Positions 1 to 64,000 of a stretch of DNA of 64,000 nucleotides are shown piece by piece; position 1 is the stretch's first letter, and every line of letters starts with the position of its first letter. The translations under genes were made by a program, and so were the position numbers. The notes under the pieces were generated by a model. That model searched no databases, was not told the origin of the DNA, and saw only the letters and a list, made by a program, of their open reading frames with translations. This stretch comes from an uncultured Candidatus Saccharibacteria bacterium (GTDB lineage: Bacteria; Patescibacteriota; Minisyncoccia; Phycocordibacterales; GWA1-40-21). The stretch covers positions 103 through 64,102 of the forward strand of contig CAZSCE010000001.1 in assembly GCA_964605355.1 (NCBI GenBank), given 5' to 3'.

Positions 1-79
1 CTGGTTCTTTGTTTGATTGCTTACCAAATCTATAACACAATCCGGGGAAACACTTGGGCGCGTTAAGAAAGGAGAAAGA

Positions 80-235
80 ATGAAGAAATTTCCAAAACTA
101 GTTGAGGGTATTAAAACCCTCGGTGACATACTGATTGCCCCCATAATACTTGTGGGTGCATGTCTCACCTTTATCCCCGCCTTCATCTCGTTTGAGAGAA
201 CAGAGCTGAAAATGGGAATAACTGAAGAGCAGTAG
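80..235 (+). CDS. small hydrophobic membrane protein (hypothetical); start moved to the Met preceded by AAAGGAGAAAGA
   Basis: ORF 17..235 has an internal ATG at 80 with a strong RBS 6 nt upstream. The hydrophobic stretch ILIAPIILVGACLTFIPAFI suggests one transmembrane helix. Confidence 0.35.
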   Translation: MKKFPKLVEGIKTLGDILIAPIILVGACLTFIPAFISFERTELKMGITEEQ

Positions 236-247
236 AGTCACAACCCC

Positions 248-274
248 GGGCCCCGAACCACACGTTCGGGGCCC
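248..274. terminator. G+C-rich hairpin GGGCCCCGAAC-cacac-GTTCGGGGCCC between convergent genes
   Basis: Perfect 11-bp stem seen in the sequence. It lies between the 3' ends of the small plus-strand ORF and minus-strand uvrA. Confidence 0.6.
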
Positions 275-281
275 TAAATAT

Positions 282-2885
282 TTATCTCTTCCGTAGATGC
301 TTCTTTAAATAATGCCCGGTGTATGATTTGGCATTATTGGCAATATCCTCCGGCGTACCTTTAGCCACCACCTCTCCGCCTTTATCCCCTCCTTCTGGAC
401 CAATATCAATCACATAGTCCGCAGATTTTATTATATCCATATTATGCTCAATAATCATGACCGAGTTTCCATGATCCACTAATCTATTAATTATTTCTAT
501 TAACTTTTTTACATCTTCATAATGCAAACCAATGGTGGGCTCATCTAAAAGATAAACAGTTTTTTGTAAATGCGGTTTATAAAGCTCGGAAGCAATTTTT
601 ACACGCTGAGCTTCTCCACCGGAAAGTGTAGTGGCGCTCTGACCTAATTTTAAATAACCAAGGCCCACATCTTGTAGTGTTTTTAATCTGTCATAAATAG
701 CTGGCAAATCTTCAAAGAAAGGAATGGCTTCCTCCACCGTCATTTCTAAAATCTCATGGATATTTTTCTTCTTATATTTTATTTCCAAAGTCTCCTTGGT
801 AAATCTTTTACCATTACATACATCACAGGGCACATATACAGTAGGCAAGAAATGCATTTCCACTTCTATCACCCCATTACCTTCACAAGCTTCACACCGC
901 CCTCCAGCCACATTAAATGAGAAGCGGTTAGCCTTCCAGCCACGCGCTTTGGCCTCAATACTCATAGCAAACATATCCCTAATATGTGACCAGGCGCCGG
1001 TATAGGTGGCGGGGTTTGACCGTGGTGTGCGCCCAATTGGTGACTGATCTATCAGAATAACCCGGCTAACATATTCTGTACCCGTAAAACTTTTACAATT
1101 ATAAACTTCATTTGTGCGGTGACGCTTGGTAAATCTGGCATTTAAATTTTTATCAATAATTTCATAGACAAAGGAAGATTTTCCCGATCCAGATACTCCG
1201 GTAACACAGACCAACTTGCCAAGTGGCACATCAATATTTAGATTTTTTATATTAAATACATTTCCCCCGCGGATTTTTAAGGAGCCTTTATCCGTCTGCC
1301 TTCTTTTTTCTGGGACCGGAATTACTTTATCTCCGCGTAAATAATCCAAGGTAACAGATTCTGAGGGATTAGTTTTATCTGTTAATAATTTATCCAGATA
1401 ACCAGATACCACAATTTCTCCGCCATGCACACCAGCGCCGGGGCCAATATCCACAATATAATCAGAAGAATAGATAGTGTCTTCATCATGCTCTACCACA
1501 ATTATGGTATTACCCAAATCACGCAGTTCCGTCAGGGTTTTAATCAAACGGTCATTATCACGGGAATGTAAACCAATAGTTGGCTCATCCAGAACATACA
1601 GCGCGCCTACCAAGCCAGAGCCCAGCTGTGACGCCAGCCTAATTCTCTGCGCCTCACCTCCAGATAGGGTGTGTGCCCGCCTGTTTAACGAAAGATATTC
1701 AATACCCACATCCATCATAAACTTTAACCGATCATCAATCTCTTTGATAACTACTGTACATATTTCTTTTTCTACCTCAGTTAATTTTATATTATCAAAA
1801 AAAGTTTTAGCATCCGTAATAGATAGTGCGGTGAGAGCCACAATACTCTTACCATTGAGGAGTACATGAAGAGCCTCTTCTCGTAAACGAGCACCATTAC
1901 AAATATCACAATCCTCTTCACCAAAAAATTGCTTTGTCCCTAAACCATTACATTCCGGACAGGCACCATAAGGTGAATTAAAGGAAAATAACCTGGGCTC
2001 AATTTCCGGATAAGAATAACCATCATAAGGGCACATAAATTTTACTGACATCATTTTTTCCTCTCCATCTGTTTCAATTTTTAACAAGCCCTTACTCTCA
2101 TCAATAGCTTTTTCAATAGCTTCACTCAGGCGCTCGCGGGCCGGACCCTTTTTATCCTTATGCTTAAATTCACTAACATAAAACTCATCCACCAGAACAT
2201 CAATATTATGTTTCTTCGTTTTAGATAAAATAATCTGATCACGAAGCTTTTTCATCACGCCATCTATTTTGACCCACTCAAAACCCTTACCCAATAAATC
2301 ATAAAGTAATTGATAATATTCCCCTTTTCTACCCACTACTACCGGAGAAAATATTTTTACTTTTACATCATCATAAGGTACACCCAAAACTACTTTTTCT
2401 TTTTTGGAAACATCTGTAGTAGTCACTGATTTTATAATTGTTTCTAAAATTTCCTCATTGGAAAGTTTCTTAATTTCCCTATTACAAACCAAACAGTGTG
2501 GACGGCCAATACGGGCATAAATTATACGCAAATAATCATAAATCTCCGTAATGGTAGCCACCGTGGAGCGGGGGTTATTTGAGCGGGACTTCTGATCAAT
2601 AGAAATAGCGGGAGAAAGCCCAATTATTTCATCCACATCCGGTTTCTGCATCTGACGTAAAAATTGACGGGCGTAGGAGGAAAGTGACTCTATATAGCGC
2701 CTCTGACCTTCCGCAAAAATAGTATCAAACGCCAAAGAGCTCTTACCGGAGCCGGATAGGCCAGTAAAAGCAATCATTTTATTTCTGGGCATCTCCACGG
2801 ACACATTTTTCAAATTGTGCGTGCGGGCGCCTCTTATAATGATTTTCTCATCCCCCGTATGAAATTTTTCTTTTTGATTCTTCAT
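282..2885 (-). CDS. uvrA: excinuclease ABC subunit A
   Basis: N-terminal ...IIIRGARTHNLKNVSVEMPRNKMIAFTGLSGSGKSSLAFDTIFAEGQRRYIESLSSYARQFL is the canonical UvrA start. Two ABC ATPase modules (GLSGSGKSS, GVSGSGKSS), zinc-finger CxxC pairs and LSGGEAQR signature motifs are present. Confidence 0.95.
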   Translation of the reverse strand: MKNQKEKFHTGDEKIIIRGARTHNLKNVSVEMPRNKMIAFTGLSGSGKSSLAFDTIFAEGQRRYIESLSSYARQFLRQMQKPDVDEIIGLSPAISIDQKSRSNNPRSTVATITEIYDYLRIIYARIGRPHCLVCNREIKKLSNEEILETIIKSVTTTDVSKKEKVVLGVPYDDVKVKIFSPVVVGRKGEYYQLLYDLLGKGFEWVKIDGVMKKLRDQIILSKTKKHNIDVLVDEFYVSEFKHKDKKGPARERLSEAIEKAIDESKGLLKIETDGEEKMMSVKFMCPYDGYSYPEIEPRLFSFNSPYGACPECNGLGTKQFFGEEDCDICNGARLREEALHVLLNGKSIVALTALSITDAKTFFDNIKLTEVEKEICTVVIKEIDDRLKFMMDVGIEYLSLNRRAHTLSGGEAQRIRLASQLGSGLVGALYVLDEPTIGLHSRDNDRLIKTLTELRDLGNTIIVVEHDEDTIYSSDYIVDIGPGAGVHGGEIVVSGYLDKLLTDKTNPSESVTLDYLRGDKVIPVPEKRRQTDKGSLKIRGGNVFNIKNLNIDVPLGKLVCVTGVSGSGKSSFVYEIIDKNLNARFTKRHRTNEVYNCKSFTGTEYVSRVILIDQSPIGRTPRSNPATYTGAWSHIRDMFAMSIEAKARGWKANRFSFNVAGGRCEACEGNGVIEVEMHFLPTVYVPCDVCNGKRFTKETLEIKYKKKNIHEILEMTVEEAIPFFEDLPAIYDRLKTLQDVGLGYLKLGQSATTLSGGEAQRVKIASELYKPHLQKTVYLLDEPTIGLHYEDVKKLIEIINRLVDHGNSVMIIEHNMDIIKSADYVIDIGPEGGDKGGEVVAKGTPEDIANNAKSYTGHYLKKHLRKR

Positions 2886-2973
2886 TACGCTAAATGTCCC
2901 TGGGCTTAACGCCAGGGTTTATACATGAATGTATGTTTATATGATAACACAGCTTTCAAAAAACGCAAATATA

Positions 2974-3240
2974 TTATTTAGAATAGAATTTTAGTCTTTT
3001 TTTAATATAGATTGAGGAAATAAGAAGAATGAGAAAAAATACAGTAAATTTATAATCCCACCAGTGAAAATTAGCAGATAGGCGGCCGTATAATATATCC
3101 ATTATTAAGCCAAATAAAATCAGCTCATTAAAATTTTTGAAATAATAAAGAATAGCTATAGAGAATAAAGCGGTAAACCACCAAGGGCAGGTCAAGGCTG
3201 ATATAAAAAGTAAAACATCAAATATAATTCTTTTTAGCAT
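2974..3240 (-). CDS. small polytopic membrane protein, possibly MreD-like (sits behind mreB-mreC)
   Basis: 88 aa and very hydrophobic. It lies immediately downstream of mreC on the same strand, where mreD normally sits. There is no motif-level confirmation. Confidence 0.3.
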   Translation of the reverse strand: MLKRIIFDVLLFISALTCPWWFTALFSIAILYYFKNFNELILFGLIMDILYGRLSANFHWWDYKFTVFFLILLISSIYIKKRLKFYSK

Positions 3241-3241
3241 T

Positions 3242-4051
3242 TTATTTATCTAAAATTATTTCCACAAAACTTAACTCAGAAATATTAACCGGGCTTTTAA
3301 AAAGAACAGTTTGGGTTGAATCTTTATCTTTAAAATTAATTTTCTCCACAATTCCAAAAACATTGGCGGTAATAGATGGAATCACAATCACATCCCCTTC
3401 CTTTACCTCTACCTCCTTGGGAATAGAAATATTAAAATTACCGCCCCCAATTCCCACGGCCTCAACACTAACAGAGCTATTACCTAATACCACGGATAAC
3501 TTTTGCCCGGGGGTAGAATAAAGGGTAATTTTTGACATATTTGGGTATACCTCAGTCACCTCACCAATATACACATTGGCGTTAGCCACTACCCTATCAC
3601 CCACTTTTATACCCTGATCTGAGCCAATATCCACCGTGAGCATATCATAAGGGGTTTGAGGTGGTTTGACCAAAACGGCGGCTAAAACAGTTTTTTTATT
3701 AATATCTTTACGACCGAGTAAATCTTTTAAATTTTCATTTTCTGCTTGTAGTGTTTCATTTATTGCTATCAAATTTCCGGCCATAAACAGCTTTTGCTCC
3801 ATCACCAGTTTTTCATTTATTAAAGTTTGCTTAAATTTAAAATATTGAAAAAAGTTGGAATTAGTAATTGAATTCTTGATTTGCCAAATTGGAGTAGCTA
3901 TATAAAAGAGTCCTTTGCGCACTGGGCTGGAGGCGATAATCAAAATTAATATTATTAAAATAATAATAACATTTATCACCCTTTTTCTAGCATTCCTCTT
4001 TCGATCTTCAAAATTACTGCTTTTTAGGAGGTAATTCATCTTCGTTTTCAA
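3242..4051 (-). CDS. mreC: rod shape-determining protein MreC
   Basis: N-terminal TM segment, a coiled-coil region (QAENENLKDLL) and a C-terminal beta-rich domain with GDRVVA...GIVEKI-type motifs. It overlaps the 3' end of mreB by 38 nt. Confidence 0.75.
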   Translation of the reverse strand: MKTKMNYLLKSSNFEDRKRNARKRVINVIIILIILILIIASSPVRKGLFYIATPIWQIKNSITNSNFFQYFKFKQTLINEKLVMEQKLFMAGNLIAINETLQAENENLKDLLGRKDINKKTVLAAVLVKPPQTPYDMLTVDIGSDQGIKVGDRVVANANVYIGEVTEVYPNMSKITLYSTPGQKLSVVLGNSSVSVEAVGIGGGNFNISIPKEVEVKEGDVIVIPSITANVFGIVEKINFKDKDSTQTVLFKSPVNISELSFVEIILDK

Positions 4052-5084
4052 TTAAAACTTCAATATAATCATTTAAATTTTCCAAAATAATACCGGTACC
4101 TCTGGCAATTGCTGTTAATGGATCACTGGCAATATATACCGGGATTTTTAATTCTTCATTCAAAAGTACATCTAAACCACGAATCAAGGCTCCACCACCC
4201 ACTAAATATATACCTCTCTGCATAATATCAGAAACAATTTCCGGCGGGGTGGTCTCCAAAACTTCTTTTACTGTTTCTACTAGGGTGGCAATACTTTGAG
4301 CCATAGCTTCACGCACATCACCATCAGTAATAATTACCTCTCTTGGTAAACCAGTGACCAAATCACGGCCTTTGACGGAAACTTCCATACTTTGCTCCAG
4401 CATGACAGAACCAACATTTATTTTAATCTCTTCAGCGGTTTTTTCACCAATTAATATTTTAAATTCGCTTCTAATGTAAGTAATAATATCTGTGTTTAAT
4501 CTATCACCAGCAATACGCAGATTTTTTGACTTTACAATTCCACCAAGGGAAATGACGGCGATATCAGAGGTGCCACCGCCAATATCAATCACCATACTGC
4601 CCACCGGACTTTTTATAGGTAAGCGAATACCAATAGCGCCGGCCATTGGTTCCTCCACAATATATACCTCACGGGCACCAGCATTCCTGGTGGCATCACG
4701 CACCGCCCTTATCTCCACGTTTGTTACGCCCGAGGGAACGCCCACCACTACACGCGGGCCTAATGGTTTTGGTGACAGTTCCTCAGCTTTTTTAACCAAA
4801 TAAGCAATCATTTCCTCCGTCACTTCAAAATCAGAAATCACACCATCCACGAGCGGGCGAACAGCTACAATGTGCGGCGGAGTTCTACCCAGCATGGCTT
4901 TGGCTTGTGACCCAACGGCCACCACGCGCCCAGTCTTCTGATTCAAGGCCACCACAGATGGCTCATTTACCACAATACCTTTTCCAGCTAAATATACTAT
5001 AGTATTAGCTGTTCCCAGATCAATTCCGATATCGTTGGAAAAGCGTCTGTATATTTTTGCTTTTAATTTTTCAAAAAATTCCAT
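4014..5084 (-). CDS. mreB: actin-like rod-shape protein MreB
   Basis: IGIDLGTANTIVY...NEPSVVA...VIDIGGGTSDIAVISLGGIV...LVGGGALIRGLD are the actin-fold phosphate 1, phosphate 2 and adenosine motifs typical of MreB. Confidence 0.9.
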   Translation of the reverse strand: MEFFEKLKAKIYRRFSNDIGIDLGTANTIVYLAGKGIVVNEPSVVALNQKTGRVVAVGSQAKAMLGRTPPHIVAVRPLVDGVISDFEVTEEMIAYLVKKAEELSPKPLGPRVVVGVPSGVTNVEIRAVRDATRNAGAREVYIVEEPMAGAIGIRLPIKSPVGSMVIDIGGGTSDIAVISLGGIVKSKNLRIAGDRLNTDIITYIRSEFKILIGEKTAEEIKINVGSVMLEQSMEVSVKGRDLVTGLPREVIITDGDVREAMAQSIATLVETVKEVLETTPPEIVSDIMQRGIYLVGGGALIRGLDVLLNEELKIPVYIASDPLTAIARGTGIILENLNDYIEVLIENEDELPPKKQ

Positions 5085-6343
5085 AAATCCGTTTCATTAA
5101 GCATACTGACCTTACCGGTAGCTCTATCTTTCACTTCAAACTCGCCTTTCTCAATTGTTTTCTCGCTGATAATTATTCTAAGAGGGATACCCAGTAAATC
5201 AGCGTCCGCAAACTTTTCTCCGGCCCTAGCCTCCCTATCATCACACAATACCTCTATTCCCTTTTTTTGCAACTTTTTATAAATATCCTCTGTTGCTTCC
5301 TTGGCTTTATCACTATTACCAATATTTAATAAGTGAACAGCAAAAGGCGCAATAGACTTTGGCCAGACAATCCCCACTTCATCAGAAAGTAACTCAACAA
5401 CTGTACCCATTACTCGGCCAGGGCCAATACCATAGCAACCCATCACTACAGATTTCTTTTCACCTTTTTCATTAGGGTAAGTTAAATCTAAAGCATCAGA
5501 AAATTTTGTTCCCAGACTAAATATATTTCCAACCTCTATAGACTTTGCTTCACGCAATTTTTCATTTGCACATTCCGGGCACTTATTTTGTTCCTTGATT
5601 AACTCCTTATTTACGGCCACCAAACATTTATCACAAATATAGATTGTATCCTCACCAGCATCAGATAAGGTCTGAAACTCATGTGAATATTTACTAAAAC
5701 TACCGCCGGAAGCAAAAGTAATATAAGTGCGGTCACCTAGGCCAACACGCTCAAAAACTTTTTTATAAGCTACCTTAGACTTTTCATAAAATTTATCATG
5801 CTCCGCAATATCTTTAGAAAAAGAATATAAATCTTTCATCAGGAATTCTCGGCCACGCATAATACCACTTTTGGCCCTGGTCTCATTTCTAAACTTGGTT
5901 TGGATTTGATATGGATAAACGGGGAGATCTTTATAAGAACGGATATGATTTTTCATCAAAACCGTCAAAGGCTCCTCATGTGTGGCACCCAAACCTAACT
6001 CTGTATCATTTTTTAATTTAGTTTTAAACCAAACATCCATCACTTCATCACTCCAACGGTTAGACTTCTCCCAAGGAGTTTTATCCTGAAGCGCAGTTAG
6101 CTGAAGTTCCTGACCGCCAATAGCATCCATCTCCTCCCTGATGATTTTACAGATATTATTAAGCACTCGGAGACCTAATGGTAAATAGTCATAAACCCCG
6201 GCCATTTCCTTGTTAATAAAACCGCCTTTTATGAGTAATTGAGCGTTTTTGCTCACCTCATCCTTAGGCGCCTCCTTACGAGTCTTTGTTAAAAGTTTTG
6301 ATTGATACATACGCGTATAATAGCGTATTTTAGGAAAATCCAC
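5063..6343 (-). CDS. proS: prolyl-tRNA synthetase, short bacterial form without editing domain
   Basis: The N-terminal region QSKLLTKTRKEAPKDEVSKNAQLLIKGGFI and class II aaRS motifs match ProRS. A C-terminal CPEC...C zinc motif is present. It overlaps the mreB start by 22 nt. Confidence 0.85.
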   Translation of the reverse strand: MDFPKIRYYTRMYQSKLLTKTRKEAPKDEVSKNAQLLIKGGFINKEMAGVYDYLPLGLRVLNNICKIIREEMDAIGGQELQLTALQDKTPWEKSNRWSDEVMDVWFKTKLKNDTELGLGATHEEPLTVLMKNHIRSYKDLPVYPYQIQTKFRNETRAKSGIMRGREFLMKDLYSFSKDIAEHDKFYEKSKVAYKKVFERVGLGDRTYITFASGGSFSKYSHEFQTLSDAGEDTIYICDKCLVAVNKELIKEQNKCPECANEKLREAKSIEVGNIFSLGTKFSDALDLTYPNEKGEKKSVVMGCYGIGPGRVMGTVVELLSDEVGIVWPKSIAPFAVHLLNIGNSDKAKEATEDIYKKLQKKGIEVLCDDREARAGEKFADADLLGIPLRIIISEKTIEKGEFEVKDRATGKVSMLNETDLWNFLKN

Positions 6344-6346
6344 AAA

Positions 6347-7441
6347 TTAGAAAAACTTCAAAATATCACGATAGGTGATGATAACCATTAGTGAAATAAG
6401 TATAAAGAAACCAATAGCATTTGCCATATTAGCAACTTTGGGTTTGATTGGCTTTCTGATAATAGCTTCAATAATAATAAAGAACACTCGGCCACCATCT
6501 AGGGCGGGAAAAGGAATCAAATTTATCACCGCTAGGTTAAGAGAGATAAAAGCCACGAAACCAAGGAAGTAAGCAAAACCAAATGTGGCCGCATCACCCA
6601 CCATGCCCACAATTCCCACCGGACCGGAGACCTGAGAATAATCAGCGTGGCCCCGAATAGCCTGAGAAATAAAAGTTCCTAGACCTACAGCCACCTGCTT
6701 GAAGGTTACTACTGTTAATTTTCCACCTTCCCATAAGGCCAAGGCTGGATTTAATTTAACTACACCTACATTTTCCATATAAATACCAATCACTTTTCTA
6801 TTTTCCGTTAAGTTTAATTCTGGAATTGCTACTGTATTTTTTGTCTCGCCATTTCTCTCAAAAATAATATCAACTTTGTTATCCGCGCTAGCATTAACTA
6901 ACTCCCTAACTTTAGTAGTATTTAAATCCTGACCGGTAACCAAATCAACTGATATAAGTTTATCTCCCTGCTTTAAGCCGGCCTTATCCGCCCCTGAGCC
7001 TGGTAAAATGCCGGTAATTACTACCTGGCTATTTTTTATATATTTAGAATAATCTGACGCTCCCTCACCCACCGGCACCAAAGAGCCAAACATAAAAGAA
7101 ATAGAAATTAAAATCCAAGCAAAAATAATATTCATGGCCACGCCAGCAATCAAAACACAAACCTGTTTCCATTTCTTGGCATTAGTAAAACTACGGGCAC
7201 TATCAGCACCAGTCATACTTTCCTCATCGGGGTTCTCACCATGAATTTTTACATAACCACCAAAAGGAATTAAATTTAAAATATATTTTGTTTCCCCGCG
7301 CACCCAACTCAATATTTTAGGTGGAAAGCCAATAGCAAATTCATCTACCCGGATACCGCTCTTTTTGGCCACCACAAAATGCCCCAGTTCATGGACAAAA
7401 ATCAACACTGCTAAAACTACTAAAAATAATATTATGGTCAT
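6347..7441 (-). CDS. rseP: site-2 protease, RseP/M50 family zinc metalloprotease with PDZ domain
   Basis: HELGH zinc motif within the first TM helix, a PDZ-like segment (GILPGSGADKAGLKQGDKLISVD) and a C-terminal LDGG motif. Confidence 0.8.
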   Translation of the reverse strand: MTIILFLVVLAVLIFVHELGHFVVAKKSGIRVDEFAIGFPPKILSWVRGETKYILNLIPFGGYVKIHGENPDEESMTGADSARSFTNAKKWKQVCVLIAGVAMNIIFAWILISISFMFGSLVPVGEGASDYSKYIKNSQVVITGILPGSGADKAGLKQGDKLISVDLVTGQDLNTTKVRELVNASADNKVDIIFERNGETKNTVAIPELNLTENRKVIGIYMENVGVVKLNPALALWEGGKLTVVTFKQVAVGLGTFISQAIRGHADYSQVSGPVGIVGMVGDAATFGFAYFLGFVAFISLNLAVINLIPFPALDGGRVFFIIIEAIIRKPIKPKVANMANAIGFFILISLMVIITYRDILKFF

Positions 7442-7992
7442 TAGGCGGTTATTTCTTTTTGCTTTTTAACAAAGATTTCTTCTAGTGCTTTGTTGCCGGC
7501 ATCTACTAATTTTTGCATTTCTGTTTTGAAACGGAATTTATCATCTTCACCCATACCTCCCTCCTTTTCCTTAGTATCAATATCTTTCACCACCTCATCA
7601 CGCACACTGCGCAAGGTGATTTTAGCTTGCTCATGCTTTTCTTTGGCAATCTTGGTTAATAATTCTCGGCGCTCGCTGGTCAGATCAGGGAAAAATACGC
7701 GCACGCCTTTTTCATCTGTTTTTAGAGAAACACCTAGGTTAGCCACGGTGATGGCTTTTTCCACTGCCTTTACTTGTGAAGCATCCCACGGGGTGACCAG
7801 TAAAGATTTAGCATCAGCAATACTCACAGAACCCACCTGATTTAAAGGCATGCGCTGACCATAGCTTTCTACCTGAACAGCATCTAATAACTGTGGTGAA
7901 GCCATACCGGTCCTGATCCCGGTGTATTCCTTCTTCATCCATTCCTCAGTTTCCTTTATTTTACTATTTAGTTTTTTGAAATCGTATTGCAT
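7441..7992 (-). CDS. frr: ribosome recycling factor
   Basis: 183 aa with Frr-like sequence throughout (e.g. ...IRTGMASPQLLDAVQVESYGQRMPLNQVGSVSIADAKSLLVTPWD...). The size is typical of Frr. Confidence 0.9.
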   Translation of the reverse strand: MQYDFKKLNSKIKETEEWMKKEYTGIRTGMASPQLLDAVQVESYGQRMPLNQVGSVSIADAKSLLVTPWDASQVKAVEKAITVANLGVSLKTDEKGVRVFFPDLTSERRELLTKIAKEKHEQAKITLRSVRDEVVKDIDTKEKEGGMGEDDKFRFKTEMQKLVDAGNKALEEIFVKKQKEITA

Positions 7993-8017
7993 AGTTTTGT
8001 TTGATTAAGGAAGCAAG

Positions 8018-8092
8018 AATTGTTTGAATTTTTTATAGCGTCGGAGCCCACCCGTACTCGGGAAGGGTGAAGCTTAAAAAATTTAAATAATT
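8018..8092. repeat. REP/MITE-like structured intergenic element, copy 1 of 3 (core 8037..8073)
   Basis: The 37-nt core AGCGTCGGAGCCCACCCGTACTCGGGAAGGGTGAAGC is shared with copies at 47447..47483 and 60748..60785. It is flanked by the A+T-rich inverted arms AATTGTTTGAATTTTTT and AAAAAATTTAAATAATT. It lies about 50 nt upstream of the frr start. Confidence 0.7.
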
Positions 8093-8118
8093 TTGATTCC
8101 TGATTACTAATAAATTAA

Positions 8119-8841
8119 TTATAGCACAAGTGCCAGATGTTCCAAAATGACTTTGATGGAGGGTGACTCATCATTGGCATAACTGATGGCTTTCTCAATA
8201 TCTTCAATAGCCAGGAGGCTGCCACTGCGCGCATTATGTGCGTTCTTTACCTTTAGCGTTGATTTAATAACCTTCTCAATATTTTTCAAAAAATTAATAG
8301 CATCACTTTTATTCAGCTTTTCATCTTTTATATCTTTTACAATTTTAGCCACCTGAGTTAAACGCTTCCCCACCTTAGCATTTAGGAATTCTTCAGCTTG
8401 GGCCAGTGGCGTGGCAAACTTACCCTCACCCTTACTAATTATTAATCTGGACTTCAAAGTAGGAAGTAAATCAGAAAATGAGGGGAGAATTAAAAAGAAA
8501 ATAGTATCCGCTCGTGGTTCCTCAAAAATTTTTAATAAAGAATTCTGCGCATCTTTGGTCATAAAATTAGCAGAGATAACAAAAACCTTTCTCTCATACT
8601 TTATGGGCATATTTAAATGCGCTTCATTTATAGCCCGACTATCAATAATTTTAAAAACGTTAAAATCCCCCTGCCAAAAATCCGGATTGTTGGTAACAGG
8701 AAATTTCAAATCCTTCTTTAGGAAATCAAAAAGCTCTTCCTTAACTTTATCCTTGGCCCCTAAAACGCCGTAGGCATGGTGAAGTTGCCCTCGCTTCTTG
8801 TAGTTCTCCCTGATCTGCTTCATAGGTGTAGTATAGCACAC
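8119..8841 (-). CDS. holB: DNA polymerase III delta-prime-like clamp-loader subunit (minimal form)
   Basis: LHHAYGVLG (degenerate P-loop region), NSLLKIFEEP (the NALLKTLEEP box) and LPTLKSRL (SRC-like motif). 240 aa with a truncated C-terminus. Confidence 0.55.
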   Translation of the reverse strand: MCYTTPMKQIRENYKKRGQLHHAYGVLGAKDKVKEELFDFLKKDLKFPVTNNPDFWQGDFNVFKIIDSRAINEAHLNMPIKYERKVFVISANFMTKDAQNSLLKIFEEPRADTIFFLILPSFSDLLPTLKSRLIISKGEGKFATPLAQAEEFLNAKVGKRLTQVAKIVKDIKDEKLNKSDAINFLKNIEKVIKSTLKVKNAHNARSGSLLAIEDIEKAISYANDESPSIKVILEHLALVL

Positions 8842-8912
8842 CTAGAAAACAACCGCCCCATCCATCAGAATGGACACCCCTCCTTAACTAAGGTGGGGAA
8901 AATTGGGAAAAA

Positions 8913-9926
8913 CTAACGTTTTGCTATGATTGATTTCTTATAGACGTCTAAATGTTCCAAAGCAATACCAGTGCCTTTGGCCACACAGTACATAGGATCT
9001 TTAGCAACGGCGGCTTTTACACCAGTTCGGCGGAAAACAAGTTCAGCTAAATTTCTTAATTGAGAAGAACCGCCTGTCATAATTATTCCTTGATCAATAA
9101 TATCAGCGGCCAATTCTGGTGGCGTTTCCTGCAACACATCTTTTATTGCTTTAATCATATCTCGTAATTCCTTGGAGATAGCTTTTACAATTTCATTAGT
9201 TTTTATTTCTGCAGTTCTTGGCAATCCGGACAAAAAGTCTCGGCCTTTTATGGTCATAGTTAATTCCTCTTCCATAGGCACAGCTGAACCAACAACAATT
9301 TTTATTTCCTCCGCGGTTTTATCTCCAATAGCCAAGTTAAAAGTTTTCTTTATATAATCAGCAATAGCATAATCAATTTTATTCCCCGCACACTTTACAG
9401 AAGTTGAAGCCACAATTCCCCCCAAGGAAATCACCGCCACATCCGTGGTCCCTCCACCAATATCCACCACCATATGACCCATGGGCTCCTGAATTGGAAT
9501 ACCGGCACCAATAGCGGCTAAAATAGGTTCTTTCACCACATATGCATTTTTAGCGCCGGCTTTCATGGCGGCTTCTATCACCGCGCGTCTCTCTGTGGAG
9601 GTAACACCGGCCGGTACGGACACCATCACTTCTGGTTTAAATAAATTCCATTTACCAAGTGCCTTATCAATAAAATAACGCAACATGGCCTCAGTCACAC
9701 GGTAATCAGCAATCACACCGTCCTTCATAGGCCGATAAGCAATAATACTGTCCGGAGTTTTACCAAGCATTTTCTTGGCCTCTACCCCCACCGCCAAAAT
9801 TTTATTATCCTGTTCAGATACGGCCACCACAGAAGGTTCAAACAAAACCACCCCTTTACCAGGTAAAAAAACCAGAGTATTAGCCGTTCCTAGGTCAATT
9901 CCAATTTTTTTGGTGAAAAATGACAT
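8913..9926 (-). CDS. second MreB/Mbl-like actin homologue
   Basis: IGIDLGTANTLVF...VVDIGGGTTDVAVISLGGIV...MTGGSSQLRNL are the same actin-fold motifs as in the mreB at 4014..5084. It is a paralog and is not linked to mreCD. Confidence 0.8.
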   Translation of the reverse strand: MSFFTKKIGIDLGTANTLVFLPGKGVVLFEPSVVAVSEQDNKILAVGVEAKKMLGKTPDSIIAYRPMKDGVIADYRVTEAMLRYFIDKALGKWNLFKPEVMVSVPAGVTSTERRAVIEAAMKAGAKNAYVVKEPILAAIGAGIPIQEPMGHMVVDIGGGTTDVAVISLGGIVASTSVKCAGNKIDYAIADYIKKTFNLAIGDKTAEEIKIVVGSAVPMEEELTMTIKGRDFLSGLPRTAEIKTNEIVKAISKELRDMIKAIKDVLQETPPELAADIIDQGIIMTGGSSQLRNLAELVFRRTGVKAAVAKDPMYCVAKGTGIALEHLDVYKKSIIAKR

Positions 9927-9985
9927 ATATTAGCTTTAATATAGCACTTCTTATTTTTTTTACAATCTTATGCTATACTCGCCAT

Positions 9986-11281
9986 ATGAATTTTCAAATT
10001 GAAGGCGGGCACAAATTATCAGGCACAGTAGTAACCAAAACCTCAAAAAATGGGGCCATGGGCGTTATTTGTGCTTCCCTATTAAATAAAGGAAAAACAA
10101 TTATTAAAAACGTGCCTAAAATTGAGGAAGTTTTCAGAATGATAGAAGTTTTAGAAAGTATTGGTGTCTCCGCAAAGTGGAATGACGCTGATTTAGAAAT
10201 ATTACCAGGCAAAATTAATTTAAAAAATATTAATAAAGAAAGTGCGGAGAAAACCCGAAGTATTATTATGCTGATTGGCCCACTGATTCACCTTTTGAAA
10301 AAGTTTTCCTTACCACAACCAGGTGGCTGTAATTTAGGTTCACGAACCTTGAAGCCACATTTATTTGCGTTACAAAAATTTGGTGTACAAATTGAAACTA
10401 AGAAATGTAGTTACAATGTCAGCCGTGGAGCATTACAACCAAATGAAATTATTTTATATGAAAGCGGTGACACCGTGACGGAAAATACCATTATAGCCGC
10501 CGCCTTAATTCCTGGAAAAACCGTTATAAAATATGCTTCTGCCAATTATATGGGGCAGGAAGTTTGTTTCTATTTACAGAAATGTGGAGTAAAGATTGAG
10601 GGTATTGGCACCACCACTATTACTGTTCATGGAGTAAAAGAAATTAATTCTCCAGTCACCTATTATCTATCAGAAGACCCAATTGAGTCTATGTTTTTTA
10701 TTTCTACCGCTATTGTCACTAAATCAAAATTAAAAATAAAACGCTGCCCAATTGATTTTTTGGAACTGGAGCTTTTAAAATTAGAAAAGATGGGTTTGAA
10801 ATATTCCAAATCAAAAGTTTATAAATCATTAAATAAGGAAACAAATTTAGTAGACTTAATTATCTTTTCTTCAAAATTAATAGCCTTGGAGGAGAAAATT
10901 CACCCTAGCGTCTATCCGGGAATAAATATGGATAATTTACCTTTCTTTGCCATTATTGCCACTCAGGCGGAGGGCACTACCTTGATTCATGATTGGCCTT
11001 ATGAAAAAAGAATGATCCATGTCAAAGATATTGATAAGCTGGGTGCTGATACAAACTTGGTTGATTGTCACCGCTTATATATAACTGGTATTACAAAATT
11101 AAAACCAGCGGAAATTATCTGCCCTCCAGCTCTACGCCCCGCCGCTATCCTGCTTATTGGTATGCTAGCTGCCAAAGGCCGCTCCATGCTCAGAAACGTG
11201 TATAGTATTAACCGCGGTTATGAAGATATTGCCCTCCGCCTCAACGCCCTCGGCGCCAAAATAAATATCTTGAAAGATTAG
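9986..11281 (+). CDS. murA: UDP-N-acetylglucosamine 1-carboxyvinyltransferase
   Basis: MNFQIEGGHKLSGTVV...NGAMGVICASLL...CNLGSRTLKPHL...LRPAAILLIGMLAAKG are MurA/EPSP-fold signatures. The start is set at the ATG 9986 (MNFQIEGG), not the track start 9920. A TGnTATACT box sits 10 nt upstream, so the mRNA is leaderless. Confidence 0.9.
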   Translation: MNFQIEGGHKLSGTVVTKTSKNGAMGVICASLLNKGKTIIKNVPKIEEVFRMIEVLESIGVSAKWNDADLEILPGKINLKNINKESAEKTRSIIMLIGPLIHLLKKFSLPQPGGCNLGSRTLKPHLFALQKFGVQIETKKCSYNVSRGALQPNEIILYESGDTVTENTIIAAALIPGKTVIKYASANYMGQEVCFYLQKCGVKIEGIGTTTITVHGVKEINSPVTYYLSEDPIESMFFISTAIVTKSKLKIKRCPIDFLELELLKLEKMGLKYSKSKVYKSLNKETNLVDLIIFSSKLIALEEKIHPSVYPGINMDNLPFFAIIATQAEGTTLIHDWPYEKRMIHVKDIDKLGADTNLVDCHRLYITGITKLKPAEIICPPALRPAAILLIGMLAAKGRSMLRNVYSINRGYEDIALRLNALGAKINILKD

Positions 11282-11286
11282 GGTTT

Positions 11287-13218
11287 TTGTGCCAGTATAT
11301 AGGCCTGATGAAATTACTGAGCGTTATACCCATATCGCGAGGAATTAACAAGGAAAGCTTGTCATATTTTACCGGCTCAGACATTTCCGTGGGATCTGTG
11401 GTAAAAGTCCCCTTAAGGAAGAAAATCATCCCCGCTATCGTTATTTCTGCTGAAGATGTGGCTGATGTAAAAGCCGAGATTAAAAATGCCAGTTTTGAAA
11501 CTCGCAAAGTAGAAAAAATAAAGTCCTCCACCTTATTATCAAAAGAATTTATGGCCGCTGTTTCTGAGACCGCAGTATTTTTTGCCAGCACTTCCGGCAG
11601 TGTATTACATTCTGTTGTGCCCAAAACCATTATTGAGGAAGCGGATAAAATTAAATGTAGTATCCGTGAATTAAAAGGCCAGCGCATCCACGAGAAATTA
11701 GTAATTCAATGTGATGACGAGGAAAGATATGCTACCTATAAAAGTTTGATCCGCGAGGAATTTGCCAAAGGCTACTCCGTTTTTTTCTGCTTACCCACTA
11801 TTCAGGATATTAAAAAAGCACTTGAAAAATTATCCAAAGGGATAGAGCAATATACTTTTGTTCTTCACAGCCTATTATCCCAAAAAGAACAACTGGAGCT
11901 TTGGAACAAGGCGGCCAATGAGGAACACCCATCCCTAATTATTTGTACCGGCTCATTTTTAGGTATCCCCAGAAATGATATTGGCACCATAATTGTGGAC
12001 AAAGAAAATACCCGTTCCTATAAAAGCCAAAGCCGGCCTTTTGTGGATATGAGAAACTTTGCAGAAACCCTGGCGGAAAAAATTAAGGCTAAAATAGTTT
12101 TTGGAGATTTACTTTTGCGGACAGAAACAATTTATCGACACACGGAAGCGGAGATATTTGAAGTGGCGCCTTTGAAATTCCGTTCCCTCACTACGGCAAA
12201 TTTAAAGTTAATAAATATGCGGGAAACTTTACCAGGGAATATTGAAACCGGTAAGGAAGGTAAAGAACCAAAATTTAAATTATTTAGTGATGATTTATTA
12301 AACTTGATTAAAGATAATCAGCTAAATGATGAAAACTTGTTTATTTTTGTGGCCAGACGAGGGCTTTTCCCCTCTACCGTTTGTGCGGATTGTGGCAGCC
12401 TCATCCGCTGTAATTCCTGTGGCGCGCCCACCGTTTTACACAAGGCACCAAGTGAGAACTTTTTCCTTTGCCACCGTTGTGGTGAACACCGCAGTGCCAT
12501 GGAAAAGTGTAATAATTGCCAGAGCTGGAGACTATCCACTTTTGGTATTGGGATAGAGGCGGTAGAGGAAGAATTAAAAGAAAGGTTTCCCAATATCAAA
12601 ATATTTAAGGTTGATTCTGATAGCGCCAGCACTCATAAAAAGGCCCTGGACACTATGGCTAAATTTTATGCTTCCCCCGGTAGTATATTACTGGGCACGG
12701 AAATGGCCTTATTATATTTAAAAGACTCGGTAGCTAATACTGCTGTGGTTTCTATTGATTCATTTTTCTCCATCCCAGACTTTAGGGTAAATGAAAAAGT
12801 AATGAATATATTATTAAAGATTCGCGCCGCTTCATCTAGAAACTTTTTAGTGCAAACCCGTGATATAGAACAAAAAATATTAAAGTATGCGCTGGCGGGA
12901 AACTTGGCAGACTTTTACCGTGATGAGATCAAAGAAAGAACCAGCCTGGCTTACCCACCTTTTTCTATACCAATAAAAATAACCCTGCAGGGTGACAAAA
13001 AAACCGTTTTGGCCGGCATGGAGAATTTACAAAAAGAGATGGCCCCATTTGAGGTGGATATTTTCCCCGCCTTTATCCCCATCCAGAAGGGCAAATTCAG
13101 TATGCACGGATTAATAAAAGTTAAACAGGGTGAATGGGTGGATCAGGAATTATTAAATAAGCTGAATTCCCTTTCCCCAAGCTTTACTGTGAATGTTGAC
13201 CCCGAGAGTCTTTTGTAA
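11287..13218 (+). CDS. priA: primosomal protein N' (PriA)-like, with degenerate helicase ATP-binding motifs
   Basis: The PriA N-terminal 3'-DNA-binding region, the Cys-rich zinc region (CADCGSLIRCNSCGAPTVLH...CHRCGEH...CNNCQSW) and the C-terminal domain are all present. The Walker A position reads QCDDEERYATYKS instead of GxxGSGKTEVY, and the DEEH box reads DKEN. Confidence 0.8.
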   Translation: MCQYIGLMKLLSVIPISRGINKESLSYFTGSDISVGSVVKVPLRKKIIPAIVISAEDVADVKAEIKNASFETRKVEKIKSSTLLSKEFMAAVSETAVFFASTSGSVLHSVVPKTIIEEADKIKCSIRELKGQRIHEKLVIQCDDEERYATYKSLIREEFAKGYSVFFCLPTIQDIKKALEKLSKGIEQYTFVLHSLLSQKEQLELWNKAANEEHPSLIICTGSFLGIPRNDIGTIIVDKENTRSYKSQSRPFVDMRNFAETLAEKIKAKIVFGDLLLRTETIYRHTEAEIFEVAPLKFRSLTTANLKLINMRETLPGNIETGKEGKEPKFKLFSDDLLNLIKDNQLNDENLFIFVARRGLFPSTVCADCGSLIRCNSCGAPTVLHKAPSENFFLCHRCGEHRSAMEKCNNCQSWRLSTFGIGIEAVEEELKERFPNIKIFKVDSDSASTHKKALDTMAKFYASPGSILLGTEMALLYLKDSVANTAVVSIDSFFSIPDFRVNEKVMNILLKIRAASSRNFLVQTRDIEQKILKYALAGNLADFYRDEIKERTSLAYPPFSIPIKITLQGDKKTVLAGMENLQKEMAPFEVDIFPAFIPIQKGKFSMHGLIKVKQGEWVDQELLNKLNSLSPSFTVNVDPESLL

Positions 13219-13230
13219 TATATTATAAAT

Positions 13231-13803
13231 ATGAAGAAAAGTAATTTAGGAAAAACAGCAGTAGAAATTGTCCAAAAAGGCGTGCCGGTATTGAGAGATA
13301 CGGCCCGGAATGTTTTGGCGGAAGAAATATCGGGCCCCAAAATTCAAAAGATTATTGCTGATATGATTGCCGCCCTAGACTCTCAGGATGACGGTGTGGC
13401 TATTGCGGCCCCGCAAATTGGTGTCCCGCTCCGAATATTTGTGGTTTCCAGAAAGGCTGAATTACTAATGAAAGGCGTAGAAAATATTGCCGAGAAGGAT
13501 TTAAAGAATTTAAAATATCCAGTATATATTAATCCAGAAATCAAGAAATTATCCAGGACCAGGGTGCGCGTGGATGAAGGCTGTCTCTCTGTTCGTTATT
13601 TATATGGCAAGGTGGAAAGAGCAGAAAAGGCCACTGTCACGGCTTATGATGAAAATGGCAAGAAATTTACCAAGGGGGCTAGTGGTTTACTAGCCCAGAT
13701 ATTTCAGCACGAAATTGATCACCTAAATGGTATATTATTTATTGATAAAGCAGATGATATTGTAGAGGTTTTACCAGAAAGGAAATCACCAGATGATAAA
13801 TAA
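13231..13803 (+). CDS. def: peptide deformylase
   Basis: GVAIAAPQIGVPLRIFVV (motif 1), EGCLSV (motif 2) and QHEIDHLNG (motif 3, the metal-binding HExxH). Confidence 0.9.
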   Translation: MKKSNLGKTAVEIVQKGVPVLRDTARNVLAEEISGPKIQKIIADMIAALDSQDDGVAIAAPQIGVPLRIFVVSRKAELLMKGVENIAEKDLKNLKYPVYINPEIKKLSRTRVRVDEGCLSVRYLYGKVERAEKATVTAYDENGKKFTKGASGLLAQIFQHEIDHLNGILFIDKADDIVEVLPERKSPDDK

Positions 13804-14659
13804 AACTAATATTGCCTTTTTTGGAAATTCAAAATTCTCGGTTTTTTGTTTGGAAGAAATGAAAAATCAGGGTTTGACACCAGCGGTGGTTATTACCACA
13901 CCAGATAAACCCACGGGGCGAAAAATGCTTTTAACTAAAAGCGAAACCAAAGTGTGGGCAGAAAATAATAATGTGCCTTTCATAGAACAAGATAAATTAA
14001 AAGATGAAACTTTCCTAGAAAAACTAAAACAATATGATTTATTTCTTGTGGCCTCATACGGCAAAATCGTGCCAAAAGTTATTCTGGATATGCCTAAATA
14101 TGGTGTTTTAAACATCCACCCATCCCTATTGCCAAAATACCGCGGCCCTTCCCCACTTCAGGAACAAATTCTAAATGATGAAAAAAATGTGGGTGTGACC
14201 GTGATGCTTATGGATGAGCAAGTGGATCATGGACCAATTATTGCTCAGGAAAAACTGCCTGCCCCGAGCCTGTTGAAGGGGCCGGCTAATTTGATTGAAC
14301 TAAAAGAAATCACTGCAAAAACCGGAGTAAAATTGCTGGTAGAAAATTTAGATGCTTGGATTAATAAAAAAATAGAAGCAGAAGAGCAAGATCATGATCA
14401 AGCTACTTTTACTAAAAAGGTGGAGAAGAATGATGGTTTATTAGACCTAGAATTTGGGAAGCCTTATGAGAATTATTTAAAAACCAAGGCTTATTACCCC
14501 TGGCCCGGCACTTTCTTCTTTATTTCTAAGGGTGACAAAAAAATCCGTGTGGTTATCAAGGAATCAGAATATATTGACGGGGCCTTTCATATCCTAAAAG
14601 TTATCCCCGAAGGTAAGAAAGAAATGAGTTATGGTGATTTTCTTCGTGGTCTAAATTAA
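13793..14659 (+). CDS. fmt: methionyl-tRNA formyltransferase
   Basis: The formyltransferase N-domain (IAFFGNS...VLNIHPSLLPKYRGPSPLQ) and the C-terminal Fmt domain are present. The gene is adjacent to def, the usual def-fmt order, and overlaps it by 11 nt. Confidence 0.9.
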   Translation: MINKTNIAFFGNSKFSVFCLEEMKNQGLTPAVVITTPDKPTGRKMLLTKSETKVWAENNNVPFIEQDKLKDETFLEKLKQYDLFLVASYGKIVPKVILDMPKYGVLNIHPSLLPKYRGPSPLQEQILNDEKNVGVTVMLMDEQVDHGPIIAQEKLPAPSLLKGPANLIELKEITAKTGVKLLVENLDAWINKKIEAEEQDHDQATFTKKVEKNDGLLDLEFGKPYENYLKTKAYYPWPGTFFFISKGDKKIRVVIKESEYIDGAFHILKVIPEGKKEMSYGDFLRGLN

Positions 14660-14660
14660 A

Positions 14661-14729
14661 AAAACCTCAGGAATTTCCTCGTAGTGATTAGTCCGCGTTA
14701 AACGGAGAGGATTTTCCTGAGGTTTTTTT
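14661..14729. terminator. long bidirectional hairpin AAAACCTCAGGAA..TCCTC / GAGGA..TTCCTGAGGTTTTTTT
   Basis: An imperfect stem of about 20 bp lies between convergent fmt and the PPIase gene, with T/A runs on both sides. Confidence 0.6.
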
Positions 14730-14731
14730 GA

Positions 14732-15388
14732 TTATTTTACAATCACCTTTGTCACAATAACTGGTGTGAGTGGTAAATCATTTTGACCAGTTTGGGAATT
14801 TTCAATTTTTTCCACCACATCCATACCTGCCGTCACCTTACCAAACACAGTGTGTTTACCAATGAGCCATGGTGTCTCTAGTGCAGTGATAATAAAGAAT
14901 TGGCTACCGTTAGTATTTGGACCAGAATTTGCCATAGCTATCATACCCTTTACCATTGGTAAACTATTTGGCTCATCGGCAAACTTATAACCAGGACCAC
15001 CAGTACCATAAACAGAGGCATCATCACCCTTGGTATATGGATCCCCGCCTTGGATCATAAAACTCTTGATCACCCGGTGAAATTTGGTATTATCATAAAT
15101 ACCGTCTTGAGCTAGCTTTACAAAGTTAGCCACTGTCTTTGGTGCCTTGGCCGGATAAAGCTCTAAATCAATATTTCCTAAACTGGTTTCTATAGTTACT
15201 AATTGTTTTACTTCGGCCATAACTTTTATTGTTTTAACTTCTTTATTTTCTATTAAAGCGGTTGACGTTCCGGTTTGAGAAGCAGGTTTACTTACGCCGG
15301 AGGCATAACCAATTACTAAAACGATAATCACAATAACTATCACATAAAAAATTGCCCCTGGATTAATTATTTTTTTCCAATCTTCCAT
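14732..15388 (-). CDS. cyclophilin-type peptidyl-prolyl cis-trans isomerase, membrane-anchored
   Basis: N-terminal TM helix, then HRVIKSFMIQGGDP...GTGGPGYKFADE...FFIT...HTVFGKV, the cyclophilin signature. Confidence 0.85.
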   Translation of the reverse strand: MEDWKKIINPGAIFYVIVIVIIVLVIGYASGVSKPASQTGTSTALIENKEVKTIKVMAEVKQLVTIETSLGNIDLELYPAKAPKTVANFVKLAQDGIYDNTKFHRVIKSFMIQGGDPYTKGDDASVYGTGGPGYKFADEPNSLPMVKGMIAMANSGPNTNGSQFFIITALETPWLIGKHTVFGKVTAGMDVVEKIENSQTGQNDLPLTPVIVTKVIVK

Positions 15389-15394
15389 AAATAT

Positions 15395-15745
15395 TTACTC
15401 TTGGTCACTAGACATAAAGCCTTTTAATAAATTCTTGATTTGCGCTCCACCCCGCTTTAGCAAACTCACTTTTTTATCTTTGTTTGACTGCAGGGCGTGC
15501 ACCATATCGTCCTTGGCAATATCAATAGAAGCAAATAATTCACCTTGCTCTGATACTGCGCGTAAGTTTTTACCTGAAATGTGGAGGTTTATTTCTGTCC
15601 TAAATACATCACCATTTTTATGATGATTTGAAACTTTACCAAGCTCTACGTCACATAAGGCACTACTATCTGTGGGGTCTATAAATTTTTCCAAATGTGC
15701 CAGTTTCTTATAAAGATAATCCTTTATATCAGGCGTAATCTGCAT
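15395..15745 (-). CDS. hpf: ribosome hibernation promoting factor / RaiA family
   Basis: MQITPDIKDYLYKKLAHLEKF... resembles the HPF N-terminus. The start is set at the internal Met (15745), which matches the canonical MQ(I/L)xITG-type HPF start. Confidence 0.75.
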   Translation of the reverse strand: MQITPDIKDYLYKKLAHLEKFIDPTDSSALCDVELGKVSNHHKNGDVFRTEINLHISGKNLRAVSEQGELFASIDIAKDDMVHALQSNKDKKVSLLKRGGAQIKNLLKGFMSSDQE

Positions 15746-15779
15746 ATTTGTCCCTTTTTCATTTATAACCATATATTTA

Positions 15780-16481
15780 TTATTTAGCTAATAAACCATC
15801 AATGGTGGATTTTACGGAAGCATATGGCTGCGCACCATTAATAGAATAATTACCATTCTTGGTAATTATAACACTCCAAGGTGTACCCTGACCGCCAGTT
15901 AACTGCGCGTTTTGAACATCAGCCTCTATTTTTGCATCATATTTACCACTACTTAAGCAAACATTAAATTTAGCAACATCTAGACCCACATATTCAGCAA
16001 TCTTTGGTAATTCAGCAGCGTCCAATCCATTATTAGCCGGGGTAATACCATATAATCTATCAGTATATTCCCAGAATTTATCATTTCCACCAAGCTCATT
16101 TGCACACTCCTGAGCTGCAGCTTCTAACCTAGACTTTGGGTGAAGCTGATCAAGTGGTGAGTGCCTATAAACCCAAGCCACCTTACCTGCCTTACCATAC
16201 TCTTCAATTATCTGCTTCATGGTGGTATGAAAACGGCTACAGAAAGGGCACTCAGTATCAGAATATTCCACAACAATAACCGGGGCATTTGGATTACCTC
16301 TAATATGATCATCAGCAGATACTGGTCTGACTTGAGCAAGTCCTGGTGCCGTGACAACTGGTGCCACGGGCGCACTAGGGCTATCTACTTTTTTACCACC
16401 GCCAAAAAACATAGCGCCAGCAATAATAACTCCTGCTAAAACAATAGCTATTGGTGTTGAATAATTTGATTTATTTTCCAT
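15780..16481 (-). CDS. DsbA-family thiol:disulfide oxidoreductase, membrane-anchored
   Basis: N-terminal TM helix and a Pro/Ala-rich linker. The CPFC active site sits in the motif SDTECPFCSRFH, and the C-terminal part has a thioredoxin-fold composition. Confidence 0.7.
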   Translation of the reverse strand: MENKSNYSTPIAIVLAGVIIAGAMFFGGGKKVDSPSAPVAPVVTAPGLAQVRPVSADDHIRGNPNAPVIVVEYSDTECPFCSRFHTTMKQIIEEYGKAGKVAWVYRHSPLDQLHPKSRLEAAAQECANELGGNDKFWEYTDRLYGITPANNGLDAAELPKIAEYVGLDVAKFNVCLSSGKYDAKIEADVQNAQLTGGQGTPWSVIITKNGNYSINGAQPYASVKSTIDGLLAK

Positions 16482-16571
16482 AAATTATAACTAATTAATT
16501 AATAATAAACTAAGTATATCACATTTATAATTTACCTGCCAAAATTTTTATCAGATAAAAACTTAGGCGGG

Positions 16572-17510
16572 TTAATCAAAAAATACGCCTAAATAATTGT
16601 TGATTTTTCTTTGGTCAAGATCGTAAAAATAATCTCCACTTCTGTGAAGCCTCTCAGCTAAATCAACCCCCACAAAACGCCAATGCCATGGTTCGTAAAC
16701 ATAGTAGGAATTACCTTTAGGATAAGATAATATAAAACCATATTTATAAGCATTTTTATTTAACCAGGTATAAGCCTCAGTTTTATCAAAGGTGTCAAAA
16801 GTGTCCTTTAGAACTGCTGTGGTAAAATCTATAGTAGTACCTAATTGATGTTCTGAATAACCCTGATCAGCAGAAAATTGATTTGCTGTCCCCGCTCCAT
16901 AAATAATATTATAAGTAGATTTCAAGGCTGATTGATCACCAAATGATCTATAAGCTGAGATAACTTTTATATCAATACCATCATCAGTAGCTGCTTTTAG
17001 CATTTTTTCTAAAAAAGGCTCCACCTTCCCATAGAACTGATATTTTTTACCATCTTTGTAAACATATTCACTTGGAATATTATCTAAGGTGGCTGGAGTA
17101 TAATTTTCATTTAAGAAGAAAACCTTGGAATATTTCTGTAGTAATTGCGGATCAACCTTACTTAATTTATCCAGAGCCACCGCGGTATCATTTACTTGCT
17201 CCACCTGATCAAGCAAATCACTAGTCTGACTGATCTGATCCTGCACAGTACTATTTAACAAATTGTTTTGGGCCACAATACCGGTAATTTGTTCCTGCAA
17301 ACCCTGAATAGCCCCGGTAAAGGCAACAGTGGTACTAGCTACTTTTTGATTCTGGATCTCAACTGCTTTTTTCAAGGAATAGTTACGGTACTCACCAAAA
17401 CCTATAATTAAAGCCACTAAAACCACCACCCCCATAGTAATAAACACATGATAAGCGGTAAAAACTCGGTGCATCATATCCCTAAATTTTTTTAATTTTT
17501 CCATAGGCAC
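16572..17510 (-). CDS. VanY-type D-alanyl-D-alanine carboxypeptidase (peptidase M15B), membrane-anchored
   Basis: ISAYRSFGDQ, YSEHQLGTTIDF and EPWHWRF are the three zinc/catalytic motifs of VanY/M15. There is an N-terminal TM helix and a coiled-coil-like Gln-rich linker. Confidence 0.7.
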   Translation of the reverse strand: MPMEKLKKFRDMMHRVFTAYHVFITMGVVVLVALIIGFGEYRNYSLKKAVEIQNQKVASTTVAFTGAIQGLQEQITGIVAQNNLLNSTVQDQISQTSDLLDQVEQVNDTAVALDKLSKVDPQLLQKYSKVFFLNENYTPATLDNIPSEYVYKDGKKYQFYGKVEPFLEKMLKAATDDGIDIKVISAYRSFGDQSALKSTYNIIYGAGTANQFSADQGYSEHQLGTTIDFTTAVLKDTFDTFDKTEAYTWLNKNAYKYGFILSYPKGNSYYVYEPWHWRFVGVDLAERLHRSGDYFYDLDQRKINNYLGVFFD

Positions 17511-17600
17511 ATTATAGCACTTTTTCTCTCCACAAGGAATTCACACTTTATACCCGTATTGGATTTGTGGCTTTTAAAAAACATATGCTAAAATGCCAGC

Positions 17601-19001
17601 ATGTCACAACAAACTGTAAAAAAAAGTGTCACCAGGATTCCCCCAAATAATATTGATTCTGAGCGCGCCCTTTTGGGCTCCATCATGCTCCGGCCAGAAG
17701 CTATTCATGAAATCATGGACATAATTAAGGCTGATGCTTTTTATGCGGAAAAACACCGGATTATTTTTCAGGCGATGGGTGAGATTTTTCAGCGCAATGA
17801 ACCAATTGACCTTCTCACCATTTCTGCCCGTTTGACCGAAAAAAACCAGTTGGATCACACTGGTGGCACCGGCTATCTCACAGAATTAGTGAACTTAGTT
17901 CCCTCATCAGCTAACGCTGAGCATTATGCGGAAATTGTGCAGAAAAAATATGTGATGCGCCAACTGATTGAAGCCTCGGAACATATTTCACTTTTGGGTT
18001 ATGAAGAGGCTGAGGACCTCAGTACCCTGCTTGATTTAGCTGAGAAAAAAATATATGAAGTGACCCAAGGAAAAACTTCTAATAAATTTGTGGAGATTAA
18101 AGATATATTAGCGGAAGCCTGGGAGCGTGCTGATAAATTACATAAGAGTAAAGATGAGCTCCGTGGAATTCCTACCGGCTTTCGTGATTTGGACGCTAAA
18201 CTGTCAGGTCTTCAAAAATCAGATTTAATTATTCTTGCCGCCCGCCCTTCTATGGGAAAAACTTCCCTGGCCCTAGATATTGCCCGCCAGGCCGCTATCA
18301 AACATAATGTTCCTGTTGCTATCTTCTCCTTGGAAATGTCAAACCAGCAATTAGTGGACCGTATGATTGCCGCTGAATCACGAGTGGATTCCTGGAAATT
18401 ACGTACTGGTAAATTAACTTTGGAGAGTGATTTTGACCGTATTCGTGATTCCCTGGGTGTCTTGGCCAAGGCCCCTATCTTTGTGGATGATCAGCCTGCC
18501 AACAATATTTTGAAAATGCGCGGTGTGGTGCGCCGATTAAAAAATGAAAAAGGAATTGGCCTAGTGGTGGTGGACTACCTACAACTCATGGCACCAGTAC
18601 AAAATAAAAATAATGATAATTTGGTTCAGCAAATAACAGAGATTTCCCGCTCGCTAAAGCATTTGGCTCGTGAATTTGATGTGCCGGTATTAGCCCTTTC
18701 CCAGCTTTCTCGTGCGGTGGAACAACGTGGAGGCCGTCCCCGCCTTTCAGACTTACGTGATTCTGGTTCTATTGAGCAGGATGCGGATGTAGTTATGTTT
18801 ATTCACAGTGAAGACAGATATAAAGATGAATCCGAGCATACCAATATTACTGAAATCCTGATTGAAAAGCACAGAAACGGCCCCACCGGTGTGGTACAGC
18901 TGTTCTTTGATAAAAATAAAACCAGCTTTATGGACATTGATAGAAATTCTGATTTCAAGGATTTTGACGGGGCGGCAAAGTCAGATGGTGGCGTGTTTTA
19001 A
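17601..19001 (+). CDS. dnaB: replicative DNA helicase DnaB
   Basis: N-terminal ...IPPNNIDSERALLGSIMLRPEAIHEI..., a RecA-like domain with ARPSMGKTSLALDIA (Walker A) and VVVDYLQLM (Walker B). No intein insertion. Confidence 0.95.
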   Translation: MSQQTVKKSVTRIPPNNIDSERALLGSIMLRPEAIHEIMDIIKADAFYAEKHRIIFQAMGEIFQRNEPIDLLTISARLTEKNQLDHTGGTGYLTELVNLVPSSANAEHYAEIVQKKYVMRQLIEASEHISLLGYEEAEDLSTLLDLAEKKIYEVTQGKTSNKFVEIKDILAEAWERADKLHKSKDELRGIPTGFRDLDAKLSGLQKSDLIILAARPSMGKTSLALDIARQAAIKHNVPVAIFSLEMSNQQLVDRMIAAESRVDSWKLRTGKLTLESDFDRIRDSLGVLAKAPIFVDDQPANNILKMRGVVRRLKNEKGIGLVVVDYLQLMAPVQNKNNDNLVQQITEISRSLKHLAREFDVPVLALSQLSRAVEQRGGRPRLSDLRDSGSIEQDADVVMFIHSEDRYKDESEHTNITEILIEKHRNGPTGVVQLFFDKNKTSFMDIDRNSDFKDFDGAAKSDGGVF

Positions 19002-19023
19002 AATACTATACTAATATATTCAG

Positions 19024-19641
19024 ATGGACACCATAGACAAGCTAACCGAAATATTTAGAAGCTTCCCGGGGATTGGCCCACGCCAAGCCAAACGCTTTGT
19101 GTATTTTTTACTGACCAGAAATAAAAGTTATATAAAAGACTTTGTGAGCCTGGTGGAAGAATTACAGAAAGAGATCCAGATCTGCTCCGAATGTTTTCAA
19201 TATTTTACTAAAAATAAATCGGCCACCCCACTTTGTGAAATCTGTAATAGTAAGAACCGTGATGAAAATGTACTGATGATAGTGGCTCGGGATATTGATT
19301 TGGAAAATATTGAAAAAAGCCATTCCTTTAATGGCAAATATTTTGTGCTGGGTGGCACGGTACCAATTCTAGAAAAGAATCCAGAAAATAGAATTCATTT
19401 AAAAGAACTGCTCTCCGCTATAGAAAACAAAGTAAAAAAGGGTTTGAAGGAAATAATTTTAGGTTTTAGTATTAATCCAGAAAGTGAATATACGGCTGAC
19501 TTTGTTATCCTGTCCCTTTCCCCACTTATTTCAAAATATAATTTAAAAATCTCCCACCTCGGCCGCGGCCTCTCCACCGGTACGGAACTTGAATACTCTG
19601 ACGCTGACACCATCAAAAGCGCGCTAGAAAATAGAAAATAA
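19024..19641 (+). CDS. recR: recombination protein RecR
   Basis: The HhH motif (FPGIGPRQAKRFVYFLL), a C4 zinc finger (CSECFQYF...CEICN) and a Toprim domain are present. Confidence 0.9.
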   Translation: MDTIDKLTEIFRSFPGIGPRQAKRFVYFLLTRNKSYIKDFVSLVEELQKEIQICSECFQYFTKNKSATPLCEICNSKNRDENVLMIVARDIDLENIEKSHSFNGKYFVLGGTVPILEKNPENRIHLKELLSAIENKVKKGLKEIILGFSINPESEYTADFVILSLSPLISKYNLKISHLGRGLSTGTELEYSDADTIKSALENRK

Positions 19642-19643
19642 AT

Positions 19644-21293
19644 CTATTTCTTATGTTTTGTGGAAGCCCGGATAAAAGCGGTGAAAAGTGGGTGGGGGGC
19701 CAGAGGGCGGGCGAGGAATTCGGGGTGGAACTGGGTACCAAGGAAGAAAGGGTGCTGGGATTTTGGGAGTTCGGCAATTTCCATCAGGATTCCATCCGGT
19801 GATTTACCAGAAAATACCAAACCAGCATCTGTGAGCTTCTTTATATAATCTGGATTTACTTCATAACGGTGACGGTGACGCTCCTCTACCGCATCTTTCC
19901 TGTATGCTTCATAGGCCACTGTTCCCCTGCTCAAAACCGCTTCATAAGCCCCCAGGCGCATACTTCCCCCATAATTCCCCTCAGCGATCTTTTTCTTCTG
20001 GTCCGGCATAATATCAATCACCAAGGCGCTTGATTTTGGATTTATCTCTGCCGTATTGGCATCCCGCAATTTCAAAACATTTCTGGCGTATTCAATAACC
20101 AAAAGTTGCATACCATAACAAAGTCCAAAATAAGGAATTTTATGTTCGCGCGCGTATTTAATTACGGAAATAATTCCCTCTATCCCGGTAGAGCCAAATC
20201 CACCTGGCACTAATATACCGTCATATTTACTGAGATCTTTTAGTTTTTTTGGATCCTTTTCAAAAGTTTGTGAACCAATATAATGAAGTTTCATCTTATG
20301 ATTCAGTTTGTAGGCAGAATATTTCAAAGCTTCCAAGACAGAAATATACACATCGGAAAGAATAAAATCTCCAGAGCTAAAGTATTTCCCCACCACCGCA
20401 ATATTCACTTCTTTTTTAACTGATTTTGATTTTTTCACAAAAGCTTGCCATGGTCCAAAATCTAACGGCTTTTTCTTCAAATCTAGTTTTAAAACTTCTG
20501 CCAGAACAGCGCTCAAATTATCCCGCTCAAAATTAATTGGCACATCATAAATACTTTCTACATCCGGTGCTGAGATAACCCCCTCCGGCTTGATATTACA
20601 AAACATGGCTATCTTATCTTTTCTCTTTTGATCCAAGGGGACTGAGGCGCGGGCAATAATCACATCTGTCTGAATACCGGCGCTGTTTAAAGTACGGGAG
20701 GCATACTGAGTAGGCTTGGTTTTCATCTCGCCAATTTTTGAGGGAATAGGTAAATAACTAACCATCACAAAAGCCACATCATCATGTGACTTACTTTTCA
20801 TCATACGGGCGGCCTCTAGGAAAAGCATATTTTGATACTCACCTATTGTCCCGCCAATCTCAATAATGGTTATGTCCGCATTGGCCTTATCAGAAGCGTG
20901 CTCTATCCTCTTTATTATTTCAAAAGGAATGTCCGGCACCACCTCCACATTTTTTCCTTTGTATTCCAAATTTCTCTCTTTCCTGATTACTTCCTGATAC
21001 ACCCGGCCGGTGGTCATATAATTTGTCCTGGTCAATGAAACATTGAGAAACCTTTCATAGTTTCCCATGTCCTGATCACATTCATCACCATCTTCCAGCA
21101 CAAATACTTCACCATGCTCCGTGGGGTTCATGGTGCCCGCATCCACATTAATATATGGATCAATTTTAATCATAGTCACCACAAATCCTCTAGCCTTAAA
21201 AATAGCCCCTATTGATGATGCGGCAATTCCTTTACCCACGCCGGACATCACCCCACCTGTTACGAAAATGTATTTATGTATTTTATTATTCAC
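19644..21293 (-). CDS. pyrG: CTP synthase
   Basis: YIFVTGGVMSGVGKGIAASSIGAIFKARGFVVTMIKIDPYINVDAGTMNPTEHGEVFVLEDG is the hallmark PyrG N-terminus. The C-terminal GATase domain has GLCYGMQ and HPEF. Confidence 0.95.
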   Translation of the reverse strand: MNNKIHKYIFVTGGVMSGVGKGIAASSIGAIFKARGFVVTMIKIDPYINVDAGTMNPTEHGEVFVLEDGDECDQDMGNYERFLNVSLTRTNYMTTGRVYQEVIRKERNLEYKGKNVEVVPDIPFEIIKRIEHASDKANADITIIEIGGTIGEYQNMLFLEAARMMKSKSHDDVAFVMVSYLPIPSKIGEMKTKPTQYASRTLNSAGIQTDVIIARASVPLDQKRKDKIAMFCNIKPEGVISAPDVESIYDVPINFERDNLSAVLAEVLKLDLKKKPLDFGPWQAFVKKSKSVKKEVNIAVVGKYFSSGDFILSDVYISVLEALKYSAYKLNHKMKLHYIGSQTFEKDPKKLKDLSKYDGILVPGGFGSTGIEGIISVIKYAREHKIPYFGLCYGMQLLVIEYARNVLKLRDANTAEINPKSSALVIDIMPDQKKKIAEGNYGGSMRLGAYEAVLSRGTVAYEAYRKDAVEERHRHRYEVNPDYIKKLTDAGLVFSGKSPDGILMEIAELPKSQHPFFLGTQFHPEFLARPLAPHPLFTAFIRASTKHKK

Positions 21294-21325
21294 TTTTTAT
21301 AAATTAACTAATAAATTTTACAGAA

Positions 21326-21352
21326 GAAAACCGCCTTTTCGGGGGCGGTTCT
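21326..21352 (-). terminator. intrinsic terminator of rplU (AACCGCC-loop-GGCGGTT then U-run on the minus strand)
   Basis: The hairpin overlaps the rplU stop codon and is followed by a T-run in the direction of minus-strand transcription. Confidence 0.5.
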
Positions 21353-21668
21353 ACTTGATGGCGTCAATTTTGATTTTAAAGAATGGCTGGCGGTGGCCGT
21401 TTTTCTTGAAATAGCGGCTCTTTTGTTTAAAGTGAATAACGGTGATTTTCTGAGCGCGGCCTATTTCCTCTAGGGTAGCCTTTACCTCGGCGCCTTTAAT
21501 GGTAGGGGTGCCAATGGTGGTGTCTTTGCCATTATCTACCAAGAGAACCTGGTCAAAAGTAAGCTTGTCACCTACGGCAAATTTACCGGTGATTTTCTCA
21601 ATTTTAAGAGTATCTCCCACGGAGACTTTATATTGCTTTCCACCTGTTTTTATCACGGCAAATTCCAT
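21351..21668 (-). CDS. rplU: 50S ribosomal protein L21
   Basis: MEFAVIKTGGKQYKVSVGDTLKIEKI...VLLV...KGAEVKATLEEIGRAQKITVIHFKQKSRYFKKNGHRQPFFKIKIDAI is an L21 signature. No L27 gene follows. Confidence 0.9.
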   Translation of the reverse strand: MEFAVIKTGGKQYKVSVGDTLKIEKITGKFAVGDKLTFDQVLLVDNGKDTTIGTPTIKGAEVKATLEEIGRAQKITVIHFKQKSRYFKKNGHRQPFFKIKIDAIK

Positions 21669-21725
21669 AAGGTGTATATTACACGATTTTTAAATAAATG
21701 CAAGAACAAGGCAATAATTGTTTGA

Positions 21726-21779
21726 TTTTAAAATGTCTGGTTGAGCCGTTCTATGGGCGACCCGAGGACTTTTAAAATT
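21726..21779. repeat. left copy of a roughly 54-bp inverted repeat pair flanking rmuC (partner 22940..22994)
   Basis: TTTTAAAATGTCTGGTTGAGCC...GGCGACCCGAGGACTTTTAAAATT is the reverse complement of 22940..22994 at about 45/54 positions. The divergence is confined to the central 9-10 nt. Confidence 0.8.
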
Positions 21780-21802
21780 AAATAATTATTGCCCTGTTCG
21801 TA

Positions 21803-22864
21803 TTATTCTTCCGTCTCTGGGCGGGAAACCTCCAGTAATTCAATGTCTGATTCTACGCCAGTGATGCGCACCACATCTTTATCAATCTTTTTAAATTCTT
21901 TATTGGACGCATTAAAATGATTCACGGTGGTGGCCAGGGCATTACCCAGCTTGCCTTGATACTCCTCAAAGGTCTTTAAATGCTTTTGCAGACCCTCTAC
22001 ATTCTTCCTTATTTCCATAGCACTTTCCTCTATCTGCATAGCCTTTAGGCCCTGCAAAACAGTCTGCAAATAAGCTAAAAATGAAGTGGGTGACACAATT
22101 ATCACCTTGTATTTATTGGCCGCGCGCTGAATTAAATTATCCGTTTCCTCCGTAATAGCCCCAATTTTATTTACCAGTAAATCATAATAAATAGCCTCGT
22201 GCGGGATGAACATAAAGGCAAAATCCATGGTTCCCTCTTTAGGCCGAATATATTTTGAGGTTTCTTGGATGCGTAATTTCAAATCATTTACAAAAGCTTT
22301 TTCCAGCTTTTCTTTTTCCTGTGGATTCTGCTCCACACTTAATTTATTATAATTCTCCAAAGAAAATTTGGAGTCCACGGGGATTATTTTTTCTTTCACA
22401 AAAACGGCGGCGTCCACTATCTCACCATTAGCAAAAGCATATTGCATTTTATATTGCGTGGGTGCTAAAACATTTTGTAAAAGAGTTTCTAGATAATATT
22501 CACCCAGTATTCCGCGGTGCTTTGGGTTCTTTAAAATATCCTGGAGGGACTGGAGCTGATCCGCAAAACTAACTACTTGTTTATTTGTCTCATCTAGTTT
22601 AGTCAGGCCTTGGGTCACATCCTTTATTAACTTAGCTGATTCACTAAACTGATTCCTAACTGATTCATTCATATGCTTGGCATTCTCACTAATTTTACTA
22701 TCCATAGTGCGGGAGAGCTCATTTATCTGCTGTAAAATAAGGTTTAGGCCGGTATCGTCCTTCTTTTCCTCAGCGGGGGTCTTCTTACTATTTATATTTA
22801 GCCAAATAAGAATAGCTAATGCCAGAAAAACTAATATTAAAACAATAATTATAATTATTTCCAT
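21803..22864 (-). CDS. rmuC: DNA recombination protein RmuC
   Basis: N-terminal TM helix, a long coiled coil, then KHRGILGEYYLETLLQNVL (the RmuC RGxxGExxLE motif) and DFAFMFIPHEAIY. The start is set at the internal Met (MEIIIII..., 22864), which lies just behind a perfect TATAAT. The track start at 22978 lies inside the upstream inverted repeat. Confidence 0.8.
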   Translation of the reverse strand: MEIIIIIVLILVFLALAILIWLNINSKKTPAEEKKDDTGLNLILQQINELSRTMDSKISENAKHMNESVRNQFSESAKLIKDVTQGLTKLDETNKQVVSFADQLQSLQDILKNPKHRGILGEYYLETLLQNVLAPTQYKMQYAFANGEIVDAAVFVKEKIIPVDSKFSLENYNKLSVEQNPQEKEKLEKAFVNDLKLRIQETSKYIRPKEGTMDFAFMFIPHEAIYYDLLVNKIGAITEETDNLIQRAANKYKVIIVSPTSFLAYLQTVLQGLKAMQIEESAMEIRKNVEGLQKHLKTFEEYQGKLGNALATTVNHFNASNKEFKKIDKDVVRITGVESDIELLEVSRPETEE

Positions 22865-22939
22865 ATGTAGAGTATTATACCAATTAAAGGCAAAATGTGA
22901 TAGTATTTTAAGTATATAAGCACGGAAGTAAAGATGTTT

Positions 22940-22994
22940 AATTTTAAAAGTCCTCGGGTCGCCAACAGTAAGGCTCAACCAGACATTTTAAAAT
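22940..22994. repeat. right copy of the inverted repeat pair flanking rmuC
   Basis: See 21726..21779. It lies about 75 nt upstream of the inferred rmuC start and promoter. Confidence 0.8.
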
Positions 22995-23027
22995 CAAACC
23001 TCTCTACTTCCTTAATAATATATTACG

Positions 23028-23483
23028 ATGTCATTACAACAAACTATGCGTGATGGGATAAAGGCAGCCATGATTGCCAAAGATGCAGTCCGGCTAACCG
23101 TGCTCCGTGGCTTGATTTCTGCTTTTACTAATGAATCAGTGGCCAAGGGTAAAACCCCTCAGGATGAATTAGCAGATGAAGATGCTGTAGCAGTTATAAA
23201 GCGCGCGGTCAAACAAAGAAAAGATTCCATTGATCAATTTACCAAAGGCAACAGACTGGATTTGGTGGAGACTGAAAATGCGGAATTAAAAATTTTAGAA
23301 ACTTTCTTGCCGCAAACTATGAGTAAAGAGGACATCAAAAAAATTGCCGAAGCAAAAAAAGCAGAACTGGGCGTTACTGATAAAGCTGGTATGGGTAAAT
23401 TTATGGGCGCGGTGATGAAGGAACTAAAAGGCAAAGCAGATGGTAATGATGTAAAAGAAGTTATAGAAAGCTTGTTTAATTAA
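23028..23483 (+). CDS. yqeY: GatB/YqeY domain protein
   Basis: 151 aa, all-helical, with MRDGIKAAMIAKDAVRLTVLRGLISAF...AELKILETFLPQ...EDIKKIAEAKKAELGVTDKAGMGKFMGAVMKELKGKADG typical of YqeY. Confidence 0.8.
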   Translation: MSLQQTMRDGIKAAMIAKDAVRLTVLRGLISAFTNESVAKGKTPQDELADEDAVAVIKRAVKQRKDSIDQFTKGNRLDLVETENAELKILETFLPQTMSKEDIKKIAEAKKAELGVTDKAGMGKFMGAVMKELKGKADGNDVKEVIESLFN

Positions 23484-23492
23484 AATAATATT

Positions 23493-23759
23493 ATGAAGGA
23501 AGAACAACTGGATTTTTTAGGTAAATTACTACCCACTGACGTGATAGGTCTGACCGATAATCAGATTCATGCACTGGCAAATAATCACGAGTCTACCGTG
23601 GAAGGAAGAATGCTTTCACCTGAGAAGGCTGCCGTCAACGCAATGGGCAGTATGACTTATACTGAAGCTGATTTGGAAAAAGTATTAAACGCTATTAAAA
23701 ATATCCGGAGAGAAGCTGAACGTGAAGATGATAAGGATCTGGAATATTGGAAAAAATAA
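23493..23759 (+). CDS. hypothetical protein (88 aa, acidic)
   Basis: ORF only. No recognisable motif. Confidence 0.35.
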   Translation: MKEEQLDFLGKLLPTDVIGLTDNQIHALANNHESTVEGRMLSPEKAAVNAMGSMTYTEADLEKVLNAIKNIRREAEREDDKDLEYWKK

Positions 23760-23889
23760 AAGATAAGGAGGTTATCGAAGGTCTATTTAGCTAGAATACT
23801 CTAACTTGACAAAACACAATCTTATATTATATACTATAGTCTGGTCTTTAACGTAAACGTAGTATAAACTTCAAAAAATAGGGGGAGAC

Positions 23890-24126
23890 GTGAGTGGATA
23901 TGAACAGCTGGCTCATGAAGCAATGGAGCTTGTAAGAACAGGCGGGTTTTCTCACGAGGTGGCAGCAAAAATGATCTGTCGGTTGAAAGAGATTGTACCA
24001 AGGAATGGTCCCAAGAAGGTATTGAAAGAAATGGAGATACTGTTAAGGGGCCCGGCTCATCCAAGGACAAATCTACGGCAGGAGTCTATTAACCATCAAC
24101 TCCAAAGGGTTGATATATACGGCTAG
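23890..24126 (+). CDS. hypothetical small protein on a G+C-elevated cassette with its own promoter, GTG start and terminator
   Basis: TTGACA (23806..23811), an 18-nt spacer, TATACT (23830..23835), an AGGGGGAGA RBS 4 nt before the GTG at 23890, then an intrinsic terminator. Base composition is visibly richer in G+C than the flanks. Confidence 0.4.
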   Translation: MSGYEQLAHEAMELVRTGGFSHEVAAKMICRLKEIVPRNGPKKVLKEMEILLRGPAHPRTNLRQESINHQLQRVDIYG

Positions 24127-24132
24127 GATCCC

Positions 24133-24175
24133 AAAGGGTGCTCTCGCAACACGACCGAGCACCCTTTTCTAATTT
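24133..24175 (+). terminator. intrinsic terminator AAGGGTGCTC-loop-GAGCACCCTT then TTTCTAATTTT
   Basis: 10-bp stem followed by a T-run, directly after the 23890..24126 ORF. Confidence 0.7.
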
Positions 24176-24210
24176 TGAAAATTTCATAATTAATGCTATA
24201 TTTTCACCAC

Positions 24211-24283
24211 GGCCCTATCGTCTATCGGTTAGGACGGAGCCTTCTCAAGGCTCAAAGCGCGGTTCGATTCCGCGTAGGGTCAC
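24211..24283 (+). tRNA. tRNA-Glu (anticodon CTC)
   Basis: Manual cloverleaf: acceptor GGCCCTA/TAGGGTC, U8, D-arm GTCT-ATCGGTTA-GGAC, anticodon arm GAGCC-TTCTCAA-GGCTC (anticodon CTC at 34-36, U33, A37), a 4-nt variable loop, T-arm CGCGG-TTCGATT-CCGCG and discriminator A. CCA is not encoded. Confidence 0.75.
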
Positions 24284-24384
24284 AGATTTGTTAAGCCTTA
24301 TTTCATAAGCATTTTTTAGTGACGCTATTGGGGACAATGGAACACTTTTTTCTGTGGTATTTTTATGATAGAATGTACCCAATG

Positions 24385-24582
24385 AAAAAATTACTTAAAA
24401 ACATATTACGGTGGTCATTATATATTATTATAATATTATTGATTTGTAGTATCTTTTACATAAACCGAGGTAAAACTTTTTGTGAAATTAAGCTGACTAT
24501 TCTGGCTGGTCTCCAAAGGAGTGGATATACATCAAATCTATTGTCCCAACCAGAATACATTAAAGAAATGTGCCGAAAGTAG
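24385..24582 (+). CDS. small hydrophobic protein (hypothetical). The start may be 24319 or 24385.
   Basis: ORF with one predicted TM helix (SLYIIIILLICSIFYI). There is no supporting motif and the region has low coding confidence. Confidence 0.25.
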   Translation, partial: KKLLKNILRWSLYIIIILLICSIFYINRGKTFCEIKLTILAGLQRSGYTSNLLSQPEYIKEMCRK

Positions 24583-24674
24583 TATTTATACCACTTCAAA
24601 CACTCTATTCCACCCCTTCACTATTGTTTCAATAGTGTTCCATTCCAGGCTCTGTAGGCTCACAAAAGCTAAAA

Positions 24675-24700
24675 AAGACTGAACTACTTCAGTCTTTTTC
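24675..24700 (+). terminator. hairpin AAGACTGAA-ctac-TTCAGTCTT followed by a T-run
   Basis: Perfect 9-bp stem plus TTTTCGCTTTT, in an ORF-poor stretch downstream of tRNA-Glu. Confidence 0.55.
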
Positions 24701-24890
24701 GCTTTTGTGAAGACGGAAGCATGTTTTTTCAGCAGAAAAAACGGCTGAGTCCGGGGCTGGAGAAATCATTTTCGACGGAAAATGATTTACTGTGGCTCAC
24801 GCTATTCTGAATGCAAAGCATACCTAATTTTTCTCCTTGCTTTTTTTGTTAAAAAGAGTAATTTAATAAGCAGAACAGTTCTAATAAACA

Positions 24891-25136
24891 ATGGAGGGCT
24901 TTATGTGGTATTTTATTATTAGTCTCTTTATCATATTGTATATTCTCACTATTGGTGGACTTGGTTTTTTTGCACCAATTATTATGTGGGATTTGGGTCT
25001 GAGACTTAGGAAGCTTTCAAATTGGTTCTTCGAACCATCAATTACTTCTTTTGGTTCAAACCAATATTACCCAAGATGGAAATCCGTCTTGAAGGATTGG
25101 GGCTGTTTCTTCACATTTGGTCTATACAAACCATAA
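24891..25136 (+). CDS. small membrane protein (hypothetical)
   Basis: An AATGGAGGG RBS lies 5 nt upstream. Two predicted TM helices. A bidirectional terminator follows. Confidence 0.35.
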   Translation: MEGFMWYFIISLFIILYILTIGGLGFFAPIIMWDLGLRLRKLSNWFFEPSITSFGSNQYYPRWKSVLKDWGCFFTFGLYKP

Positions 25137-25153
25137 CCGCTCTCACGAGCAAG

Positions 25154-25190
25154 GAAAAACCGCCTTGCATCTGTGAGGCGGTTTTTCTTT
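25154..25190. terminator. bidirectional intrinsic terminator AAAAACCGCCT-loop-AGGCGGTTTTT
   Basis: Stem with A-run and T-run on either side, between the convergent 24891..25136 ORF and the hemerythrin gene. Confidence 0.65.
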
Positions 25191-25209
25191 TACCTATTTT
25201 TTAAAAATT

Positions 25210-25626
25210 TTATAACCCCTTCTCTATAAAGAAAGGGGCGTACATTTTATCGGCGGCTAAAATGTGAGTGGCAAGCCATTTGGTAGCAAAATCTGTGACG
25301 TCTTGAGCTAGTTTGTTAATATCTACACTCTCATCTTTTATTCTATCCATATATTCACCCGCCTGAATTCTAAACATGGTATGATATTTCATATGATGAG
25401 CCATATCCGAGTAAGCAAACTGATTAAAATATTTCTCCTCAGTGGCTAAATGATAAAAAGCATAATCTTTTAATTCATTAATGATGATAACTAATTTCTC
25501 TTTCTCTCCCTGCTTTGTATCAAGCATGTCATAAATCTGATTAGCAATCTCAAAAAAATGCTGATGCTGCTCATCTATAATCCCTATTCCCAATTTATAT
25601 TCATCCGTCCAAATAAATTTTGACAT
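25210..25626 (-). CDS. bacteriohemerythrin (hemerythrin HHE cation-binding domain protein)
   Basis: WTDEYKLGIGIIDEQHQHFFEIANQIYD..., with H...HxxxE and H....D spacing of iron ligands. 138 aa, typical size. Confidence 0.8.
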   Translation of the reverse strand: MSKFIWTDEYKLGIGIIDEQHQHFFEIANQIYDMLDTKQGEKEKLVIIINELKDYAFYHLATEEKYFNQFAYSDMAHHMKYHTMFRIQAGEYMDRIKDESVDINKLAQDVTDFATKWLATHILAADKMYAPFFIEKGL

Positions 25627-25695
25627 TTTATTTTAAATTAATCTGATATGCCTTATATAATACCATAGCTAATATCCGCAAACAAATCAAAGAGT

Positions 25696-26991
25696 TTAGC
25701 GAGCCAGCCACTCACTTTCCTGCCTGACTAGCAATTCTATAGCTGTTTCAGGCTCAGCCATCATTTCTTTCACCGCCTTCTCCATCCTGGTGGATTGGGA
25801 TCCTTTAGCAAGAATAATATCGCCTGTTTTTATAATATCTTTCAAATATTTACCTGCCTCAATAGAATTATCAAATTGTAAAACGCTATCTTCATCCAAA
25901 CCAGCATCAATAGCGCTTTCCGCCAGTGTCCTGGATCGTAAACCCACAGTTACTAATAGATCACAGGAGGTAGCGGCTATAATACCAGCTTCCTTATGAG
26001 AGGGAATGGTATGTTTACCCAGCTCCATCATATCGCCCAAAACAGCAATTTTTCTGTTTTTTGTTTTAATGTTTTTTAAAGTATCTAAGGCAGAGGCCAA
26101 GGCTACCGGTGAGGAATTATAAGTATCATCAATGATAGTAGATTTGTTTATTCCTTTTATCAGACTCATCCGGCCTTTTGGGGTACTATAACGAGAAAGG
26201 TTTTCTGTGGCCTCCACTAAATTTAAATTAAGAGTAATACCCACCGCTAAAGCCGCAAGTGAAGAGTAAATGTTATTTTGACCGAGGGTCCCAATTATTT
26301 TCACCGGTAAACAATTACCAGCATATTCCACCTTAAAATAAATACCGAATGGATCAAAGGTATCCTCTTTACTATAAATAGAGTAATTTGTAGCCCTAAC
26401 CTCTGCATCCCCCATCATACCGTAGGTTAAAATATTATTTTGAGTCTTGTTTTTAAAAGCAAATACATCAGCATCATCACTATTCAAGATAAGAGTTCCG
26501 TCATGTTTAAGAGCATCCACCAAATTCCCCTTTTCCGCTATCACTTCCTCTTTTGATTTGAAATATTCAATATGAACCGGCACGTTGGCAAACTTGGTCA
26601 CCACCACAATATCGGGTTTTAGCCACTCTGATATTTTCTTTATATCTCCCGGTCTGTCCGCACCCACCTCCAAAACCAACCATTCTGGATAAGCCTTTTT
26701 AAAAAGAATATATGATAATCCCTGCCAAAAATTTAATAGCCACTTTAGGGGGTTATTCCAGGCATTACTCACGCCCAAAATAGTTAGAGGTACACCAATA
26801 TCACTATTAAAACTTTTTTCACTTTTGCGAGTATGGAATGATTTTGATATTACCGCATAAATAGCGTCCTTGGTAGAAGTTTTACCCACACTACCAGTGA
26901 CTGCTATAATTTTAGGCCGATATTTTTTAAGAATAGCCCGTGCCTCAATCTCTAATATTTTAGCTATAATTTTTTTTAGTATACTTTTCAT
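25696..26991 (-). CDS. murF: UDP-N-acetylmuramoyl-tripeptide--D-alanyl-D-alanine ligase
   Basis: Mur ligase P-loop IIAVTGSVGKTSTKDAI. The C-terminal TIIDDTYNSSP matches the MurF-specific DDSYNANP box. It sits in dcw-cluster context after ftsI. Confidence 0.75.
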   Translation of the reverse strand: MKSILKKIIAKILEIEARAILKKYRPKIIAVTGSVGKTSTKDAIYAVISKSFHTRKSEKSFNSDIGVPLTILGVSNAWNNPLKWLLNFWQGLSYILFKKAYPEWLVLEVGADRPGDIKKISEWLKPDIVVVTKFANVPVHIEYFKSKEEVIAEKGNLVDALKHDGTLILNSDDADVFAFKNKTQNNILTYGMMGDAEVRATNYSIYSKEDTFDPFGIYFKVEYAGNCLPVKIIGTLGQNNIYSSLAALAVGITLNLNLVEATENLSRYSTPKGRMSLIKGINKSTIIDDTYNSSPVALASALDTLKNIKTKNRKIAVLGDMMELGKHTIPSHKEAGIIAATSCDLLVTVGLRSRTLAESAIDAGLDEDSVLQFDNSIEAGKYLKDIIKTGDIILAKGSQSTRMEKAVKEMMAEPETAIELLVRQESEWLAR

Positions 26992-26992
26992 T

Positions 26993-28723
26993 TTATTCTT
27001 GGGTTAAAGCCTGTCTATCCGGCGCTATATTATAATAATTGATTAAAAACTTTGTTATATCCATAAACGGCATTGTTAGGGTTTGGGAGGCAAAAGGAAC
27101 GCCTTGTGGCTCCACAGTATAAAGGAAAACTAGAAATCTGGGGTTATATGAGGGGAAATATCCAAAGAACGAGTGCAGCCATCTATCATCATAGTACCCT
27201 CCGCCCGGTTTGGCAATCTGGGCAGTACCAGTTTTAGCTGCTACAGAATAGTTTTCCATTTTTACCTTACCGTTCATCAAGGCCTTATCTACCACTACTG
27301 TAAGCATCCGTGATATTTCCTCTGAGGTTTCCTTTTTAATTACTTGCTTGGCTTCATTAATATAAGAAATATTATTAAATAATCCAGTGGAATAATTAAT
27401 TTTTTTAACAACATGAGGAATAATTAATTTACCACCATTAGCTAATATAGATAAGGCGCGCACGGTTTCTATTGGCGTTATAGAAATGCCCTGACCAAAG
27501 GAAGCAGTGGCATATTCAATATCTCTAGGGCTGTTTAAGTTTTCTAGTCTACCGTGATTTTCCCCTGGCAAATCAATTCCCGTTTCTTCAGCCAAACCAT
27601 AGTTACGCATATAATCCGCAAAATTATTTTTACCCATTTTTCTCACCACAAATGACACACCAAGGTTTAAGGATTGATTTAAGACTTCTTGCATGTTCAC
27701 CACACCATGCGGTTTCTTGTCATGATTATAAATAGTAGCAGTATCCAGAGTAAGTGAACCCGTATCATTATAGGTAGTTTCTGCCGTAACTGCTCCTGAA
27801 TCAATTCCAGCCGCCATAGTAAGAGGTTTAATAATAGAGCCCATTTCATACAAGCCTTCTACCAGGGGATCATTAAAAACGCTCAAGTCTTTTTCTTCGC
27901 CAAATTTATTTAAATTATAGGTGGGGTTAACAGCCATGGCATATATTTCACCGGTCATAGGATCAATAATAATTCCACCGCTAAGTTTTGACTTATACTG
28001 AGTAGATATTTCAGCCAGTTTCTTTTCTAAATAGCCCTGAGTGGCGGGCTCTATACTGGTGACTATATCCCCCTCTCTTTTTGAATTATCTGCAATAGTC
28101 TGCTTTATATTTGAAAATATCTCGGCAAAAAAGTTTACATATGACTTGTTACCATCCCTGGACAAAACGTCATTGTAATATTTCTCCAGTCCATATCTCC
28201 CCACCAAGTCATCTCCATCATAACCTACAAAACCTAATATATTGGCAGCGGTATTATCACCAGGATAATAACGCCAGCGCTCTTTTTCAATATTAACCCC
28301 AGCAATATTTAGGGCCTCAATTTTTTTCATTATTTCCTCTGGCACCTGATCGGCAATTTTTTGATAAACGCTTTCTTTCTGACTTACCTTTTGATAAAAA
28401 ATATCAATTTCTATTGGCAATACCGTGGAGAGTAAATTATAAGCATCCTCCGGATTAATAATTTTCTGCGGATTAATAGTAATCAAGTATCCGGTAGTTA
28501 ATGAAGCAGCACCAAGCAGTGTGCCGTCTTTATTTTGCATAAAAATACTTCCCCTATTAAAAATATTATGAGCTGGTGACACATACTGCCTATCCGCTTT
28601 ATCTACATATTCCTGACTATGAATTATTTGAACGTAGTAAAGCCTGACACATAAAACCAAAGCAAAGAACAAGAAACAGAAAAATATAAATCTTATTCTG
28701 TTCTTTTCTCCGTTAGCATTCAT
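26993..28723 (-). CDS. ftsI: penicillin-binding protein, FtsI-type transpeptidase
   Basis: N-terminal TM anchor, a dimerisation domain and a transpeptidase domain with SIIKP (SxxK) and KTGTA motifs. It lies downstream of ftsL. Confidence 0.85.
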   Translation of the reverse strand: MNANGEKNRIRFIFFCFLFFALVLCVRLYYVQIIHSQEYVDKADRQYVSPAHNIFNRGSIFMQNKDGTLLGAASLTTGYLITINPQKIINPEDAYNLLSTVLPIEIDIFYQKVSQKESVYQKIADQVPEEIMKKIEALNIAGVNIEKERWRYYPGDNTAANILGFVGYDGDDLVGRYGLEKYYNDVLSRDGNKSYVNFFAEIFSNIKQTIADNSKREGDIVTSIEPATQGYLEKKLAEISTQYKSKLSGGIIIDPMTGEIYAMAVNPTYNLNKFGEEKDLSVFNDPLVEGLYEMGSIIKPLTMAAGIDSGAVTAETTYNDTGSLTLDTATIYNHDKKPHGVVNMQEVLNQSLNLGVSFVVRKMGKNNFADYMRNYGLAEETGIDLPGENHGRLENLNSPRDIEYATASFGQGISITPIETVRALSILANGGKLIIPHVVKKINYSTGLFNNISYINEAKQVIKKETSEEISRMLTVVVDKALMNGKVKMENYSVAAKTGTAQIAKPGGGYYDDRWLHSFFGYFPSYNPRFLVFLYTVEPQGVPFASQTLTMPFMDITKFLINYYNIAPDRQALTQE

Positions 28724-28730
28724 ATATTAC

Positions 28731-29063
28731 TTAATTGTTTCCTGTAACTAGAGACAGACCGGTTGTTTTGGTATCCTTGGTCACAAACTTCTGATTAGAA
28801 ACGGCTATAAAGCCTAAATTTACTGCTAATTCTTGTGTAATACCATTCTTGGCCTTAATATAGTCAGACTCTAAATTAGCTACTTTGGAACTAAGGCTGG
28901 ATAGCTCACTCTCCATATTCTGCCTAGCTACAATATTTACTAAAGCGCCACGAAATAATAAACCGTATGAAATAACGCATAATGTAAGTATGACAAGCAG
29001 AGACCAAAAATATTTCTTATTTGGTTCACAATTATTTATTCTATTTTGTTTTCTGTTTGACAT
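28731..29063 (-). CDS. ftsL: FtsL-like cell division protein
   Basis: 110 aa, one TM helix and a short coiled coil (LESDYIKAKNGITQELAV). It sits in the mraZ-rsmH-ftsL-ftsI position. Confidence 0.5.
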   Translation of the reverse strand: MSNRKQNRINNCEPNKKYFWSLLVILTLCVISYGLLFRGALVNIVARQNMESELSSLSSKVANLESDYIKAKNGITQELAVNLGFIAVSNQKFVTKDTKTTGLSLVTGNN

Positions 29064-29065
29064 AT

Positions 29066-29962
29066 TTATATTTTTTGAATGATTCTTAATTTGGCGCTTC
29101 TGGATCTAGGGTTTCTTTTTATTTCCTCTGAACCGGCCGTGATTGGTTTTTTATTTATTAAAATGGCTTTTTTTTCCTTGCTCCAGTCTCTAAAATAATT
29201 TTTCACTATCCTGTCTTCACCGCTATGAAATGAAATGACTGACATCCGCCCAGCAGTACTTAATTTTTCGAAACCTTTGATGAGTCCGTCTCGTAGGGCA
29301 CCCAGTTCATCATTTACTGCCATCCGGATTGCCTGAAAAGTTTTGGTGGCAAAATGAATCTTTCCTCTTTTATAAACAGCTGGAACCGCCTGACTTATAA
29401 TTCCCACTAAATCTCCGGTGGTTTTGATTTCTTTTGCGGCTCTCTCCTCTACTATCTTTTTAGCAATCCTCTTGGCATAACGCTCGTCACCATAACCGTA
29501 AATGATGTCAGCCAGTGTTTCCTCACTCCAATCATTCAAAACGGTTTGCGCAGTTACTACTGGTTTCTCACTTGGTAAAGTGAAAGTCATATAAAGTGGT
29601 TCCTCATTCCGGAAAGAAAATCCGCGGCCGCTTTCATCTAACTGATTAGAACTTAATCCTAGGTCTAAAATTATTCCCTGCACTTTTTCTACTTTCTGAT
29701 CAGCTAAAACCTGATCTATATTTCTATAATCAGAAAGGGTGAGAGTGTAATTAGCCTTGAGATCTTTTAGCCTGGCCTCGGCTCTGGCAAGTGCTTCACT
29801 GTCACGGTCCACGGCAATTATTTTTACGGCCTGACCAAATGTCTGTGCTACATAAGCACTGTGCCCACCACCACCCAGGGTGCCATCAAAAACGGTATCT
29901 CCACTTTTGAGATTAAGTCCGTCTACTGTTTCTTTTAAAAGAACTGTTTCGTGCTGCATCAA
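29066..29962 (-). CDS. rsmH: 16S rRNA (cytosine1402-N4)-methyltransferase RsmH/MraW
   Basis: HETVLLKETVDGLNLKSGDTVFDGTLGGGGHSAYV is the RsmH N-terminal SAM-binding region. It follows mraZ. Confidence 0.9.
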   Translation of the reverse strand: MMQHETVLLKETVDGLNLKSGDTVFDGTLGGGGHSAYVAQTFGQAVKIIAVDRDSEALARAEARLKDLKANYTLTLSDYRNIDQVLADQKVEKVQGIILDLGLSSNQLDESGRGFSFRNEEPLYMTFTLPSEKPVVTAQTVLNDWSEETLADIIYGYGDERYAKRIAKKIVEERAAKEIKTTGDLVGIISQAVPAVYKRGKIHFATKTFQAIRMAVNDELGALRDGLIKGFEKLSTAGRMSVISFHSGEDRIVKNYFRDWSKEKKAILINKKPITAGSEEIKRNPRSRSAKLRIIQKI

Positions 29963-29968
29963 ATTTAT

Positions 29969-30403
29969 TTATATGGCGCCCGCGCTACCCAGCTTTTCTG
30001 CTAAACTATCAGCTTCTTTTTCCACCACATTCTTGTAAGCTTTCCAGGCTTCTTCATTCCAGATTTCTACGCGATCCTGCACTCCAATCAGGGCTACTTT
30101 ACCTTTTAAATTTGCACGCTCGGTCAGGAAATCCGGGACCAGCATTCTACCCAGGGCATCCACCTCTACCTCTGTGGCGCTACCAAACATGTAGCGGTTA
30201 AAACTACGATTATCAGCCTTGAGCATATTGGCCTCAGATAATTTGTCAGAAATTTTTCCCCACTGCTTCATAGTGAAAATAAAAAGACAATTGTCCAGTC
30301 CAGAAGTAATCACAATTTTCTTTCCCATTTCTTTACGAAACTTCACCGGCAAGGAGAGCCTTTTTTTATCATCTATCGTGTGAATGTATTCGCCAATTAA
30401 CAT
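29969..30403 (-). CDS. mraZ: transcriptional regulator MraZ
   Basis: MLIGEYIHTIDDKKRLSLPVKFRKEM.. plus a second DxxxR-like repeat, giving the two-fold MraZ domain. 144 aa. Confidence 0.9.
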   Translation of the reverse strand: MLIGEYIHTIDDKKRLSLPVKFRKEMGKKIVITSGLDNCLFIFTMKQWGKISDKLSEANMLKADNRSFNRYMFGSATEVEVDALGRMLVPDFLTERANLKGKVALIGVQDRVEIWNEEAWKAYKNVVEKEADSLAEKLGSAGAI

Positions 30404-30477
30404 TTTATTTTTTAAGAATTAATTTATTTAATTTTTCAAATTTAGCTTTGTGTTTTCAGTGTTTTTTCTCTCATACC

Positions 30478-30554
30478 ACTTCATCCCACTTACTTACTAT
30501 TTTATAACACTTCATCCCACTCCACAAGCCAAATATCCACTTAGTTGTGGATAA
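30478..30554 (-). promoter_or_regulatory. mraZ upstream control region: two copies of CACTTCATCCCACT plus the inverted repeat TATCCAC-N6-GTGGATA
   Basis: Read on the mraZ strand the repeats are AGTGGGATGAAGTGG, i.e. GTGGG-N5-GTGG with 10-bp periodicity. This matches the direct-repeat architecture of MraZ operators. TGTGGATAA (30546..30554) equals the DnaA-box consensus. Confidence 0.55.
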
Positions 30555-30575
30555 CTTTTCCTTTCCCAATATAAC

Positions 30576-30599
30576 AAAAAAGCCTTCTGTAAAAAGGCT
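30576..30599 (-). terminator. intrinsic terminator AGCCTT-loop-AAGGCT plus U-run (minus strand) behind the protease cassette
   Basis: 6-bp stem followed on the minus strand by TTTTTGTT. It separates the cassette from the mraZ promoter region. Confidence 0.55.
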
Positions 30600-30616
30600 C
30601 CTTTACTAGGGAATTA

Positions 30617-31015
30617 CTATCGATTCTTTAATTCAATTTCTTCCTTAAGTAGATCAAATTTAATGATAAAATTATCAAAGAACCCGTTCTGTCCAACAAG
30701 CCCAAAAGGCATAACCCTTCCTGACACATCAGGCATAAAACCGGCTTCTATTTTACATGGCCAGCCACCCACCTCAATTTCAATACTATGAAGATAGTAT
30801 GGTGATGATTTGCCCCCTACTCCCGTAACAGCCATCATCTTCCCTTTCATAATGTCTAATCCTAACGCCTCACCAATTTCTGCATCAAAAATACAAAGAT
30901 CTGCACCAGAATCTACTAATACTTCATAAACGATAGAGACGTCACCCTTTTTTAATTTTATTGGTATTACTGGGCGGAGAACGTTATTACCATAACGTTT
31001 ATAATCAAATTTCAC
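30617..31015 (-). CDS. retropepsin-like (clan AA) aspartic protease
   Basis: VLVDSGADLCIF is the hydrophobic-hydrophobic-D-S/T-G-A motif. The distal NFIIKFDLL is the retropepsin dimer-interface-type motif. 132 aa. Confidence 0.6.
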   Translation of the reverse strand: MKFDYKRYGNNVLRPVIPIKLKKGDVSIVYEVLVDSGADLCIFDAEIGEALGLDIMKGKMMAVTGVGGKSSPYYLHSIEIEVGGWPCKIEAGFMPDVSGRVMPFGLVGQNGFFDNFIIKFDLLKEEIELKNR

Positions 31016-31206
31016 AAAGAGCCAACGAAGGCCGTTAAATTTTCAGGCATTCTGGTTAAAATAGGTTTTTCATCACTTTTTTTAGTTGCCTTTAATAAGG
31101 CTTCTTTTACGGTTTTTCCCACACCAAGAACCGTCACCTCATCTGATGCTAATGCTACCCACATACCCTTGTATTTCTTATATATTTTTGACCAATCTTT
31201 TCTCAT
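31012..31206 (-). CDS. small partner protein of the aspartic protease (DUF5678-like KGxWVAL motif), leaderless
   Basis: MRKDWSKIYKKYKGMWVALASDEVTVLGVGKTVKEALLKA... It overlaps the protease gene start by 4 nt. The start is moved to the Met at 31206 because the track start (31242) lies inside the -35 box. Confidence 0.45.
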   Translation of the reverse strand: MRKDWSKIYKKYKGMWVALASDEVTVLGVGKTVKEALLKATKKSDEKPILTRMPENLTAFVGSL

Positions 31207-31212
31207 ATTTTT

Positions 31213-31242
31213 AGTATACCACTTCTCACAACGACACGTCAA
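31213..31242 (-). promoter_or_regulatory. sigma70-type promoter TTGACG-N18-TATACT ending 6 nt before the ATG (leaderless transcript)
   Basis: On the minus strand the sequence reads TTGACGtgtcgttgtgagaagtggTATACTaaaaatATG. No Shine-Dalgarno sequence is possible in the 6-nt gap. Confidence 0.55.
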
Positions 31243-31282
31243 TCGACATGGTGTATTGAGTAAATTAATTGATACTTACCAT

Positions 31283-31897
31283 TTAAACTATTTTTTTTGA
31301 AAACAAACCCCAAACTAAACTTCCATCATTAACTTCCCCAATTTTTTCAAAACCTTTCTTCTGAAAAAAATCTAAAGATTTATTATTCACTATTGGAAAC
31401 TGTAGGATATCACCTATCGCAAAATCATATCCAAGATCTCTGGCTTCAATTAAAAATTTAATTACCAATCTGACACCATAACCTTCTTTACCTGGTAAAA
31501 CCGCCACCTGTCTAATATAAACAATCTTTTCCTTTAAAAAATCACTTGGGACTTTTTCATTTAAAACTACACCTTCTTTCCATGATGACTTTTCCGCAAT
31601 CCAGGTATTCAAATGATAGCCAAGTAAATAACCAATGACTTTTTCACCATCTTTCACTACTAAAAATGTATGGTGTTCCGGATCATCAATTACTCTCTTC
31701 AATTCGTCTCTGGAGGTCTTATATATTAAAAAACCTCTCTCGGAAAGTGAAGGATCCTTGGTTAATTGATCTTTTTCAACAAATACCGTATTTTGTACAT
31801 CAATAACACCTTCAATATCTGATAATTTTGCAACCTCTGGTCTTATGAGTGCGGGGGGTTCTTGAATATTTACTGGATTGAGAGGATTTTCTTCCAT
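31283..31897 (-). CDS. GNAT-family N-acetyltransferase
   Basis: IRQVAVLPGKEGYGVRLVIKFLIEARDLGYD is the GNAT motif A (Q/RxxGxG/A). 204 aa. It lies immediately upstream of panD. Confidence 0.6.
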   Translation of the reverse strand: MEENPLNPVNIQEPPALIRPEVAKLSDIEGVIDVQNTVFVEKDQLTKDPSLSERGFLIYKTSRDELKRVIDDPEHHTFLVVKDGEKVIGYLLGYHLNTWIAEKSSWKEGVVLNEKVPSDFLKEKIVYIRQVAVLPGKEGYGVRLVIKFLIEARDLGYDFAIGDILQFPIVNNKSLDFFQKKGFEKIGEVNDGSLVWGLFSKKIV

Positions 31898-31902
31898 CTT
31901 AT

Positions 31903-32244
31903 TTATAAAAATTTTACGAATTTATTTTGTTTATCAACCAAAATCTGTTTTGGAGTAATTGGATTATCACTTAAAGCAAAAGCCATAATTATTATTTCCT
32001 CTCCTTTTTTGATTAAATGAGCCGCTGCACCATTCATGCAAATAACACCGCTACCAGAAGCGCCTTCTATAACGTAGGTTTCCAATCTTGCCCCACTAGT
32101 ATTACTGACAACCATGACTTTTTCAAAATGACTGAGTCCTACCAAGTCTATAAGGTCTTTATCAATAGTTATACTTCCAATATAAGCCAGATCTGCCTCT
32201 GTTACAGTTGCTTTGTGTATTTTTGCATTAAGAAAAATTCTCAT
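31903..32244 (-). CDS. panD: aspartate 1-decarboxylase (pyruvoyl-dependent)
   Basis: MRIFLNAKIHKATVTEADLAYIGSITID... has the GS self-cleavage site. GSGVICMNGAAAH is present. 113 aa. Confidence 0.85.
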   Translation of the reverse strand: MRIFLNAKIHKATVTEADLAYIGSITIDKDLIDLVGLSHFEKVMVVSNTSGARLETYVIEGASGSGVICMNGAAAHLIKKGEEIIIMAFALSDNPITPKQILVDKQNKFVKFL

Positions 32245-32248
32245 AATT

Positions 32249-33709
32249 TTATTTCTTAGGCTTTAAAAGTGGGAAAATTTGGCAGTCACGGACGGGTTTA
32301 TCCATAAGGAAGCTGAAAAGGCGCTCGGAAATACCAAAGCCAAAGGTGGGGGGCATACCGTGCTCTAGGGCCTCCACAAAAGAAGTGTCGTTCATCTGGG
32401 CCTCAAGATCCCCGGCCTCTCGTAATTTAGCTTGATCAGCAAAACGGCCAGCCTGATCCACTGGGTCATTTAATTCTGAGAAACCTTTACCCATTTCTGA
32501 ACCGGCTAATATTATTTGGAATCTCTCCACTAATTCTGGATTCTTTTCCACCCTCTTGGCCAAAGGCTCCATCATCACCGGCACATTTATCAAAAAACCG
32601 GGACCGGCAATCTGTTTACGGCAATATTTCCAAAGGTTATCCACCGCCCTGGTCAAGTTAAAACCGTTCTTGCTATCATACTCCACCTTTAATTCTCGTA
32701 ATTTATTTTCAACCGTTTTTAAATCAGCCTGGCCAATATCCACCCCGGTTTTATCTTTTATAATTTCCGTAAAATCATATATTTCCCACTTCTGGCCTAA
32801 ATCAATATCAAAACCTTTTATTTTAAATTTTAAAGTGTTAAAAGTTTTCTCCGCAATATATTTATACATTTCCTCGGTAAATTTCATCCCCTCTTCATAA
32901 TTTGAATAAGCCTCATAACACTCCATCTGGGTATAATCTTGCAAATGTTCGGCATCCATCCCTTCATTTCTAAAAATCCTACCAATCTCAAATACTTTGG
33001 GAAATCCGGCTACCATCAAGCGCTTTAGCCATAATTCTGGAGAGATACGTAAATAAACATCCATATCCAGGGCATTGTGATGAGTAATAAAAGGTTTGGC
33101 CTCCGCTCCACCGGTGGTGTTTTCTAAAATAGGAGTTTCTACTTCCATAAAACCTTTGTCTAACAAAAACTGACGAGTGGCGGACCAGAATTTGGACCTT
33201 TTTTCTATCATGTCTTTCACCTCGGGATTAAAAATAATATCTAAATATCTTTTGCGTAGCCTCTCTTCTTCATCCTGTAAACCATCCCATTTATCCGGCA
33301 AAGGACGCAAACTTTTGGCTAGCATTTTCCAGCCTACTACCTGTAATGTCTGCTGACCTTTCTTGGTTACAAATAATTTTCCGGTAATTTCCACAAAGTC
33401 ACCAATATCCACTGTGTTTACAAATAAATCAAAAATATCAGCCTCCATCTCATCCTTCTTCAGGAGACCCTGAAAGGTGGCCGTACCATCATTTATATTA
33501 AAGAAAATAATGGCGCCCTGTCCGCGGATAGCCATCACCCGGCCGGCCAAAATAACACTTTTCTTTTCAGTCAGTTTTTCAAAACTTTCTATTACCTCAC
33601 TCAGAAAATATTCTTTGTCAGTTTTAGCTGGAAAAGGATTCAGACCTTTCTCCTGAAGCATTTTCAGCTTATCAATCCGGATTTTTCTTATTTCATCAAT
33701 TGAAGACAT
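32249..33709 (-). CDS. lysS: lysyl-tRNA synthetase (class II)
   Basis: An N-terminal OB anticodon-binding domain and a class II core with FRNEG (motif 2) and a GxGxxR motif 3 region. 486 aa. Confidence 0.9.
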   Translation of the reverse strand: MSSIDEIRKIRIDKLKMLQEKGLNPFPAKTDKEYFLSEVIESFEKLTEKKSVILAGRVMAIRGQGAIIFFNINDGTATFQGLLKKDEMEADIFDLFVNTVDIGDFVEITGKLFVTKKGQQTLQVVGWKMLAKSLRPLPDKWDGLQDEEERLRKRYLDIIFNPEVKDMIEKRSKFWSATRQFLLDKGFMEVETPILENTTGGAEAKPFITHHNALDMDVYLRISPELWLKRLMVAGFPKVFEIGRIFRNEGMDAEHLQDYTQMECYEAYSNYEEGMKFTEEMYKYIAEKTFNTLKFKIKGFDIDLGQKWEIYDFTEIIKDKTGVDIGQADLKTVENKLRELKVEYDSKNGFNLTRAVDNLWKYCRKQIAGPGFLINVPVMMEPLAKRVEKNPELVERFQIILAGSEMGKGFSELNDPVDQAGRFADQAKLREAGDLEAQMNDTSFVEALEHGMPPTFGFGISERLFSFLMDKPVRDCQIFPLLKPKK

Positions 33710-33733
33710 TAGACAAAAATTATATCACATTTA

Positions 33734-34207
33734 TTATTCAATAGTAACCACTTTGTAAGTCATCACACCTACGGGAGAAGTAAAAGTAAATGTCTCCCCT
33801 ACTTTTTTACCTAAAATAGCGGCGCCTAATGGGCTTCTGTTTGAAAGTTTACCCTGAGCCATATCTGTTTCCTCAGAACCAACAATTTTAAATTTCTTAT
33901 GATTTTTATCACCGTGCTTTTCCACAATTACAATAGAACCAATACGCACATGCTCACCGTGAGCAGGCTCGGCTGACATAATAGTGGCGTTCTTTAACAT
34001 GGACTCCAATTTGGCAATTCTGTCCTCAATATTAGCCTGTAATTCCCTGGCCTCATGATATTCGGCATTTTCAGACAAATCACCCAAACCACGAGCATAA
34101 TCAAGGCTTTCTGCTACCTCCTTTCTCTTCACAGTCTTCAGATCCTTCAGCTCATTGTTTAGCTGTTCAAACTTCTCTTTAGTTAAATATTCTCTTTCTT
34201 CTTTCAT
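33734..34207 (-). CDS. greA: transcription elongation factor GreA
   Basis: LTKEKFEQLNNELKDLKTVKRKEVAESLDYARGLGDLSENAEYHEA is the GreA N-terminal coiled coil with the acidic tip. The C-terminal FKBP-like domain is present. Confidence 0.9.
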   Translation of the reverse strand: MKEEREYLTKEKFEQLNNELKDLKTVKRKEVAESLDYARGLGDLSENAEYHEARELQANIEDRIAKLESMLKNATIMSAEPAHGEHVRIGSIVIVEKHGDKNHKKFKIVGSEETDMAQGKLSNRSPLGAAILGKKVGETFTFTSPVGVMTYKVVTIE

Positions 34208-34272
34208 TTTAATTTAATGATTAATAAGCTGATATTAACTGGTATCCTAGCATATTTTGCCCAAAAAACAAA

Positions 34273-35988
34273 TTATTTGAGATATTCCGGTTTATTGAGG
34301 GCAATATAATCCATCACTTGACGCATGACAGAGGTGGCACCCATGGTATTAGCCACCGGTCCTTTCTCCATAATAATTACAAAAGCATATTTAGGATTTT
34401 CATACGGAAAAAATCCGGACACCCAGGAATTTATAAACTGTTTATAAACTCCCAATTCAGCGGTACCCGTTTTAGCGGCCACGGAATATTTTGGGGAGTT
34501 TAGTCCCTTGACCACGCCGTAATCTTTTATCACGCCGTCCAGCATACCATCACGCACAATTTTTAAATAATCTTGATTTAAATTTAAATCCTGCACAGAG
34601 TCAGCGGATAATGGCTGATCTAGCAAAACCGTGGGTTCAATTAATTTACCACCATTAGCCAAGGCGGAAACAGCACGCAGGAGTTGAATGGGTGCCACTT
34701 GAAAACCATACTGACCAATAGAGGTGTGATAAGTGTTTCCCACGCGCCAATCCGGATCATCAGGAAAAGTGACCGCTTTCCAATCCGGAGTAGGTATTAC
34801 TCCCGCCGGTCCGGAAAAAAATGGTGAAGTCATAGGTTTTGAAAAACCAAACAGCTTCATATATTTATCAATATTTAAGATACCCAAACCTTTTTGATCT
34901 TCAAAACCACCGCCCACCTCATAAAAATAAACGTCAGAAGAAACCGCGAGGGCTTTTTTCATATCCACATAACCATGCGCCTTCCAGTCTTTAAAAATTG
35001 TTGGCTTGTCCGGATTATAAGGGTTTGGTAATGTCAGCGCCCCACTACTGAAAATATTAGTATAGGGATCAATTATATTTTCATTTTGCGCCGCGTAGGC
35101 CATATATGGCTTTATGGTGGATCCTGGTGTATATAAACCATCAATTATTCTATCCAAAAAAGGATTATTTTTATTACTCAGATAACTATTAATCATGGTT
35201 TTGTTTTGACCGTCAGTGAGAATTTGTGGGCTATATTCCGGATAACTGGTCAACGCTAATATCTGGCCATTAGTAATGTCCATAATCACCCCGGCGCCAC
35301 CGGAAAAGCCGGCATTAGTAGCCAGACTTTTTATCTCTTGGTACATTTTATTCTGAATTCCAGCCACCACAGAAAGCTTTAAGTCTTCACCGTCTACTGG
35401 TGTATGAATAATATTTTCAGATTGCGTTTCCCCCATAGCGTCCACTTCCACAATCCTCCTACCATTCTCACCGGACAAAATATCATTGTAATACTTTTCC
35501 ACTCCGTCTATACCACTAAAAACATCAGAATAATAAAAACCATATTTATCTTTTGATGGATATTTTAAATAACCAAGTAAATGAGCAAAACCATCCAAGG
35601 GAATATATTTACGAAGATCAAAGGCATTATCAATTGTATTTTCACTATTCCAAACCAGCTTTGTTCCCTCCCGGTCATATATCACGCCACGCTTGGCAAA
35701 AATAAGGGAGTTTCTCAGGCGGTTTTTTTCACTTTTAGCAAAATAACCATCACCATTACTAATTTGTAAATTACCAATTCTAAACATAAAAACAACAATG
35801 ATCACCGCCACCACACCAGCTAAAATAAAAATACTACGGCGAGAGATAGATTTCTCCAGCCGGCCTTCAAACTGATTAGTATCAAAGTTTGGTAAATTTT
35901 CCGAGTCAATAAAAATCTCATCCGGATCAATGGCTTTTTCTCGTCTGTCATATTTAATTCCCTGGCGCCTACGGCCAAATCTCATCAT
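34273..35988 (-). CDS. mrdA: penicillin-binding protein 2-type transpeptidase
   Basis: TM anchor and a transpeptidase domain with STIKP (SxxK) and KTGTAE. It is a second PBP, distinct from ftsI. Confidence 0.8.
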   Translation of the reverse strand: MMRFGRRRQGIKYDRREKAIDPDEIFIDSENLPNFDTNQFEGRLEKSISRRSIFILAGVVAVIIVVFMFRIGNLQISNGDGYFAKSEKNRLRNSLIFAKRGVIYDREGTKLVWNSENTIDNAFDLRKYIPLDGFAHLLGYLKYPSKDKYGFYYSDVFSGIDGVEKYYNDILSGENGRRIVEVDAMGETQSENIIHTPVDGEDLKLSVVAGIQNKMYQEIKSLATNAGFSGGAGVIMDITNGQILALTSYPEYSPQILTDGQNKTMINSYLSNKNNPFLDRIIDGLYTPGSTIKPYMAYAAQNENIIDPYTNIFSSGALTLPNPYNPDKPTIFKDWKAHGYVDMKKALAVSSDVYFYEVGGGFEDQKGLGILNIDKYMKLFGFSKPMTSPFFSGPAGVIPTPDWKAVTFPDDPDWRVGNTYHTSIGQYGFQVAPIQLLRAVSALANGGKLIEPTVLLDQPLSADSVQDLNLNQDYLKIVRDGMLDGVIKDYGVVKGLNSPKYSVAAKTGTAELGVYKQFINSWVSGFFPYENPKYAFVIIMEKGPVANTMGATSVMRQVMDYIALNKPEYLK

Positions 35989-36007
35989 AGGAAGATTCTA
36001 ACATTCA

Positions 36008-38017
36008 CTAGGATTTTTTACTAATCAATTTATTTAGTTCTATGAGTTCATCACGGAGGATGGCGGCGGTTTCAAAATCTAGTATTTTTACAGCAGCATT
36101 CAGCTGAATTTCTTTTTGCTTAATAAGTTTTTTAGGATTTTTTAGTACTCCCGGCTGATCAATTCGTAATAATTCCTTGACCGCTTTATCATGTGGGGAC
36201 TTCAGATTCTCCATAATATCATTTATCTTTTTAATAATAGTTTTTGGAGTAATACCGTGTCTGGTATTATAAGCCACCTGGATAGCGCGCCTTCTGTTTG
36301 TCTCATCCATAGCCCGCTTTATAGAACCGGTAATATTATCGGCGTACAAAACCACTTTGCCTTTTACATTTCTGGCGGCCCGGCCAATAATTTGAATCAG
36401 GGAGGTATCACTACGCAAGAAACCTTCTTTATCTGCATCTAAAATACCAATAAATTCTACTTCGGGTAAATCCAAACCTTCACGCAAAAGGTTTACTCCC
36501 ACAATACAATCAAACTTCCCTTTTCGAAAGTCTGTCAAAATACCAATCCGGTCAATTGTTTTTATATCACTGTGTAAATATTCTGCTTTCACACCTTTCG
36601 CTTTCAAATATTCACTGAGATCCTCAGCCATTTTTTTGGTCAAAGTAGTGGCTATCACGCGCCCGCCACCTTTAATCACGGTCTCTGTCTCCGCAATAAA
36701 ATCATAAACCTGGCCTTTATACTTGCCCTTTTCAATTATGCCACGGATTTCCACCTCCGGATCAATAAGACCGGTGGGCCTAATGACTTGCTGTACCACC
36801 TGTTTACTTTTTTCTAATTCATAAGTGCTTGGGGTGGCAGAAGTATAAATTACTTGACCAACTCTCTCCACAAATTCTGGGAATTTTAACGGGCGGTTAT
36901 CACTGGCTGATGGTAAACGAAAACCATGATCAATTAAATTTTTCTTACGGGAAGCATCCCCCGCATACATACCATTTAGTTGTGGCACGGTCACATGTGA
37001 CTCATCAATAATAGTTAAAAAATCTTCAGGAAAATAGGCCAGCAAAGAATCCGGCGGTTCACCCGGCATTTTACCAGAAAAGTGCCTAGAATAATTCTCA
37101 ATACCGTTACAATAACCTACCTCTTTAATTAAAGATAAATCATAACTGGTTCGGCGTTTTAGGCGCTCCGCTTCCAAAATTTTCCCCTCTCTAGTTAATT
37201 TCTTTAACTGACCATCAAGCTCGGCTTTGATACTTGAAATGGCGCGCTTTTTCTCATTTTCGTTGGTAATAAAGTGTTTGGCGGGAAATAAAAAGAAAGT
37301 TTTCTCCTCACTCACTATCCGCCTGGTGATGCCATCAATTTTATAAATAGTTTTAATTTCATCCTCTTGAAAGTCAATTCGGTAAATTAATTTTTCATTC
37401 ACCGGCATAATTTCCAGGGCGTTACCCACGGCGCGGAATTCTCCTGGTTTTAAATCCGTATTATTTCTTTCAAAATGAATATTGATAAATTTACGGATCA
37501 TCTCGGCGCGGGAAATTTGCATCCCCACAGAGATTTTTAAATTTACTTTTTCATATTCGGCCGGAGAACCCAAACCATAAATACAAGAAACTGAAGCCAC
37601 AATAATCACATCTTTCCTAGACAAAAGGGCCTGGGTGCTGGCGTGGCGCAGACGGTCAATCTCTTCGTTGATCATGGCTTCCTTTTCAATATAAGTATCC
37701 GTCACAGGAATATACGCCTCAGGCTGATAATAGTCATAATAAGAAACAAAATAATGAACAGCGTTATGCGGAAAAAATTCCTTATATTCTTGAGCTAATT
37801 GTGCCGCCAGGGTTTTATTATGAGCAATCACCAGGGTAGGCCGTTGAACTTGCTGTATCACATTGGCCACCGTAAAAGTTTTCCCGGATCCGGTTACGCC
37901 TAAAAGAGTCTGATCTTTCAAACCTTTTTTCACCCCTTTTACCAGCTTCTCAATAGCCTCTGGCTGGTCTCCCGCGGGCTTATATTCAGCCTTAATTTTA
38001 AATAAATTCTGTTGCAT
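36008..38017 (-). CDS. uvrB: excinuclease ABC subunit B
   Basis: FKIKAEYKPAGDQPEAIEKLVKGVKKGLKDQTLLGVTGSGKTFTVANVI is the UvrB N-terminus. Helicase motifs and the C-terminal UvrB/UvrC interaction domain are present. The start is set at the internal Met (MQQNLFK). Confidence 0.95.
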   Translation of the reverse strand: MQQNLFKIKAEYKPAGDQPEAIEKLVKGVKKGLKDQTLLGVTGSGKTFTVANVIQQVQRPTLVIAHNKTLAAQLAQEYKEFFPHNAVHYFVSYYDYYQPEAYIPVTDTYIEKEAMINEEIDRLRHASTQALLSRKDVIIVASVSCIYGLGSPAEYEKVNLKISVGMQISRAEMIRKFINIHFERNNTDLKPGEFRAVGNALEIMPVNEKLIYRIDFQEDEIKTIYKIDGITRRIVSEEKTFFLFPAKHFITNENEKKRAISSIKAELDGQLKKLTREGKILEAERLKRRTSYDLSLIKEVGYCNGIENYSRHFSGKMPGEPPDSLLAYFPEDFLTIIDESHVTVPQLNGMYAGDASRKKNLIDHGFRLPSASDNRPLKFPEFVERVGQVIYTSATPSTYELEKSKQVVQQVIRPTGLIDPEVEIRGIIEKGKYKGQVYDFIAETETVIKGGGRVIATTLTKKMAEDLSEYLKAKGVKAEYLHSDIKTIDRIGILTDFRKGKFDCIVGVNLLREGLDLPEVEFIGILDADKEGFLRSDTSLIQIIGRAARNVKGKVVLYADNITGSIKRAMDETNRRRAIQVAYNTRHGITPKTIIKKINDIMENLKSPHDKAVKELLRIDQPGVLKNPKKLIKQKEIQLNAAVKILDFETAAILRDELIELNKLISKKS

Positions 38018-38101
38018 TTGATTTGTGATTATGATACATTTTGAGAGGAAAAGCAAGAAAGGTTCGTGGCTAAATAAACAACAACATGTGGGGGTTTTAC
38101 A

Positions 38102-38368
38102 ATGCTGCCAATGAATAGACTGGGAGAAATTGCACTGAGAGAACTAAAGATCCAGGCTGCCGATAGTCTCATGGAAGAGCCTCTAACGCCCGAAGTAGCA
38201 GAAAGGGCGGTCCAGGAAATTATAGACGGGAGCCACACCTGGATAACTCGAGGAGTGATGAACTGGGAAGAAGCTCTTGATTTTGCTCTTTATCTCATGC
38301 CAGATGAGGATAGCCGGCTTATGCTATGTCAAGCTATCACAAAAATAACGGGTATAGCCGTCAAATAA
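38102..38368 (+). CDS. hypothetical small acidic protein on a G+C-elevated segment
   Basis: ORF only. Composition is visibly G+C-richer than neighbouring genes. A strong terminator follows. Confidence 0.35.
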   Translation: MLPMNRLGEIALRELKIQAADSLMEEPLTPEVAERAVQEIIDGSHTWITRGVMNWEEALDFALYLMPDEDSRLMLCQAITKITGIAVK

Positions 38369-38387
38369 GGAGAGATCGAAACATTGA

Positions 38388-38419
38388 GCGACCGTGAATG
38401 CCACACGGTCGCTTTTTTT
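38388..38419 (+). terminator. intrinsic terminator GCGACCGTG-loop-CACGGTCGC-TTTTTTT
   Basis: Perfect 9-bp stem and a 7-T run. Confidence 0.75.
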
Positions 38420-38522
38420 ATTCAAAATAAATACAACCCCCTTAATCCCCCTTGTCAGGGGGAGATCAGAAACTCCAGCTTTTCCCCTCCCCTGACAAGG
38501 GGAGGGTTAGGGAGGGGTTTTC

Positions 38523-39740
38523 TCATCTCTTATATTTTTCTAAAAATTCTTCCTTATATTCTTCAAATTTATTATCTAAAATAGATTGGCGGATCTGAGC
38601 AACCAGGCCCACCAAAAAATGAATGTTGTGGATGGAGGCGAGCGTACCCGCGAGCATTTCTTTACCATGAAATAAATGGCAAATGTAGGAGCGAGAATAA
38701 TGCTGACAAGTATAACAGGTACAGTCACTTTCTACCGGGCTGACGTCATCTCTAAATTTAGTATTTTCAATATGGATTTTTCCAGACTTGGTATACAGCG
38801 TGCCATTTCTCCCCAGGCGTGTAGGCAAAACACAATCAAATAAATCCACCCCGCTTTCCACCCCCATAAATAAATCCTCTGGCTCCCCTATACCTAACAA
38901 ATGCCGGGGCTTTTCTTCAGGTAATATTTCATTTACCCACCTTACCGCGGTCTGCATATCTTCTTTGGCAAAAGAACCGCCAATACCATAACCGTCAAAA
39001 GTTTTTCCCTCCACCTCTAATTCCGAAATAATTTTGGCTGATTTTTTTCTCAGTCCTTCATCCCGCCCACCTTGTACAATACCAAATAAAGAAACTTTAT
39101 CTTCTGTATTTAGTTTTAAATGCTCTTCAAGCGAGCGTTTGGCCCACGCGTGCGTGCGGTCCAGGGCCTCACCTTGATATTTCAAATCTTCAGTGGGAGC
39201 GGTGCATTCATCAAAAGCAAAAATAATATCCGCGCCTAAATTGTGCTGAATCTGAATTGATTTCTCCGGCGTAATATAATGAACAGAGCCATCCAAATGT
39301 GAAGTAAAAGAAACTCCGTCTTGACCTATTTTTACTAATTTTGGCGCCAAGGAATCATCAAACCGTTCCGGGATTAACAAATTTGGGTCTGTCACCTGGA
39401 GCACTTTGGAAATTCCCTTACCATAAGCGGCCCCCAGGGAAAATACCTGGAATCCCCCAGAGTCCGTCATTGTAGGCCCGGTCCAATTCATCATTTTACC
39501 CAGTCCCCCATTTTTCTTTACTATTTCATCCCCGGGTTGTAAATATAAATGATAAGTATTAGCCAAAACTACCTGCGCCCCGGCTTCTTTCACTTGATCA
39601 GTATTCACAGACTTTACCGTGGCCTTGGTTCCCACCACCACAAAAGCCGGGGTTTCTACCACCCCATGCGCGGTGGTAATTTTCCCCACGCGCCCCATTT
39701 TCCCCTCTAGCTTTTTTTCTATCTTAAAGTCTAATGACAT
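38523..39740 (-). CDS. tgt: queuine tRNA-ribosyltransferase
   Basis: VVETPAFVVVGTKATVKSV...LANTYHLYLQPG...TDSGGFQV and the zinc site CTCYTCQHYSRSYICHL. Confidence 0.9.
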   Translation of the reverse strand: MSLDFKIEKKLEGKMGRVGKITTAHGVVETPAFVVVGTKATVKSVNTDQVKEAGAQVVLANTYHLYLQPGDEIVKKNGGLGKMMNWTGPTMTDSGGFQVFSLGAAYGKGISKVLQVTDPNLLIPERFDDSLAPKLVKIGQDGVSFTSHLDGSVHYITPEKSIQIQHNLGADIIFAFDECTAPTEDLKYQGEALDRTHAWAKRSLEEHLKLNTEDKVSLFGIVQGGRDEGLRKKSAKIISELEVEGKTFDGYGIGGSFAKEDMQTAVRWVNEILPEEKPRHLLGIGEPEDLFMGVESGVDLFDCVLPTRLGRNGTLYTKSGKIHIENTKFRDDVSPVESDCTCYTCQHYSRSYICHLFHGKEMLAGTLASIHNIHFLVGLVAQIRQSILDNKFEEYKEEFLEKYKR

Positions 39741-39782
39741 TAGATTTACTATATTACATTATTTTATGATATAATCCACTCC

Positions 39783-40499
39783 ATGAATATATTAAATTTG
39801 TTTAAAAAAATAAAAACAGAGATGAAAGTTCCCCGTGGTGAAAAATTTACCATTAAATCTCTAGACGCTATTGCCCAAAACCGCACGGAAACTACCGGCT
39901 GGGAATTTCAAAGCGGTTATGAGATGGTGAAGAAATACCCCAAATCTGTCAGTATTCTTGGCTCCGCTATTTTAACTCCGGATAATGAGTGGTATAAAAG
40001 GGCAGAAATATTGGCTGGGCGCATTGCCCATGAGCTTAAATATGCCGTGGTGACCGGTGGCGGCCCTGGTATTATGGAGGCAGCAAATAAAGGCGCTTAT
40101 GAGGCTGGTGGAGATTCTATTGGTTACGCTATCAAATTACCCAATGAACAATATGTAAACAAATATTTAACAGATTCTGTAACTTTTGAATATTTTTTCA
40201 CCAGAAAAACCATGATTTTCTGTTCCGCTGAAGCTTATATTTATTATCCGGGGGGTTTTGGGACAATGGATGAATTGTTTGAAATATTAACCCTGATTAA
40301 AACAGGGAAAATGCCTCAAGCACCAGTTATATTGGTGGGTAGAGATTTCTGGCAGCCACTTTTAAATTTCATTGAAAATGAACTATATGAAGATTACCGC
40401 GTTATTCCAAAAGATTTCATGGAGATATATAAAATTGTGGACTCTGATGACGAAATACTAAAAATCATCAAAAACGCTCCTTTAAGAACTGACTATTAA
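39783..40499 (+). CDS. LOG-family protein (cytokinin riboside 5'-monophosphate phosphoribohydrolase-like, TIGR00730)
   Basis: VVTGGGPGIMEAANKGA...PGGFGTMDELFEILTLIKTGK are the LOG signature PGGxGTxxE and GGGxG. Confidence 0.85.
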   Translation: MNILNLFKKIKTEMKVPRGEKFTIKSLDAIAQNRTETTGWEFQSGYEMVKKYPKSVSILGSAILTPDNEWYKRAEILAGRIAHELKYAVVTGGGPGIMEAANKGAYEAGGDSIGYAIKLPNEQYVNKYLTDSVTFEYFFTRKTMIFCSAEAYIYYPGGFGTMDELFEILTLIKTGKMPQAPVILVGRDFWQPLLNFIENELYEDYRVIPKDFMEIYKIVDSDDEILKIIKNAPLRTDY

Positions 40500-40517
40500 T
40501 ACTACTGTTAGGAAATT

Positions 40518-40961
40518 CTAAATTGAAGAACCTGAATAAGGTAAGGGCAAAAGCTCTTTTAGGCTGGTTTTTATAATATTATCCTTAGCGCTATTTGAAC
40601 AAATTATTTCTATATTTCCCCCATTCATCGTTAAATACTCCTCCATGAACTGTCGGCAAACCCCACAAGGCATCACCGGGTTCTCCACTACGCCATCACT
40701 ATCAGTACCAATCAGGGCCAGGCTGGTTACTTCCCTTAAACCCTGAGTATTAGCATTAGCAAAAGCAATCCTTTCTGCGCATAGATTCACAGTAGAGGAA
40801 GCGTTAGCCATACTGGAGCCCAAAATTATTTCCCCACTTTTAATCCTAACTGCCGCGCCAACTTTATTTTGATTATTATAGGGGTTATAGGCATTTACCA
40901 AGGCCTTTTCTGCCTCTAATAATAGCTCCTGTTCTTCTTTATTTAAATCTGTAAATTTCAT
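40518..40961 (-). CDS. cdd: cytidine deaminase
   Basis: The zinc ligand motifs CAERIAFANA and PCGVCRQFMEE (CAE and PCxxCRQ). 147 aa. Confidence 0.85.
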   Translation of the reverse strand: MKFTDLNKEEQELLLEAEKALVNAYNPYNNQNKVGAAVRIKSGEIILGSSMANASSTVNLCAERIAFANANTQGLREVTSLALIGTDSDGVVENPVMPCGVCRQFMEEYLTMNGGNIEIICSNSAKDNIIKTSLKELLPLPYSGSSI

Positions 40962-41491
40962 ATTGTTATTTGATTATATATTAAAAAATACTTTACTCCA
41001 TACAGTATAGCAATTAATACAGCTAAAGTGCAAAACTGCAGGAATACCCCGGCTAATTGATTTAGTTTAAAGATAACTTTTGAGTGTATTAAACCTGCAT
41101 GAAAATCAAAAAAATGACCGAGCGGTTTATGTTTCAAAGTAAAATAAAGAAAAGTCAGACCGTCCGGAATCAGTGCCGCAAAAGCGCCCAGAAAAAAAAT
41201 CAAAGGATGAACCGGATTAAAGAAAAACATAAAAGCTAGAATAAAACCCAAAAAAGCATCAAAAGAAACCAAGATAATATCCCTGATTAAGCTAAATTTT
41301 TTCTGAATTATATCTATTACTTTATCTTTTGTATTACTACTAAAATCTACAGAGATTAATTCATAATCTTTATGAGGAATGGAGTCCAAAGCAAAATGGC
41401 TGGCAAAACCCAGGGCAAAGCCAGCCACGGGATGGTTTGGCATCAGGGAGGCCACCGCGGCACCAAAAACGGCATGAACGGATAAAATCAT
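40958..41491 (-). CDS. polytopic membrane protein, possibly DUF457/YdjM-like metal-dependent membrane hydrolase
   Basis: His-rich TM helices (HAVFGAAVAS...HFALDSIPH). Weak resemblance only. Confidence 0.3.
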   Translation of the reverse strand: MILSVHAVFGAAVASLMPNHPVAGFALGFASHFALDSIPHKDYELISVDFSSNTKDKVIDIIQKKFSLIRDIILVSFDAFLGFILAFMFFFNPVHPLIFFLGAFAALIPDGLTFLYFTLKHKPLGHFFDFHAGLIHSKVIFKLNQLAGVFLQFCTLAVLIAILYGVKYFLIYNQITI

Positions 41492-41497
41492 ATTTTG

Positions 41498-42496
41498 TTA
41501 ATTAGCTATACAGACATTATATCCGGCCACCTGCGCATTATAAATATCAATCAAGCTTTTAAGAGCCGCTACCGCGTCATTTACCCTTCTGGCTAATAAA
41601 TTATATTCGGCCACTTTCTGTCTATATATTGCCACATCAAAACCAGAGGTACTAGTTATAATAGCCAAATTATCTGACAATATTTTGGCATCGGCCTGCA
41701 TTTGTTTTATGGCGGTTGATGAGGAATCAATTAAATTTTTTGTTCCTGTATTAGGTCCAGCGCAATTTGCTAATGGGCGCCCAAAAACCTGTACAGCGAT
41801 AGTGGTTTCCTCTCCTTTATATATTCCCTGCCTCACTGCCACTCCTAACTCAGTATATTTTCCATTTAGGATATTAGCCCGGTGACCAGCGCTATTCATC
41901 CAGGCTGTCACAATAGCCTGATCATTATCATAATTACCCAACGCTAAATTTTCACCAATTAAAAGATAACTATATCCATCTATTTTTGCTAATTCAGAAA
42001 CAGATTTACCGTCCGGTGACTCGTGCTCAAAATACTGATTGGTAAACAAATCATCAACTCGGCCCAAAGCAACAATATCTAATATATGATTAGCAGATAG
42101 TGGTGGTAATGATTTAGCCGCCCTCTCCTGGTTAGTATAAAATAATATTTCAGAATAATTATTATCCCAAACAGGTTCTGTCACAGAAAAATCTGAAGCA
42201 GAAGTATTTGTGAATATTATAGGGCGAGGTAAATCAGGTACTGGAGCTTGATTAACAGAAACAGAGACAGTAGGTGGAGTTACAACATTTGCGGGCTTAT
42301 TAACTAATAACTGTAAATTAAGTAAAAAGGAAATAAAATCGGAAACGCTAACGGTAATAGCGTTACCGGCCTGCTGAATCATATTTATAGGGCTAAAACC
42401 AATGGCCGTAGCTGGAGTAGCCATAAATAAATAACCGGCCATAATAATCACCATCAAACAAACCAGGCTAATTTTCATATACTTACCGCCTATCAT
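41498..42496 (-). CDS. secreted or membrane-anchored CAP/SCP-domain protein (PR-1-like)
   Basis: An N-terminal signal/TM segment and a C-terminal CAP domain (NQERAAKSLPPLS...GENLALG...WMNSAGHRANILNGKYTELGVAV). Confidence 0.7.
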   Translation of the reverse strand: MIGGKYMKISLVCLMVIIMAGYLFMATPATAIGFSPINMIQQAGNAITVSVSDFISFLLNLQLLVNKPANVVTPPTVSVSVNQAPVPDLPRPIIFTNTSASDFSVTEPVWDNNYSEILFYTNQERAAKSLPPLSANHILDIVALGRVDDLFTNQYFEHESPDGKSVSELAKIDGYSYLLIGENLALGNYDNDQAIVTAWMNSAGHRANILNGKYTELGVAVRQGIYKGEETTIAVQVFGRPLANCAGPNTGTKNLIDSSSTAIKQMQADAKILSDNLAIITSTSGFDVAIYRQKVAEYNLLARRVNDAVAALKSLIDIYNAQVAGYNVCIAN

Positions 42497-42539
42497 GTTT
42501 ATAATTCTACCATATTTTTAATATTTATTGTATAATTGA

Positions 42540-42932
42540 ATGATGAAAATCATCTTCACCGTTTTGGGGTATTTAAAGTGGCATTATGGCAAGGCCATAT
42601 ATTCACTTGGTAAAATTTGGAAAAACTTTTTAAATTTTCTATTTGACCTTTTCTCCATTAATTTATTATTTAAAAACTTCTTTGACCCCTGGAAAAGAAT
42701 GGATGATACATACCCAAAAAGCTTTAATATCAAGGAATACTTTTATGCCTTCTTAACAAACTCTATCGTAAGAATTGTAGGCATGCTAACAAGAACATTT
42801 TTTATTATTATTGGCTTACTGTCTTTAACTATCCTTACCCTACTATATCCGGTAATAATAATCATCTGGCTTTTGCTGCCTTTTATAATTCTAGCACTTA
42901 TGGGTATAGGCCTGCTATTAATATTAAAATAA
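42540..42932 (+). CDS. membrane protein (hypothetical) immediately upstream of the Clp-like gene
   Basis: 130 aa with 2-3 TM helices. Its stop is adjacent to the next start (42934). Confidence 0.4.
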   Translation: MMKIIFTVLGYLKWHYGKAIYSLGKIWKNFLNFLFDLFSINLLFKNFFDPWKRMDDTYPKSFNIKEYFYAFLTNSIVRIVGMLTRTFFIIIGLLSLTILTLLYPVIIIIWLLLPFIILALMGIGLLLILK

Positions 42933-42933
42933 G

Positions 42934-45426
42934 ATGACCAGAACAGAAATATTATTAAAGAAAAGTCACATTTACCCCGCACTTCTACTTGAGGGATTTT
43001 TCTCAGGTGAAAAAAGAAGGTTGATAATTAAGATAACAAAATATTTATTAATATCTATCCCTATCATAATTATTCTAAGCCTTATTTTTGGTAGTTTTAT
43101 GGGGCCCAGTATTAACACGCTAATTAATACAATCATATTAAAATTATTAGGCCTAATTATTCTTTCCTTTGCCCTATATCTATTGATGCAAGCCTTTGAA
43201 GCTTATTTTGCTTCTACTTATTATTTTGAATATGTAGCCAAAAATAAATACACGGCTGGTGATATATACACCTTCTCGGCTGGAAGAATATTAAGGAGGG
43301 TGGAGAATGATAATTTATTAACTGGTCTTTTAAAATCTCAGGGTGTTGGTAAAAGGATAATTCGTCGGTTAGGAATAAGTGAAAATGAGGCAGATACTCT
43401 ACTCATGAAACAGGCAGATATTAAAAACCCGCCAATTTTTAAAACAGATAATATACCTCTGATCAAGGTCTCTACTATAGTTGATTTTATTTATGAAAAT
43501 CATTCAGATTTTAAGGAGTTATTATCAAATCGTGGTATTAAACAAGCTGATCTGGACGCCGTGGTAAGCTGGGTGATTTATGATTTGGAAGATATAGAAT
43601 ACAACAGACAGTGGTGGGTGCCAGAAAAATTATCAATGATACCAGGGGTAGCAGAAGATTGGTCATTTGGCAGAACGTATTTATTAAGCCGATACAGCCG
43701 AAATATATTAAATGATGTTGAGGTAAATTCTGGAGCAATTTCCTTTTCAGGCAGGACCAGAGAATTAGAACAACTTCAATCTGTCTTGGCCAGATCCTCT
43801 GGTGCCAATGCCCTACTCGTGGGCCTACCGGGGCAAGAGAAAATGGAAGTAATTTGGAACCTAAGCCGAAATATTAAGAACAAGACCGCTAGCCCAGAAT
43901 TAATTGGTAAAAAACCATTACTATTCTTAACAACCAATTTTACGGCAGAGATGAATAATAAGGATGACTTTGAAGATAAGCTGGTTACTATATTTGCTGA
44001 AGCTCTTCAAGCGGGAAACATTATTTTAGTGGTAGATAACTTTCCAAGACTTATTTTACAAGCAAAGCAATACGGCCTAAATTTAATTGAGATAATTGAA
44101 CCATATTTAAATAGTATTAATGACCCTATCATAGCTTTGGCTGACACAGAATATTTTCACACCCTGATAGAATCAGATCAGGCCACAATGTCACACTTTG
44201 AAACCGTACTTACCAAACCCCTTCTCTTAGATGAAATAGTAAAAATTATTTCTCATCAAGTTTTAGTTGTTGAAAGAATATACGGCATAACATTTACCTA
44301 TCTGGCGATACTTGAAATTGCCAAGAGTGCAGAATATTATTTCCCAGATGGAGTATCATCTGATAAAGCCACAGATTTATTAAAAGAAATTTCTCCTTGG
44401 GCAATAGAACATAGGTTAGAAATTCTTGGTAAGGAAGAAGTATTAGATTATGTTGGACAAAAAACTAATATTCCCCTAGCCAGGATTTCATCTGACGAAA
44501 AAGACAAGTTACTTAATCTTGAGGATTTACTGATGAAGCGAGTGGTGGCACAAAGAGAAGCCATCTTTTCTGTGGCTAGTGCCATGAGACGTAGCCGAGC
44601 GGGCATCAGAAATGAAAAGAGGCCGTTGGGATCATTCTTATTCCTGGGCCCAACCGGTGTGGGAAAAACAGAAACCGCTAAAGCCATGGCTGACGTATTT
44701 TTTGGTGATGAGAAATTATTAATGCGCCTGGACATGTCTGAATATCAAAATACAGAATCCCTGGCTCGCCTGATAGGCTCTAGAGAAAATAACACCCAAG
44801 GAATACTTTCAAATATGTTACGCGAACGCCCTTATGGCGTACTATTACTGGATGAATTTGAGAAAACTAACAAAGACGTGCTGAACCTATTTTTGCAAAT
44901 AATTGATGAGGGGTATTTCTCTGATGTCTTTGGCAAAAAGGTTATGGCCAGGAATATTATGTTTATTGCCACCAGTAACGCCGGCGCCGAGAAAATATTT
45001 GATATTGTCTCAACCGGTAAAGACCTAAAGAAGTTTGAAACTGAAATAGTGGCTGATATAGTAAAACAAGGTATTCTTAAGCCAGAACTTATTAACCGTT
45101 TTGATGCCACTGTTTTATTTCACCCCCTCACCAAGGAAAATTTATTTGAGATTGCTAAAATTATGCTAAATAAAGTTGCTAAACGCTTAGCAGAAAAAGG
45201 TATGATCCTAACTGTAGACAAAGAATTAATTGATTTTGTGGTCACCGGTGGCTACAACCCCACCTTTGGTGCCCGCCCCATGAACCGCCTTATTCAGGAT
45301 ACAGTGGAGCAACATTTAGCTGACTTAATTATTCGTGAAGAATTAACTGCCGGCCAAACGGTCAGTTTCAAGATACTCTCAAATGAAGATAATAAAAATA
45401 GCTTGAAACCAATAGTGGAAGGCTAA
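42934..45426 (+). CDS. membrane-anchored Clp/Hsp100-family AAA+ protein with degenerate D1 and intact D2 ATPase domain
   Basis: Residues about 14-100 form 3-4 TM helices. A Clp_N-like repeat follows (NLLTGLLKSQGVGKRIIRRLGI). D1 has GLPGQEKMEV in place of GxPGVGKT and DN in place of DE. D2 is canonical: GPTGVGKTE, LLLDEFEKT, ATSNAG and FGARPMNR. Confidence 0.7.
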   Translation: MTRTEILLKKSHIYPALLLEGFFSGEKRRLIIKITKYLLISIPIIIILSLIFGSFMGPSINTLINTIILKLLGLIILSFALYLLMQAFEAYFASTYYFEYVAKNKYTAGDIYTFSAGRILRRVENDNLLTGLLKSQGVGKRIIRRLGISENEADTLLMKQADIKNPPIFKTDNIPLIKVSTIVDFIYENHSDFKELLSNRGIKQADLDAVVSWVIYDLEDIEYNRQWWVPEKLSMIPGVAEDWSFGRTYLLSRYSRNILNDVEVNSGAISFSGRTRELEQLQSVLARSSGANALLVGLPGQEKMEVIWNLSRNIKNKTASPELIGKKPLLFLTTNFTAEMNNKDDFEDKLVTIFAEALQAGNIILVVDNFPRLILQAKQYGLNLIEIIEPYLNSINDPIIALADTEYFHTLIESDQATMSHFETVLTKPLLLDEIVKIISHQVLVVERIYGITFTYLAILEIAKSAEYYFPDGVSSDKATDLLKEISPWAIEHRLEILGKEEVLDYVGQKTNIPLARISSDEKDKLLNLEDLLMKRVVAQREAIFSVASAMRRSRAGIRNEKRPLGSFLFLGPTGVGKTETAKAMADVFFGDEKLLMRLDMSEYQNTESLARLIGSRENNTQGILSNMLRERPYGVLLLDEFEKTNKDVLNLFLQIIDEGYFSDVFGKKVMARNIMFIATSNAGAEKIFDIVSTGKDLKKFETEIVADIVKQGILKPELINRFDATVLFHPLTKENLFEIAKIMLNKVAKRLAEKGMILTVDKELIDFVVTGGYNPTFGARPMNRLIQDTVEQHLADLIIREELTAGQTVSFKILSNEDNKNSLKPIVEG

Positions 45427-45971
45427 AATTTCCCTCTGGAAATATACATGCCAATTAGTAAAAAAATCAGAGCCACTAAATAGCCTCCAATAATATCTGT
45501 AAAATAGTGAACACCTAAATATATTCGGCTGTAACCTATTAGTAATATAATTAAAAGGGAGGTAATAGATAAAATAATTTTCAGGGTCAAACCTAGGCGG
45601 AATTTCCAAAAACAGTAAGCCAAAAAGCCAAAGAAAGCCAGAGTAAGGGTGGCATGGGCACTGGGAAAAGAAGGCAGCCTTTCTACGTATAAAGCAATCT
45701 CCGCCCCCGGTCTTGCTCGATGGACTAAATACTTTACGATCACCGTCATAACGCCTGAGCCTAAAATTGTAACAATAAAAGGTAAAATCAGACCTTTCTT
45801 TTTTCTCAACCAGAAAAAATAGATACTAATAATTGACATAACAGCAACAATATACCAAGTACCAATCATGGTAAAAATCATAAAAAAATTATCCCAGAAA
45901 ACGCTTCTTAAACCCACCACCACCTCTGCAATATTATGATCAATTAAAACTAAAAAATTTAGAATATTCAT
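45423..45971 (-). CDS. PAP2-family membrane phosphatase (BcrC/undecaprenyl-diphosphatase-like)
   Basis: KYLVHRARPG (KxxxxxxRP), PSAH (the PSGH box) and SRIYLGVHYFTD (SRxxxxxHxxxD). Confidence 0.75.
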   Translation of the reverse strand: MNILNFLVLIDHNIAEVVVGLRSVFWDNFFMIFTMIGTWYIVAVMSIISIYFFWLRKKKGLILPFIVTILGSGVMTVIVKYLVHRARPGAEIALYVERLPSFPSAHATLTLAFFGFLAYCFWKFRLGLTLKIILSITSLLIILLIGYSRIYLGVHYFTDIIGGYLVALIFLLIGMYISRGKF

Positions 45972-46029
45972 GAATTATGGTAATTATTTCTATTAGCCGT
46001 CCGAATAAATCAGACGGCCGGAGAAATCA

Positions 46030-46242
46030 CTACATCATTGGCTGATTCTTGCCAAGCTTCTTGGCAATAACCAAAAGATAAAGTGCAGACAAGCCTACTA
46101 AACCGTAAACTACCTTTGCCACTACACCTACGCCCAATAGAGCGGCAACCAAGTTATAATCAACAACTGCTAATCCCCAATTCAAGCCACCAACTATGAC
46201 AAGAACAAGAGCTACCCAATCCAATACATTTAGTTTTGACAT
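46030..46242 (-). CDS. DUF378-family small membrane protein
   Basis: VALVLVIVGGLNWGLAVVDYNLVAALLG matches the DUF378 GxxNWGLxG core. 70 aa. Confidence 0.55.
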   Translation of the reverse strand: MSKLNVLDWVALVLVIVGGLNWGLAVVDYNLVAALLGVGVVAKVVYGLVGLSALYLLVIAKKLGKNQPMM

Positions 46243-46318
46243 ATTTTTATTTTTAAAAATTAAAATACGACCTTTATTATCAATCCATTATATCATATAA
46301 AACAAATCGTCAATAGGG

Positions 46319-46552
46319 CTAATTTTTTTCGAGATAATTCATATCAGTAGTAGGGATACTAGAAAAACTGTCCCCAGCAACAGACGAAAATTCTCGTCCT
46401 GTTCTAATTTCAAATTCTTGCAAAGCCACCTCCATTGTGGGCGCTAAAAAAGTTTCCAATATTTTACCATTATTACAAAAAGTGTATTCAGAAGCGGGTA
46501 GACTCTCTTTAGACTCTATTTCTAAATCTGGTTGTTGTGGCATGCCCTCCAT
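46319..46552 (-). CDS. hypothetical protein (77 aa)
   Basis: ORF only. Confidence 0.25.
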   Translation of the reverse strand: MEGMPQQPDLEIESKESLPASEYTFCNNGKILETFLAPTMEVALQEFEIRTGREFSSVAGDSFSSIPTTDMNYLEKN

Positions 46553-46592
46553 ACTTATACTATATCAAATGATTTACCATATTCCAAGGTAA

Positions 46593-47162
46593 TTAGTATT
46601 TACGAATTACCCCTTTGACAATAGCTGCTATTTGAAGTTCGTGTTCTGGGTAAATAGGGGAAAAATCCTTGTTTGCGGGCTCCAGATATATTTTACCTAG
46701 CCTGTTCCGGTAATATTTCATAGTCCAGCCACCATCCACAGAAGCAATAACAATCTCACCATCCCGGGGCTCTCTCTTGGTTTTCTCAGCAATCACCATA
46801 TCACCTTCGTGAATACCAGCATCAATCATGGAGTCACCTTTTACTTTTAATAAATAAGAGGAATCTTTATCCCTAATCAAATAATCATCAATATTTATGG
46901 TATCCAGATCAATTTCCTCTGCGGTGGTGGGAAAGCCGGCCTCTACCAAACCCAGAAGTGGCACCTCGCCAAGCAACTTATTGGGAATCAAATGCCCGCT
47001 ACTATCCTTATCTAGTACACCGTCATCAATCAATTTATGAATTACTTTGGCTACCGCATTTTTAGATTTGAAGCCAAGAAGCTTCATCATTTCCGTATAA
47101 ACCGGCATGCGCTTGTTAGCTTTGTAAAAGGAGATTATTTTGTTTTTATAATTATCCAGCAT
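46593..47162 (-). CDS. lexA: LexA repressor (S24 peptidase)
   Basis: An N-terminal winged HTH, the Ala-Gly cleavage site (VEAGF), VKGDSMIDAGIHEGD (catalytic Ser), and the catalytic Lys in GEIVIASVDGGWTMKYY. Confidence 0.9.
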   Translation of the reverse strand: MLDNYKNKIISFYKANKRMPVYTEMMKLLGFKSKNAVAKVIHKLIDDGVLDKDSSGHLIPNKLLGEVPLLGLVEAGFPTTAEEIDLDTINIDDYLIRDKDSSYLLKVKGDSMIDAGIHEGDMVIAEKTKREPRDGEIVIASVDGGWTMKYYRNRLGKIYLEPANKDFSPIYPEHELQIAAIVKGVIRKY

Positions 47163-47189
47163 TTTATTTATAATAAATCAGTAGCCCTA

Positions 47190-47405
47190 TTATAGCAGAA
47201 ATGTAGCTACTACGTTTACTGTGCGCTGTAACCAGTTAGACTGAAAGCGAGACAGGCGGTGTAGGTCACTTAACCGGTTCAACAAAAAGCGGTGACGGAG
47301 GGCTTCACGCCTATAAGATACACCTTCAACAATTTTCACATCAATGATGTCATTAATCTTGGCTAACTCTGACTTAATCCTCTTTTCTAAAATAAATTTG
47401 CTCAT
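47190..47405 (-). CDS. hypothetical small protein co-transcribed upstream of lexA
   Basis: 71-aa ORF between the SOS promoter/REP element and lexA. No motif. Confidence 0.3.
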   Translation of the reverse strand: MSKFILEKRIKSELAKINDIIDVKIVEGVSYRREALRHRFLLNRLSDLHRLSRFQSNWLQRTVNVVATFLL

Positions 47406-47418
47406 GTTATTATTGCTT

Positions 47419-47510
47419 AAAGAGAAAATAATGTTTACAATTTTCAGCGCGTAGGACCCACCCGTACTCGGGAAGGGTGAAGCGTGAAAATTTAAATATT
47501 GTTTTCTCTT
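47419..47510. repeat. REP/MITE-like structured element, copy 2 of 3 (core 47447..47483), in the lexA-operon 5' UTR
   Basis: AGCGCGTAGGACCCACCCGTACTCGGGAAGGGTGAAGC with arms ACAATTTTC / GAAAATTTAAATATTG and the outer complementary pair AAGAGAAAA / TTTTCTCTT. Confidence 0.7.
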
Positions 47511-47527
47511 ATATTATTATGTAGTTA

Positions 47528-47556
47528 AGTATAGGTGAACGCTCGTTCACCGTCAA
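47528..47556 (-). promoter_or_regulatory. SOS promoter: TTGACG - 17-nt spacer - TATACT with a LexA (Cheo-type) operator filling the spacer
   Basis: The minus strand reads TTGACGgtgaacgagcgttcaccTATACT. The 18-bp perfect palindrome GGTGAACGCTCGTTCACC (47534..47551) contains GAAC-N4-GTTC, the Gram-positive-type LexA box. Confidence 0.7.
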
Positions 47557-47646
47557 CCCTAAAACTGTGGATAACTTATTTCCGATACATTATCCCCCAC
47601 TTGTAAATAGTTGTGCCAAGCCAGCCTTTAATATATAGTTATATTT

Positions 47647-48396
47647 ATGCTACCAATAATTCTTTCATCCCTGGTTATAATGCTGGCTTCCTTGATTGGG
47701 GTGATTTCTGTTTGGAAAAATCTGGGGCAAATTATTGAGAGAAATTTACACTTTTTAGTCAGTTTCTCGGCTGGGGTCTTTCTTTATATTTCCTATGAAT
47801 TATGTCTGGAAACTATTCACGAGGCTCCCACAATTCAGAACGGTTTCTTATGGATTCTGGTTGGTATTTTTGGAGTCTGGTTAATTTTTAAATTACTCCC
47901 CACTTTTCACCACCATCATGACAATGAAACAGAGATTCACGTTCACTCTCAGATTGATGCCCGAAAAATATTGATTAGTGATGGTTTACACAATATTGGT
48001 GATGGTATTTTACTAGTCACATCTTTTACTGTCAGCTTGACCCTGGGTATGGTGGCCACCTTAAGTATTTTTGTTCATGAAATAATCCAAGAAATCTCAG
48101 AATTTTTTGTTCTTCGCGGGGCTGGTTATTCTGTGAGGAAGGCTCTTATTACCAGCTTTGCTATTTCCAGCACCATTTTGATTGGCTCTGTTGGTGGTTT
48201 ATTTTTATTAGACAATTTTAAAGTATTTGAAATCCCCCTCCTGGGCCTAGCCGCTGGTTCATTTTTAATGGTGGTTATCCAAGATCTCATCCCCCATTCT
48301 ATAAAAGTTTCCACCAGCCGCGCCCACATTATAAAACACCTTGCCTGGTTTTTAGCCGGCCTATTAATTATGATAGGGCTGAGTACTATTAGTTAG
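47647..48396 (+). CDS. zupT: ZIP-family metal transporter (ZupT-like)
   Basis: TM protein with a His-rich loop (HHHHDNETEIHVH) and the ZIP signatures LHNIGDGIL and VHEIIQEISEF. Confidence 0.75.
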   Translation: MLPIILSSLVIMLASLIGVISVWKNLGQIIERNLHFLVSFSAGVFLYISYELCLETIHEAPTIQNGFLWILVGIFGVWLIFKLLPTFHHHHDNETEIHVHSQIDARKILISDGLHNIGDGILLVTSFTVSLTLGMVATLSIFVHEIIQEISEFFVLRGAGYSVRKALITSFAISSTILIGSVGGLFLLDNFKVFEIPLLGLAAGSFLMVVIQDLIPHSIKVSTSRAHIIKHLAWFLAGLLIMIGLSTIS

Positions 48397-48436
48397 TTAA
48401 TAAAATTCACAGAATAATATGATTTTGGAGACGTAA

Positions 48437-48642
48437 AATTAAACGTAACCAGAATACAGTGCTAGAGGAGGCTTGGGAGCGCGACGGCGCGAGTTGAGAT
48501 TTGGGGAGGGACCCAAATGAAAGACCTTGAATGTTTTGTATTCAAAATGTGAAAGGTGTACTGTCCCTGTAAGGGACGAGGAATTTTTTAGCAAAAAAAT
48601 ATCCGTGCTCCGGTTAGTACTGTATTCTGGTTACGTTTAATT
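48437..48642. mobile_element. MITE-like element: 24-bp perfect terminal inverted repeats around a roughly 158-bp G+C-richer core
   Basis: AATTAAACGTAACCAGAATACAGT (48437..48460) is the exact reverse complement of 48619..48642. The core contains internal hairpins (GTCCC-tgtaa-GGGAC). The element touches the stop codon of the adjacent gene. Confidence 0.55.
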
Positions 48643-49299
48643 ACAGTAAAGGTACGACTCTGGGATTTCTTTTAGAATTTGGGCGGGCATTTCCGTTAAA
48701 GGTAAATCTTCATTTTGAAGTTTAATAATTATTTCCTTTTTAGATTCCCCAAAAGCAAAAGTGTAAGCCACAGTAATATTCTTTATTGTTTTTAAAGTGA
48801 GAGTAATGCGCCTAAACTTTCCACCATCATAACCACTAGCGGTAGCTTGATCTTTGACCCCCACGGTACCAGGCAAAACCCCGGCTGTATGCCCATCAGT
48901 GCCCAGACCAAACTGCCCTACCACCACCTCGGCCCAAGCTGTCAGATCCCGATATTTCTTGCCAAAATAGATTACTGTTTCCTTTAATTCCAAATCATTT
49001 AAAACCGGCACTGCCTGCACAGCGTCAAAATCAAAACCTGCCTCCCCCAGCTGCTGCCAATTTGAATCAGCGTGGCCCACGGGACCATGGCGCTCATCAG
49101 TGAGAGTCACCGCTAAAATATTTTTCAATTTACCGCCAAAATCTTTTTTTAATTTTTCTAAAACCTCCACTTCAATATTTATATTTGACCCACCAGAAAG
49201 TAACCACAACACATTTTTATTTCCCTTTAAATATTTCCCTATCCCCTCTACCAATATTTTCACCCCCTCCACCTCCCCTTTTATTTTTATAAATTCCAT
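48637..49299 (-). CDS. 6-phosphogluconolactonase-like (NagB/Pgl sugar-phosphate isomerase fold)
   Basis: GLGTDGHTAGVLPG matches the 6-phosphogluconolactonase G(M/L)GxDGHxASlFP box. 220 aa. Confidence 0.65.
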   Translation of the reverse strand: MEFIKIKGEVEGVKILVEGIGKYLKGNKNVLWLLSGGSNINIEVEVLEKLKKDFGGKLKNILAVTLTDERHGPVGHADSNWQQLGEAGFDFDAVQAVPVLNDLELKETVIYFGKKYRDLTAWAEVVVGQFGLGTDGHTAGVLPGTVGVKDQATASGYDGGKFRRITLTLKTIKNITVAYTFAFGESKKEIIIKLQNEDLPLTEMPAQILKEIPESYLYCN

Positions 49300-49315
49300 C
49301 TCACTATCTTAGCAC

Positions 49316-49360
49316 AAAAAAAGAGCGCTATCCCCACACCGGTGTGTGAAAATAGCGCTC
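49316..49360 (-). terminator. intrinsic terminator GAGCGCTAT-loop-ATAGCGCTC plus a 7-U tail (minus strand), the 3' boundary of the high-G+C island
   Basis: 9-bp stem with an internal CACACCGGTGTG palindrome and an A7 run on the plus strand. Confidence 0.7.
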
Positions 49361-49389
49361 CGTGTTGTCATAAAGAACTCCTCGTTAAC

Positions 49390-50571
49390 TCACAGAAGAG
49401 AAAGAATCAGCTCGCCCATTTCTGATGTATGCAAGAGGCTAGAACCTTTGCTGTAAACCAGTGTCAGGTTCGGATCACCACCAACATACATATCCCCCGT
49501 CCGATAGCCCTGCTTCAGAGCCTCACGAACTGCTTCCTCAATGGCTTTTGCGCCCTTCACCGCACCCAAATGCCGGAGCATCATGGCCGCCGTGAGAATG
49601 CGCCCCAGCGGATTAGTTTTGTTCTGCCCAGCCAATGTCGGAGCCGTCCCCGCACCGCTTTCAAACATCGCTGCGCCCGTGTCCGGATTGATGGCCGAAC
49701 TGCACATCATCCCCATACTGCCAAGTGCCGCCGCTGCTCCATCCGAGAGGATGTCCCCGTGCTCATTTCCACAAGCAATGACGCCGTGGAGTTTGGCCGG
49801 AGTGAACAACAGTGCATTCGCCGAGTCTACCAACTGGTGCTGGAGTGGCACGTCCGGGAATTCCGTCCTCCCGATTCTCGTGACAATCTTGCGCCAAAAG
49901 TCATACCGCGCCATCACGTTTGCCTTGTCGATGGAGATGAGAGGCAAGCCCACATCTCTCGCGTAAGTAAACGCCGCCCGGATATACTTCTCAATTGTTT
50001 CCCGGCGATAGTAGGCGATGTCAGAGACGAGCCTCTCGTCACCCGTCACACACTTCTTCAACCTGACGCCGATCCGTTCACAACCATCGCTTGGTATAAG
50101 TGACATCAGATCCTCGTTCCCGAAGTAGCTGTCCTCCAGGAGGAAGCGAATCCAAACCTGGGTGATGCCCTCGGCCGGAATTGTTTCCGGTCTGACGTTG
50201 GCCAAATGCGCCAGCTCCTTGTAGTAGATCATGGGGCGGAAGTTGAGCAACAACCCCATGTCTTTACGCAGTTTCAGCAAACACCTTGACTCCGGCTTCA
50301 TCTCCGGCTTCTCCTTGCCGATGGTGTCGTCCCACTTGGGATCACCCACGCCACCGAAGAAGATTGTGCCGATTTCAACCGCTCTTTTCAGAGACGCTTC
50401 CGGCCGTGTGTCGCCAAACTTTTCGTAGGCGCTCCACCCCATCGGAGTCTTTTCAAAAGCGATCTGGATGTTGTCCTTCTCAGCGGCCTTGATGGCAACA
50501 GCACAAGCCACCGCCATCATCTCCGGACCAGAGCCATCTCCAGTCACCAGAGCAACTGTTTTTTTTATCAT
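49390..50571 (-). CDS. 3-isopropylmalate/isocitrate/homoisocitrate dehydrogenase family enzyme
   Basis: LVTGDGSGPEMM (the GDGIGPEV box) and NEHGDILSDGAAAALGSMGMMCSSAI (the IMDH/IDH signature N-x-x-GD-I-x-SD). High G+C composition. Confidence 0.8.
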   Translation of the reverse strand: MIKKTVALVTGDGSGPEMMAVACAVAIKAAEKDNIQIAFEKTPMGWSAYEKFGDTRPEASLKRAVEIGTIFFGGVGDPKWDDTIGKEKPEMKPESRCLLKLRKDMGLLLNFRPMIYYKELAHLANVRPETIPAEGITQVWIRFLLEDSYFGNEDLMSLIPSDGCERIGVRLKKCVTGDERLVSDIAYYRRETIEKYIRAAFTYARDVGLPLISIDKANVMARYDFWRKIVTRIGRTEFPDVPLQHQLVDSANALLFTPAKLHGVIACGNEHGDILSDGAAAALGSMGMMCSSAINPDTGAAMFESGAGTAPTLAGQNKTNPLGRILTAAMMLRHLGAVKGAKAIEEAVREALKQGYRTGDMYVGGDPNLTLVYSKGSSLLHTSEMGELILSLL

Positions 50572-50645
50572 TTCGCGTTTCCTTTCTTGAGCTGTAACCC
50601 GTGGGCTGATTTTTCATGTCAACCCACGGGTTCATCTTGTTTCGC

Positions 50646-52637
50646 TTACTTCAGCAGTCCTGCTCCCTGCAGTTCCGCCGCCATCTTCACCATTACGCCG
50701 ACGCTTCCGCCGTTACGAATGAGGTCCTTCTGGTATACTGAATGATTGAAAGAAACCCCCTTCAAGCCAACACAGTTGCCAGAGCAACTAGTACTCGGGT
50801 CCATCTCCCAACCTATTGTGCCTTTCTCCCAATCAACACTAATCACTTCAGGCTTCTCGGCGAAGATAGAAGCGATTGTCTCTTTTGGAAGCGTAATGCA
50901 CAACAGTCCGTTGGCAAACATGTTGTTCTCAAAGATGCGAGCAAAGCTCGGTGCAATGACGCACCGAATACCCGCACCCTCGAGTGCCCAAGGCGCATGT
51001 TCACGAGATGAACCGCAACCAAAGTTCTCACCCGCTACCAGTATCTGTGACCCAAAGAGCTTGGGCCAGTCCGCCGACGAAATCGGCGCATCCTCGAGAC
51101 AGTGTTGGCCAAAAGCCTTCTTGTCTGTCTCGGTCAAATACTTGGCCGGAATGATCTGATCAGTATCTACGTTGGCCACCGGCAGGTAAAACACCTTACC
51201 GGAAAAATCCTTCGTCTCCCCCACTCCGAAGAGCTCGAGAAGCTGGCCGTAGTCCGGCCGTTGTGAAGGAACTTCTTTCCAACCCGTGATGCTGGTCAAT
51301 TTCGGAACCGACATCAAACTCACTTCGCGCGCGACCAATCGACAAGTATCTTCAGTTGCCTCTGATACCACTCCGTTGATAGCAGTTTTCGCCGCCGTCG
51401 CCGGTGATGCCAGATGCACCATACCATCCTTGCCCATGCGTCCCGGGAAATTGCGATTCGTCGTCGAAACGCAAACTTCTCCTGGAGCAATCACCCCACA
51501 ACTCATTCCCAGGCAGGCACCGCAAGTGGGACCGCTCACGAAACACCCCGCGTTAGCGAAGATTCCAAACAGCCCTTCCTCAAGTGCCATCTCCCAGATA
51601 TGCTGAGTGGCTGGAACTACAATGCAACGAATATTGTCTGCCACCGGGCGCCCCATCAAACGAAAGATTGTTGCGGCAATCCGCAAATCTTCCAACCGTC
51701 CGTTCGTGCAAGAGCCGATGTAGACCTGGTCAACTTTCTTGCCGGCCAAGTCACTCACCTTCTTCACACAACCTGGTGAATACTCGTCAGTGATGACAGG
51801 AACCATGTCCGAGGCATCAATCTCGATCACCTGATCGTAGACCGCATCCGGATCACTATTCCAGTAGTCGCCCATAAGATAATTCCCAACCTCGAGATTC
51901 TCATGAACTAGGCGCCGGTATCCCGACCCAAGATAATCCATGGTGGTTTGATCCACCATCATCATCCCGGACGTTGCACCTGCTTCCACCGCCATGTTGG
52001 TGATGGTCATCCGCGCTTCCATACTCATCTCATCAATGACTGGGCCACCAAATTCCAACACCGCGTTGGTGGCGCCCTTCACACCAATCTTGCTGATCAG
52101 CGTGAGGATGAGATCTTTGGCGTAAACATTCGCTGGCAATGCGCCGGTGAAGTTCACCCGAATGACTTTCTGAGGTGGACAGATCCAGAGACCGGTTATG
52201 ATGCCGTTCTCCACTTCTGTCGTACCGACACCCGCCGTCAAAGCACAAAAAGCGCCGTGCGTGCAGGTGTGGCTGTCACCCATGATTCCGATCTGGCCCG
52301 GTTTGATCCAGCCCTTCTCAGGAATGACGGCGTGACAAACGCCGTTGCGACCGACGTCCAAAAACTCGATCCCGTGTTCCCGGCTCCAGTTGCGGACAAT
52401 CTGACCTTGAAGGGCCGAAGCCGTATCCTTGGCCGGATTGACGTGATCAATCATGGTCTTGACCTTGTTCGGGTCAAAAACCACATCGCACCCGCGAATC
52501 TTGGCGTCCAGGATAGCGTTTGGTGTCGTAATCTCATGACCCCAAACCCAATCCAGCTGAAGAACCATCCGGCCATCCGGCAAGGTCTTCACACAATGTG
52601 TATCCACGATTTTCTGAAACGCTGTCTTTCCGTTCAT
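50646..52637 (-). CDS. fused aconitase-family dehydratase (LeuC-like large plus LeuD-like small subunit)
   Basis: GVCHAVIPEKG, IGSCTNGRLEDL and the C-terminal GENFGCGSSREHAPWAL. 663 aa, matching the sum of the two subunits. High G+C composition. Confidence 0.8.
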   Translation of the reverse strand: MNGKTAFQKIVDTHCVKTLPDGRMVLQLDWVWGHEITTPNAILDAKIRGCDVVFDPNKVKTMIDHVNPAKDTASALQGQIVRNWSREHGIEFLDVGRNGVCHAVIPEKGWIKPGQIGIMGDSHTCTHGAFCALTAGVGTTEVENGIITGLWICPPQKVIRVNFTGALPANVYAKDLILTLISKIGVKGATNAVLEFGGPVIDEMSMEARMTITNMAVEAGATSGMMMVDQTTMDYLGSGYRRLVHENLEVGNYLMGDYWNSDPDAVYDQVIEIDASDMVPVITDEYSPGCVKKVSDLAGKKVDQVYIGSCTNGRLEDLRIAATIFRLMGRPVADNIRCIVVPATQHIWEMALEEGLFGIFANAGCFVSGPTCGACLGMSCGVIAPGEVCVSTTNRNFPGRMGKDGMVHLASPATAAKTAINGVVSEATEDTCRLVAREVSLMSVPKLTSITGWKEVPSQRPDYGQLLELFGVGETKDFSGKVFYLPVANVDTDQIIPAKYLTETDKKAFGQHCLEDAPISSADWPKLFGSQILVAGENFGCGSSREHAPWALEGAGIRCVIAPSFARIFENNMFANGLLCITLPKETIASIFAEKPEVISVDWEKGTIGWEMDPSTSCSGNCVGLKGVSFNHSVYQKDLIRNGGSVGVMVKMAAELQGAGLLK

Positions 52638-52765
52638 CTTTCTACCCTATCCTTTCTTTTCTATTTTGGCCTATAAGGCCGATGTTAACGTACAAAAAAT
52701 CCGGGTAATCCCCAGATAAACAATCTGAATAAACATTAACACAAAATTTTGTAGTTAGTCAACAT

Positions 52766-52794
52766 AAAAGCCCGACTTGTGGTCGGGCTTTTAT
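52766..52794. terminator. intrinsic terminator AAAGCCCGAC-ttgtg-GTCGGGCTTT, the 5' boundary of the high-G+C island
   Basis: Perfect 10-bp stem with A-run and T-run flanks. Confidence 0.7.
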
Positions 52795-52801
52795 TATTAA
52801 A

Positions 52802-52936
52802 TTATTTCTTTCCTTTCTTTGGACCTTTCTTGGTGGCCTTGGCGGCGAGACGAACGAATTTGGCGGCCAAACGCTTCTTGGTTTTACGAGAACGGGAAGT
52901 TTTATTTTTAATATCTTGAGCTGCTCTTTTTGCCAT
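52802..52936 (-). CDS. 44-aa lysine-rich basic peptide (MAKRAAQDIKNKTSRSRKTKKRLAAKFVRLAAKATKKGPKKGKK), hypothetical
   Basis: Below the 60-aa track cutoff. It lies between the RGG/zinc-ribbon gene and the terminator, behind a 7-bp hairpin (GCAGAAG-attac-CTTCTGC). The RBS is weak. Confidence 0.3.
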   Translation of the reverse strand: MAKRAAQDIKNKTSRSRKTKKRLAAKFVRLAAKATKKGPKKGKK

Positions 52937-52998
52937 TTTTTTCTTTTTAAGCAGAAGATTACCTTCTGCGTGTTAATAATGAAACGATTATAGCTTAT

Positions 52999-53544
52999 TT
53001 ATTTCTTTTTGGAAACCTTCTTGGCAACTTTTTTAACTGGAGCGGCTTTGGCTACAGGGGTAGCTTTTACCACTTCCTTAACTTCTACTACTGGCTTATT
53101 TCCGGCGCTCATCTTTTCAATCACGCTGGTTAGTCTGTCAATCTTAACGTTCAAGACTTCTATTTGTTTCTTGATTTCCTCACCGCTGACTTTCTTTACA
53201 TCATTACCAAAATCAGTTCTTGGCGGAGTTTTGTAATCACCAAAAGATTTCTTTTGGAAACCACCACGATCACCCCCTCTATCACCCCCGCCCATTTCCT
53301 TTTTGCCACCAAAACAAGCACTACAGTAAACTGGCTTACCAGCAGTTGGTAAAAAAGGCACCTCACAAGGCTTTTTACATTCATCACAAATCACTTTGTG
53401 CATGGTCACTGGGCCACGGTCAGAACGGAAACCACCACCTCTGTTACCACCACCAAAAGGACCACCGCGGGCCTTGAAACCTCCACCGTGACCACCATGG
53501 CCACCACCAAATCTACTTCCGCCACCTTGTCTAAATTCTCCCAT
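52999..53544 (-). CDS. Gly/Arg-rich (RGG) protein with a CxxC-x17-CxxC zinc ribbon and a Lys/Ala-rich C-terminal tail
   Basis: CDECKKPCEVPFLPTAGKPVYCSAC has exact C-x2-C-x17-C-x2-C spacing. It is flanked by GGGHGGHGGGF/RGG repeats and ends AKAAPVKKVAKKVSKKK. Confidence 0.6.
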   Translation of the reverse strand: MGEFRQGGGSRFGGGHGGHGGGFKARGGPFGGGNRGGGFRSDRGPVTMHKVICDECKKPCEVPFLPTAGKPVYCSACFGGKKEMGGGDRGGDRGGFQKKSFGDYKTPPRTDFGNDVKKVSGEEIKKQIEVLNVKIDRLTSVIEKMSAGNKPVVEVKEVVKATPVAKAAPVKKVAKKVSKKK

Positions 53545-53611
53545 TTTATTTTGACCCTTGCGGGTGATTAGTTAATAATTAAATGAAGGTGTAGTATACA
53601 CTATTTTCAGT

Positions 53612-53650
53612 AAAAACGCAAGGCGTCATCAGTTTCTGATGACGCCTTTG
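53612..53650 (-). terminator. intrinsic terminator GGCGTCATCAG-tttc-CTGATGACGCC plus U-run (minus strand)
   Basis: Near-perfect 11-bp stem with an A5 run on the plus strand. It follows the 53668..53877 ORF. Confidence 0.7.
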
Positions 53651-53667
53651 CTAAATCCTCCCTAACT

Positions 53668-53877
53668 TTACTTATTGTTTTTGCCCTTTCTTTCTGCCAG
53701 ATATATCTCCAGAGCCCGAATCAGCTCCTGGCTATACCGGTAGATTCCAGGATTATACCCAAAAAAGAAATCTCCCTGCAGTTCACGAAGTATGGACACC
53801 AGCTTGGATATCCTCTTCTTTGACATCCTTACCCGGTTTGAATGTACAGGTATTGGTTTTATCAAAAGCTTACCCAC
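53668..53877 (-). CDS. hypothetical small basic protein (69 aa)
   Basis: ORF only. A strong terminator lies behind it. Confidence 0.3.
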   Translation of the reverse strand: MGKLLIKPIPVHSNRVRMSKKRISKLVSILRELQGDFFFGYNPGIYRYSQELIRALEIYLAERKGKNNK

Positions 53878-53967
53878 AGTTATTCCTCCTTCATTACTGA
53901 GTTAATACAAAAAACCAAATCTGTTGCAAGATTAGCAAAAAAACCATAGAAGTCAAACAAAATCTTT

Positions 53968-54843
53968 TTAATTTAATTTAAAATAATCAAAAAGGGCTTT
54001 AATACCCGCTAAATTTTTCTCCCACTCCACGGTCTCATGCGTAGAGAGCTCTACTGTGATGGTGGGAATATTTATAGAGGCCAGCCAATCACCAGCATCA
54101 CCAGTGATAACATAGCTGTTAAACGTCCTGGCCTTGGCATATCCCGCCGCTGTGGAATATATATCCATAATATTATTTGTTTCAGCTAAAACCCCCGCCT
54201 GACATTCCGAAGCATAAATAGTATTTGACATGCTATGCCAAAAAATTACAGCTTTGGGTTTGTTATTTAAAACAAAATCCCGAATGGACCTAGCCTCTGG
54301 CTCGGAAAAAACTGTTTTCCCCGCGCTCACAATATTTGTTTTCCAAGTACTAGTAGCTTGCCATTTACAATCAAAATTTCTATTCAAGTCTACTTTGTTT
54401 CCATTAAACCGACCGGTACCATTTGGCAAATCCGTCTTTACATCCGCCAAAACAAACCGCCCTTCTTTACCGGTCACCTGATATAAACCATCGGGATTAG
54501 CAGAGGGAATAACGGTCACCGCCATATTTTCCGGAATCATTTCTGGATTAGCTTTTAAATAATCCATAAATTTATAAGCGAGCATCACACTGTTCCACTC
54601 ATAACCACCATGAATACCCCCCACAAAAAGTAACGGCTCTTTACCCTGTCCATAAGTATAGGCTTCTATTTTACGCCCCTGGGTAGAAGTGCCAACAATT
54701 TCATATTTTGGCCCCGTCTCCACTACTGGCGCTGTAATAATTATTGGCGCTGACTTATAGAAGAATGAATAATAAATCACTCCACCCAAACCAAATAGAA
54801 TAACTATAAAAATAATTATTTTCTTCAGAGAATATTCCCGCAT
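53968..54843 (-). CDS. M14-family zinc carboxypeptidase (murein-peptide/gamma-D-Glu-DAP peptidase-like), membrane-anchored, paralog 2
   Basis: GGIHGGYEWNS (zinc His/Glu), DLNRNFDC (the substrate-binding NR of the NRNW box), FWHSMSN (third zinc His) and TVELSTHE (catalytic Glu). Confidence 0.7.
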   Translation of the reverse strand: MREYSLKKIIIFIVILFGLGGVIYYSFFYKSAPIIITAPVVETGPKYEIVGTSTQGRKIEAYTYGQGKEPLLFVGGIHGGYEWNSVMLAYKFMDYLKANPEMIPENMAVTVIPSANPDGLYQVTGKEGRFVLADVKTDLPNGTGRFNGNKVDLNRNFDCKWQATSTWKTNIVSAGKTVFSEPEARSIRDFVLNNKPKAVIFWHSMSNTIYASECQAGVLAETNNIMDIYSTAAGYAKARTFNSYVITGDAGDWLASINIPTITVELSTHETVEWEKNLAGIKALFDYFKLN

Positions 54844-55748
54844 TATTTAGTATAATATTTAATGATAGCAGTAATACCGGCCTGATTTTTGCTCCAGTCA
54901 GTATCAGTATGATTTGTCAAAAGAATGCTAATAGCGGGCACATTTATTTTAGCTAACCAATTTGTCAGATCTCCGGTAGTGGCATAATCATTGAAGGCGG
55001 AATATGAAGGATAAGCAGAAGCTTTGGCATAAGCCGTATTCATAGCCTTGGTCTCAGTGGAAATACCATTATTACAACTAGAAGAATATACCCCGCCAGC
55101 CGAGGCATAATAAGCAATAACCGCTTTTGGCTTACTGGTTTCAATATAATTCTTTACAGCTAAACTTTCTGATTCAGAAAAGGCCGCTGTACCGCCACTT
55201 ACAGTTTTGCTCTGCCACATGCCAGTTGATTTCCAATCACAATCAAAGTTTCTGTTTAAATCCACCTCATTAGCATTAAAACGTCCGGCCACAGATAAAG
55301 CTTGTGAAGAGGAAACATCAGAACTTTTAAAGCGCCCTTCAACATCCACCACTTTATTTAAACCATCCGGATTCAAAACTGGAATAATAGTTACTTTTAC
55401 ATTAGTAGGAATAACACTTGGATTAGCTTTTAAATAATCCATGGCACTATAAGCCATCAAAGTTGTGTTCCAAGCATAACCACCATGAATACCAGCCACT
55501 AATAATATTTCATCAGCTCCGGTACCATAGTGATAGGCAGTGATATCCTTACCATCTACTGACTTTCCAACCACGGTTTCTACTTTATTAACCGGCGTAG
55601 TGGTGGCGGTAGTGGTGGCCTGATTTTTCAAAAGCTCGGCTGCTTTTTGCTCATTAGTTAAGGTAACAGTCTTTGAAGAATTAATATAATAATAAATACC
55701 AAGGATAATAAGTAAGGCTACAATAATCCAAACAATTGTTTTCTTCAT
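54843..55748 (-). CDS. M14-family zinc carboxypeptidase, membrane-anchored, paralog 1
   Basis: AGIHGGYAWNT, DLNRNFDC, AYYASAGG and ILLTNHTD are the same motif set as in 53968..54843. A tandem duplicate. Confidence 0.7.
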   Translation of the reverse strand: MKKTIVWIIVALLIILGIYYYINSSKTVTLTNEQKAAELLKNQATTTATTTPVNKVETVVGKSVDGKDITAYHYGTGADEILLVAGIHGGYAWNTTLMAYSAMDYLKANPSVIPTNVKVTIIPVLNPDGLNKVVDVEGRFKSSDVSSSQALSVAGRFNANEVDLNRNFDCDWKSTGMWQSKTVSGGTAAFSESESLAVKNYIETSKPKAVIAYYASAGGVYSSSCNNGISTETKAMNTAYAKASAYPSYSAFNDYATTGDLTNWLAKINVPAISILLTNHTDTDWSKNQAGITAIIKYYTK

Positions 55749-55858
55749 AAAACTTAAGATCAGATGTTATGTATTTAATCTAATCAAAATTACATTAATA
55801 AAATCTGGTATCTATTATACCATAATCTTAAGCCGTAAGAACAGAGTTTATATTTCAC

Positions 55859-56164
55859 CTATTTCTCTCCTTTTAGGATAATCCGCTTGGAAAAACCGCC
55901 TTTTTCATTCCTTTTTCTTATTTTAATATCCTCCACATTTTGATACTCTGTCAATCCTTTTAGCGCTTCCACCACTTCTACCACATCAGCCAGTTCCTCC
56001 GGATCTCCACCGGACTCGGTAAATTCCCCCACCTCCTCTGCTAGTTTTTTTATCAATTCAGCCCTGTATTCCTCCGGGGTAGCAATCCTCTTTTCATACG
56101 GCACACCCTTGGCATCAAGTATTTCCGGTATCCTATCCCGCACTAATTTATTATATGATTCCAT
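55859..56164 (-). CDS. MazG-like nucleoside triphosphate pyrophosphohydrolase (all-alpha NTP-PPase)
   Basis: YNKLVRDRIPEI...ELIKKLAEEVGEF...EELADVVEVVEAL is the MazG/HisE-type EExxE metal-binding helix pattern. 101 aa. Confidence 0.55.
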   Translation of the reverse strand: MESYNKLVRDRIPEILDAKGVPYEKRIATPEEYRAELIKKLAEEVGEFTESGGDPEELADVVEVVEALKGLTEYQNVEDIKIRKRNEKGGFSKRIILKGEK

Positions 56165-56184
56165 ATTTAGATTATAACAGTATT

Positions 56185-56436
56185 CTAAGGCTTTTTAAAT
56201 AGAGCTAATTTTTCAGCTCTTTTCCACCTTTTAATCTCGGCCTCACGCGTTCGGGCCTTAGCAAGGGTTCTAAATTGTTCCTTATATTTTAAAATTACTG
56301 GCCGGCGGATTTTTGTGTAGTGGGCGCCGGCCTTGGCATGATTATGCTGATGTAATCTTTTTTCCAGATCATTGGTACTGCCAACATATAAAGTCTTGTC
56401 AGCACATTCTAGGATGTAGGTGAAATATTTGGACAT
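56185..56436 (-). CDS. GIY-YIG nuclease-superfamily protein (YhbQ/UPF0213-like)
   Basis: [28 protein letters not shown]...AHYTK: the GIY-YIG motifs, the catalytic Arg/Glu region and the YT motif. Confidence 0.75.
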
Positions 56437-56492
56437 AATTTTCTCGGCCGAAATTTACTAATTTCGGCACGAATTTTACGCTTAAAATTCGG

Positions 56493-56563
56493 CTGGGGGA
56501 TTTGGAATCGAACCAAAATAAACGGATCCAAAATCCGTTGTCCTACCTTTAGACGATCCCCCA
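56493..56563 (-). tRNA. tRNA-Gln (anticodon TTG)
   Basis: Manual cloverleaf on the minus strand: acceptor TGGGGGA/TCCCCCA (U1-A72), U8, D-arm GTCT-AAAGGTA-GGAC, anticodon arm ACGGA-TTTTGGA-TCCGT (U33, anticodon TTG), variable loop TTAT, T-arm TTTGG-TTCGATT-CCAAA and discriminator G. Confidence 0.7.
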
Positions 56564-57244
56564 ATATTTATTTATACCCCTTATCCAACCCGTCACTTGA
56601 CGGTTCAAGGACGAGCTCCTATATACTTTAACTCTTAATTGGCCATTATACAAGTCCCCAATATTTTTTCTTTTGGTATTTATTTTGTTTCTCTTAAAAT
56701 ATACAGTCTTAAAATAACTGATTGGTAAACCAGTCTTCTGTGACCAAAATTTTTGAAAACGTCCAACTTCATCATGAAAAATATCGTGGGTATAAATTTC
56801 ACAACCAATTTCTTCTTTTTTAACACCAACAATCTCAGTTAACCATTTTAAAAATAAAATAATCATTTCTGGATCAGAATTAGAGAAATTTATACCAGAC
56901 CCAGGACGTCCTTCCTTCTCCTTTGACCCCTCCGCCCAATATAAGGCAGTGCCAATAAGCCATAACTCTCTTTTTGATAACTTTCCAATTTCACCCTCGG
57001 CTAAATTAAATATTTTATTTGATCTTTCAATTCTTTGGCGTCTTTTAGCCTGACCACCACGCAGTGAAGCCAGCCTTCTCTTTTCAGTAAAAAATTGTTT
57101 GACTTCCTTGACCATACCAACAGAGCGAAGCCATTCAGAAAGAGTAGATTTTGCCACAGGAACAATCTTCATTATTTCAGAATAAGTTTTCCCTTCTTTT
57201 CTTAGGGCTACCGCTTTATTTCTTAATTCAATTTTCACGAACAT
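56549..57244 (-). CDS. HTH-containing LAGLIDADG-like (single-motif) endonuclease-like protein whose 3' end overlaps tRNA-Gln
   Basis: N-terminal HTH (KAVALRKEGKTYSEIMKIVPVAKSTLSEWL). Then LIGTALYWAEGSKEK (the LAGLIDADG-type L-x-G-x-x-x-x-a-E/D-G-s box) followed by DPEMIILFLKWLTEI. The last 5 codons are encoded by the 5' acceptor half of the tRNA. Confidence 0.4.
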   Translation of the reverse strand: MFVKIELRNKAVALRKEGKTYSEIMKIVPVAKSTLSEWLRSVGMVKEVKQFFTEKRRLASLRGGQAKRRQRIERSNKIFNLAEGEIGKLSKRELWLIGTALYWAEGSKEKEGRPGSGINFSNSDPEMIILFLKWLTEIVGVKKEEIGCEIYTHDIFHDEVGRFQKFWSQKTGLPISYFKTVYFKRNKINTKRKNIGDLYNGQLRVKVYRSSSLNRQVTGWIRGINKYWGIV

Positions 57245-57326
57245 TAATCCTAAGTCCTAGTATACATGATTAGTGTTCTAAAAGCTAGTCTGCTTTCCCC
57301 GCCTTTCTTAGGAGGGGACGTCATTC

Positions 57327-58367
57327 TTATGACAGGGGTGGTTTAATAATCTTCCCCAACACTAACTCCAGAACCATCTCCGGCAGGTAAGCGTGGGAGA
57401 CTAAATCATAGTGGGATAATAGGGTGAGAAGGGTGTCAGAATTAATGGAAGATGGGGTTTGGGCGGAGAGAGATTTCAAGAAATTAAAATCTGTATCCGT
57501 CATTTCTTCCTTTAACTTTTCTTCTGATGATTTTAAAGTGCGGAGCAGTAATACGGCGCGGATTTTATGTAAAACCAGTTTAAAAAATAAAAGCAAATCA
57601 ATATTAGCCTCCGTGGCGGCAGAAACAGCGGAGAGGCCTAATTCTAAATTATTATCGGCAATCGCCCGAATAAAATCATTTACCAACTCCCCTTTTGGCG
57701 CCCCAGTGACCAGCACTACTTCATCTAGAGAAATCTTTTTATCTTTTGATGAACCCATCACTTTTTGTAAAATACTCTGGGCATCACGGAAAGAACCATC
57801 ACCCAGCAAGGCCACCAAATCAGCCGAGGCCGGCTCTAAAATAAAACCTTCTTTTTTAGCAATAGCAGTCACCACATCTTTCAAAACTTTCTGCGTTGGC
57901 TTTTTAAAGGAAAAAGTTTGGCAACGAGAAATAACGGTTTCCGGAATTTTCTCCGCCTCCGTGGTAGCCATAATAAAAATCACATGGGCTGGTGGCTCCT
58001 CCAGGGTTTTTAGCAAAGCGTTCCAGGCGGATTTTGAGAGCATATGGGCTTCATCTAAAATGTATACTTTGTATTTTGATTCAAAGGGAATGGTATTTAC
58101 ACTTTCATTTAAAGCCCGGATCTCATCCACACCATTATTAGAAGCGGCATCTATTTCTGTAATGTCATTGGCACTGGTCCCTATTTCATGAGCAAAGATT
58201 CTGGCTACGGAAGTTTTCCCTGTACCGCGGCTGCCGGAAAAAATATAAGCGTGAGCCAGGCGCTCCAGCTCAATAGAAGATTGTAAAACTTTTACAATAT
58301 GATCCTGACCCAAAACTTCTTTAAAATTTTGTGGACGGTATTTCCGATATAATGCGGTATCTGACAT
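57327..58367 (-). CDS. dnaX: DNA polymerase III gamma/tau subunit (short form)
   Basis: ALYRKYRPQNFKEVLGQDHIV...FSGSRGTGKTSVARIFA, YILDEAHMLS, ISRCQ. The start is set at the internal Met (MSDTALYRKYRP), which lies 6 nt after a TATACT box, so the mRNA is leaderless. Confidence 0.9.
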   Translation of the reverse strand: MSDTALYRKYRPQNFKEVLGQDHIVKVLQSSIELERLAHAYIFSGSRGTGKTSVARIFAHEIGTSANDITEIDAASNNGVDEIRALNESVNTIPFESKYKVYILDEAHMLSKSAWNALLKTLEEPPAHVIFIMATTEAEKIPETVISRCQTFSFKKPTQKVLKDVVTAIAKKEGFILEPASADLVALLGDGSFRDAQSILQKVMGSSKDKKISLDEVVLVTGAPKGELVNDFIRAIADNNLELGLSAVSAATEANIDLLLFFKLVLHKIRAVLLLRTLKSSEEKLKEEMTDTDFNFLKSLSAQTPSSINSDTLLTLLSHYDLVSHAYLPEMVLELVLGKIIKPPLS

Positions 58368-58407
58368 GAATGTAGTATAGCAGAAAAATAAAATAAAAAA
58401 ATACATG

Positions 58408-58446
58408 AAAAAAGGGCCGGCGCAGAAACTGGAAGCGCGCCGGCCC
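58408..58446 (-). terminator. strong intrinsic terminator GGGCCGGCGCGC-loop-GCGCCGGCCC plus a 6-U tail (minus strand), immediately upstream of the dnaX promoter
   Basis: 10-12-bp G+C stem with an A6 run on the plus strand. It ends the roughly 300-nt unassigned transcript region. Confidence 0.75.
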
Positions 58447-58727
58447 TCATACTCACCTACACGGATCCTTGTTGTGACTCACAACATTTTCCTTTCCCTT
58501 TGGGGGTTAAGGACTCTAATCTAGGATTTTGCTCCTCACTAGTGCTCGGGACTAGCTACATAGTGATTTGCGACATCTACGGCGTTTACCCCGCAGACCT
58601 AGATTGGATCACCTCCTTTCTTGTGTTATTGTCCCGCCCGCGAAAATTGTGAACTGTTCTGCTGTACAGTGTATTCCTATTTTTTAAAAATGAAAAGGGT
58701 AAATTAAAATAACCTGTGGATAAAGGT

Positions 58728-58856
58728 AAAAAGAAGCGGGCAGTTCCAGAAGGAACTGCCCGCGATCTAACCAATATGGTTTTCTGATGGACCTTCCATG
58801 GTCAACCCCCTTTCATAGCTGTGTACTGTTACTGCCACTCCTGTGGCGACCTTAGA
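58728..58856 (-). ncRNA. candidate small RNA of about 130 nt: consensus promoter, three hairpins, intrinsic terminator
   Basis: Promoter TTGACA (58885..58890, overlapping the dus stop), a 16-nt spacer, then TATACT (58863..58868). The terminator GCGGGCAGTTCC-agaa-GGAACTGCCCGC plus U-run lies at 58726..58763. Internal hairpins GCCAC-agga-GTGGC and GACC-atggaa-GGTC are present, as is a 10-codon micro-ORF with an AAGGGGG SD. Confidence 0.4.
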
Positions 58857-58886
58857 TATACAAGTATAGCATACCCACTAAAATTG

Positions 58887-59882
58887 TCAATCTTTTGGCA
58901 GATAGGTGGAAATTATGCCCTTTACCTCTTGATATGACTCTGTGGCCATCAGTTTTACGCGTAATTCCTTGGCCCCGTCAAAACCGTTAACATAAGCCTT
59001 ATAATGCTTCTTTAGCACGGAGAAATTCTTCTCCTTACCTAATAATTTTTCAAATAATTTAGTATGTTCTAGCAAAGCTTTTAATTTTTCCTTGGTAGTA
59101 ATCACTTTTTTCTTTTTATTAAAAAACCACGGGTTACCAAAAGCTCCCCGCCCCACCATTATCCCGTCACAGCCGGTTTCCCGCGCCCGCGCTTCACCCT
59201 CAGCAATACTTTTTATATCACCGTTTCCAATCACCAGTATTTTTTTTCCACTCGCCCGCACCAGCTCTACCACTTTTTTTACTTGGCTCCAATCAGCGGG
59301 CGGGTCAGACATTTCTTTCATGGTCCGGGCATGAATAGTGAGTGCAGAAATATCTTCCTTTATTATTTCACTAATCCAGGACTCAAGTTCCGTTTTTTTA
59401 CTAAAGCCAATTCTGGTTTTAACAGAAATTGGCATATTTTTATTTCCCTTCTTGGCCAGTTTTGCCCCGGCAATAGCGGCCCGGATTATCTCCCGTGCTA
59501 GGTCTGGATTTTTTATCAAAGCGGAACCGGCGCCTTGTTTGACCACGCTTTTATCCGGGCAACCCATATTTATATCCAGTCCATCAAAGCCCAGTTCCGC
59601 CACCAAGGTACTGGCCCGCTTTATATTTTCCGGCTTAGCGCCAAATATCTGTGCCACTATTAGCCGTTCCTTATTTGAGAATTTAAAATGATGCAAGAGT
59701 TTCTTTTTTCCCACGGAGCACAGTCCATCTGCCGACACAAATTCCGTCCACAACACATCTGGTTTACCATATTTAGCAAACATCCCGCGGAAAGCCACAT
59801 CCGTCACATCCGCCATGGGTGCCAAGCAAAAAAACGGCCGCCCCTTTATTTTATTCCAAAAATTAGCTTTCATAATTGGCAC
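58887..59882 (-). CDS. tRNA-dihydrouridine synthase
   Basis: FFCLAPMADVTDVAFRGMFAKYGKPDVLWTEFVSADGL is the Dus N-terminus. A TIM-barrel FMN-binding core is present, with catalytic Cys in NMGCP. Confidence 0.9.
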   Translation of the reverse strand: MPIMKANFWNKIKGRPFFCLAPMADVTDVAFRGMFAKYGKPDVLWTEFVSADGLCSVGKKKLLHHFKFSNKERLIVAQIFGAKPENIKRASTLVAELGFDGLDINMGCPDKSVVKQGAGSALIKNPDLAREIIRAAIAGAKLAKKGNKNMPISVKTRIGFSKKTELESWISEIIKEDISALTIHARTMKEMSDPPADWSQVKKVVELVRASGKKILVIGNGDIKSIAEGEARARETGCDGIMVGRGAFGNPWFFNKKKKVITTKEKLKALLEHTKLFEKLLGKEKNFSVLKKHYKAYVNGFDGAKELRVKLMATESYQEVKGIISTYLPKD

Positions 59883-59886
59883 TATA

Positions 59887-60711
59887 CTATATTTGTTTCT
59901 TTCCTACCACTATTTTATTATCAAAGCGTAAATCAATATAATTTATGGTACCGGCGTTTTTAGCCAGATCCAGATCCCCGGTTTGGATGGCGGTAAATAA
60001 ATTACCAAAGGATTGATCTAAACTGTTCTTTAAATTAAAAATTAAAGTTGGCCCATTTTCCAAACCAAATTTAAAATCCCGCTCATCATAGGCCACCGTG
60101 GTGACTTTTATTCCCTTTTTATCCAAAACATCTATCAAGCTGAATATTTGAGTATAAAGTGTGGGTGTCAGGAAATATCCACCAATAGTACTCGTGGTAG
60201 TACCATAATCCCGAATAAACATATTACCGGAAAAAGTAGGTGCTAAATTATAAATGAGGCCGGTATTATCTACAAAATAGCAGTCAGCCTTTACCGCCGG
60301 ATCAGACCCACACCAAGCAGAATGCGCCTTGCGCTCCTCCACCTTTATGGATATCTGTTGCCAATTATCAAAATTAATATCCACACTTTTTATAGTCTTT
60401 AATTTAGTCAGTATATCCTGCTTGATTTTAAGACGCGGAAAGATCAAGGAATTACTCCGAGAAAATAAATACCAATACCGCCCGGCCATGTCCCGGTTAG
60501 CAATTTTTAAAATATCATCTGTGGCCACCGCGGCATTACCGGAAACTATAATAGTCTGAATTTTCACTTTCTCATGACTGGAGAAAATAGCCAAAGTAAA
60601 AATAATCACCGCCAGTAAAATAAAAATAATAGTCAGTCTAATGTAAAACAACCTTCGCCTTTTCAGCCGGACTTGTGACGGGCCTAAATTTAAATTTCTA
60701 GTAACTGACAT
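59887..60711 (-). CDS. ftsQ: FtsQ/DivIB-like cell division protein (POTRA domain)
   Basis: N-terminal TM helix, then IQTIIVSGNAAVATDDILKIAN... (POTRA) and ISIKVEERKAHSAW (the ExRxPxAxW-like box). Confidence 0.5.
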   Translation of the reverse strand: MSVTRNLNLGPSQVRLKRRRLFYIRLTIIFILLAVIIFTLAIFSSHEKVKIQTIIVSGNAAVATDDILKIANRDMAGRYWYLFSRSNSLIFPRLKIKQDILTKLKTIKSVDINFDNWQQISIKVEERKAHSAWCGSDPAVKADCYFVDNTGLIYNLAPTFSGNMFIRDYGTTTSTIGGYFLTPTLYTQIFSLIDVLDKKGIKVTTVAYDERDFKFGLENGPTLIFNLKNSLDQSFGNLFTAIQTGDLDLAKNAGTINYIDLRFDNKIVVGKKQI

Positions 60712-60720
60712 ATTTCTTTA

Positions 60721-60812
60721 GAGCTCTGGTATTGTTCTAATTTTTTGTCGCGTAGGACCCACCCGTACTCGGGAAGGGTGAAGCGCAAATAATTTGAATA
60801 ATACCAGAGCTC
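60721..60812. repeat. REP/MITE-like structured element, copy 3 of 3 (core 60748..60785) between serS and the ftsQ-like gene
   Basis: GTCGCGTAGGACCCACCCGTACTCGGGAAGGGTGAAGC with arms CTAATTTTTT / AAATAATTTGAATAAT and the outer 13-bp complementary pair GAGCTCTGGTATT / AATACCAGAGCTC. Confidence 0.75.
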
Positions 60813-60821
60813 TTAATAATA

Positions 60822-62087
60822 CTACTTCGTTATCACACTTTTCCCCATATATTTTTGTAGCACCTCCGGTATTTTAATAGACCCATCAGCTTGCTGGAAA
60901 TTTTCTACCAAGGAAACCAAGATACGCGGTGTAGGGATGGCGGTACAGTTCAACGAATGAGTATAGTGAGTTTTCCCTTCGGCATCACGATATTTAATAT
61001 TTGAACGGCGGGTTTGGAAATCATGAAAATAGGAAGCCGAGGAAATCTCCCGGTATTTATTTTCTTTTGGCACCCAGAGCTCGATGTCATATTTCTTTAC
61101 TTGTCCCAGGCCCAAATCCCCACCACAGTTCACCACCGTATGATAAGGGATGCCCAGTGACTCAATAAATTCTTGAGTGTTATGATTTACCTCCTCATGA
61201 TATTTTACGGACTCCTCGTGGCTGGCCTCACAAATGATCACTTGTTCTAATTTATAAAACTCATGAACACGGATAAGTCCCTTCACATCTTTAGTATGAC
61301 TACCCACTTCACGCCTATAACAAGGAGAAAAGCCTAAATACCTCTTTGGTAATTCCTTCTGATCCAAAATTTCACCGGAGTGATAAGCCATGAGCGGTAC
61401 TTCTGCAGTACCAGCTAAATAATCACCGTCCTGAGTTTTATACAAATCATCTTCACCTTGGGGTAAATATCCGGTACCAAGCAGGGCTTCTCTTCTATCT
61501 ATAATTGGTGGCAACACTGGGATAAAATTTCTATTGGAGAAAAATTCCATCGCATAATTCCAAATAGCCAGTGAAAGTCTGGCTCCGTCACCCATCAAGA
61601 AATAACCACGAAAGCCGTGTACTTTTATTCCACGTTCAAAATCCACCATTTTCAAACTAGTCATAAGCGCCACGTGATCCTTGGCTTCAAAATCAAATTT
61701 TGGTTTTTCACCCCAAACAAAAATTTCCTTGTTATCAGCATCAGTGTCACCCTCGGGCACAGTCATATCCGGAATATTTGGCACCTGGAGCATCAGGCCC
61801 TGCCACTGCTTCATAATTTCTTTTAATTCTTCCTCACCTTTCATCAAAGCATCCTTTACCACTTTCATCTCATCTATCAGTTGCTTCTTTTCTACCGGAT
61901 TTTGGATTTTAATTATTTCATCACTAAATTTATTTTGCTCCGCTTTCTTATTTTCAGTAAAAGTTAGTAATTCCTTTCTCTTGTCATCTATAGTAAGAAG
62001 GGCAGATACATCAAATGTAAGATGTTTCTTTTTGGCCCCCGCTTCAATCAAATCTTTATTTTCTCTAATGAATTTTATGTCTAACAT
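60822..62087 (-). CDS. serS: seryl-tRNA synthetase
   Basis: N-terminal coiled-coil tRNA-binding arm and a class II core (FRRE, GxGxxR-type motifs). 421 aa. Confidence 0.95.
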   Translation of the reverse strand: MLDIKFIRENKDLIEAGAKKKHLTFDVSALLTIDDKRKELLTFTENKKAEQNKFSDEIIKIQNPVEKKQLIDEMKVVKDALMKGEEELKEIMKQWQGLMLQVPNIPDMTVPEGDTDADNKEIFVWGEKPKFDFEAKDHVALMTSLKMVDFERGIKVHGFRGYFLMGDGARLSLAIWNYAMEFFSNRNFIPVLPPIIDRREALLGTGYLPQGEDDLYKTQDGDYLAGTAEVPLMAYHSGEILDQKELPKRYLGFSPCYRREVGSHTKDVKGLIRVHEFYKLEQVIICEASHEESVKYHEEVNHNTQEFIESLGIPYHTVVNCGGDLGLGQVKKYDIELWVPKENKYREISSASYFHDFQTRRSNIKYRDAEGKTHYTHSLNCTAIPTPRILVSLVENFQQADGSIKIPEVLQKYMGKSVITK

Positions 62088-62147
62088 ATGATTACTATTT
62101 AATAATTATTATACTTACATAATATAGGAAAAATAGGAAATAGACAA

Positions 62148-63065
62148 ATGCCATGTTACTATTGGCCCAGAATGAAAATATTACACGTAATGGATCAAGA
62201 CTTCCCTATTCGTGAACTAAAGAAAAAGGAATTTCCGCCTCAGTTATTACAAATTCCCCAAACCCCAGAGAAACTCTATATTAGAGGTGAACTCCCCGGG
62301 CCAGATACCAAATTACTTTGCGTGGTAGGTAGTAGACGTTATACAAACTATGGTAAGGAAGCTTGTGAAAAACTAATTGCCGGCCTCCGCGGTTATGATG
62401 TGGCTATTGTCTCCGGCCTAGCTATTGGTATTGATGGTATTGCGCATGAGGCCGCCATGAATACGGGATTAAGAACCATTACTGTGCCTGGCTCCGGCCT
62501 GGGCGTCAGCGCCATTCACCTAATTGCTCATGTGGGGCTAGCCAAAAGAATATTGGACTCTGGTGGCTGTATGTTATCTGAATACGAGGCTGATTTTAGA
62601 TCAACCCTTTGGAGTTTTCCGCAGAGAAATAGACTTATGGCGGGCTTATCTTGTGCGGTCATGGTTATTGAGGCGGAAATAAAATCCGGGACATTGATAA
62701 CTTCCAGAATGGCCACGGATTATAATAAAGATGTGCTCACCGTACCGGGAAATATTTTTTCTAAAACCTCTGAAGGCCCGCATATGCTAATCCGCCTTGG
62801 TGCCACCCCCATAACCAAACCAGAAGAACTGATAGAGGCGCTGGGTTTTAAAAATAAAAATGAAAAGCCTAGAAATTTGGAATTAGAGTATAATGAATGC
62901 AGTCCGGAAGAGAAAAAAGTAATTGCCTTTTTGCGCGCGCCCACAGAGAAAGATGAGCTCCTCCGCTCCCTCAATATGCCTGTAGGCCAAGCCAACGCCG
63001 TCCTCTCCGTCATGGAGCTGAAAGGCCTCATCAAAGAAACCCTCGGTGAAATCCATTTGACATAA
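62148..63065 (+). CDS. dprA: DNA processing protein DprA (Smf)
   Basis: PPQLLQIPQTPEKLYIRGELPG...LCVVGSRRYTNYG...VSGLAIGIDGIAHEAA is the Rossmann-like DprA domain. The true start may be the downstream Met at 62172. Confidence 0.85.
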   Translation: MPCYYWPRMKILHVMDQDFPIRELKKKEFPPQLLQIPQTPEKLYIRGELPGPDTKLLCVVGSRRYTNYGKEACEKLIAGLRGYDVAIVSGLAIGIDGIAHEAAMNTGLRTITVPGSGLGVSAIHLIAHVGLAKRILDSGGCMLSEYEADFRSTLWSFPQRNRLMAGLSCAVMVIEAEIKSGTLITSRMATDYNKDVLTVPGNIFSKTSEGPHMLIRLGATPITKPEELIEALGFKNKNEKPRNLELEYNECSPEEKKVIAFLRAPTEKDELLRSLNMPVGQANAVLSVMELKGLIKETLGEIHLT

Positions 63066-63116
63066 ATTTGACAAAATTTGGTGAAAATTATATTTTGTGC
63101 CATACTAGCAAAAGTT

Positions 63117-64000
63117 ATGAAATTATTAATTGTGGAGTCACCATCAAAAGCCAAAACCATTTCCAAATATTTGGATGGCAAATATGAAGTCCGCGCCAGC
63201 GTGGGGCATATTCGTGATTTACCAAAAAGTAATAAAAAGGCTATTGATATTCCCGGCGGCTTTATTCCCCATTATGAAATTTCCCCGGGTAAAGAAAAAG
63301 TGGTAGCCGAAATAAAATCCCTGGCTAAAAAAGCGGATGAAATATTATTAGCGACTGACCCAGACCGTGAAGGTGAAGCTATTGCCTGGCATATCAAAGA
63401 AGCCGTGGGCCTTAAGAATCCAAAAAGAATAGTTTTTTATGAAATTACCAAGGACGCGGTGCAGGAGGCCATGAAGCACCCGCGCGATATTGATGATAAC
63501 TTAAAGCAGGCCCAGGAAGCCCGCCGAGTTCTGGACCGCCTGGTGGGTTATGATTTATCCGGCCTTATTTGGAAAAAGGTGCGTTATGGGCTTTCTGCTG
63601 GCCGAGTCCAGTCCCCCGCCCTCCGTATTATTATGGAGCGAGAAAGAGAGATCCGCGCTTTTATCCCGGAAAGCTTTTGGGTAATTACCGCTGACACCCA
63701 AACCAAAGCAAAAGATAATTTACAATTAGTTTGTTCTGAGGAGCCACGAGATGAAAAAATAGTAAATAAAATATTAGAAGTTGGTAAGAAAAGTAAATGG
63801 ATAGTAAAGGATGTGACCGAGACCGAGGCCAAGCGTGTGGCCAAAGCGCCGTTCACCACTTCTACTCTACAGCAGGCCGCCAGCTCTAGGCTTGGTTTTG
63901 CCCCGTCTAGAACTATGGGTATTGCCCAGAAACTTTATGAAAGTGGTTATATTTCCTATATGCGTACGGACAGTGTAAACTTGAGTAAGGTGGCACTTGA
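63117..64000 (+). CDS. topA: DNA topoisomerase I (5' part; continues beyond the window end)
   Basis: MKLLIVESPSKAKTISKYLDGKYEVRASVGHIRDLPKS is the Toprim domain. It is absent from the ORF track only because no stop occurs before position 64000. Confidence 0.9.
   Translation, partial: MKLLIVESPSKAKTISKYLDGKYEVRASVGHIRDLPKSNKKAIDIPGGFIPHYEISPGKEKVVAEIKSLAKKADEILLATDPDREGEAIAWHIKEAVGLKNPKRIVFYEITKDAVQEAMKHPRDIDDNLKQAQEARRVLDRLVGYDLSGLIWKKVRYGLSAGRVQSPALRIIMEREREIRAFIPESFWVITADTQTKAKDNLQLVCSEEPRDEKIVNKILEVGKKSKWIVKDVTETEAKRVAKAPFTTSTLQQAASSRLGFAPSRTMGIAQKLYESGYISYMRTDSVNLSKVAL

Follow-up and report, generated by a model that had tools for sequence, protein, structure and literature searches.

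REPs are imperfect palindromes that carry the tag GTAG 5' of the foot of the stem (PMC3333891); those of Pseudomonas and Xanthomonas are represented by GTAGGAGCCAGCTTGCTGGCGAA and GTAGGAGCGCACCtGGGCGCGAC (PMC2817692). The available text of a 2013 survey describes GTAG-1 and GTAG-2 REPs, in which two unpaired bases follow the tag, a tail of 3 nt closes the unit, and the tag can degenerate to GTMG; it also describes G·T pairs as common in REPs and some REP families as nested in longer palindromes, no "empty" versions of which are said there to have been found (PMC3733652). Rickettsia palindromic elements (RPEs), two of which (RPE-4 and RPE-6) are tagged REPs themselves, are ~100 to 150 nt long and occur as several families in small A/T-rich genomes, as do the repeats described below. 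Like the repeat family that is our main subject (family A), they are patchy among relatives and have no known transposase and no clear terminal repeats; RPEs often lie in frame inside genes, whereas family A copies are always intergenic, and the sequences are dissimilar.

The genomes of CPR bacteria (Patescibacteria) are regarded as streamlined and repeat-poor. In the literature searched, we found no report of REPs in CPR bacteria: a 2025 REP survey names no Patescibacteria, and the 2013 survey, in its available text, covers eight phyla with no CPR group named among them (PMC3733652). Family A was found in a 64,000-nucleotide stretch of DNA that was analyzed whole and is called the window below. 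On balance, we read it as a nonautonomous, REP-like mobile palindrome of ~95 to 110 nt, probably selfish DNA that moves now and then, that is cotranscribed with its neighbors and is not a ligand-specific or gene-specific regulator; we hold this reading to be probable, and only modestly so.

A 27-nt core, CCCACCCGTACTCGGGAAGGGTGAAGC, matches exactly at positions 8047, 47457, and 60758 of the 64-kb window, always on the + strand; with as many as three mismatches allowed, none is expected by chance (100 dinucleotide-preserving shuffles). In all three copies the core forms the tip of a single long hairpin of ~92 to 94 nt, and the fold z-scores of the three hairpins are -4.6 to -9.9 relative to shuffles. 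The original prediction had the count, orientation, and quoted sequences of this core entirely right, and its description of A/T-rich arms with copy-specific outer pairs agrees with what we see; the span that it gave for the element, 8018 to 8092, corresponds to the inner part of copy 1 and misses the full hairpin. The features of family A in the window are as follows.

8008 to 8101, + strand: family A copy 1, full hairpin (fold; covariance model match of 83.7 bits).
8040 to 8073, + strand: REP-like tip of copy 1 (sequence, compared with published REP consensus sequences).
47420 to 47510, + strand: family A copy 2, full hairpin (fold; covariance model match of 92.8 bits).
60720 to 60813, + strand: family A copy 3, full hairpin (fold; covariance model match of 107.3 bits).

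The genes flanking all three copies lie on the minus strand and are unrelated housekeeping genes with no common function. Copy 1 separates a holB-like gene from frr, is antisense to both, and forms part of the 5' leader of frr; copy 2, of which L021 is a near-identical orthologue, lies in the leader of a 71-amino-acid ORF and an S24 LexA-like operon; and copy 3 is intercistronic, filling the spacer that separates serS from an FtsQ-like gene. Little intergenic sequence is left beside the hairpins, with ORFs 6 to 17 nt away at copies 1 and 3 and 2 to 17 nt away at many family A copies. The nearest minus-strand start codon downstream is 55, 52, and 47 to 48 nt from the core (copies 1, 2, and 3), as predicted; this ~50-nt spacing arises because half a hairpin plus a few bases separates the two, and it does not amount to a positional rule, since copies in other genomes, all of them intergenic, are found in terminator-like positions after rplL and rplS, between cistrons, or in divergent regions.

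Conservation within family A decays gradually outward from the tip, without a sharp boundary. The outer arms are copy specific and the most variable part, and none of the outer stems has a second match elsewhere in the window. The inner arms, written for the strand that we call E+ (the + strand of the window), read roughly TT[C/A/G]AAATTTTTCG(T)CGC ... GCGCGAATAATTT[G/T]AA. They enclose an asymmetric, purine-rich internal loop, U[A/C]GGA(G) opposite (U/G)GAA, and a tip hairpin, ACCC-A-CCCG/UACU/CGGG-AA-GGGU; as DNA, the tip is GT[A/C]GGA(G)-CCCACCCGTACTCGGGAAGGG-TGAAG. In copy 1, the order is GTCG (8040 to 8043), GA(G), the imperfect stem-loop CCCACCCG-TACT-CGGGAAGGG, and the tail TGAAGC (8068 to 8073). 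GTCG-tagged variants are copy 1, L004, L005, L008, L009, and L010b, and the tag is GTAG in window copies 2 (47451 to 47454) and 3 (60752 to 60755) and in most others; the variants GTAGGA-C and GTCGGAGC coexist within single genomes. GA after the tag and (T/G)GAA(G) after the stem are present in all copies, including two diverged ones in which the innermost tip is replaced and the head GT[A/C]GGA(G)CCC and tail GGGT[G/T]AAGCG are kept. The core had been predicted to be fixed; the tip and inner arms are indeed kept among copies, and full invariance fails with the covariance model variants that have a different tip. What invariance there is must be attributed partly to ascertainment, because most copies came from exact core matching.

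Several motif readings of the tip were tried and set aside. K-turn, sarcin-ricin/loop E, and hammerhead readings were dropped after inspection by eye, as key positions misfit. The core also contains the KOPS-like GGGAAGGG; its orientation is wrong for an FtsK signal, and the resemblance is treated as coincidence.

In its build the tip, which resembles the REPs of Pseudomonas and E. coli, matches a GTAG-tagged REP: an imperfect, GC-rich palindrome of 20 to 40 nt with GTAG, GTMG, or GTRG 5' of its foot. Like GTAG REPs, family A has GT[A/C]G followed in turn by GA, an imperfect stem-loop rich in GC, and the tail GAA (compare GTAGGAGCCAGCTTGCTGGCGAA), and every copy has both the unpaired dinucleotide after the tag and the 3-nt tail of GTAG-1 and GTAG-2 REPs. 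The two are also alike in the GTMG degeneracy of the tag, in G·T pairs on the tagged strand, in an intergenic location near ORF ends, and in an abundance that varies between related genomes; in both, several families per genome are possible and some are nested in longer palindromes. Family A departs from GTAG REPs in its CPR host and in that a single REP-like unit tips an A/T-rich hairpin of ~100 nt, which is copied whole. It also appears far scarcer: REPs usually number >100 per genome, whereas family A has 3 copies in the 64 kb of the window and 6 exact cores in one fragmented MAG, a copy number low for a REP and, as such, a point against mobility. Family A hairpins contain no inverted REP pair of the REPIN or BIME kind, in which two REPs with a short linker between them make up the arms; each has one tagged unit, with arms unrelated to the tip.

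Family A comprises 19 distinct copies, of which 17 are complete and 2 are cut by contig ends, in the window, related Paceibacteria MAGs, and metagenome contigs. Copies beyond the window, which had been expected if the element is a true repeat, thus exist: a scan of species-representative genomes for the exact core gave 10 loci in 4 MAGs, the same scan of metagenomes gave 11 true loci plus 5 high-GC chance matches, and a search with a covariance model built on 17 family A copies yielded 2 further diverged copies, counted among the 19. No family A copies were found in ~20 kb each of the relatives L027, L028, L031, L034, and L035. Two of the MAGs with copies, CAYVWL and CAZAJY, have "Saccharibacteria" titles, and we considered cross-class horizontal transfer between Saccharibacteria and Paceibacteria. 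It was rejected because both are Paceibacteria: CAYVWL contig L033 is syntenic with the window (Frr 88% identical), and the CAZAJY RF2 is 76% identical to Paceibacterota proteins, one of which is encoded on the contig that gave L027. The window itself comes from a member of the Paceibacteria (Parcubacteria) close to Ca. Taylorbacteria. Since these MAGs are relatives of the window organism, family A is clade restricted rather than common to several CPR classes and, as judged from the sequences matched, is confined to one clade of Paceibacteria (Parcubacteria, CPR).

Searches of viral contigs, of phage records, and of E. coli genomes gave no match to family A, which is therefore not phage borne and does not derive from the rRNA, tRNA, or RNase P represented in E. 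coli. Comparison with Rfam, which had been proposed along with the original prediction, gave no match either: at the gathering threshold the whole window returned two tRNAs only and nothing for the element, and the permissive E-value mode, applied to copy 1 and to family B (see below), returned only generic hairpin (miRNA precursor) noise. A literature string search for the core found only chance matches to primers.

Pairing within family A is preserved through compensatory changes. Across 17 copies, 95.7% of stem cells are paired, compared with 33 to 51% when partners are slid, and in 19 of 29 stem pairs both partners have changed; in 500 shuffles these values were never reached. The inner arms show compensatory changes as well (CG to UA and GC to AU). 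The covarying outer stem proposed from the window alone therefore held up in copies from several genomes.

Orthologous junctions show what is gained or lost. In L027, L028, and L029, whose FtsQ proteins are 60 to 62% identical to that of the window, serS and ftsQ overlap by 14 nt and have no hairpin between them; removal of the ~112-nt hairpin from the window leaves GATAACGAA joined to ATGTCAG, which matches GATAACAAATGTCC of L027. L012 (FtsQ 59%) has a family A copy at this junction; past the stop codon of serS it opens with the same TA[A/G]TATTATT, yet its outer arms are entirely different. P0002 (FtsQ 75%) has a gap of 112 nt between the two genes, and L031 has only a 17-nt simple hairpin. 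At the holB-frr junction, L034 (Frr 86%) has the same TGCTATAAT -10 element over the holB stop codon and no hairpin, the L033 and L035 junctions also lack one, and the CAYVWL MAG has copies elsewhere (L002 and L010) and none at holB-frr. These hairpin-free junctions mean that the whole hairpin, outer arms included, is the unit gained or lost, and its copies occupy differing sites in related genomes. Presence and absence at orthologous sites, with a clean empty site, as in mobile elements generally, are thus seen at both serS-ftsQ and holB-frr. Together with the GTAG-REP build, the empty junctions bear out the original view of a structured, multicopy REP/MITE-like element. Turnover is on the time scale of genus-level divergence for gain and loss alike; because the FtsQ tree is star-like, gain and loss are not rigorously polarized.

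The same junctions bear on whether the outer stems belong to the element. A module of ~65 nt could instead have been inserted into the loops of pre-existing hairpins such as terminators, in which case the outer stems would be host sequence. The outer stems of L002, L008, L010, L019, and L022 do resemble intrinsic terminators (AAAAAGCCCC...GGGGCTTTT), the small hairpin of L031 sits at serS-ftsQ, and REPs nested in palindromes are on record in the available text of the 2013 survey (PMC3733652). However, the empty sites at two junctions lack any hairpin, conservation decays outward by degrees, and the nonorthologous copies L005, L022b, and L004 have outer-arm sequence in common; the last point indicates that outer arms are copied with the element and then diverge fastest. 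We therefore consider insertion into preformed hairpins quite unlikely.

No consistent target-site duplication was found among copies with resolved helix boundaries or on inspection (TAATC...TAATC occurs at copy 1 only), and no terminal sequence is conserved in family A; both weigh against a mobile element. MITEs (Correia/NEMIS, RUP, and ERIC) are, like family A, short, noncoding, hairpin forming, multicopy, and cotranscribed, and can likewise carry or abut promoters and terminators, but they have conserved terminal inverted repeats and target-site duplications, whereas the ends of family A, which shows neither, are its least conserved part. The subterminal hairpins of IS200/IS605 elements and their PATE derivatives share with family A a strand-specific imperfect hairpin and a short conserved motif 5' of the foot. 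A Y1 HUH enzyme recognizes the IS200/IS605 hairpins in single-stranded DNA, and the same may hold for family A; IS200/IS605 elements differ from family A in having a different hairpin at each of their two ends and in their defined cleavage sites. REPs are typically associated with a RAYT (Y1 HUH transposase) gene that they flank. A weak tblastn screen over scattered loci totaling 361 kb gave no match to RAYT or IS200 TnpA sequences, and no other transposase was found there, a further observation against mobility, as are the partial ascertainment of the tip's invariance and the uncertain direction of gain or loss.

It is the GTAG-bearing strand in particular whose pairing is kept. Folded with RNA parameters, the + strands of copies 1, 2, and 3 reach -38.3, -42.6, and -51.8 kcal/mol and the minus strands -26.2, -32.0, and -46.1 kcal/mol; DNA parameters give the same order in all three (-24.6, -25.7, and -31.1 versus -17.1, -22.2, and -29.0). 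The GTAG strand is the more stable in each of the 17 full copies (RNA parameters), the mRNA-strand hairpin being weaker by 0.7 to 15 kcal/mol (median, about 5). An arm-against-arm census of E+ counted 23 G·T pairs (2 of them from one orthologous duplicate) versus 3 A·C, alongside 528 Watson-Crick pairs; counting by alignment gave 22 versus 4. Known replication and transcription mutation biases would favor the opposite sign. Of 15 informative nondivergent contexts, 14 have E+ antisense to the genes on its flanks; L004 is the exception. Since the + strand folds best and G·T pairs occur almost only there, the structure-bearing strand is antisense to the genes, which contradicts the earlier suggestion that the hairpin is selected in minus-strand mRNA. 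If genes are co-oriented with replication, this orientation suggests that the leading-strand template carries the foldable strand. The IS608/IS200 paradigm is the reverse, with the active strand on the lagging-strand template; to that extent the orientation tells against mobility. The antisense bias may come from counterselection against E+ in mRNA, where it would place a stronger hairpin and GGGUGA, which we take to be Shine-Dalgarno-like by the 16S 3' end; it may also come from another source of single-stranded DNA or from true selection by the host that acts on the GTAG strand.

As RNA, the hairpin that is sure to be made is the complementary, weaker one inside mRNAs, and an alternative is that family A is a host cis-acting RNA: a leader stem-loop, RNase III-type site, or intrinsic terminator kept at each locus for stabilizing, processing, or terminating mRNA, with spread being secondary. 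Two promoter-like sites, both defined by consensus match only, lie upstream of window copies on the gene strand.

8118 to 8145, minus strand: promoter-like TTGGAA-16-(TG)TATAAT, upstream of copy 1.
47528 to 47556, minus strand: promoter-like TTGACG-17-TATACT, upstream of copy 2.

The -10 element of the copy 1 site overlaps the holB stop codon and is conserved in L034, the relative with an empty site. Between the hexamers of the copy 2 site lies a palindrome, GAACGCTCGTTC (GAAC-N4-GTTC; 47537 to 47548), which we take to be of the LexA-box type; a sigma-70-like site with this palindrome directly upstream agrees with the original placement of the lexA-case element in a 5' leader. Both sites end about 10 nt before the base of the hairpin, placing hairpins 1 and 2 near transcript 5' ends. 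This arrangement, the certain transcription of the mRNA strand, and the good pairing of all copies found, which could mean per-locus selection for a host function and so speaks against mobility, are what a cis-acting RNA would lead one to expect. About half of the copies in other genomes also have the GC-rich stem and directly following U-tract of an intrinsic terminator, often in both directions, with A-runs and T-runs like those of bidirectional terminators, for example after rplL and rplS. Against this, a scan found no terminator-like sites at the three window copies, which have no U-tracts; the wobbles are on the other strand, so that the mRNA hairpin has A·C mismatches and is the weaker one in every one of the 17 full copies; the same junctions in close relatives have no hairpin; and an invariant 35-nt tip is not needed by a terminator or stabilizer. 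On this evidence a host cis-acting RNA is unlikely, and among the three roles first put forward, the small nonautonomous mobile element fits best and selection for an mRNA leader hairpin goes unsupported.

Structure is selected on the GTAG strand, and a transcript of that strand might itself be functional, as an antisense RNA, a terminator of antisense transcription, or a trans-pairing RNA made from rare sense copies such as L004. Its purine-rich internal loops (UAGGA/GAA) and its antisense orientation to neighbors in 14 of the 15 informative contexts fit such a role. Yet ORFs lie 2 to 17 nt away on both sides, which leaves no room for a promoter of its own, and neither copy 1 nor copy 3 has a promoter-like site ahead of it on the + strand; for these two reasons, E+ is unlikely to be transcribed independently. 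A GTAG-strand RNA with its own promoter was also rejected for want of a consistent motif. With the lack of an Rfam match and the patchy distribution among relatives added, we judge a functional GTAG-strand transcript highly improbable.

IHF and gyrase are among the proteins that bind E. coli REP/BIMEs. Family A might similarly act as duplex DNA, as a BIME-like site where gyrase or a nucleoid protein binds or as a cruciform affecting nearby promoters; the available text on E. coli REP/BIMEs reports binding by several proteins (PMC2817692), the tip is invariant, and two copies adjoin promoter-like sites. The asymmetry between G·T and A·C points to a single-stranded form rather than to duplex recognition, the tip is not a true dyad, and the element is absent in close relatives, making a DNA-level site very unlikely.

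Two more families of the family A build were found in the window by the same covariance model.

21706 to 21800, + strand: family B copy 1, covariance model match between rmuC and rplU.
22919 to 23013, minus strand: family B copy 2, covariance model match in the rmuC/yqeY divergent region.
14652 to 14738, + strand: family C hairpin, covariance model match between the convergent fmt and ppiase genes.

With three copies of family A, two of family B, and one of family C, the 64-kb window holds six such hairpins. Family B has a conserved GTTTGATTTTAAAATGTCTGG...CCCGAGGACTTTTAAAATTAAA with a variable tip between, A/T-rich arms that resemble those of family A copy 1, and a conserved G·U pair on one strand. 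Elsewhere it occurs in L015 (in tandem with a family A copy), L019, L030, L032, and L034; in L030 and L032 it occupies the serS-ftsQ junction in the opposite orientation, with the G·U strand sense, and the family as a whole shows no orientation bias. The outer stem of family C has the look of a bidirectional terminator (A7, CCTCAGG...CCTGAGG, T7), and its tip, CGTAGTGATTAGTCCGCGTTAAACGG, contains GATTAGTC[C/T]GCGTTAA; two homologous copies are present in L030. The original prediction mentioned neither these two families nor the better folding of the + strand.

For the REP-like mobile palindrome that we favor, we propose the following course of events. The element would spread as single-stranded DNA of the GTAG strand, which would be recognized by a trans-acting enzyme, by analogy with REPs a RAYT-type Y1 HUH nuclease. 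Copy lineages that are still multiplying would have to keep the GTAG strand foldable, and such selection along lineages of active copies would explain why the pairs covary and why G·T pairs favor one strand, with no host function needed. Once inserted, a copy would be cotranscribed as the complementary, weaker hairpin and be tolerated or mildly useful, possibly as a leader stem-loop (frr and the lexA operon), an intercistronic stem-loop (serS-ftsQ), or a bidirectional terminator (rplL and rplS elsewhere). A host benefit such as stability or termination is plausible.

A stronger claim, that host-level selection on the antisense GTAG strand keeps the hairpin at every locus beyond what descent from active copies would give, receives very little credence from us. 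If true, it could take either of two forms. A structure in the template strand or in an antisense transcript would insulate the tightly packed genes of CPR bacteria; alternatively, sense copies such as L004, which lies upstream of a dksA-like gene, would make the RNA of a trans-acting network. That RNA would be perfectly complementary over at least 45 nt to the leaders of the frr, lexA-operon, ftsQ, and further mRNAs, coupling their fate.

Hairpins of this kind should not be read as gene-specific leaders or riboswitches in annotation. The strand asymmetry of family A, with G·T pairs on one strand and an antisense orientation, poses a testable puzzle as to which single-stranded form is active. 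Family A hairpins offer a marker for population studies and a test case for REP-type spread without a known RAYT, and the three related hairpin-repeat families, with their clean empty sites, provide a handle on genome dynamics in uncultivated bacteria.

Two further families of hairpin repeats, B and C, are built in the same way as family A, the REP-like hairpin repeat of about 100 nt with a GTAG-tagged tip, and have the following members in the window:

21706-21800, + strand: family B copy 1, one of two copies flanking rmuC
22919-23013, − strand: family B copy 2, the other copy flanking rmuC
14652-14738: family C, the third hairpin family, 87 nt, flanked by A7/T7

The A/T arms of family B are similar to those of family A copy 1; its tip is unlike that of family A and varies among copies. 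Family B also occurs beyond the window, in five loci from related genomes and metagenome contigs (L015, L019, L030, L032, and L034); L015 carries family A and family B copies in tandem (1395-1593), 14 nt apart and in the same orientation. The family C hairpin lies between convergent fmt-like and cyclophilin genes, and two copies in L030 (15339-15421 and 16910-16994) keep its tip.

The serS-ftsQ and holB-frr junctions, which hold family A copies in the window, differ among relatives. In L027 and L028, serS shares 14 nt with ftsQ (about 10001-10014), which shows that genes in these genomes are tightly packed; L031 instead has a 17-nt hairpin (CCAAGGTGAAACCTTGG) at this junction. A GC-rich, structured-looking insert, about 300 nt long, lies in the holB-frr spacer of L035 (9650-9960); a terminator-like hairpin forms its end, and it has no Rfam match at E ≤ 0.01. 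Synteny and protein identity place the CAYVWL... (L002, L010, and L033) and CAZAJY... (L004-L009) MAGs in Paceibacteria; their public records, titled "uncultured Candidatus Saccharibacteria bacterium," are likely mislabelled.

Elsewhere in the window, an ordinary terminator (about 38388-38420) precedes a dense, nested GC-rich palindrome (CCCCTTGTCAGGGG ... CCCCTGACAAGGGG) with AGGGGAGGG repeats at 38440-38530, in an otherwise A/T-rich spacer; the palindrome has no Rfam match at the gathering threshold. Across 48001-52000, which spans the 6-phosphogluconolactonase-like, isocitrate/isopropylmalate dehydrogenase, and aconitase genes, G+C content is 0.49 versus about 0.38 in the rest of the window; the block may have been acquired horizontally.

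A promoter-like site was also noted:

47528-47556: sigma-70-like promoter with palindrome GAACGCTCGTTC between −35 and −10

The palindrome has the form GAAC-N4-GTTC, that of LexA boxes. Downstream lie a 71-aa ORF and an S24 LexA-like gene; this arrangement suggests that a CPR genome carries an SOS-type operon subject to autoregulation.

What the first reader, a model, noticed from the sequence alone, without database searches (positions are those of the whole stretch)
9968..9988. Recurrent leaderless-mRNA architecture: TATACT -10 box 6-10 nt before the start codon, with no Shine-Dalgarno sequence
At least five genes show an (extended) -10 box immediately followed by the initiation codon:
- murA: TGCTATACTcgccatATG at 9968..9988.
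- rmuC: TATAATactctacatATG, start 22864.
- The protease cassette: TTGACG-N18-TATACTaaaaatATG, start 31206.
- dnaX: TATACTacattcATG, start 58367.
- lexA operon: TATACT after TTGACG-N17.

UvrB and topA show CATAAT/CATACT-like boxes about 10 nt upstream. This implies widespread leaderless translation initiation. In three cases it also corrects the longest-ORF starts in the track, which fall inside promoter elements.
Basis: partly seen in the sequence, partly recalled or inferred. Interest (0 to 1): 0.5.

Follow-up and report, generated by a model that had tools for sequence, protein, structure and literature searches.

The report
Leaderless gene starts in CPR bacterium
In this ultra-small (Patescibacteria/CPR) bacterium, many genes have a promoter -10 box exactly 6-9 bases before the ATG and no ribosome-binding site, so their mRNAs most likely begin at the start codon; the mechanism is known from other bacteria, but I found no description of it for this group, and it affects how gene starts are called there.

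Summary
Four of the five quoted sites (murA, rmuC, the DUF5678/aspartyl-protease cassette, dnaX) read TGnTATA(A/C)T, then 6 or 9 nt, then ATG. I found ten more like them. TGNTANNNT-N6-ATG occurs 11 times against 3.1±1.5 expected, and 10 of the 11 open an ORF. No Shine-Dalgarno signal appears before any class of gene.

The fifth example, the lexA operon, is a real promoter with an SOS box in its spacer. It has a leader of about 115 nt, so it is not leaderless.

The window comes from a Parcubacteria/Paceibacteria-type CPR genome. In 740 kb from 130 related loci the same motif peaks sharply 6 nt before ATG, never before GTG or TTG, across 31 protein families. At dnaX, 42 of 48 relatives keep the box at 6-9 nt while the spacer sequence drifts. 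Distant GC-rich homologues lack the box, and some carry an SD-like motif.

Best reading: extended -10 promoters that mostly lack a -35 element start transcription at the A of AUG. Other genes use A-rich, SD-free upstreams.

This is the known "leaderless" genome class. It fits the reported loss of the anti-SD in about half of Parcubacteria. No transcript 5'-end data exist to prove it.

The parts
9971..9988 (+). murA: TGCTATACT, 6 nt, ATG (extended -10 box abutting the start codon)
   Evidence: NCBIfam murA aligns from residue 2-3. Close relatives L001 and L015 have the same layout.
8821..8838 (-). holB-like (DNA pol III delta') gene: TGCTATACT, 6 nt, ATG 8823
   Evidence: Orthologues in L007, L002, L003, L012, L026 and L028 keep TG(n)TATAMT 6-7 nt before ATG.
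17502..17519 (-). VanY-like carboxypeptidase: TGCTATAAT, 6 nt, ATG 17504
   Evidence: The public gene call on an identical contig gives 310 aa, which matches this ATG.
17586..17603 (+). dnaB: TGCTAAAAT, 6 nt, ATG 17601 (divergent from the VanY promoter)
22862..22882 (-). rmuC: TGGTATAAT, 9 nt, ATG 22864
   Evidence: Pfam RmuC 8e-50.
31204..31242 (-). DUF5678 ORF (64 aa) heading the aspartyl-protease cassette: TTGACG, N18 (TGG), TATACT, 6 nt, ATG 31206
33707..33727 (-). lysS: TGATATAAT, 9 nt, ATG 33709; the promoter fits inside a 24-nt intergenic gap
35986..36003 (-). mrdA (PBP2): TGTTAGAAT, 6 nt, ATG 35988; starts 5 nt after the uvrB stop
39767..39785 (+). LOG-family gene: TGATATAAT, 7 nt, ATG 39783
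42494..42512 (-). YkwD-like gene: TGGTAGAAT, 7 nt, ATG 42496
46550..46567 (-). 77-aa ORF downstream of lexA: TGATATAGT, 6 nt, ATG 46552
49297..49314 (-). pgl-like gene: TGCTAAGAT, 6 nt, ATG 49299
56162..56179 (-). 101-aa ORF: TGTTATAAT, 6 nt, ATG 56164
58365..58382 (-). dnaX: TGCTATACT, 6 nt, ATG 58367, directly after an intrinsic terminator (58446..58408)
   Evidence: 42 of 48 related loci keep a -10 box 6-9 nt before the orthologous ATG.
6308..6322 (-). Class II aaRS gene (likely proS): non-extended TATTAT, 6 nt, ATG 6310 (weaker candidate)
21666..21681 (-). Gene read by eye as rplU (L21): TAATAT, 7 nt, ATG 21668 (non-extended candidate)
23016..23030 (+). YqeY-like gene: TAATAT, 6 nt, ATG 23028 (non-extended candidate, divergent from rmuC)
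39738..39753 (-). tgt: TATAGT, 7 nt, ATG 39740 (non-extended candidate)
59871..59886 (-). Dihydrouridine-synthase-like gene: TATAGT, 7 nt, ATG 59873 (non-extended candidate)
   Evidence: Orthologues appear among the leaderless hits in relatives.
9924..9946 (-). mreB: TGCTATATT, 11 nt, ATG 9926 (predicted 4-5 nt leader)
   Evidence: About 60 orthologues have a TAnnnT box mostly 8-12 nt before ATG.
38015..38033 (-). uvrB: CATAAT, 10 nt, ATG 38017 (near-consensus box, short leader at most)
63098..63119 (+). topA: TGCCATACT, 10 nt, ATG 63117
47528..47556 (-). Counter-example. lexA-operon promoter TTGACG-N17-TATACT with GAAC-N4-GTTC (47548..47537) in the spacer. It is leadered: the first ATG (71-aa ORF) is at 47405.
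   Evidence: LexA identified at 47162..46593.

Best explanation
The window belongs to a Patescibacteria (CPR) genome of the Parcubacteria/Paceibacteria type. In this genome many transcription units are expressed as leaderless mRNAs.

A sigma-70-type extended -10 promoter (TGnTAnnnT, usually with no recognisable -35) sits so that its hexamer ends 6 nt before the ATG, less often 7-9 nt. RNA polymerase normally starts 7 bp after the hexamer, so the transcript should begin with the A of AUG, or with 1-3 extra bases. Ribosomes would then initiate on the 5'-terminal AUG without Shine-Dalgarno pairing.

About 14 of 65 genes here have the strong form and about 8-15 more have a weaker form. That is probably 40-50% of transcription units.

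The remaining genes are either operon-internal (often with overlapping or 1-10-nt stop-start junctions) or leadered. They also lack SD sequences and instead have A-rich, G-poor upstream regions. SD-independent initiation therefore appears to be the rule in this genome.

- **Shown:** the motif, its spacing, its enrichment, its restriction to ATG, its conservation across relatives, and the absence of SD.
- **Inferred:** the position of the transcription start and the leaderless mode of translation.
For: **Sites and enrichment.**
- The sites are verified.
- Counts are enriched against shuffles and against other spacings.
- In the window, spacing 6 occurs 8 times, 7 twice and 9 five times, against about 1 at other spacings.

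**Relatives.**
- In 538 kb from 80 related genomes the counts are d=6: 46, d=7: 17, d=8: 16, d=9: 12, against about 3 elsewhere.
- In 203 kb of related metagenome contigs they are d=6: 31 and d=7: 12.
- The peak is ATG-only: 46 for ATG, 0 for GTG, 1 for TTG.
- There are 139 instances in 89 of 130 loci, spread over 31 protein families.
- At dnaX, 42 of 48 relatives have the box at 6-9 nt (31 at exactly 6) with unrelated spacer sequences. Among distant homologues (about 40% identity, GC 66%), 22 of 24 lack a good box (the other two have one at 9 and 11 nt), and 6 of 24 have an SD-like 4-mer (e.g. L131, L132, L158).
- The holB-like, frr, priA, mreB and HTH-murA orthologues show the same pattern.

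**No SD.**
- GGAG, GAGG and AGGA show no positional peak.
- Only 4 of 65 genes carry any SD-like 4-mer.
- Genes without the box have 62-71% A at positions -9, -8, -6, -5 and -2.

**Promoter identity.**
- TGn is present in 14 cases, and TTGACG sits at 18 bp in one case.
- The same box with TTGACA-N17 precedes a terminator-bounded unit that contains only a 10-codon ORF and carries no start codon next to the box.
- It occurs with an SOS box upstream of the lexA operon.
- It lies 8 nt before the mature 5' end of tRNA-Glu.
- It is absent from 21 tightly coupled genes (0 of 21 against 14 of 44, p=0.003).

**Starts supported by homology.** murA, lysS, uvrB, tgt and dnaX. dnaB is identified by the same searches, and its profile match begins at residue 14.

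**Literature.**
- The TSS lies 7 bp after the -10 element across 49 bacteria (PMC12641261).
- In leaderless 'group C' genomes the Pribnow box lies 6-8 nt from starts (PMC6028130).
- The anti-SD motif was detectable in only 48% of Parcubacteria 16S rRNAs (PMC9297842).
Against: - No RNA 5'-end, ribosome-profiling or N-terminal peptide data exist for this organism. The only CPR TSS set I found (N. lyticus) was inferred indirectly from RNA-seq coverage.
- The 16S rRNA is not in the window or in any fetched locus. Loss or retention of the anti-SD in this genome is therefore untested.
- Several of the promoters lie only 5-40 nt behind the preceding same-strand gene. Read-through transcripts could also carry these genes with a leader.
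- Spacings of 9-11 nt (rmuC, lysS, mreB, uvrB, topA) predict 2-5-nt leaders rather than none.
- A few SD-like strings do occur before tiny or small ORFs: AAAGGGGG-N6-ATG at about 58812, AGGGGGAG-N5-GTG at 23877, and the aconitase/IDH island. SD pairing may therefore not be entirely obsolete.
- Non-extended TAnnnT boxes are common in AT-rich spacers, so the outer count (31 of 65) contains chance hits.
Confidence: 0.8

Rival explanations
1. The TAnnnT box is a translation signal rather than a promoter. It would be a non-canonical ribosome-binding site in leadered mRNAs, for example pairing with an altered 16S 3' tail. It sits at a typical SD distance (5-9 nt) from the start codon.
For: The distance of 6-9 nt equals typical SD spacing. 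Canonical SDs are absent. Some Parcubacteria lack the canonical anti-SD. The 16S tail of this genome is unknown.
Against: - The motif has the signature of sigma-70 recognition, not of contiguous base pairing: invariant T-12, A-11 and T-7, a variable middle, and TG at -15/-14.
- It is missing from 21 operon-internal genes, which would need an RBS just as much.
- The same motif, with -35 hexamers at 17-18 bp, occurs where no start codon follows: the small unit at 58863..58895, the lexA operon and tRNA-Glu.
- The peak is ATG-only, whereas SD-led starts tolerate GTG and TTG.
- A structured RNA in the window carries a perfect complement of the canonical 16S tail, which hints that the tail is canonical.
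Confidence: 0.04
2. The boxes are real promoters, but the mRNAs are not truly leaderless. Either transcription starts a few bases upstream of the ATG and gives very short leaders, or most expression comes from upstream read-through transcripts. Translation would then use the same A-rich, SD-independent mechanism as the other genes.
For: Spacings of 9-11 nt exist (rmuC, lysS, mreB, uvrB, topA). Promoters are embedded 5-40 nt after upstream genes with no terminator between them. An SD-free, A-rich initiation mode clearly exists for other genes in the same genome.
Against: - The dominant spacing is exactly 6 nt in the window and in relatives (77 of 139 instances). With the 7-bp rule this puts +1 on the A of ATG.
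- The spacer in d=6 promoters is not A-rich (cgccat, acacct, gccagc, cttcct), unlike the upstream regions of leadered genes.
- dnaX follows a strong terminator directly, so read-through is unlikely there.
- Leaders of 5 nt or less are conventionally counted as leaderless anyway.
Confidence: 0.12
3. It is a compositional artefact. AT-rich intergenic DNA produces TAnnnT hexamers near starts by chance, and start codons were chosen to fit them.
For: Genome GC is about 39%. Non-extended TAnnnT occurs at 2-5% per position upstream of starts. Some starts were curated with knowledge of the box.
Against: - The enrichment tests do not depend on curated starts.
- The peak is one to two positions wide, specific to ATG, and repeated in 740 kb of independent related sequence.
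- Orthologous conservation holds at fixed, homology-defined N-termini.
Confidence: 0.02

Closest known systems
Bacterial genomes rich in leaderless genes (GeneMarkS-2 'group C': Actinobacteria such as Mycobacterium, Streptomyces and Corynebacterium; Deinococcus-Thermus)
   Same: A Pribnow -10 box lies 6-8 nt before the start codon of the first gene of an operon, with no SD at those genes. An estimated 25-50% of operons are leaderless (PMC6028130). The window shows the same geometry and a similar fraction.
   Different: - The lineage is Patescibacteria/Parcubacteria, with low GC.
- The remaining genes here do not use SD sites either, whereas in group C they are modelled with an RBS.
- The TGn extension is frequent and the -35 is usually absent.
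- Only ATG occurs at the d=6 peak; mycobacteria also use GTG (my own knowledge).
SD-poor Bacteroidota/FCB genomes (GeneMarkS-2 'group B', A-rich 'Kozak-like' upstream signals)
   Same: SD is absent genome-wide and the upstream regions of leadered and internal genes are A-rich and G-poor (group B description).
   Different: Group B is defined by the same non-SD motif before all genes and negligible leaderless transcription. Here a promoter box, not an RBS-like motif, sits before a large share of first genes.
Extended -10 (TGnTATAAT) promoters of sigma-70-family holoenzymes
   Same: TG lies one base upstream of the hexamer and the -35 is dispensable (my own knowledge of the E. coli galP1 type and of Gram-positive promoters). 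Of the 14 strong cases, all have TGn, one has a 5/6 match to TTGACA, and the rest match in 4/6 positions or fewer.
   Different: Here the promoter is fused to the start codon, so TG-to-ATG forms a complete 18-nt expression signal. It fits into 19-25-nt intergenic gaps.
Archaeal leaderless transcription (GeneMarkS-2 'group D')
   Same: The mRNA starts at or next to the start codon, and a promoter element lies at a fixed distance from the gene start.
   Different: The archaeal signal is a TATA/BRE box about 26 nt upstream. Here it is a bacterial -10 box about 10 nt upstream.

Membership tests
Bacterial leaderless genes / 'group C' genome | -10 (Pribnow) box at a fixed short distance (hexamer end 6-8 nt) upstream of the start codon of first genes in operons | tested here: met
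   14 extended -10 cases (d=6 in 10, d=7 in 2, d=9 in 2). The peak at d=6 also appears in relatives.
Bacterial leaderless genes / 'group C' genome | Transcription start coincides with the start codon (5' UTR of 0 to about 5 nt) | not testable with these tools
   No RNA 5'-end data. It is inferred from the 7-bp distance between the -10 element and the TSS.
Bacterial leaderless genes / 'group C' genome | No Shine-Dalgarno sequence before these genes | tested here: met
   no SD-like 4-mer before any of the 14, and no positional SD peak overall.
Bacterial leaderless genes / 'group C' genome | Start codon at the 5' end is AUG (GUG tolerated in some taxa) | tested here: met
   at d=6 there are 46 ATG, 0 GTG and 1 TTG (murA loci), and 31, 1 and 0 (dnaX loci).
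Bacterial leaderless genes / 'group C' genome | Other genes (operon-internal or leadered) use an SD-type RBS | tested here: not met
   those genes have A-rich, G-poor upstream regions and no SD. In this respect the genome resembles group B.
Extended -10 sigma-70 promoters | TG dinucleotide at -15/-14, one base upstream of a TAnnnT hexamer | tested here: met
Extended -10 sigma-70 promoters | Promoter activity without a -35 element | not testable with these tools
   One of the 14 has a 5/6 match to TTGACA and the others match in 2-4 of 6 positions. Activity was not measured.
LexA-regulated (SOS) promoter, Gram-positive-type box | GAAC-N4-GTTC palindrome overlapping the promoter of the lexA transcription unit | tested here: met
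   GAACgagcGTTC at 47548..47537, between the -35 and -10 elements. LexA is identified. Binding was not tested.

The most novel reading that the evidence does not exclude
In this Parcubacteria-type lineage SD/anti-SD pairing would have been given up for ordinary gene expression. Two SD-free modes would replace it: an 18-nt 'TGnTAnnnT-N6-ATG' leaderless cassette, and A-rich junctions.

The canonical 16S 3' tail would nevertheless be retained, because it is the target of a conserved, structured small RNA next to dnaX (58622..58459, minus strand). The single-stranded 5' arm of that RNA is a perfect 17-19-nt complement of the tail. The RNA could act as a regulator or sponge of 30S subunits, or as a 16S 3'-end maturation factor.
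Probability: 0.1. Interest if true: 0.75.

Novelty: new member of a known kind. Interest (0 to 1): 0.45.

Why it matters
- **Gene calling.** CPR/Patescibacteria genomes are known almost only from metagenomes, and their genes are called automatically. Longest-ORF rules or SD-trained models misplace starts here: at least 9 starts in this 64-kb window move, several out of promoter elements.
- **Link to ribosome studies.** The result gives a concrete answer to what might replace SD-led initiation in the Parcubacteria subgroup whose 16S lacks a detectable anti-SD motif (PMC9297842). It ties that loss to a promoter architecture.
- **Genome compaction.** The 18-nt promoter-plus-start cassette is about the most compact expression signal possible, which suits streamlined genomes.
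- **Practical use.** The cassette is directly useful for designing expression constructs in the few Patescibacteria that can now be manipulated genetically.
- **Testability.** The prediction can be checked with one 5'-end-enriched metatranscriptome.

None of this changes the known repertoire of initiation mechanisms.

Tried and rejected
- **rRNA in the window.** Rfam at gathering threshold found only two tRNAs and no rRNA. A search for 16S 3'-domain strings in all 162 fetched loci found none. The anti-SD could therefore not be read.
- **Source contig.** The look-up of encoding contigs found nothing for the 830-aa ClpB-like protein. For DnaB it found only 1.6-2.9-kb contigs, so no larger source contig was available to walk to an rRNA operon.
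- **SRP RNA upstream of dnaX.** I considered that the non-coding units upstream of dnaX might be SRP RNA (ffs-dnaX synteny). Rfam gave no SRP hit even at E<=1 and nothing in 20 related loci. The first unit does not fold into a 4.5S-like hairpin.
- **CC2171 hit.** The Rfam CC2171 match (24.5 bits against a gathering score of 75) rests only on the SD-like string plus the terminator. Rejected as homology.
- **tmRNA for the second unit.** I considered this by eye. ARAGORN finds no tmRNA in the window.
- **More members of the second unit.** A covariance model built from the window and L083 copies found no further members in 51 sources.
- **lexA promoter as leaderless.** Rejected.
- **Literature.** Searches pairing 'leaderless' with Patescibacteria, candidate phyla radiation, Saccharibacteria, TM7x, Nanosynbacter and Parcubacteria returned no paper describing leaderless genes in CPR. 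The N. lyticus transcriptome paper is not held.
Full report
**What is at the coordinates.** The quoted strings are all present.
- murA: TGCTATACT-cgccat-ATG, 9971..9988 (+).
- rmuC: TGGTATAAT-actctacat-ATG, 22882..22862 (-).
- The 64-aa ORF heading the 'protease cassette': TTGACG-N18-TATACT-aaaaat-ATG, 31242..31204 (-).
- dnaX: TGCTATACT-acattc-ATG, 58382..58365 (-).

All four carry the TGn extension of an extended -10 promoter. Gene identities were checked:
- murA, dnaX, lexA and uvrB by NCBIfam.
- RmuC by Pfam (8e-50).
- The cassette as DUF5678 plus a retropepsin-like aspartyl protease.
- topA was recognised only from its N-terminal sequence.

The fifth example is different. TTGACG-N17-TATACT at 47556..47528 (-) is a textbook promoter with a GAAC-N4-GTTC SOS box in its spacer. 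The first ORF (71 aa) starts 122 nt downstream at 47405. lexA itself (ATG 47162) has its own TGCTATAAT 26 nt upstream. The lexA operon is therefore leadered.

uvrB (CATAAT, 10 nt) and topA (TGcCATACT, 10 nt) are as described. They predict short leaders at most.

**Is it more than chance?**
- The fixed pattern TGNTANNNT-N6-ATG occurs 11 times on both strands, against 3.09±1.52 in dinucleotide-preserving shuffles. No shuffle of 100 reached 11.
- Ten of the 11 sit at the 5' end of an ORF of 64-571 aa.
- Without using any curated starts, ATGs preceded by TGNTANNNT at 5-10 nt open an ORF of at least 100 aa in 17 of 33 cases, against 329 of 1845 otherwise (odds ratio 4.9, p=1.5e-5). With the stricter TGNTAYAMT the figure is 8 of 10. 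Spacings of 11-34 nt show nothing.
- The spacing histogram has 8 cases at 6 nt, 2 at 7 and 5 at 9.
- About eight more genes have a non-extended TAnnnT at 6-7 nt. These include tgt, a YqeY-like gene, a class II aaRS gene (likely proS), a ZupT-like gene, a dihydrouridine-synthase-like gene and a gene I read as rplU.
- Over a curated list of 65 genes, 14 have the extended form and 31 have any TAnnnT at 5-9 nt. The second figure includes chance hits.

**Where the window comes from, and whether the feature is general.** The MurA protein finds relatives of 59-84% identity. All are in MAGs labelled Parcubacteria, Paceibacterota, Taylorbacteria, Patescibacteria or 'uncultured Ca. Saccharibacteria'. 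The source is therefore a CPR bacterium of the Parcubacteria/Paceibacteria type, with GC about 39%.

In 538 kb around murA from 80 such genomes, the distance from TGNTANNNT to an ORF-opening ATG peaks at 6 nt (46 cases). It falls through 7 (17), 8 (16) and 9 (12) to a background of about 3.

In 203 kb around dnaX from related metagenome contigs the peak is 31 at 6 nt and 12 at 7 nt. The peak does not exist for GTG or TTG (0 and 1 against 46). It is also absent from the distant GC-rich dnaX loci.

The 139 instances fall in 89 of 130 loci and 31 protein families.

At single orthologous genes the box position is conserved while the spacer sequence is not. For dnaX, 42 of 48 related loci have a good -10 box 6-9 nt before the homology-defined Met (31 at exactly 6). 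Examples are TGTTATACTgtctgcATG, TGATATACTgagctcATG and TGCTATAATctctttATG. Of 24 distant homologues, 22 have no such box. Six carry an SD-like 4-mer, for example caggaggcggcagATG and ataaggagaaagtATG.

The holB-like, frr, priA and mreB orthologues behave alike; mreB mostly has 8-12 nt. This is what selection on the promoter-to-ATG distance predicts.

**No Shine-Dalgarno anywhere.**
- GGAG, GAGG and AGGA show no positional enrichment 4-15 nt upstream of likely starts, in the window or in the relatives.
- Only 4 of 65 genes have any SD-like 4-mer, all of them just AGGA.
- Genes without the -10 box have 62-71% A at -9, -8, -6, -5 and -2 and almost no G.
- Many follow the previous gene by -26 to +13 nt.

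The genome therefore combines leaderless first genes with SD-free, A-rich initiation or coupling elsewhere. This agrees with Tsurumaki et al. 2022 (PMC9297842). They detected the anti-SD motif in only 48% of Parcubacteria 16S rRNAs and inferred that SD helices do not form in that subgroup. I could not read this organism's 16S.

**Why the box is a promoter and not an odd ribosome-binding site.**
- The conserved positions are those of sigma-70 recognition: TG at -15/-14, T-12, A-11 and T-7, with a variable middle.
- A -35 hexamer at 17-18 bp accompanies it in several places where no start codon follows:
  - TTGACA-N17-TGCTATACT before a terminator-bounded unit of about 110 nt upstream of dnaX.
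  - The lexA operon.
  - TTGACA-N18-TATACT at 23807.
- TGCTATATT lies 8 nt before the mature 5' G of tRNA-Glu.
- None of the 21 genes that follow their neighbour by 13 nt or less has the extended box, against 14 of the other 44 (p=0.003). An RBS would be needed there too.
- The restriction to ATG fits the known dependence of leaderless initiation on a 5'-terminal AUG (my own knowledge). It does not fit SD-led initiation.

**Mechanism.** Across 49 bacteria the TSS centres 7 bp after the -10 element (PMC12641261). With six bases between the hexamer and the ATG, the seventh base, the A of ATG, is +1. The d=6 class is 10 of 14 here and 77 of 139 in relatives. It should therefore give mRNAs that begin with AUG. 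The d=7-9 class should give 1-3-nt leaders, and the d=10-11 class (mreB, uvrB, topA) 4-5 nt.

Because an extended -10 promoter needs no -35, the stretch from TG to ATG is a complete 18-nt expression signal. It fits in very short gaps: the lysS promoter lies in a 24-nt spacer, and the mrdA promoter begins 5 nt after the uvrB stop. The TSS position and the translation mode are inferences; nothing here measures RNA.

**Start-codon corrections.** Homology supports 9986 and 58367:
- NCBIfam murA aligns from residue 2-3.
- Close relatives start with MNFQIEGG.
- DnaX orthologues start M-x-x-x-ALYRKYRP.

Further corrections are 8841->8823, 17510->17504 (a public gene call agrees), 6343->6310, 38056->38017, 11287->11308 and 63078->63117.

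**Comparison with what is known.** The architecture is that of GeneMarkS-2 'group C' genomes (Actinobacteria, Deinococcus-Thermus). There the Pribnow box lies 6-8 nt from the starts of first genes, and 25-50% of operons are leaderless (PMC6028130). It differs in lineage, in the frequent TGn extension and missing -35, and in that the other genes do not use SD sites. That last trait belongs to the Bacteroidota-type 'group B'.

Full-text searches pairing 'leaderless' with Patescibacteria, candidate phyla radiation, Saccharibacteria/TM7x, Nanosynbacter or Parcubacteria found no description of leaderless genes in CPR. The only CPR TSS set cited (N. lyticus) was inferred from RNA-seq coverage.

I therefore rate it a new member of a known kind. 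It is solid and lineage-wide, and useful for annotation and for interpreting anti-SD loss. It is not a new mechanism.

**Side observations.** The most intriguing lies between the dihydrouridine-synthase-like gene and dnaX, where there are two terminator-bounded non-coding units.
- The second unit (core 58622..58459, minus strand) begins with AGAAAGGAGGTGATCCAAT. This is a perfect complement of the canonical 16S 3' tail, and no start codon follows it. It continues into a multi-helix structure.
- The unit is conserved in the related contig L083, with 6 compensatory base-pair changes between just the two sequences.
- Three further relatives keep AGGAGGTGAT at the same place upstream of dnaX, while everything around it differs.
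- No Rfam family matches, and a covariance model finds no other copy.

Its function is unknown. It suggests that the 16S tail is canonical in this lineage even though genes do not use it.

Noticed in passing
window 58459..58622 (minus strand); terminator 58408..58446; homologue L083:1865-2034: A structured, terminator-bounded non-coding unit lies just upstream of the dnaX promoter. Its 5' arm, AGAAAGGAGGTGATCCAAT (58621..58603), is a perfect complement of the canonical 16S rRNA 3' tail, in a genome whose genes show no SD. No start codon follows it. It is conserved in L083 with 6 compensatory pairs. L082, L087 and L107 keep AGGAGGTGAT at the same place upstream of dnaX. There is no Rfam family match. 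Function unknown; possibilities are a 16S-tail binder or a regulatory leader.
   Followed up: partly
window 58730..58895 (minus strand): A small transcription unit with a canonical TTGACA-N17-TGCTATACT promoter. It is about 110 nt long and ends in the terminator GGGCAGTTCC-TTCT-GGAACTGCCC plus a T-run. It contains AAAGGGGG-N6-ATG and a 10-codon ORF (MEGPSENHIG). The L083 counterpart has AAGGAGGG-N7-ATG and MARDGP. It is not a 4.5S/SRP-like hairpin and has no Rfam hit.
   Followed up: partly
window 47405..47556 and 47160..47197 (minus strand): The lexA operon promoter carries a Gram-positive-type SOS box (GAACgagcGTTC) between -35 and -10. A leader of about 115 nt containing a hairpin follows, then an unannotated 71-aa ORF (47405..47190) ahead of lexA. 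lexA also has its own TGCTATAAT 26 nt upstream.
   Followed up: partly
L002-L006, L010, L013, L017, L041, L052 and most other murA loci, against window 9986: In most related genomes MurA carries an in-frame N-terminal HTH (XRE-type) domain of 70-87 aa (for example ...GITQEEFAKKLGTTQSAVARIEKGEQNLTTEM...). Several of these fused genes look leaderless themselves: in L003, L010 and L041 an extended -10 box lies 6-7 nt before the ATG. The window and its closest relatives (L001, L015, L007) lack the domain and start at the MurA core.
   Followed up: partly
window 24195..24212 (+) and 56563..56576 (-); tRNAs in related loci: tRNA-Glu has TGCTATATT only 8 nt before its mature 5' G. tRNA-Gln has TATAAA 7 nt before its 5' end. 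Among 30 tRNAs in the window and related loci, extended -10-like boxes cluster 8-10 nt upstream (6 cases). This suggests very short or absent 5' leaders on some tRNA transcripts.
   Followed up: partly
window about 48600..52700: A GC-rich island (0.49 against about 0.38 elsewhere) encodes aconitase (50646..52637 -) and an isocitrate/isopropylmalate dehydrogenase (49390..50571 -). These are two of the four genes in the window with an SD-like 4-mer (AGGA) upstream, in a purine-rich AAAGGA context. They look like a horizontal acquisition from an SD-using donor.
   Followed up: no
window 23807..24160 (+): A TTGACA-N18-TATACT promoter is followed by AGGGGGAG-N5-GTG and a 78-aa ORF (23890..24123, no Pfam hit), then a terminator. 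This is one of the rare SD-like contexts in the window. AGGAGGTTATCGAAGGTCT at 23766 resembles the 5' arm of the RNA at 58622.
   Followed up: no
window 30617..31206 (minus strand): A two-gene cassette: a DUF5678 protein (64 aa) overlaps by 4 nt a retropepsin-like aspartyl protease (132 aa, GTG start). It is expressed from the only leaderless promoter here that has a good -35 (TTGACG).
   Followed up: no

Follow-up and report, generated by a model that had tools for sequence, protein, structure and literature searches.

The gene at positions 11308 to 13218 of the forward strand of the 64-kb window (the whole stretch of DNA analyzed here) is probably, with roughly three chances in four, a PriA pseudohelicase—i.e., an ATP-independent fork-recognition and primosome-assembly factor that would help to reload the replicative helicase DnaB. 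Sequence comparison indicates that everything with which PriA binds and hydrolyzes ATP has been lost, namely the Walker A loop, the motif II glutamate, motif III, the K-G-H of motif V and the GRAGR of motif VI. Sequence and structural model both indicate that the PriA fold is kept, comprising the 3'-DNA-end-binding domain (3'BD), two RecA-like lobes, a zinc region with eight cysteines, and the C-terminal domain (CTD). The features of the gene are as follows.

11308..13218, + strand: coding sequence of the priA orthologue (putative pseudohelicase), 636 aa; TIGR00595 match, orthologues begin with MKLL
11308..11637, + strand: 3'BD, residues 1–110, from PF17764, a weak profile alignment and the AF2 model
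11638..11691, + strand: linker, residues 111–128, at the canonical position of the winged-helix (WH) domain, from the AF2 model
11692..12207, + strand: RecA-like lobe 1, residues 129–300, catalytically degenerate, from the HMMER alignment to PriA structures and the model
11707..11730, + strand: motif I (Walker A) relic QCDDEERY, canonically G-V-T-G-S-G-K-T, from alignments
11998..12009, + strand: motif II (Walker B) relic DKEN, canonically DEEH, catalytic Glu replaced by Lys, from direct alignment
12019..12054, + strand: aromatic-rich-loop (ARL)/motif IIa equivalent, YKSQSRPFVDMR, remodelled and strongly conserved in the clade
12103..12129, + strand: motif III relic GDLLLRTET, canonically GSATPxLET, from alignments
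12289..12942, + strand: RecA-like lobe 2, residues about 328–545, with the Cys-rich region inserted, from alignments and the model
12355..12363, + strand: motif IV RRG, kept (canonically NRRGFAP), aligned to the RRG of 4nl4
12382..12519, + strand: Cys-rich region (CRR), four CxxC pairs with eight Cys, aligned to the 4nl4 CRR
12694..12720, + strand: motif V relic GTEMALLYL, canonically GTQMxAKGH, G-T kept and K-G-H lost, from alignments
12811..12861, + strand: motif VI region LLKIRAASSRNFLVQTR, GRAGR lost with a 5-residue deletion, from a gap opposite 'SGRAG/GRAGK'
12943..13218, + strand: CTD, residues 546–636, plus the stop codon, from the profile alignment and the fold match

The open reading frame as called mechanically spans 11287..13218 (+) and counts 643 aa from a TTG at 11287. 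Since all database orthologues begin with MKLL, seven codons downstream of this TTG, the ATG at 11308 is the likely start of priA, giving a protein of 636 aa. This protein scored 250.2 bits against the curated equivalog model TIGR00595 (cutoff 230.35), the match covering model positions 14–507 of 509 and opening at position 14, just past the Walker A block of the model, while all scores against the PRK05580 sub-models fell far under their cutoffs. Searches against structures using phmmer and a profile returned PriA matches only (E 1e-36 and 4e-67, respectively), with an identity to canonical PriA (E. coli/K. pneumoniae) of ~18–20%. When the AF2 model of the protein (pLDDT 91.8, pTM 0.90) was submitted to Foldseek, a bilobed SF2 RecA-like core with the PriA-specific fold was recovered: the top nine matches were all PriA (E 1e-38 to 1e-28, TM 0.69–0.79), the best of them crystal and cryo-EM structures at a TM of about 0.75–0.79, and the next family was Mfd (E 1e-9, TM 0.35). 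Together, sequence and model identify the gene as the chromosomal PriA orthologue of a Patescibacteria genome (Paceibacteria/Minisyncoccia, near 'Ca. Taylorbacteria'). In the source databases, proteins of this family are labeled 'superfamily II helicase' or 'hypothetical protein'.

An earlier note on this stretch had reported that the GSGKT of Walker A is replaced by DEERYATY and the DEEH of motif II by DKEN. Both strings, QCDDEERYATYKS and IIVDKENT, were found, at residues 141 and 235 in the numbering of the 643-aa ORF. In the profile-to-PDB alignment, 'T-EVYLS' of Klebsiella PriA is aligned with 'Y-ATYKS' of the query, and the motif I register, which is given by this alignment plus one ungapped residue beyond it, sets GSGKT against DEERY and places Arg140 at the position of E. 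coli K230. GSGKT is indeed gone, but what replaces it is DEERY rather than DEERYATY; the change in motif II aligned directly, as described. The note had recognized the losses in motifs I and II but missed that motifs III, V, and VI have degenerated too. No intact GxGKT was found by profile alignment, either at the site or elsewhere in the protein. By regular expression, GxGK[ST], [AG]x4GK[ST], GK[ST], and DEx[HD] were absent from the protein and from every + strand frame of positions 11000–13400, where chance matches occurred in antisense frames only. A Pfam scan of the protein returned no DEAD/ResIII domain, and in the AF2 model the helix 137–153 directly follows the strand 129–134, with no P-loop modelled.

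We then surveyed 375 homologues at 36–100% identity, plus 80 independent metagenome loci. A P-loop at the motif I site was seen in 0/375 homologues and 0/80 metagenome loci, a loss which, judged from these sequences, is clade-wide and far beyond chance; the substitutions reported for the query are shared by its orthologues and under purifying selection. Within the motif I segment, Q134 was present in 362/375 homologues and R140 in 374/375, residues 137–139 were acidic, and GK[ST] occurred in none (0/375). The metagenome loci carried Arg at the Walker A Lys position in 80/80 cases and Lys in 0/80. Stray GxGKT strings occur in three homologues (P0151, P0247, and P0305), at non-homologous positions. 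Motif II reads [DE]-[KRNH..]-E-[NS] across the family, the catalytic Glu being mostly changed to Lys or Arg and [DE]231 and E233 being near-invariant. The motif VI region retains a single Arg (R506, 325 of 375), and the QT(R) that follows is kept (Q516 in 368 and T517 in 356). Motif IV is retained almost throughout (R350 in 369, R/K351 in 370, and G352 in 374 of the 375), and Pro163-Thr164 are kept at the motif Ia position. In SF2 enzymes, nucleic acid is contacted by the motif Ia position, motif IV, the start of motif V, and the Q-T after motif VI. The loop YKSQSRPFVDMR aligns with the E. coli ARL 'YKQQEGWRYHAR' and is conserved in its new form (Y238 in 347, K239 in 333, R243 in 344, P244 in 374, D247 in 367, and R249 in 364 of 375); the role of the ARL in PriA has been described (PMC5175346). 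Since DEEH is still present in homologue P0221, and a near-canonical motif III, GATTPSLE, in homologue P0222, the protein appears to descend from an active helicase.

A contig search with the single protein as query retrieved close relatives only; a further round of homologue searching, started from the members that are least degenerate, also stayed within the clade, and a metagenome scan with a second query found in-clade loci only. The names of the sources assign the clade to Patescibacteria, and it comprises at least 150 clusters at 50% identity (Paceibacteria/Minisyncoccia).

The gene might be a decaying pseudogene, or a sequencing, assembly, or frameshift artefact might hide an intact motif, but the missing motifs are themselves the only point in favor of such a reading. 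However, the ORF is uninterrupted, a P-loop is encoded in no + frame, and there is no homopolymer run at the site. The 375 proteins and the 80 metagenome loci, which stem from many habitats and many assemblers, all show the same state, and hundreds of independently assembled orthologues share the in-frame residues, which excludes the frameshift. Mean pN was 0.135 against a pS of 0.81 (pS being saturated), and on these values priA is under strong purifying selection. The two lobes (pN/pS 0.13–0.14; lobe 1, 0.136; lobe 2, 0.133) were more constrained than the 3'BD and CTD (0.19–0.21), and the protein is modelled with a pLDDT of 91.8. Conservation and pN/pS thus refute decay or artefact, to which we give practically no weight. 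The contention of the earlier note that the gene has not simply decayed is borne out by the purifying selection together with the clade-wide conserved replacement residues.

Although it has lost its canonical residues, the former pocket carries a strongly conserved signature of its own: Q-x-x-[DE]-[ED]-[ED]-R-[YF] at motif I, [DE]-[KR]-E-[NS] at motif II, and G-D-L-L-L-R-x-E-T at motif III. Since this replacement signature is so strongly conserved, the pocket is not drifting and probably does structural work or takes part in an interaction of its own. We do not claim that the pocket is salt-bridged and thereby 'filled', as no clear compensatory pattern emerged when charge-swap covariation was sought between position 232 and positions 136–139 and 506.

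Could such a conserved pocket still serve catalysis? An NTPase or helicase with a non-canonical site might use Arg140 and the acidic residues of motif II, or the second, weak nucleotide site that has been proposed for PriA, and the near invariance of Arg140, [DE]231, and E233 would fit this. Against it, K230R alone abolishes the ATPase of E. coli PriA, and the Deinococcus protein, with its Lys-to-Arg change, is inactive. Furthermore, three or four acidic residues stand in place of the Gly-rich loop and would repel phosphate, the model runs a helix through the former loop, Lys or Arg mostly takes the place of the motif II Glu, and the losses extend to motifs III, V, and VI. We therefore regard a non-canonical enzyme as very improbable. 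Because Lys to Arg alone suffices in E. coli, and the Gly-rich loop, the motif II Glu, and motif VI are gone here as well, we strongly infer that the ATPase has been lost, in agreement with the loss of ATP binding and hydrolysis that the earlier note had expected.

The earlier note had also held that the 3'BD, a Cys4-type zinc region, and the CTD are conserved in an otherwise full-length protein. All three regions are kept. The 3'BD scored 24.7 bits against PF17764 (cutoff 22.7), gave a weak profile alignment with 4nl4 residues 42–120, and appears in the AF2 model as a beta-barrel with helices (pLDDT 82–96); its 3'-end pocket, compared by eye, is partly conserved, with Tyr20 kept and E. coli Asp17 and Gly37 changed to Ser and Arg. 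Lobe 1 is modelled at pLDDT 95–98. The zinc region has eight cysteines, two Cys4 sets rather than one: C359, C362, C401, and C404 are present in 375/375 homologues, and C368, C371, C388, and C391 in 366–372/375, so that two Zn sites are predicted. At the CTD, the profile alignment extends to residue 713 of the 4nl4 chain, the fold match spans the full length, and Y549, P550, and P551 are conserved. The description as full length did not hold, however. The WH domain, residues 109–181 in E. coli PriA (PMC5778457), is missing, as the AF2 model, the match to 6dcr, and the 375 homologues all indicate: the model has coil between the helix 106–110 and the strand 129–134, where an 18-residue linker replaces the domain, and the segment P105–Q134 measures 26–45 aa in nearly all 375 homologues. 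In neither the query nor any of the 375 homologues does a circularly permuted WH domain separate the 3'BD from the helicase core. N-terminal length is known to differ among PriAs (PMC4504706).

The neighborhood of the gene was also analyzed, and the following genes bear on its function.

9920..11281, + strand: murA, conserved upstream neighbor, from tblastn synteny at 10 related loci
13231..14659, + strand: def (13231–13803) and fmt (13793–14659), conserved downstream neighbors, from tblastn synteny
17601..19001, + strand: dnaB, replicative helicase, with DnaB_C at 340 bits and the DnaB N-domain at 122 bits

The order murA-priA-def-fmt was kept in 10 close loci, the def-fmt pair also lies downstream of the 36%-identical orthologue P0270, and a gene of the EPSP_synthase family adjoins priA in the distant members L011 and L012. 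When all ORFs of the 64-kb window were searched with the query by phmmer, the query itself was the only match. Orthology is supported by this conserved order and by the lack of a paralogue in the window. The dnaB gene lies 4.4 kb from priA, its Walker A intact (AARPSMGKTS at residue 219), and DnaB is the presumed client to be reloaded with the help of PriA. The other P-loop proteins of the window, UvrA, UvrB, DnaX, and a ClpB-like protein, are intact as well. Among 30 further proteins of the window scanned with Pfam were DnaB, RecR, DnaX, a delta'-like protein, DprA, and a LexA-like protein, and no PriB, DnaT, DnaD, DciA, or SSB; no adaptor or loader for DnaB was found within the 64-kb window. 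Beyond this window, the genome could carry another PriA of the canonical kind or a helicase that compensates.

These data also bear on whether the protein still acts in replication restart. A neofunctionalized PriA would have kept the fold and lost the restart role; it might be a regulator that binds DNA of specific structure, or might work together with some other machine, and in that case the acidic/Arg cluster and the W407 surface of the CRR would be used for another interaction. The tightly conserved new signature of the former ATP pocket and the ARL, which shows no drift, would suit such a protein. So would the position at which PriB docks in E. coli (S481-T482-H483), which here reads S-W-R with W407 conserved in 121/124, and the disappearance of the WH domain, which contacts the parental duplex in E. 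coli. Conversely, the gene sits at the classical priA locus beside def-fmt throughout the clade, there is no other PriA within the 64-kb window, and the 3'BD, CRR, CTD, and DNA-contact motifs are kept. Moreover, E. coli can restart replication with an ATPase-dead PriA, and Deinococcus naturally has one. We consider a neofunctionalized PriA of this kind unlikely.

For the PriA pseudohelicase that we favor, homology and conservation suggest DNA binding, interaction with DnaB, and a role in restart, and a fork-recognition and DnaB-loading scaffold of this kind would have a direct experimental precedent in D. radiodurans PriA. Abandoned forks or D-loops would be recognized without ATP, by means of the 3'BD and of a surface for ssDNA that the dead lobes build together with the CRR and the CTD. 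The protein would then act as a landing platform for the reloading of DnaB, either directly or through an adaptor. Duplex remodeling would fall to other enzymes, or restart would be limited to forks with a single-stranded lagging template. Since priA300 fails in the PriA-PriC pathway, a naturally dead PriA would imply restricted substrates or another helicase. The earlier note had missed the Deinococcus precedent; its link to a streamlined replisome is speculation.

More tentatively, and with a chance that we put as low, the whole class Paceibacteria/Minisyncoccia may restart replication with a minimal, ATP-independent, WH-less PriA in a two-protein system that arose independently of Deinococcus. 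As an intramolecular 'nucleotide mimic', the pocket would keep the two lobes locked, and at the Trp407 surface PriA alone would dock and load DnaB, dispensing with PriB, DnaT, and a DnaC-type loader. The residues repurposed would be the acidic 137–139, Arg140, [DE]231-[KR]232-E233, and the Trp407 surface.

PriA pseudohelicases as a kind are already known, from D. radiodurans and from E. coli priA300 (K230R). An ATPase-dead PriA throughout Paceibacteria/Minisyncoccia appears undescribed, and none of the papers covered by our literature search connects the loss of PriA motifs with CPR, Patescibacteria, or Parcubacteria. Paceibacteria/Minisyncoccia make up a large share of the Candidate Phyla Radiation, and their hundreds of sequence clusters add to Deinococcus another, far bigger lineage, one in which every ATP motif of PriA has been replaced and the WH domain lost, with strong constraint on the remainder of the protein. 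This supports the view, based on the genetics of E. coli priA300, that what is central and selectable in PriA is the recognition of forks and the assembly of primosomes rather than unwinding. The protein also offers structural and biochemical work a natural minimal PriA, delta-WH, ATPase-dead, and with no known PriB or DnaT, which would be useful for studying how DnaB is reloaded in bacteria that lack the E. coli accessory proteins. It further exposes an annotation problem, as these proteins ought not to inherit an annotation of helicase activity (EC 5.6.2.4).

Compared with canonical PriA (4nl4, 6dgd, and 8fak; TIGR00595), the query is alike in profile score, fold, CRR, CTD, 3'BD, and motif IV. 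It differs in lacking functional motifs I, II, III, V (C), and VI and the WH domain, in its remodelled ARL, where an invariant Pro holds the Trp position, and in the change of S-T-H to S-W-R. The best mutual match was E. coli delta-WH PriA (6dcr; TM 0.77/0.77, 639 vs. 636 residues), which has the same order of 3'BD, lobe 1, lobe 2 with CRR, and CTD, and no WH domain. However, 6dcr was made by deleting the domain from a helicase that is active, whereas the query clade is naturally WH-less and appears to have lost catalysis as well. Mycobacterial PriA is presumably flagged in UniProt as having no detectable helicase domains. The query matches actinobacterial PriA models weakly, at 91 bits at most, and is nearer the TIGR00595/PRK05580 type. 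Actinobacterial PriA (NCBIfam PRK14873) has been described as 'smaller and very divergent' (Rocha et al. 2005, PMC1193525).

The E. coli variants show what a dead PriA can do. In K230R (priA300), ATPase, helicase, and translocase activities are abolished, while primosome assembly and PriA-PriB restart still work (PMC5778457); K230A, used in DnaB-loading assays (PMC10175261), has likewise lost its ATPase and supports both (PMC5778457; PMC10175261). At the Walker A Lys, K230R matches the change seen in the query. However, K230R and K230A/K230D are single changes engineered into a protein that is otherwise canonical and has PriB, DnaT, and DnaC as partners, none of which was identified here.

Deinococcus radiodurans PriA has no ATPase or helicase activity and binds forks and DnaB (Lopper, Boone & Morrow 2015, PMC4504706), with a Kd of 215 nM for ssDNA and 109 nM for forks, and the genome has no clear priB or dnaT homologues (PMC4504706). 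Its loss of activity was shown by experiment, and it belongs to a different phylum from the Patescibacteria query. The two proteins are alike in the Lys-to-Arg change of Walker A (here Arg140, 374/375) and in their poor matches to Walker A and B. For the Deinococcus protein, departures in Walker A and B only were reported (PMC4504706), whereas in the query the whole Gly-rich loop has become acidic, and motifs III, V, and VI and the WH domain have been lost along with it.

The open reading frame at 11287-13218 on the plus strand was confirmed as a TTG-initiated gene of 643 aa, and the motif strings quoted for it in the earlier note are present as quoted. Since all database orthologues begin at MKLL, seven codons after this TTG, the start is probably the ATG at 11308, giving a protein of 636 aa, on which all residue numbers here are based. 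The protein is a PriA orthologue with a PriA fold. The curated equivalog model TIGR00595 matched it at 250.2 bits (cutoff 230.35), from model position 14, i.e., right behind the model's Walker A block; this was the only model to pass, and narrowly, with the PRK05580 sub-models scoring 130-244 bits against cutoffs of 763-1249. The sole domain recognized by Pfam was the PriA 3'-DNA-binding domain (24.7 bits; cutoff 22.7), as had been claimed for the N terminus, and no DEAD/ResIII helicase domain was found in that search. Against PDB sequences, phmmer returned PriA entries only (4nl4, 6dgd, 6dcr, 8fak, and 9zbu; E 1e-36 to 3e-34), and a profile built from 124 family members improved the E value to 4e-67. 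When the AlphaFold2 model made on the 124-member alignment (pLDDT 91.8, pTM 0.90) was compared with the PDB using Foldseek, the top nine matches were all PriA (E 1e-38 to 1e-28, TM 0.69-0.79), followed by Mfd as the next family (E 1e-9, TM 0.35).

All the ATP motifs of this PriA are lost.

State of the helicase motifs (canonical; this protein; outcome)
Motif I (Walker A): GSGKT; DEERY, residues 137-141; lost, Arg140 at the E. coli K230 position
Motif Ia position: VPEI; LPTI (P163-T164); Pro kept
Motif II (Walker B): DEEH; DKEN; Lys in place of the catalytic Glu
Motif III: GSATP; GDLLL; lost
Motif IV: RRG; RRG; kept
Motif V: GTQMxAKGH; GTEMALLYL; G-T kept, K-G-H lost
Motif VI: GRAGR; one Arg, 5-residue deletion; lost, Q-T after the motif kept

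The register of motif I was set by profile alignment, which places 'Y-ATYKS' opposite Klebsiella 'T-EVYLS'; the proposed Walker A loss therefore stands, with the replaced span being DEERY rather than DEERYATY. The change from DEEH to DKEN likewise held on alignment to PriA. In the structural model, strand 129-134 leads directly into helix 137-153, and no phosphate-binding loop separates the two. Neither GxGK[ST], GK[ST], nor DExH/D was found in the protein or in any plus-strand frame of the region, and no homopolymer suggesting a frameshift occurs in the codons for motif I. In SF2 helicases, ATP binding and hydrolysis fall to motifs I, II, and VI and coupling to motif III, while nucleic acid is contacted by Ia, IV, and part of V. 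The pattern seen here fits these roles, with the ATP side gone and the nucleic-acid side kept. Also kept are the Y-K opening the aromatic-rich loop, the YPPF motif, the C-terminal domain (by profile alignment to PriA structures), and the zinc region, which has eight cysteines, all retained, and so two Cys4 sites rather than the single one supposed.

The earlier note called the protein full length and not simply decayed, of which only the second part is right, since the winged-helix domain has been lost. In the model, only an 18-residue linker (111-128) joins the 3'-DNA-binding domain to lobe 1, at the place occupied in E. coli PriA by the winged-helix domain, residues 109-181 (PMC5778457). The best mutual structural match was the engineered E. 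coli PriA lacking this domain (6dcr; TM 0.77/0.77). The equivalent segment measures 26-45 aa in nearly all of 375 homologues, and in the few with a longer one the extra length consists of low-complexity inserts.

These substitutions are shared across the family. A first homologue search returned 120 sequences (57-100% identity), all 120 with substituted motifs, and an exhaustive HMMER scan yielded 12,839 matches among 1.84 billion cluster representatives; of the best 150 (36-56% identity, one per 50% cluster), none had a P-loop at the site. In the pooled 375, GK[ST] was absent from motif I throughout (0/375), Arg140 was present in 374, Gln134 in 362, and Pro244 in 374; residues 137-139 are acidic, and motif II reads [DE]-[KRNH]-E-[NS]. 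Arg likewise occupies the Lys position in every one of a further 80 metagenome loci (80/80), which come from groundwater, sediments, lakes, and sludge. Across ten orthologous priA genes, mean pN was 0.135 vs. a saturated pS of 0.81, and pN/pS was lower in the 'dead' lobes (0.13-0.14) than in the 3'-DNA-binding and C-terminal domains (0.19-0.21), i.e., the lobes are the more constrained. Outside the lost parts, PriA is under strong clade-wide constraint, former nucleotide pocket included. Decay, an artefact, or a single odd gene is ruled out by the conservation in 375 plus 80 sequences, the low pN/pS, and the intact P-loops elsewhere in the window (UvrA, UvrB, DnaX, the ClpB-like protein, and DnaB). 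Sporadic relics, namely DEEH in the homologue P0221 and GATTPSLE, a motif III close to canonical, in the homologue P0222, show descent from an active helicase whose catalytic residues drifted later. Several clade members are named 'hypothetical protein' by NCBI and others 'superfamily II helicase' by JGI (P0103, P0221, P0309, P0314, P0331, and P0334), which exposes a systematic annotation error.

The genome belongs to the Patescibacteria, and the homologues are assigned in their source records to 'Ca. Taylorbacteria', Paceibacterota, Pacebacteria, Parcubacteria, and Minisyncoccia. The gene priA lies between murA and def-fmt, an order conserved in ten close relatives and one 36%-identical member; in another member, at 40% identity, the delta'-like gene, mreB, murA, and priA are retained. 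Downstream of priA, at a distance of 4.4 kb, is an intact dnaB, with recR after it. Within the 64-kb window we found no PriA paralogue and no recognizable PriB, DnaT, DnaD, DciA, or SSB. Other features observed are as follows.

3242-4051, minus: MreC
4014-5084 and 8913-9926, minus: two MreB paralogues, in a small CPR-type genome; the second is divergent from and adjacent to murA-priA
8119-8841, minus: short (240 aa) DNA polymerase III delta'-like protein, partial PF13177 match (profile positions 81-154), adjoining mreB-murA-priA in distant relatives too
42934-45426, plus: 830-aa protein, ClpB-D2-type AAA+ module and D2-small domain (residues 555-811) the only domains found; no Pfam match in the ~550-aa N-terminal part
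49390-52637, minus: genes for an isocitrate/isopropylmalate dehydrogenase (393 aa) and for a fused aconitase-family protein (663 aa, combining the large and C-terminal domains)
52999-53544, minus: 181-aa protein, Gly/Arg-rich N terminus, then a treble-clef zinc finger (PF23477)
56493-57244, minus: 231-aa protein, transposase-type HTH, weak PF25787 match below cutoff, directly abutting the tRNA gene 56493-56563

The 49390-52637 genes lie within a GC island (0.45-0.53) that exceeds the background (~0.38) and so may have been acquired horizontally, and the HTH protein may be a mobile-element remnant. In one close relative (locus L001, 7912-10210), priA and def are separated by an insert of ~2.3 kb that holds three ORFs on the minus strand, one of which (9715-10098) looks Cas2-like by eye only ('YDIP...K.R....L......Q.SVW').

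We infer that this PriA cannot bind or hydrolyze ATP. Forks and D-loops would still be recognized through the 3'-DNA-binding domain and the ssDNA surface of the lobes, Cys-rich region, and C-terminal domain, and the protein would serve as an ATP-independent platform on which DnaB is reloaded. This proposal draws on precedents from E. coli and Deinococcus radiodurans. E. coli PriA K230R (priA300) is without ATPase, helicase, and translocase activity but remains competent for primosome assembly and for the PriA-PriB pathway (PMC5778457), while K230A PriA is in routine use for DnaB-loading assays (PMC10175261). In D. radiodurans PriA, with the same Lys-to-Arg change, neither ATPase nor helicase activity was measurable, although the protein binds ssDNA, forks, and DnaB (PMC4504706). 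Charge covariation gave no clear support for a self-filled, salt-bridged pocket formed by the acidic/Arg cluster. At 12523-12531, S406-W407-R408 stands where the E. coli Cys-rich region has the PriB-docking S481-T482-H483; as 121/124 family members share Trp407, this is a candidate partner-docking surface.

Together, these results confirm the observation and, with the corrections described, support its reading as a probably ATPase-dead PriA. A full-text literature search found no published description of an ATP-motif-less PriA in CPR bacteria. In UniProt, actinobacterial PriA is flagged as being without recognizable helicase domains. It is reported to be small and very divergent as well (PMC1193525). 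A review of the field holds PriA helicase activity to be conserved 'except in Deinococcus'; the supposed single-phylum exception is now widened to a major bacterial radiation, which also offers a natural minimal PriA usable for mechanistic work. The clade is a new, very large lineage of the already known pseudohelicase kind: it carries the sequence hallmarks of the Deinococcus-Thermus 'PriA pseudohelicase' and presumably acts alike, but goes beyond that description in having the whole P-loop replaced, motifs III, V, and VI lost, and the winged-helix domain absent.
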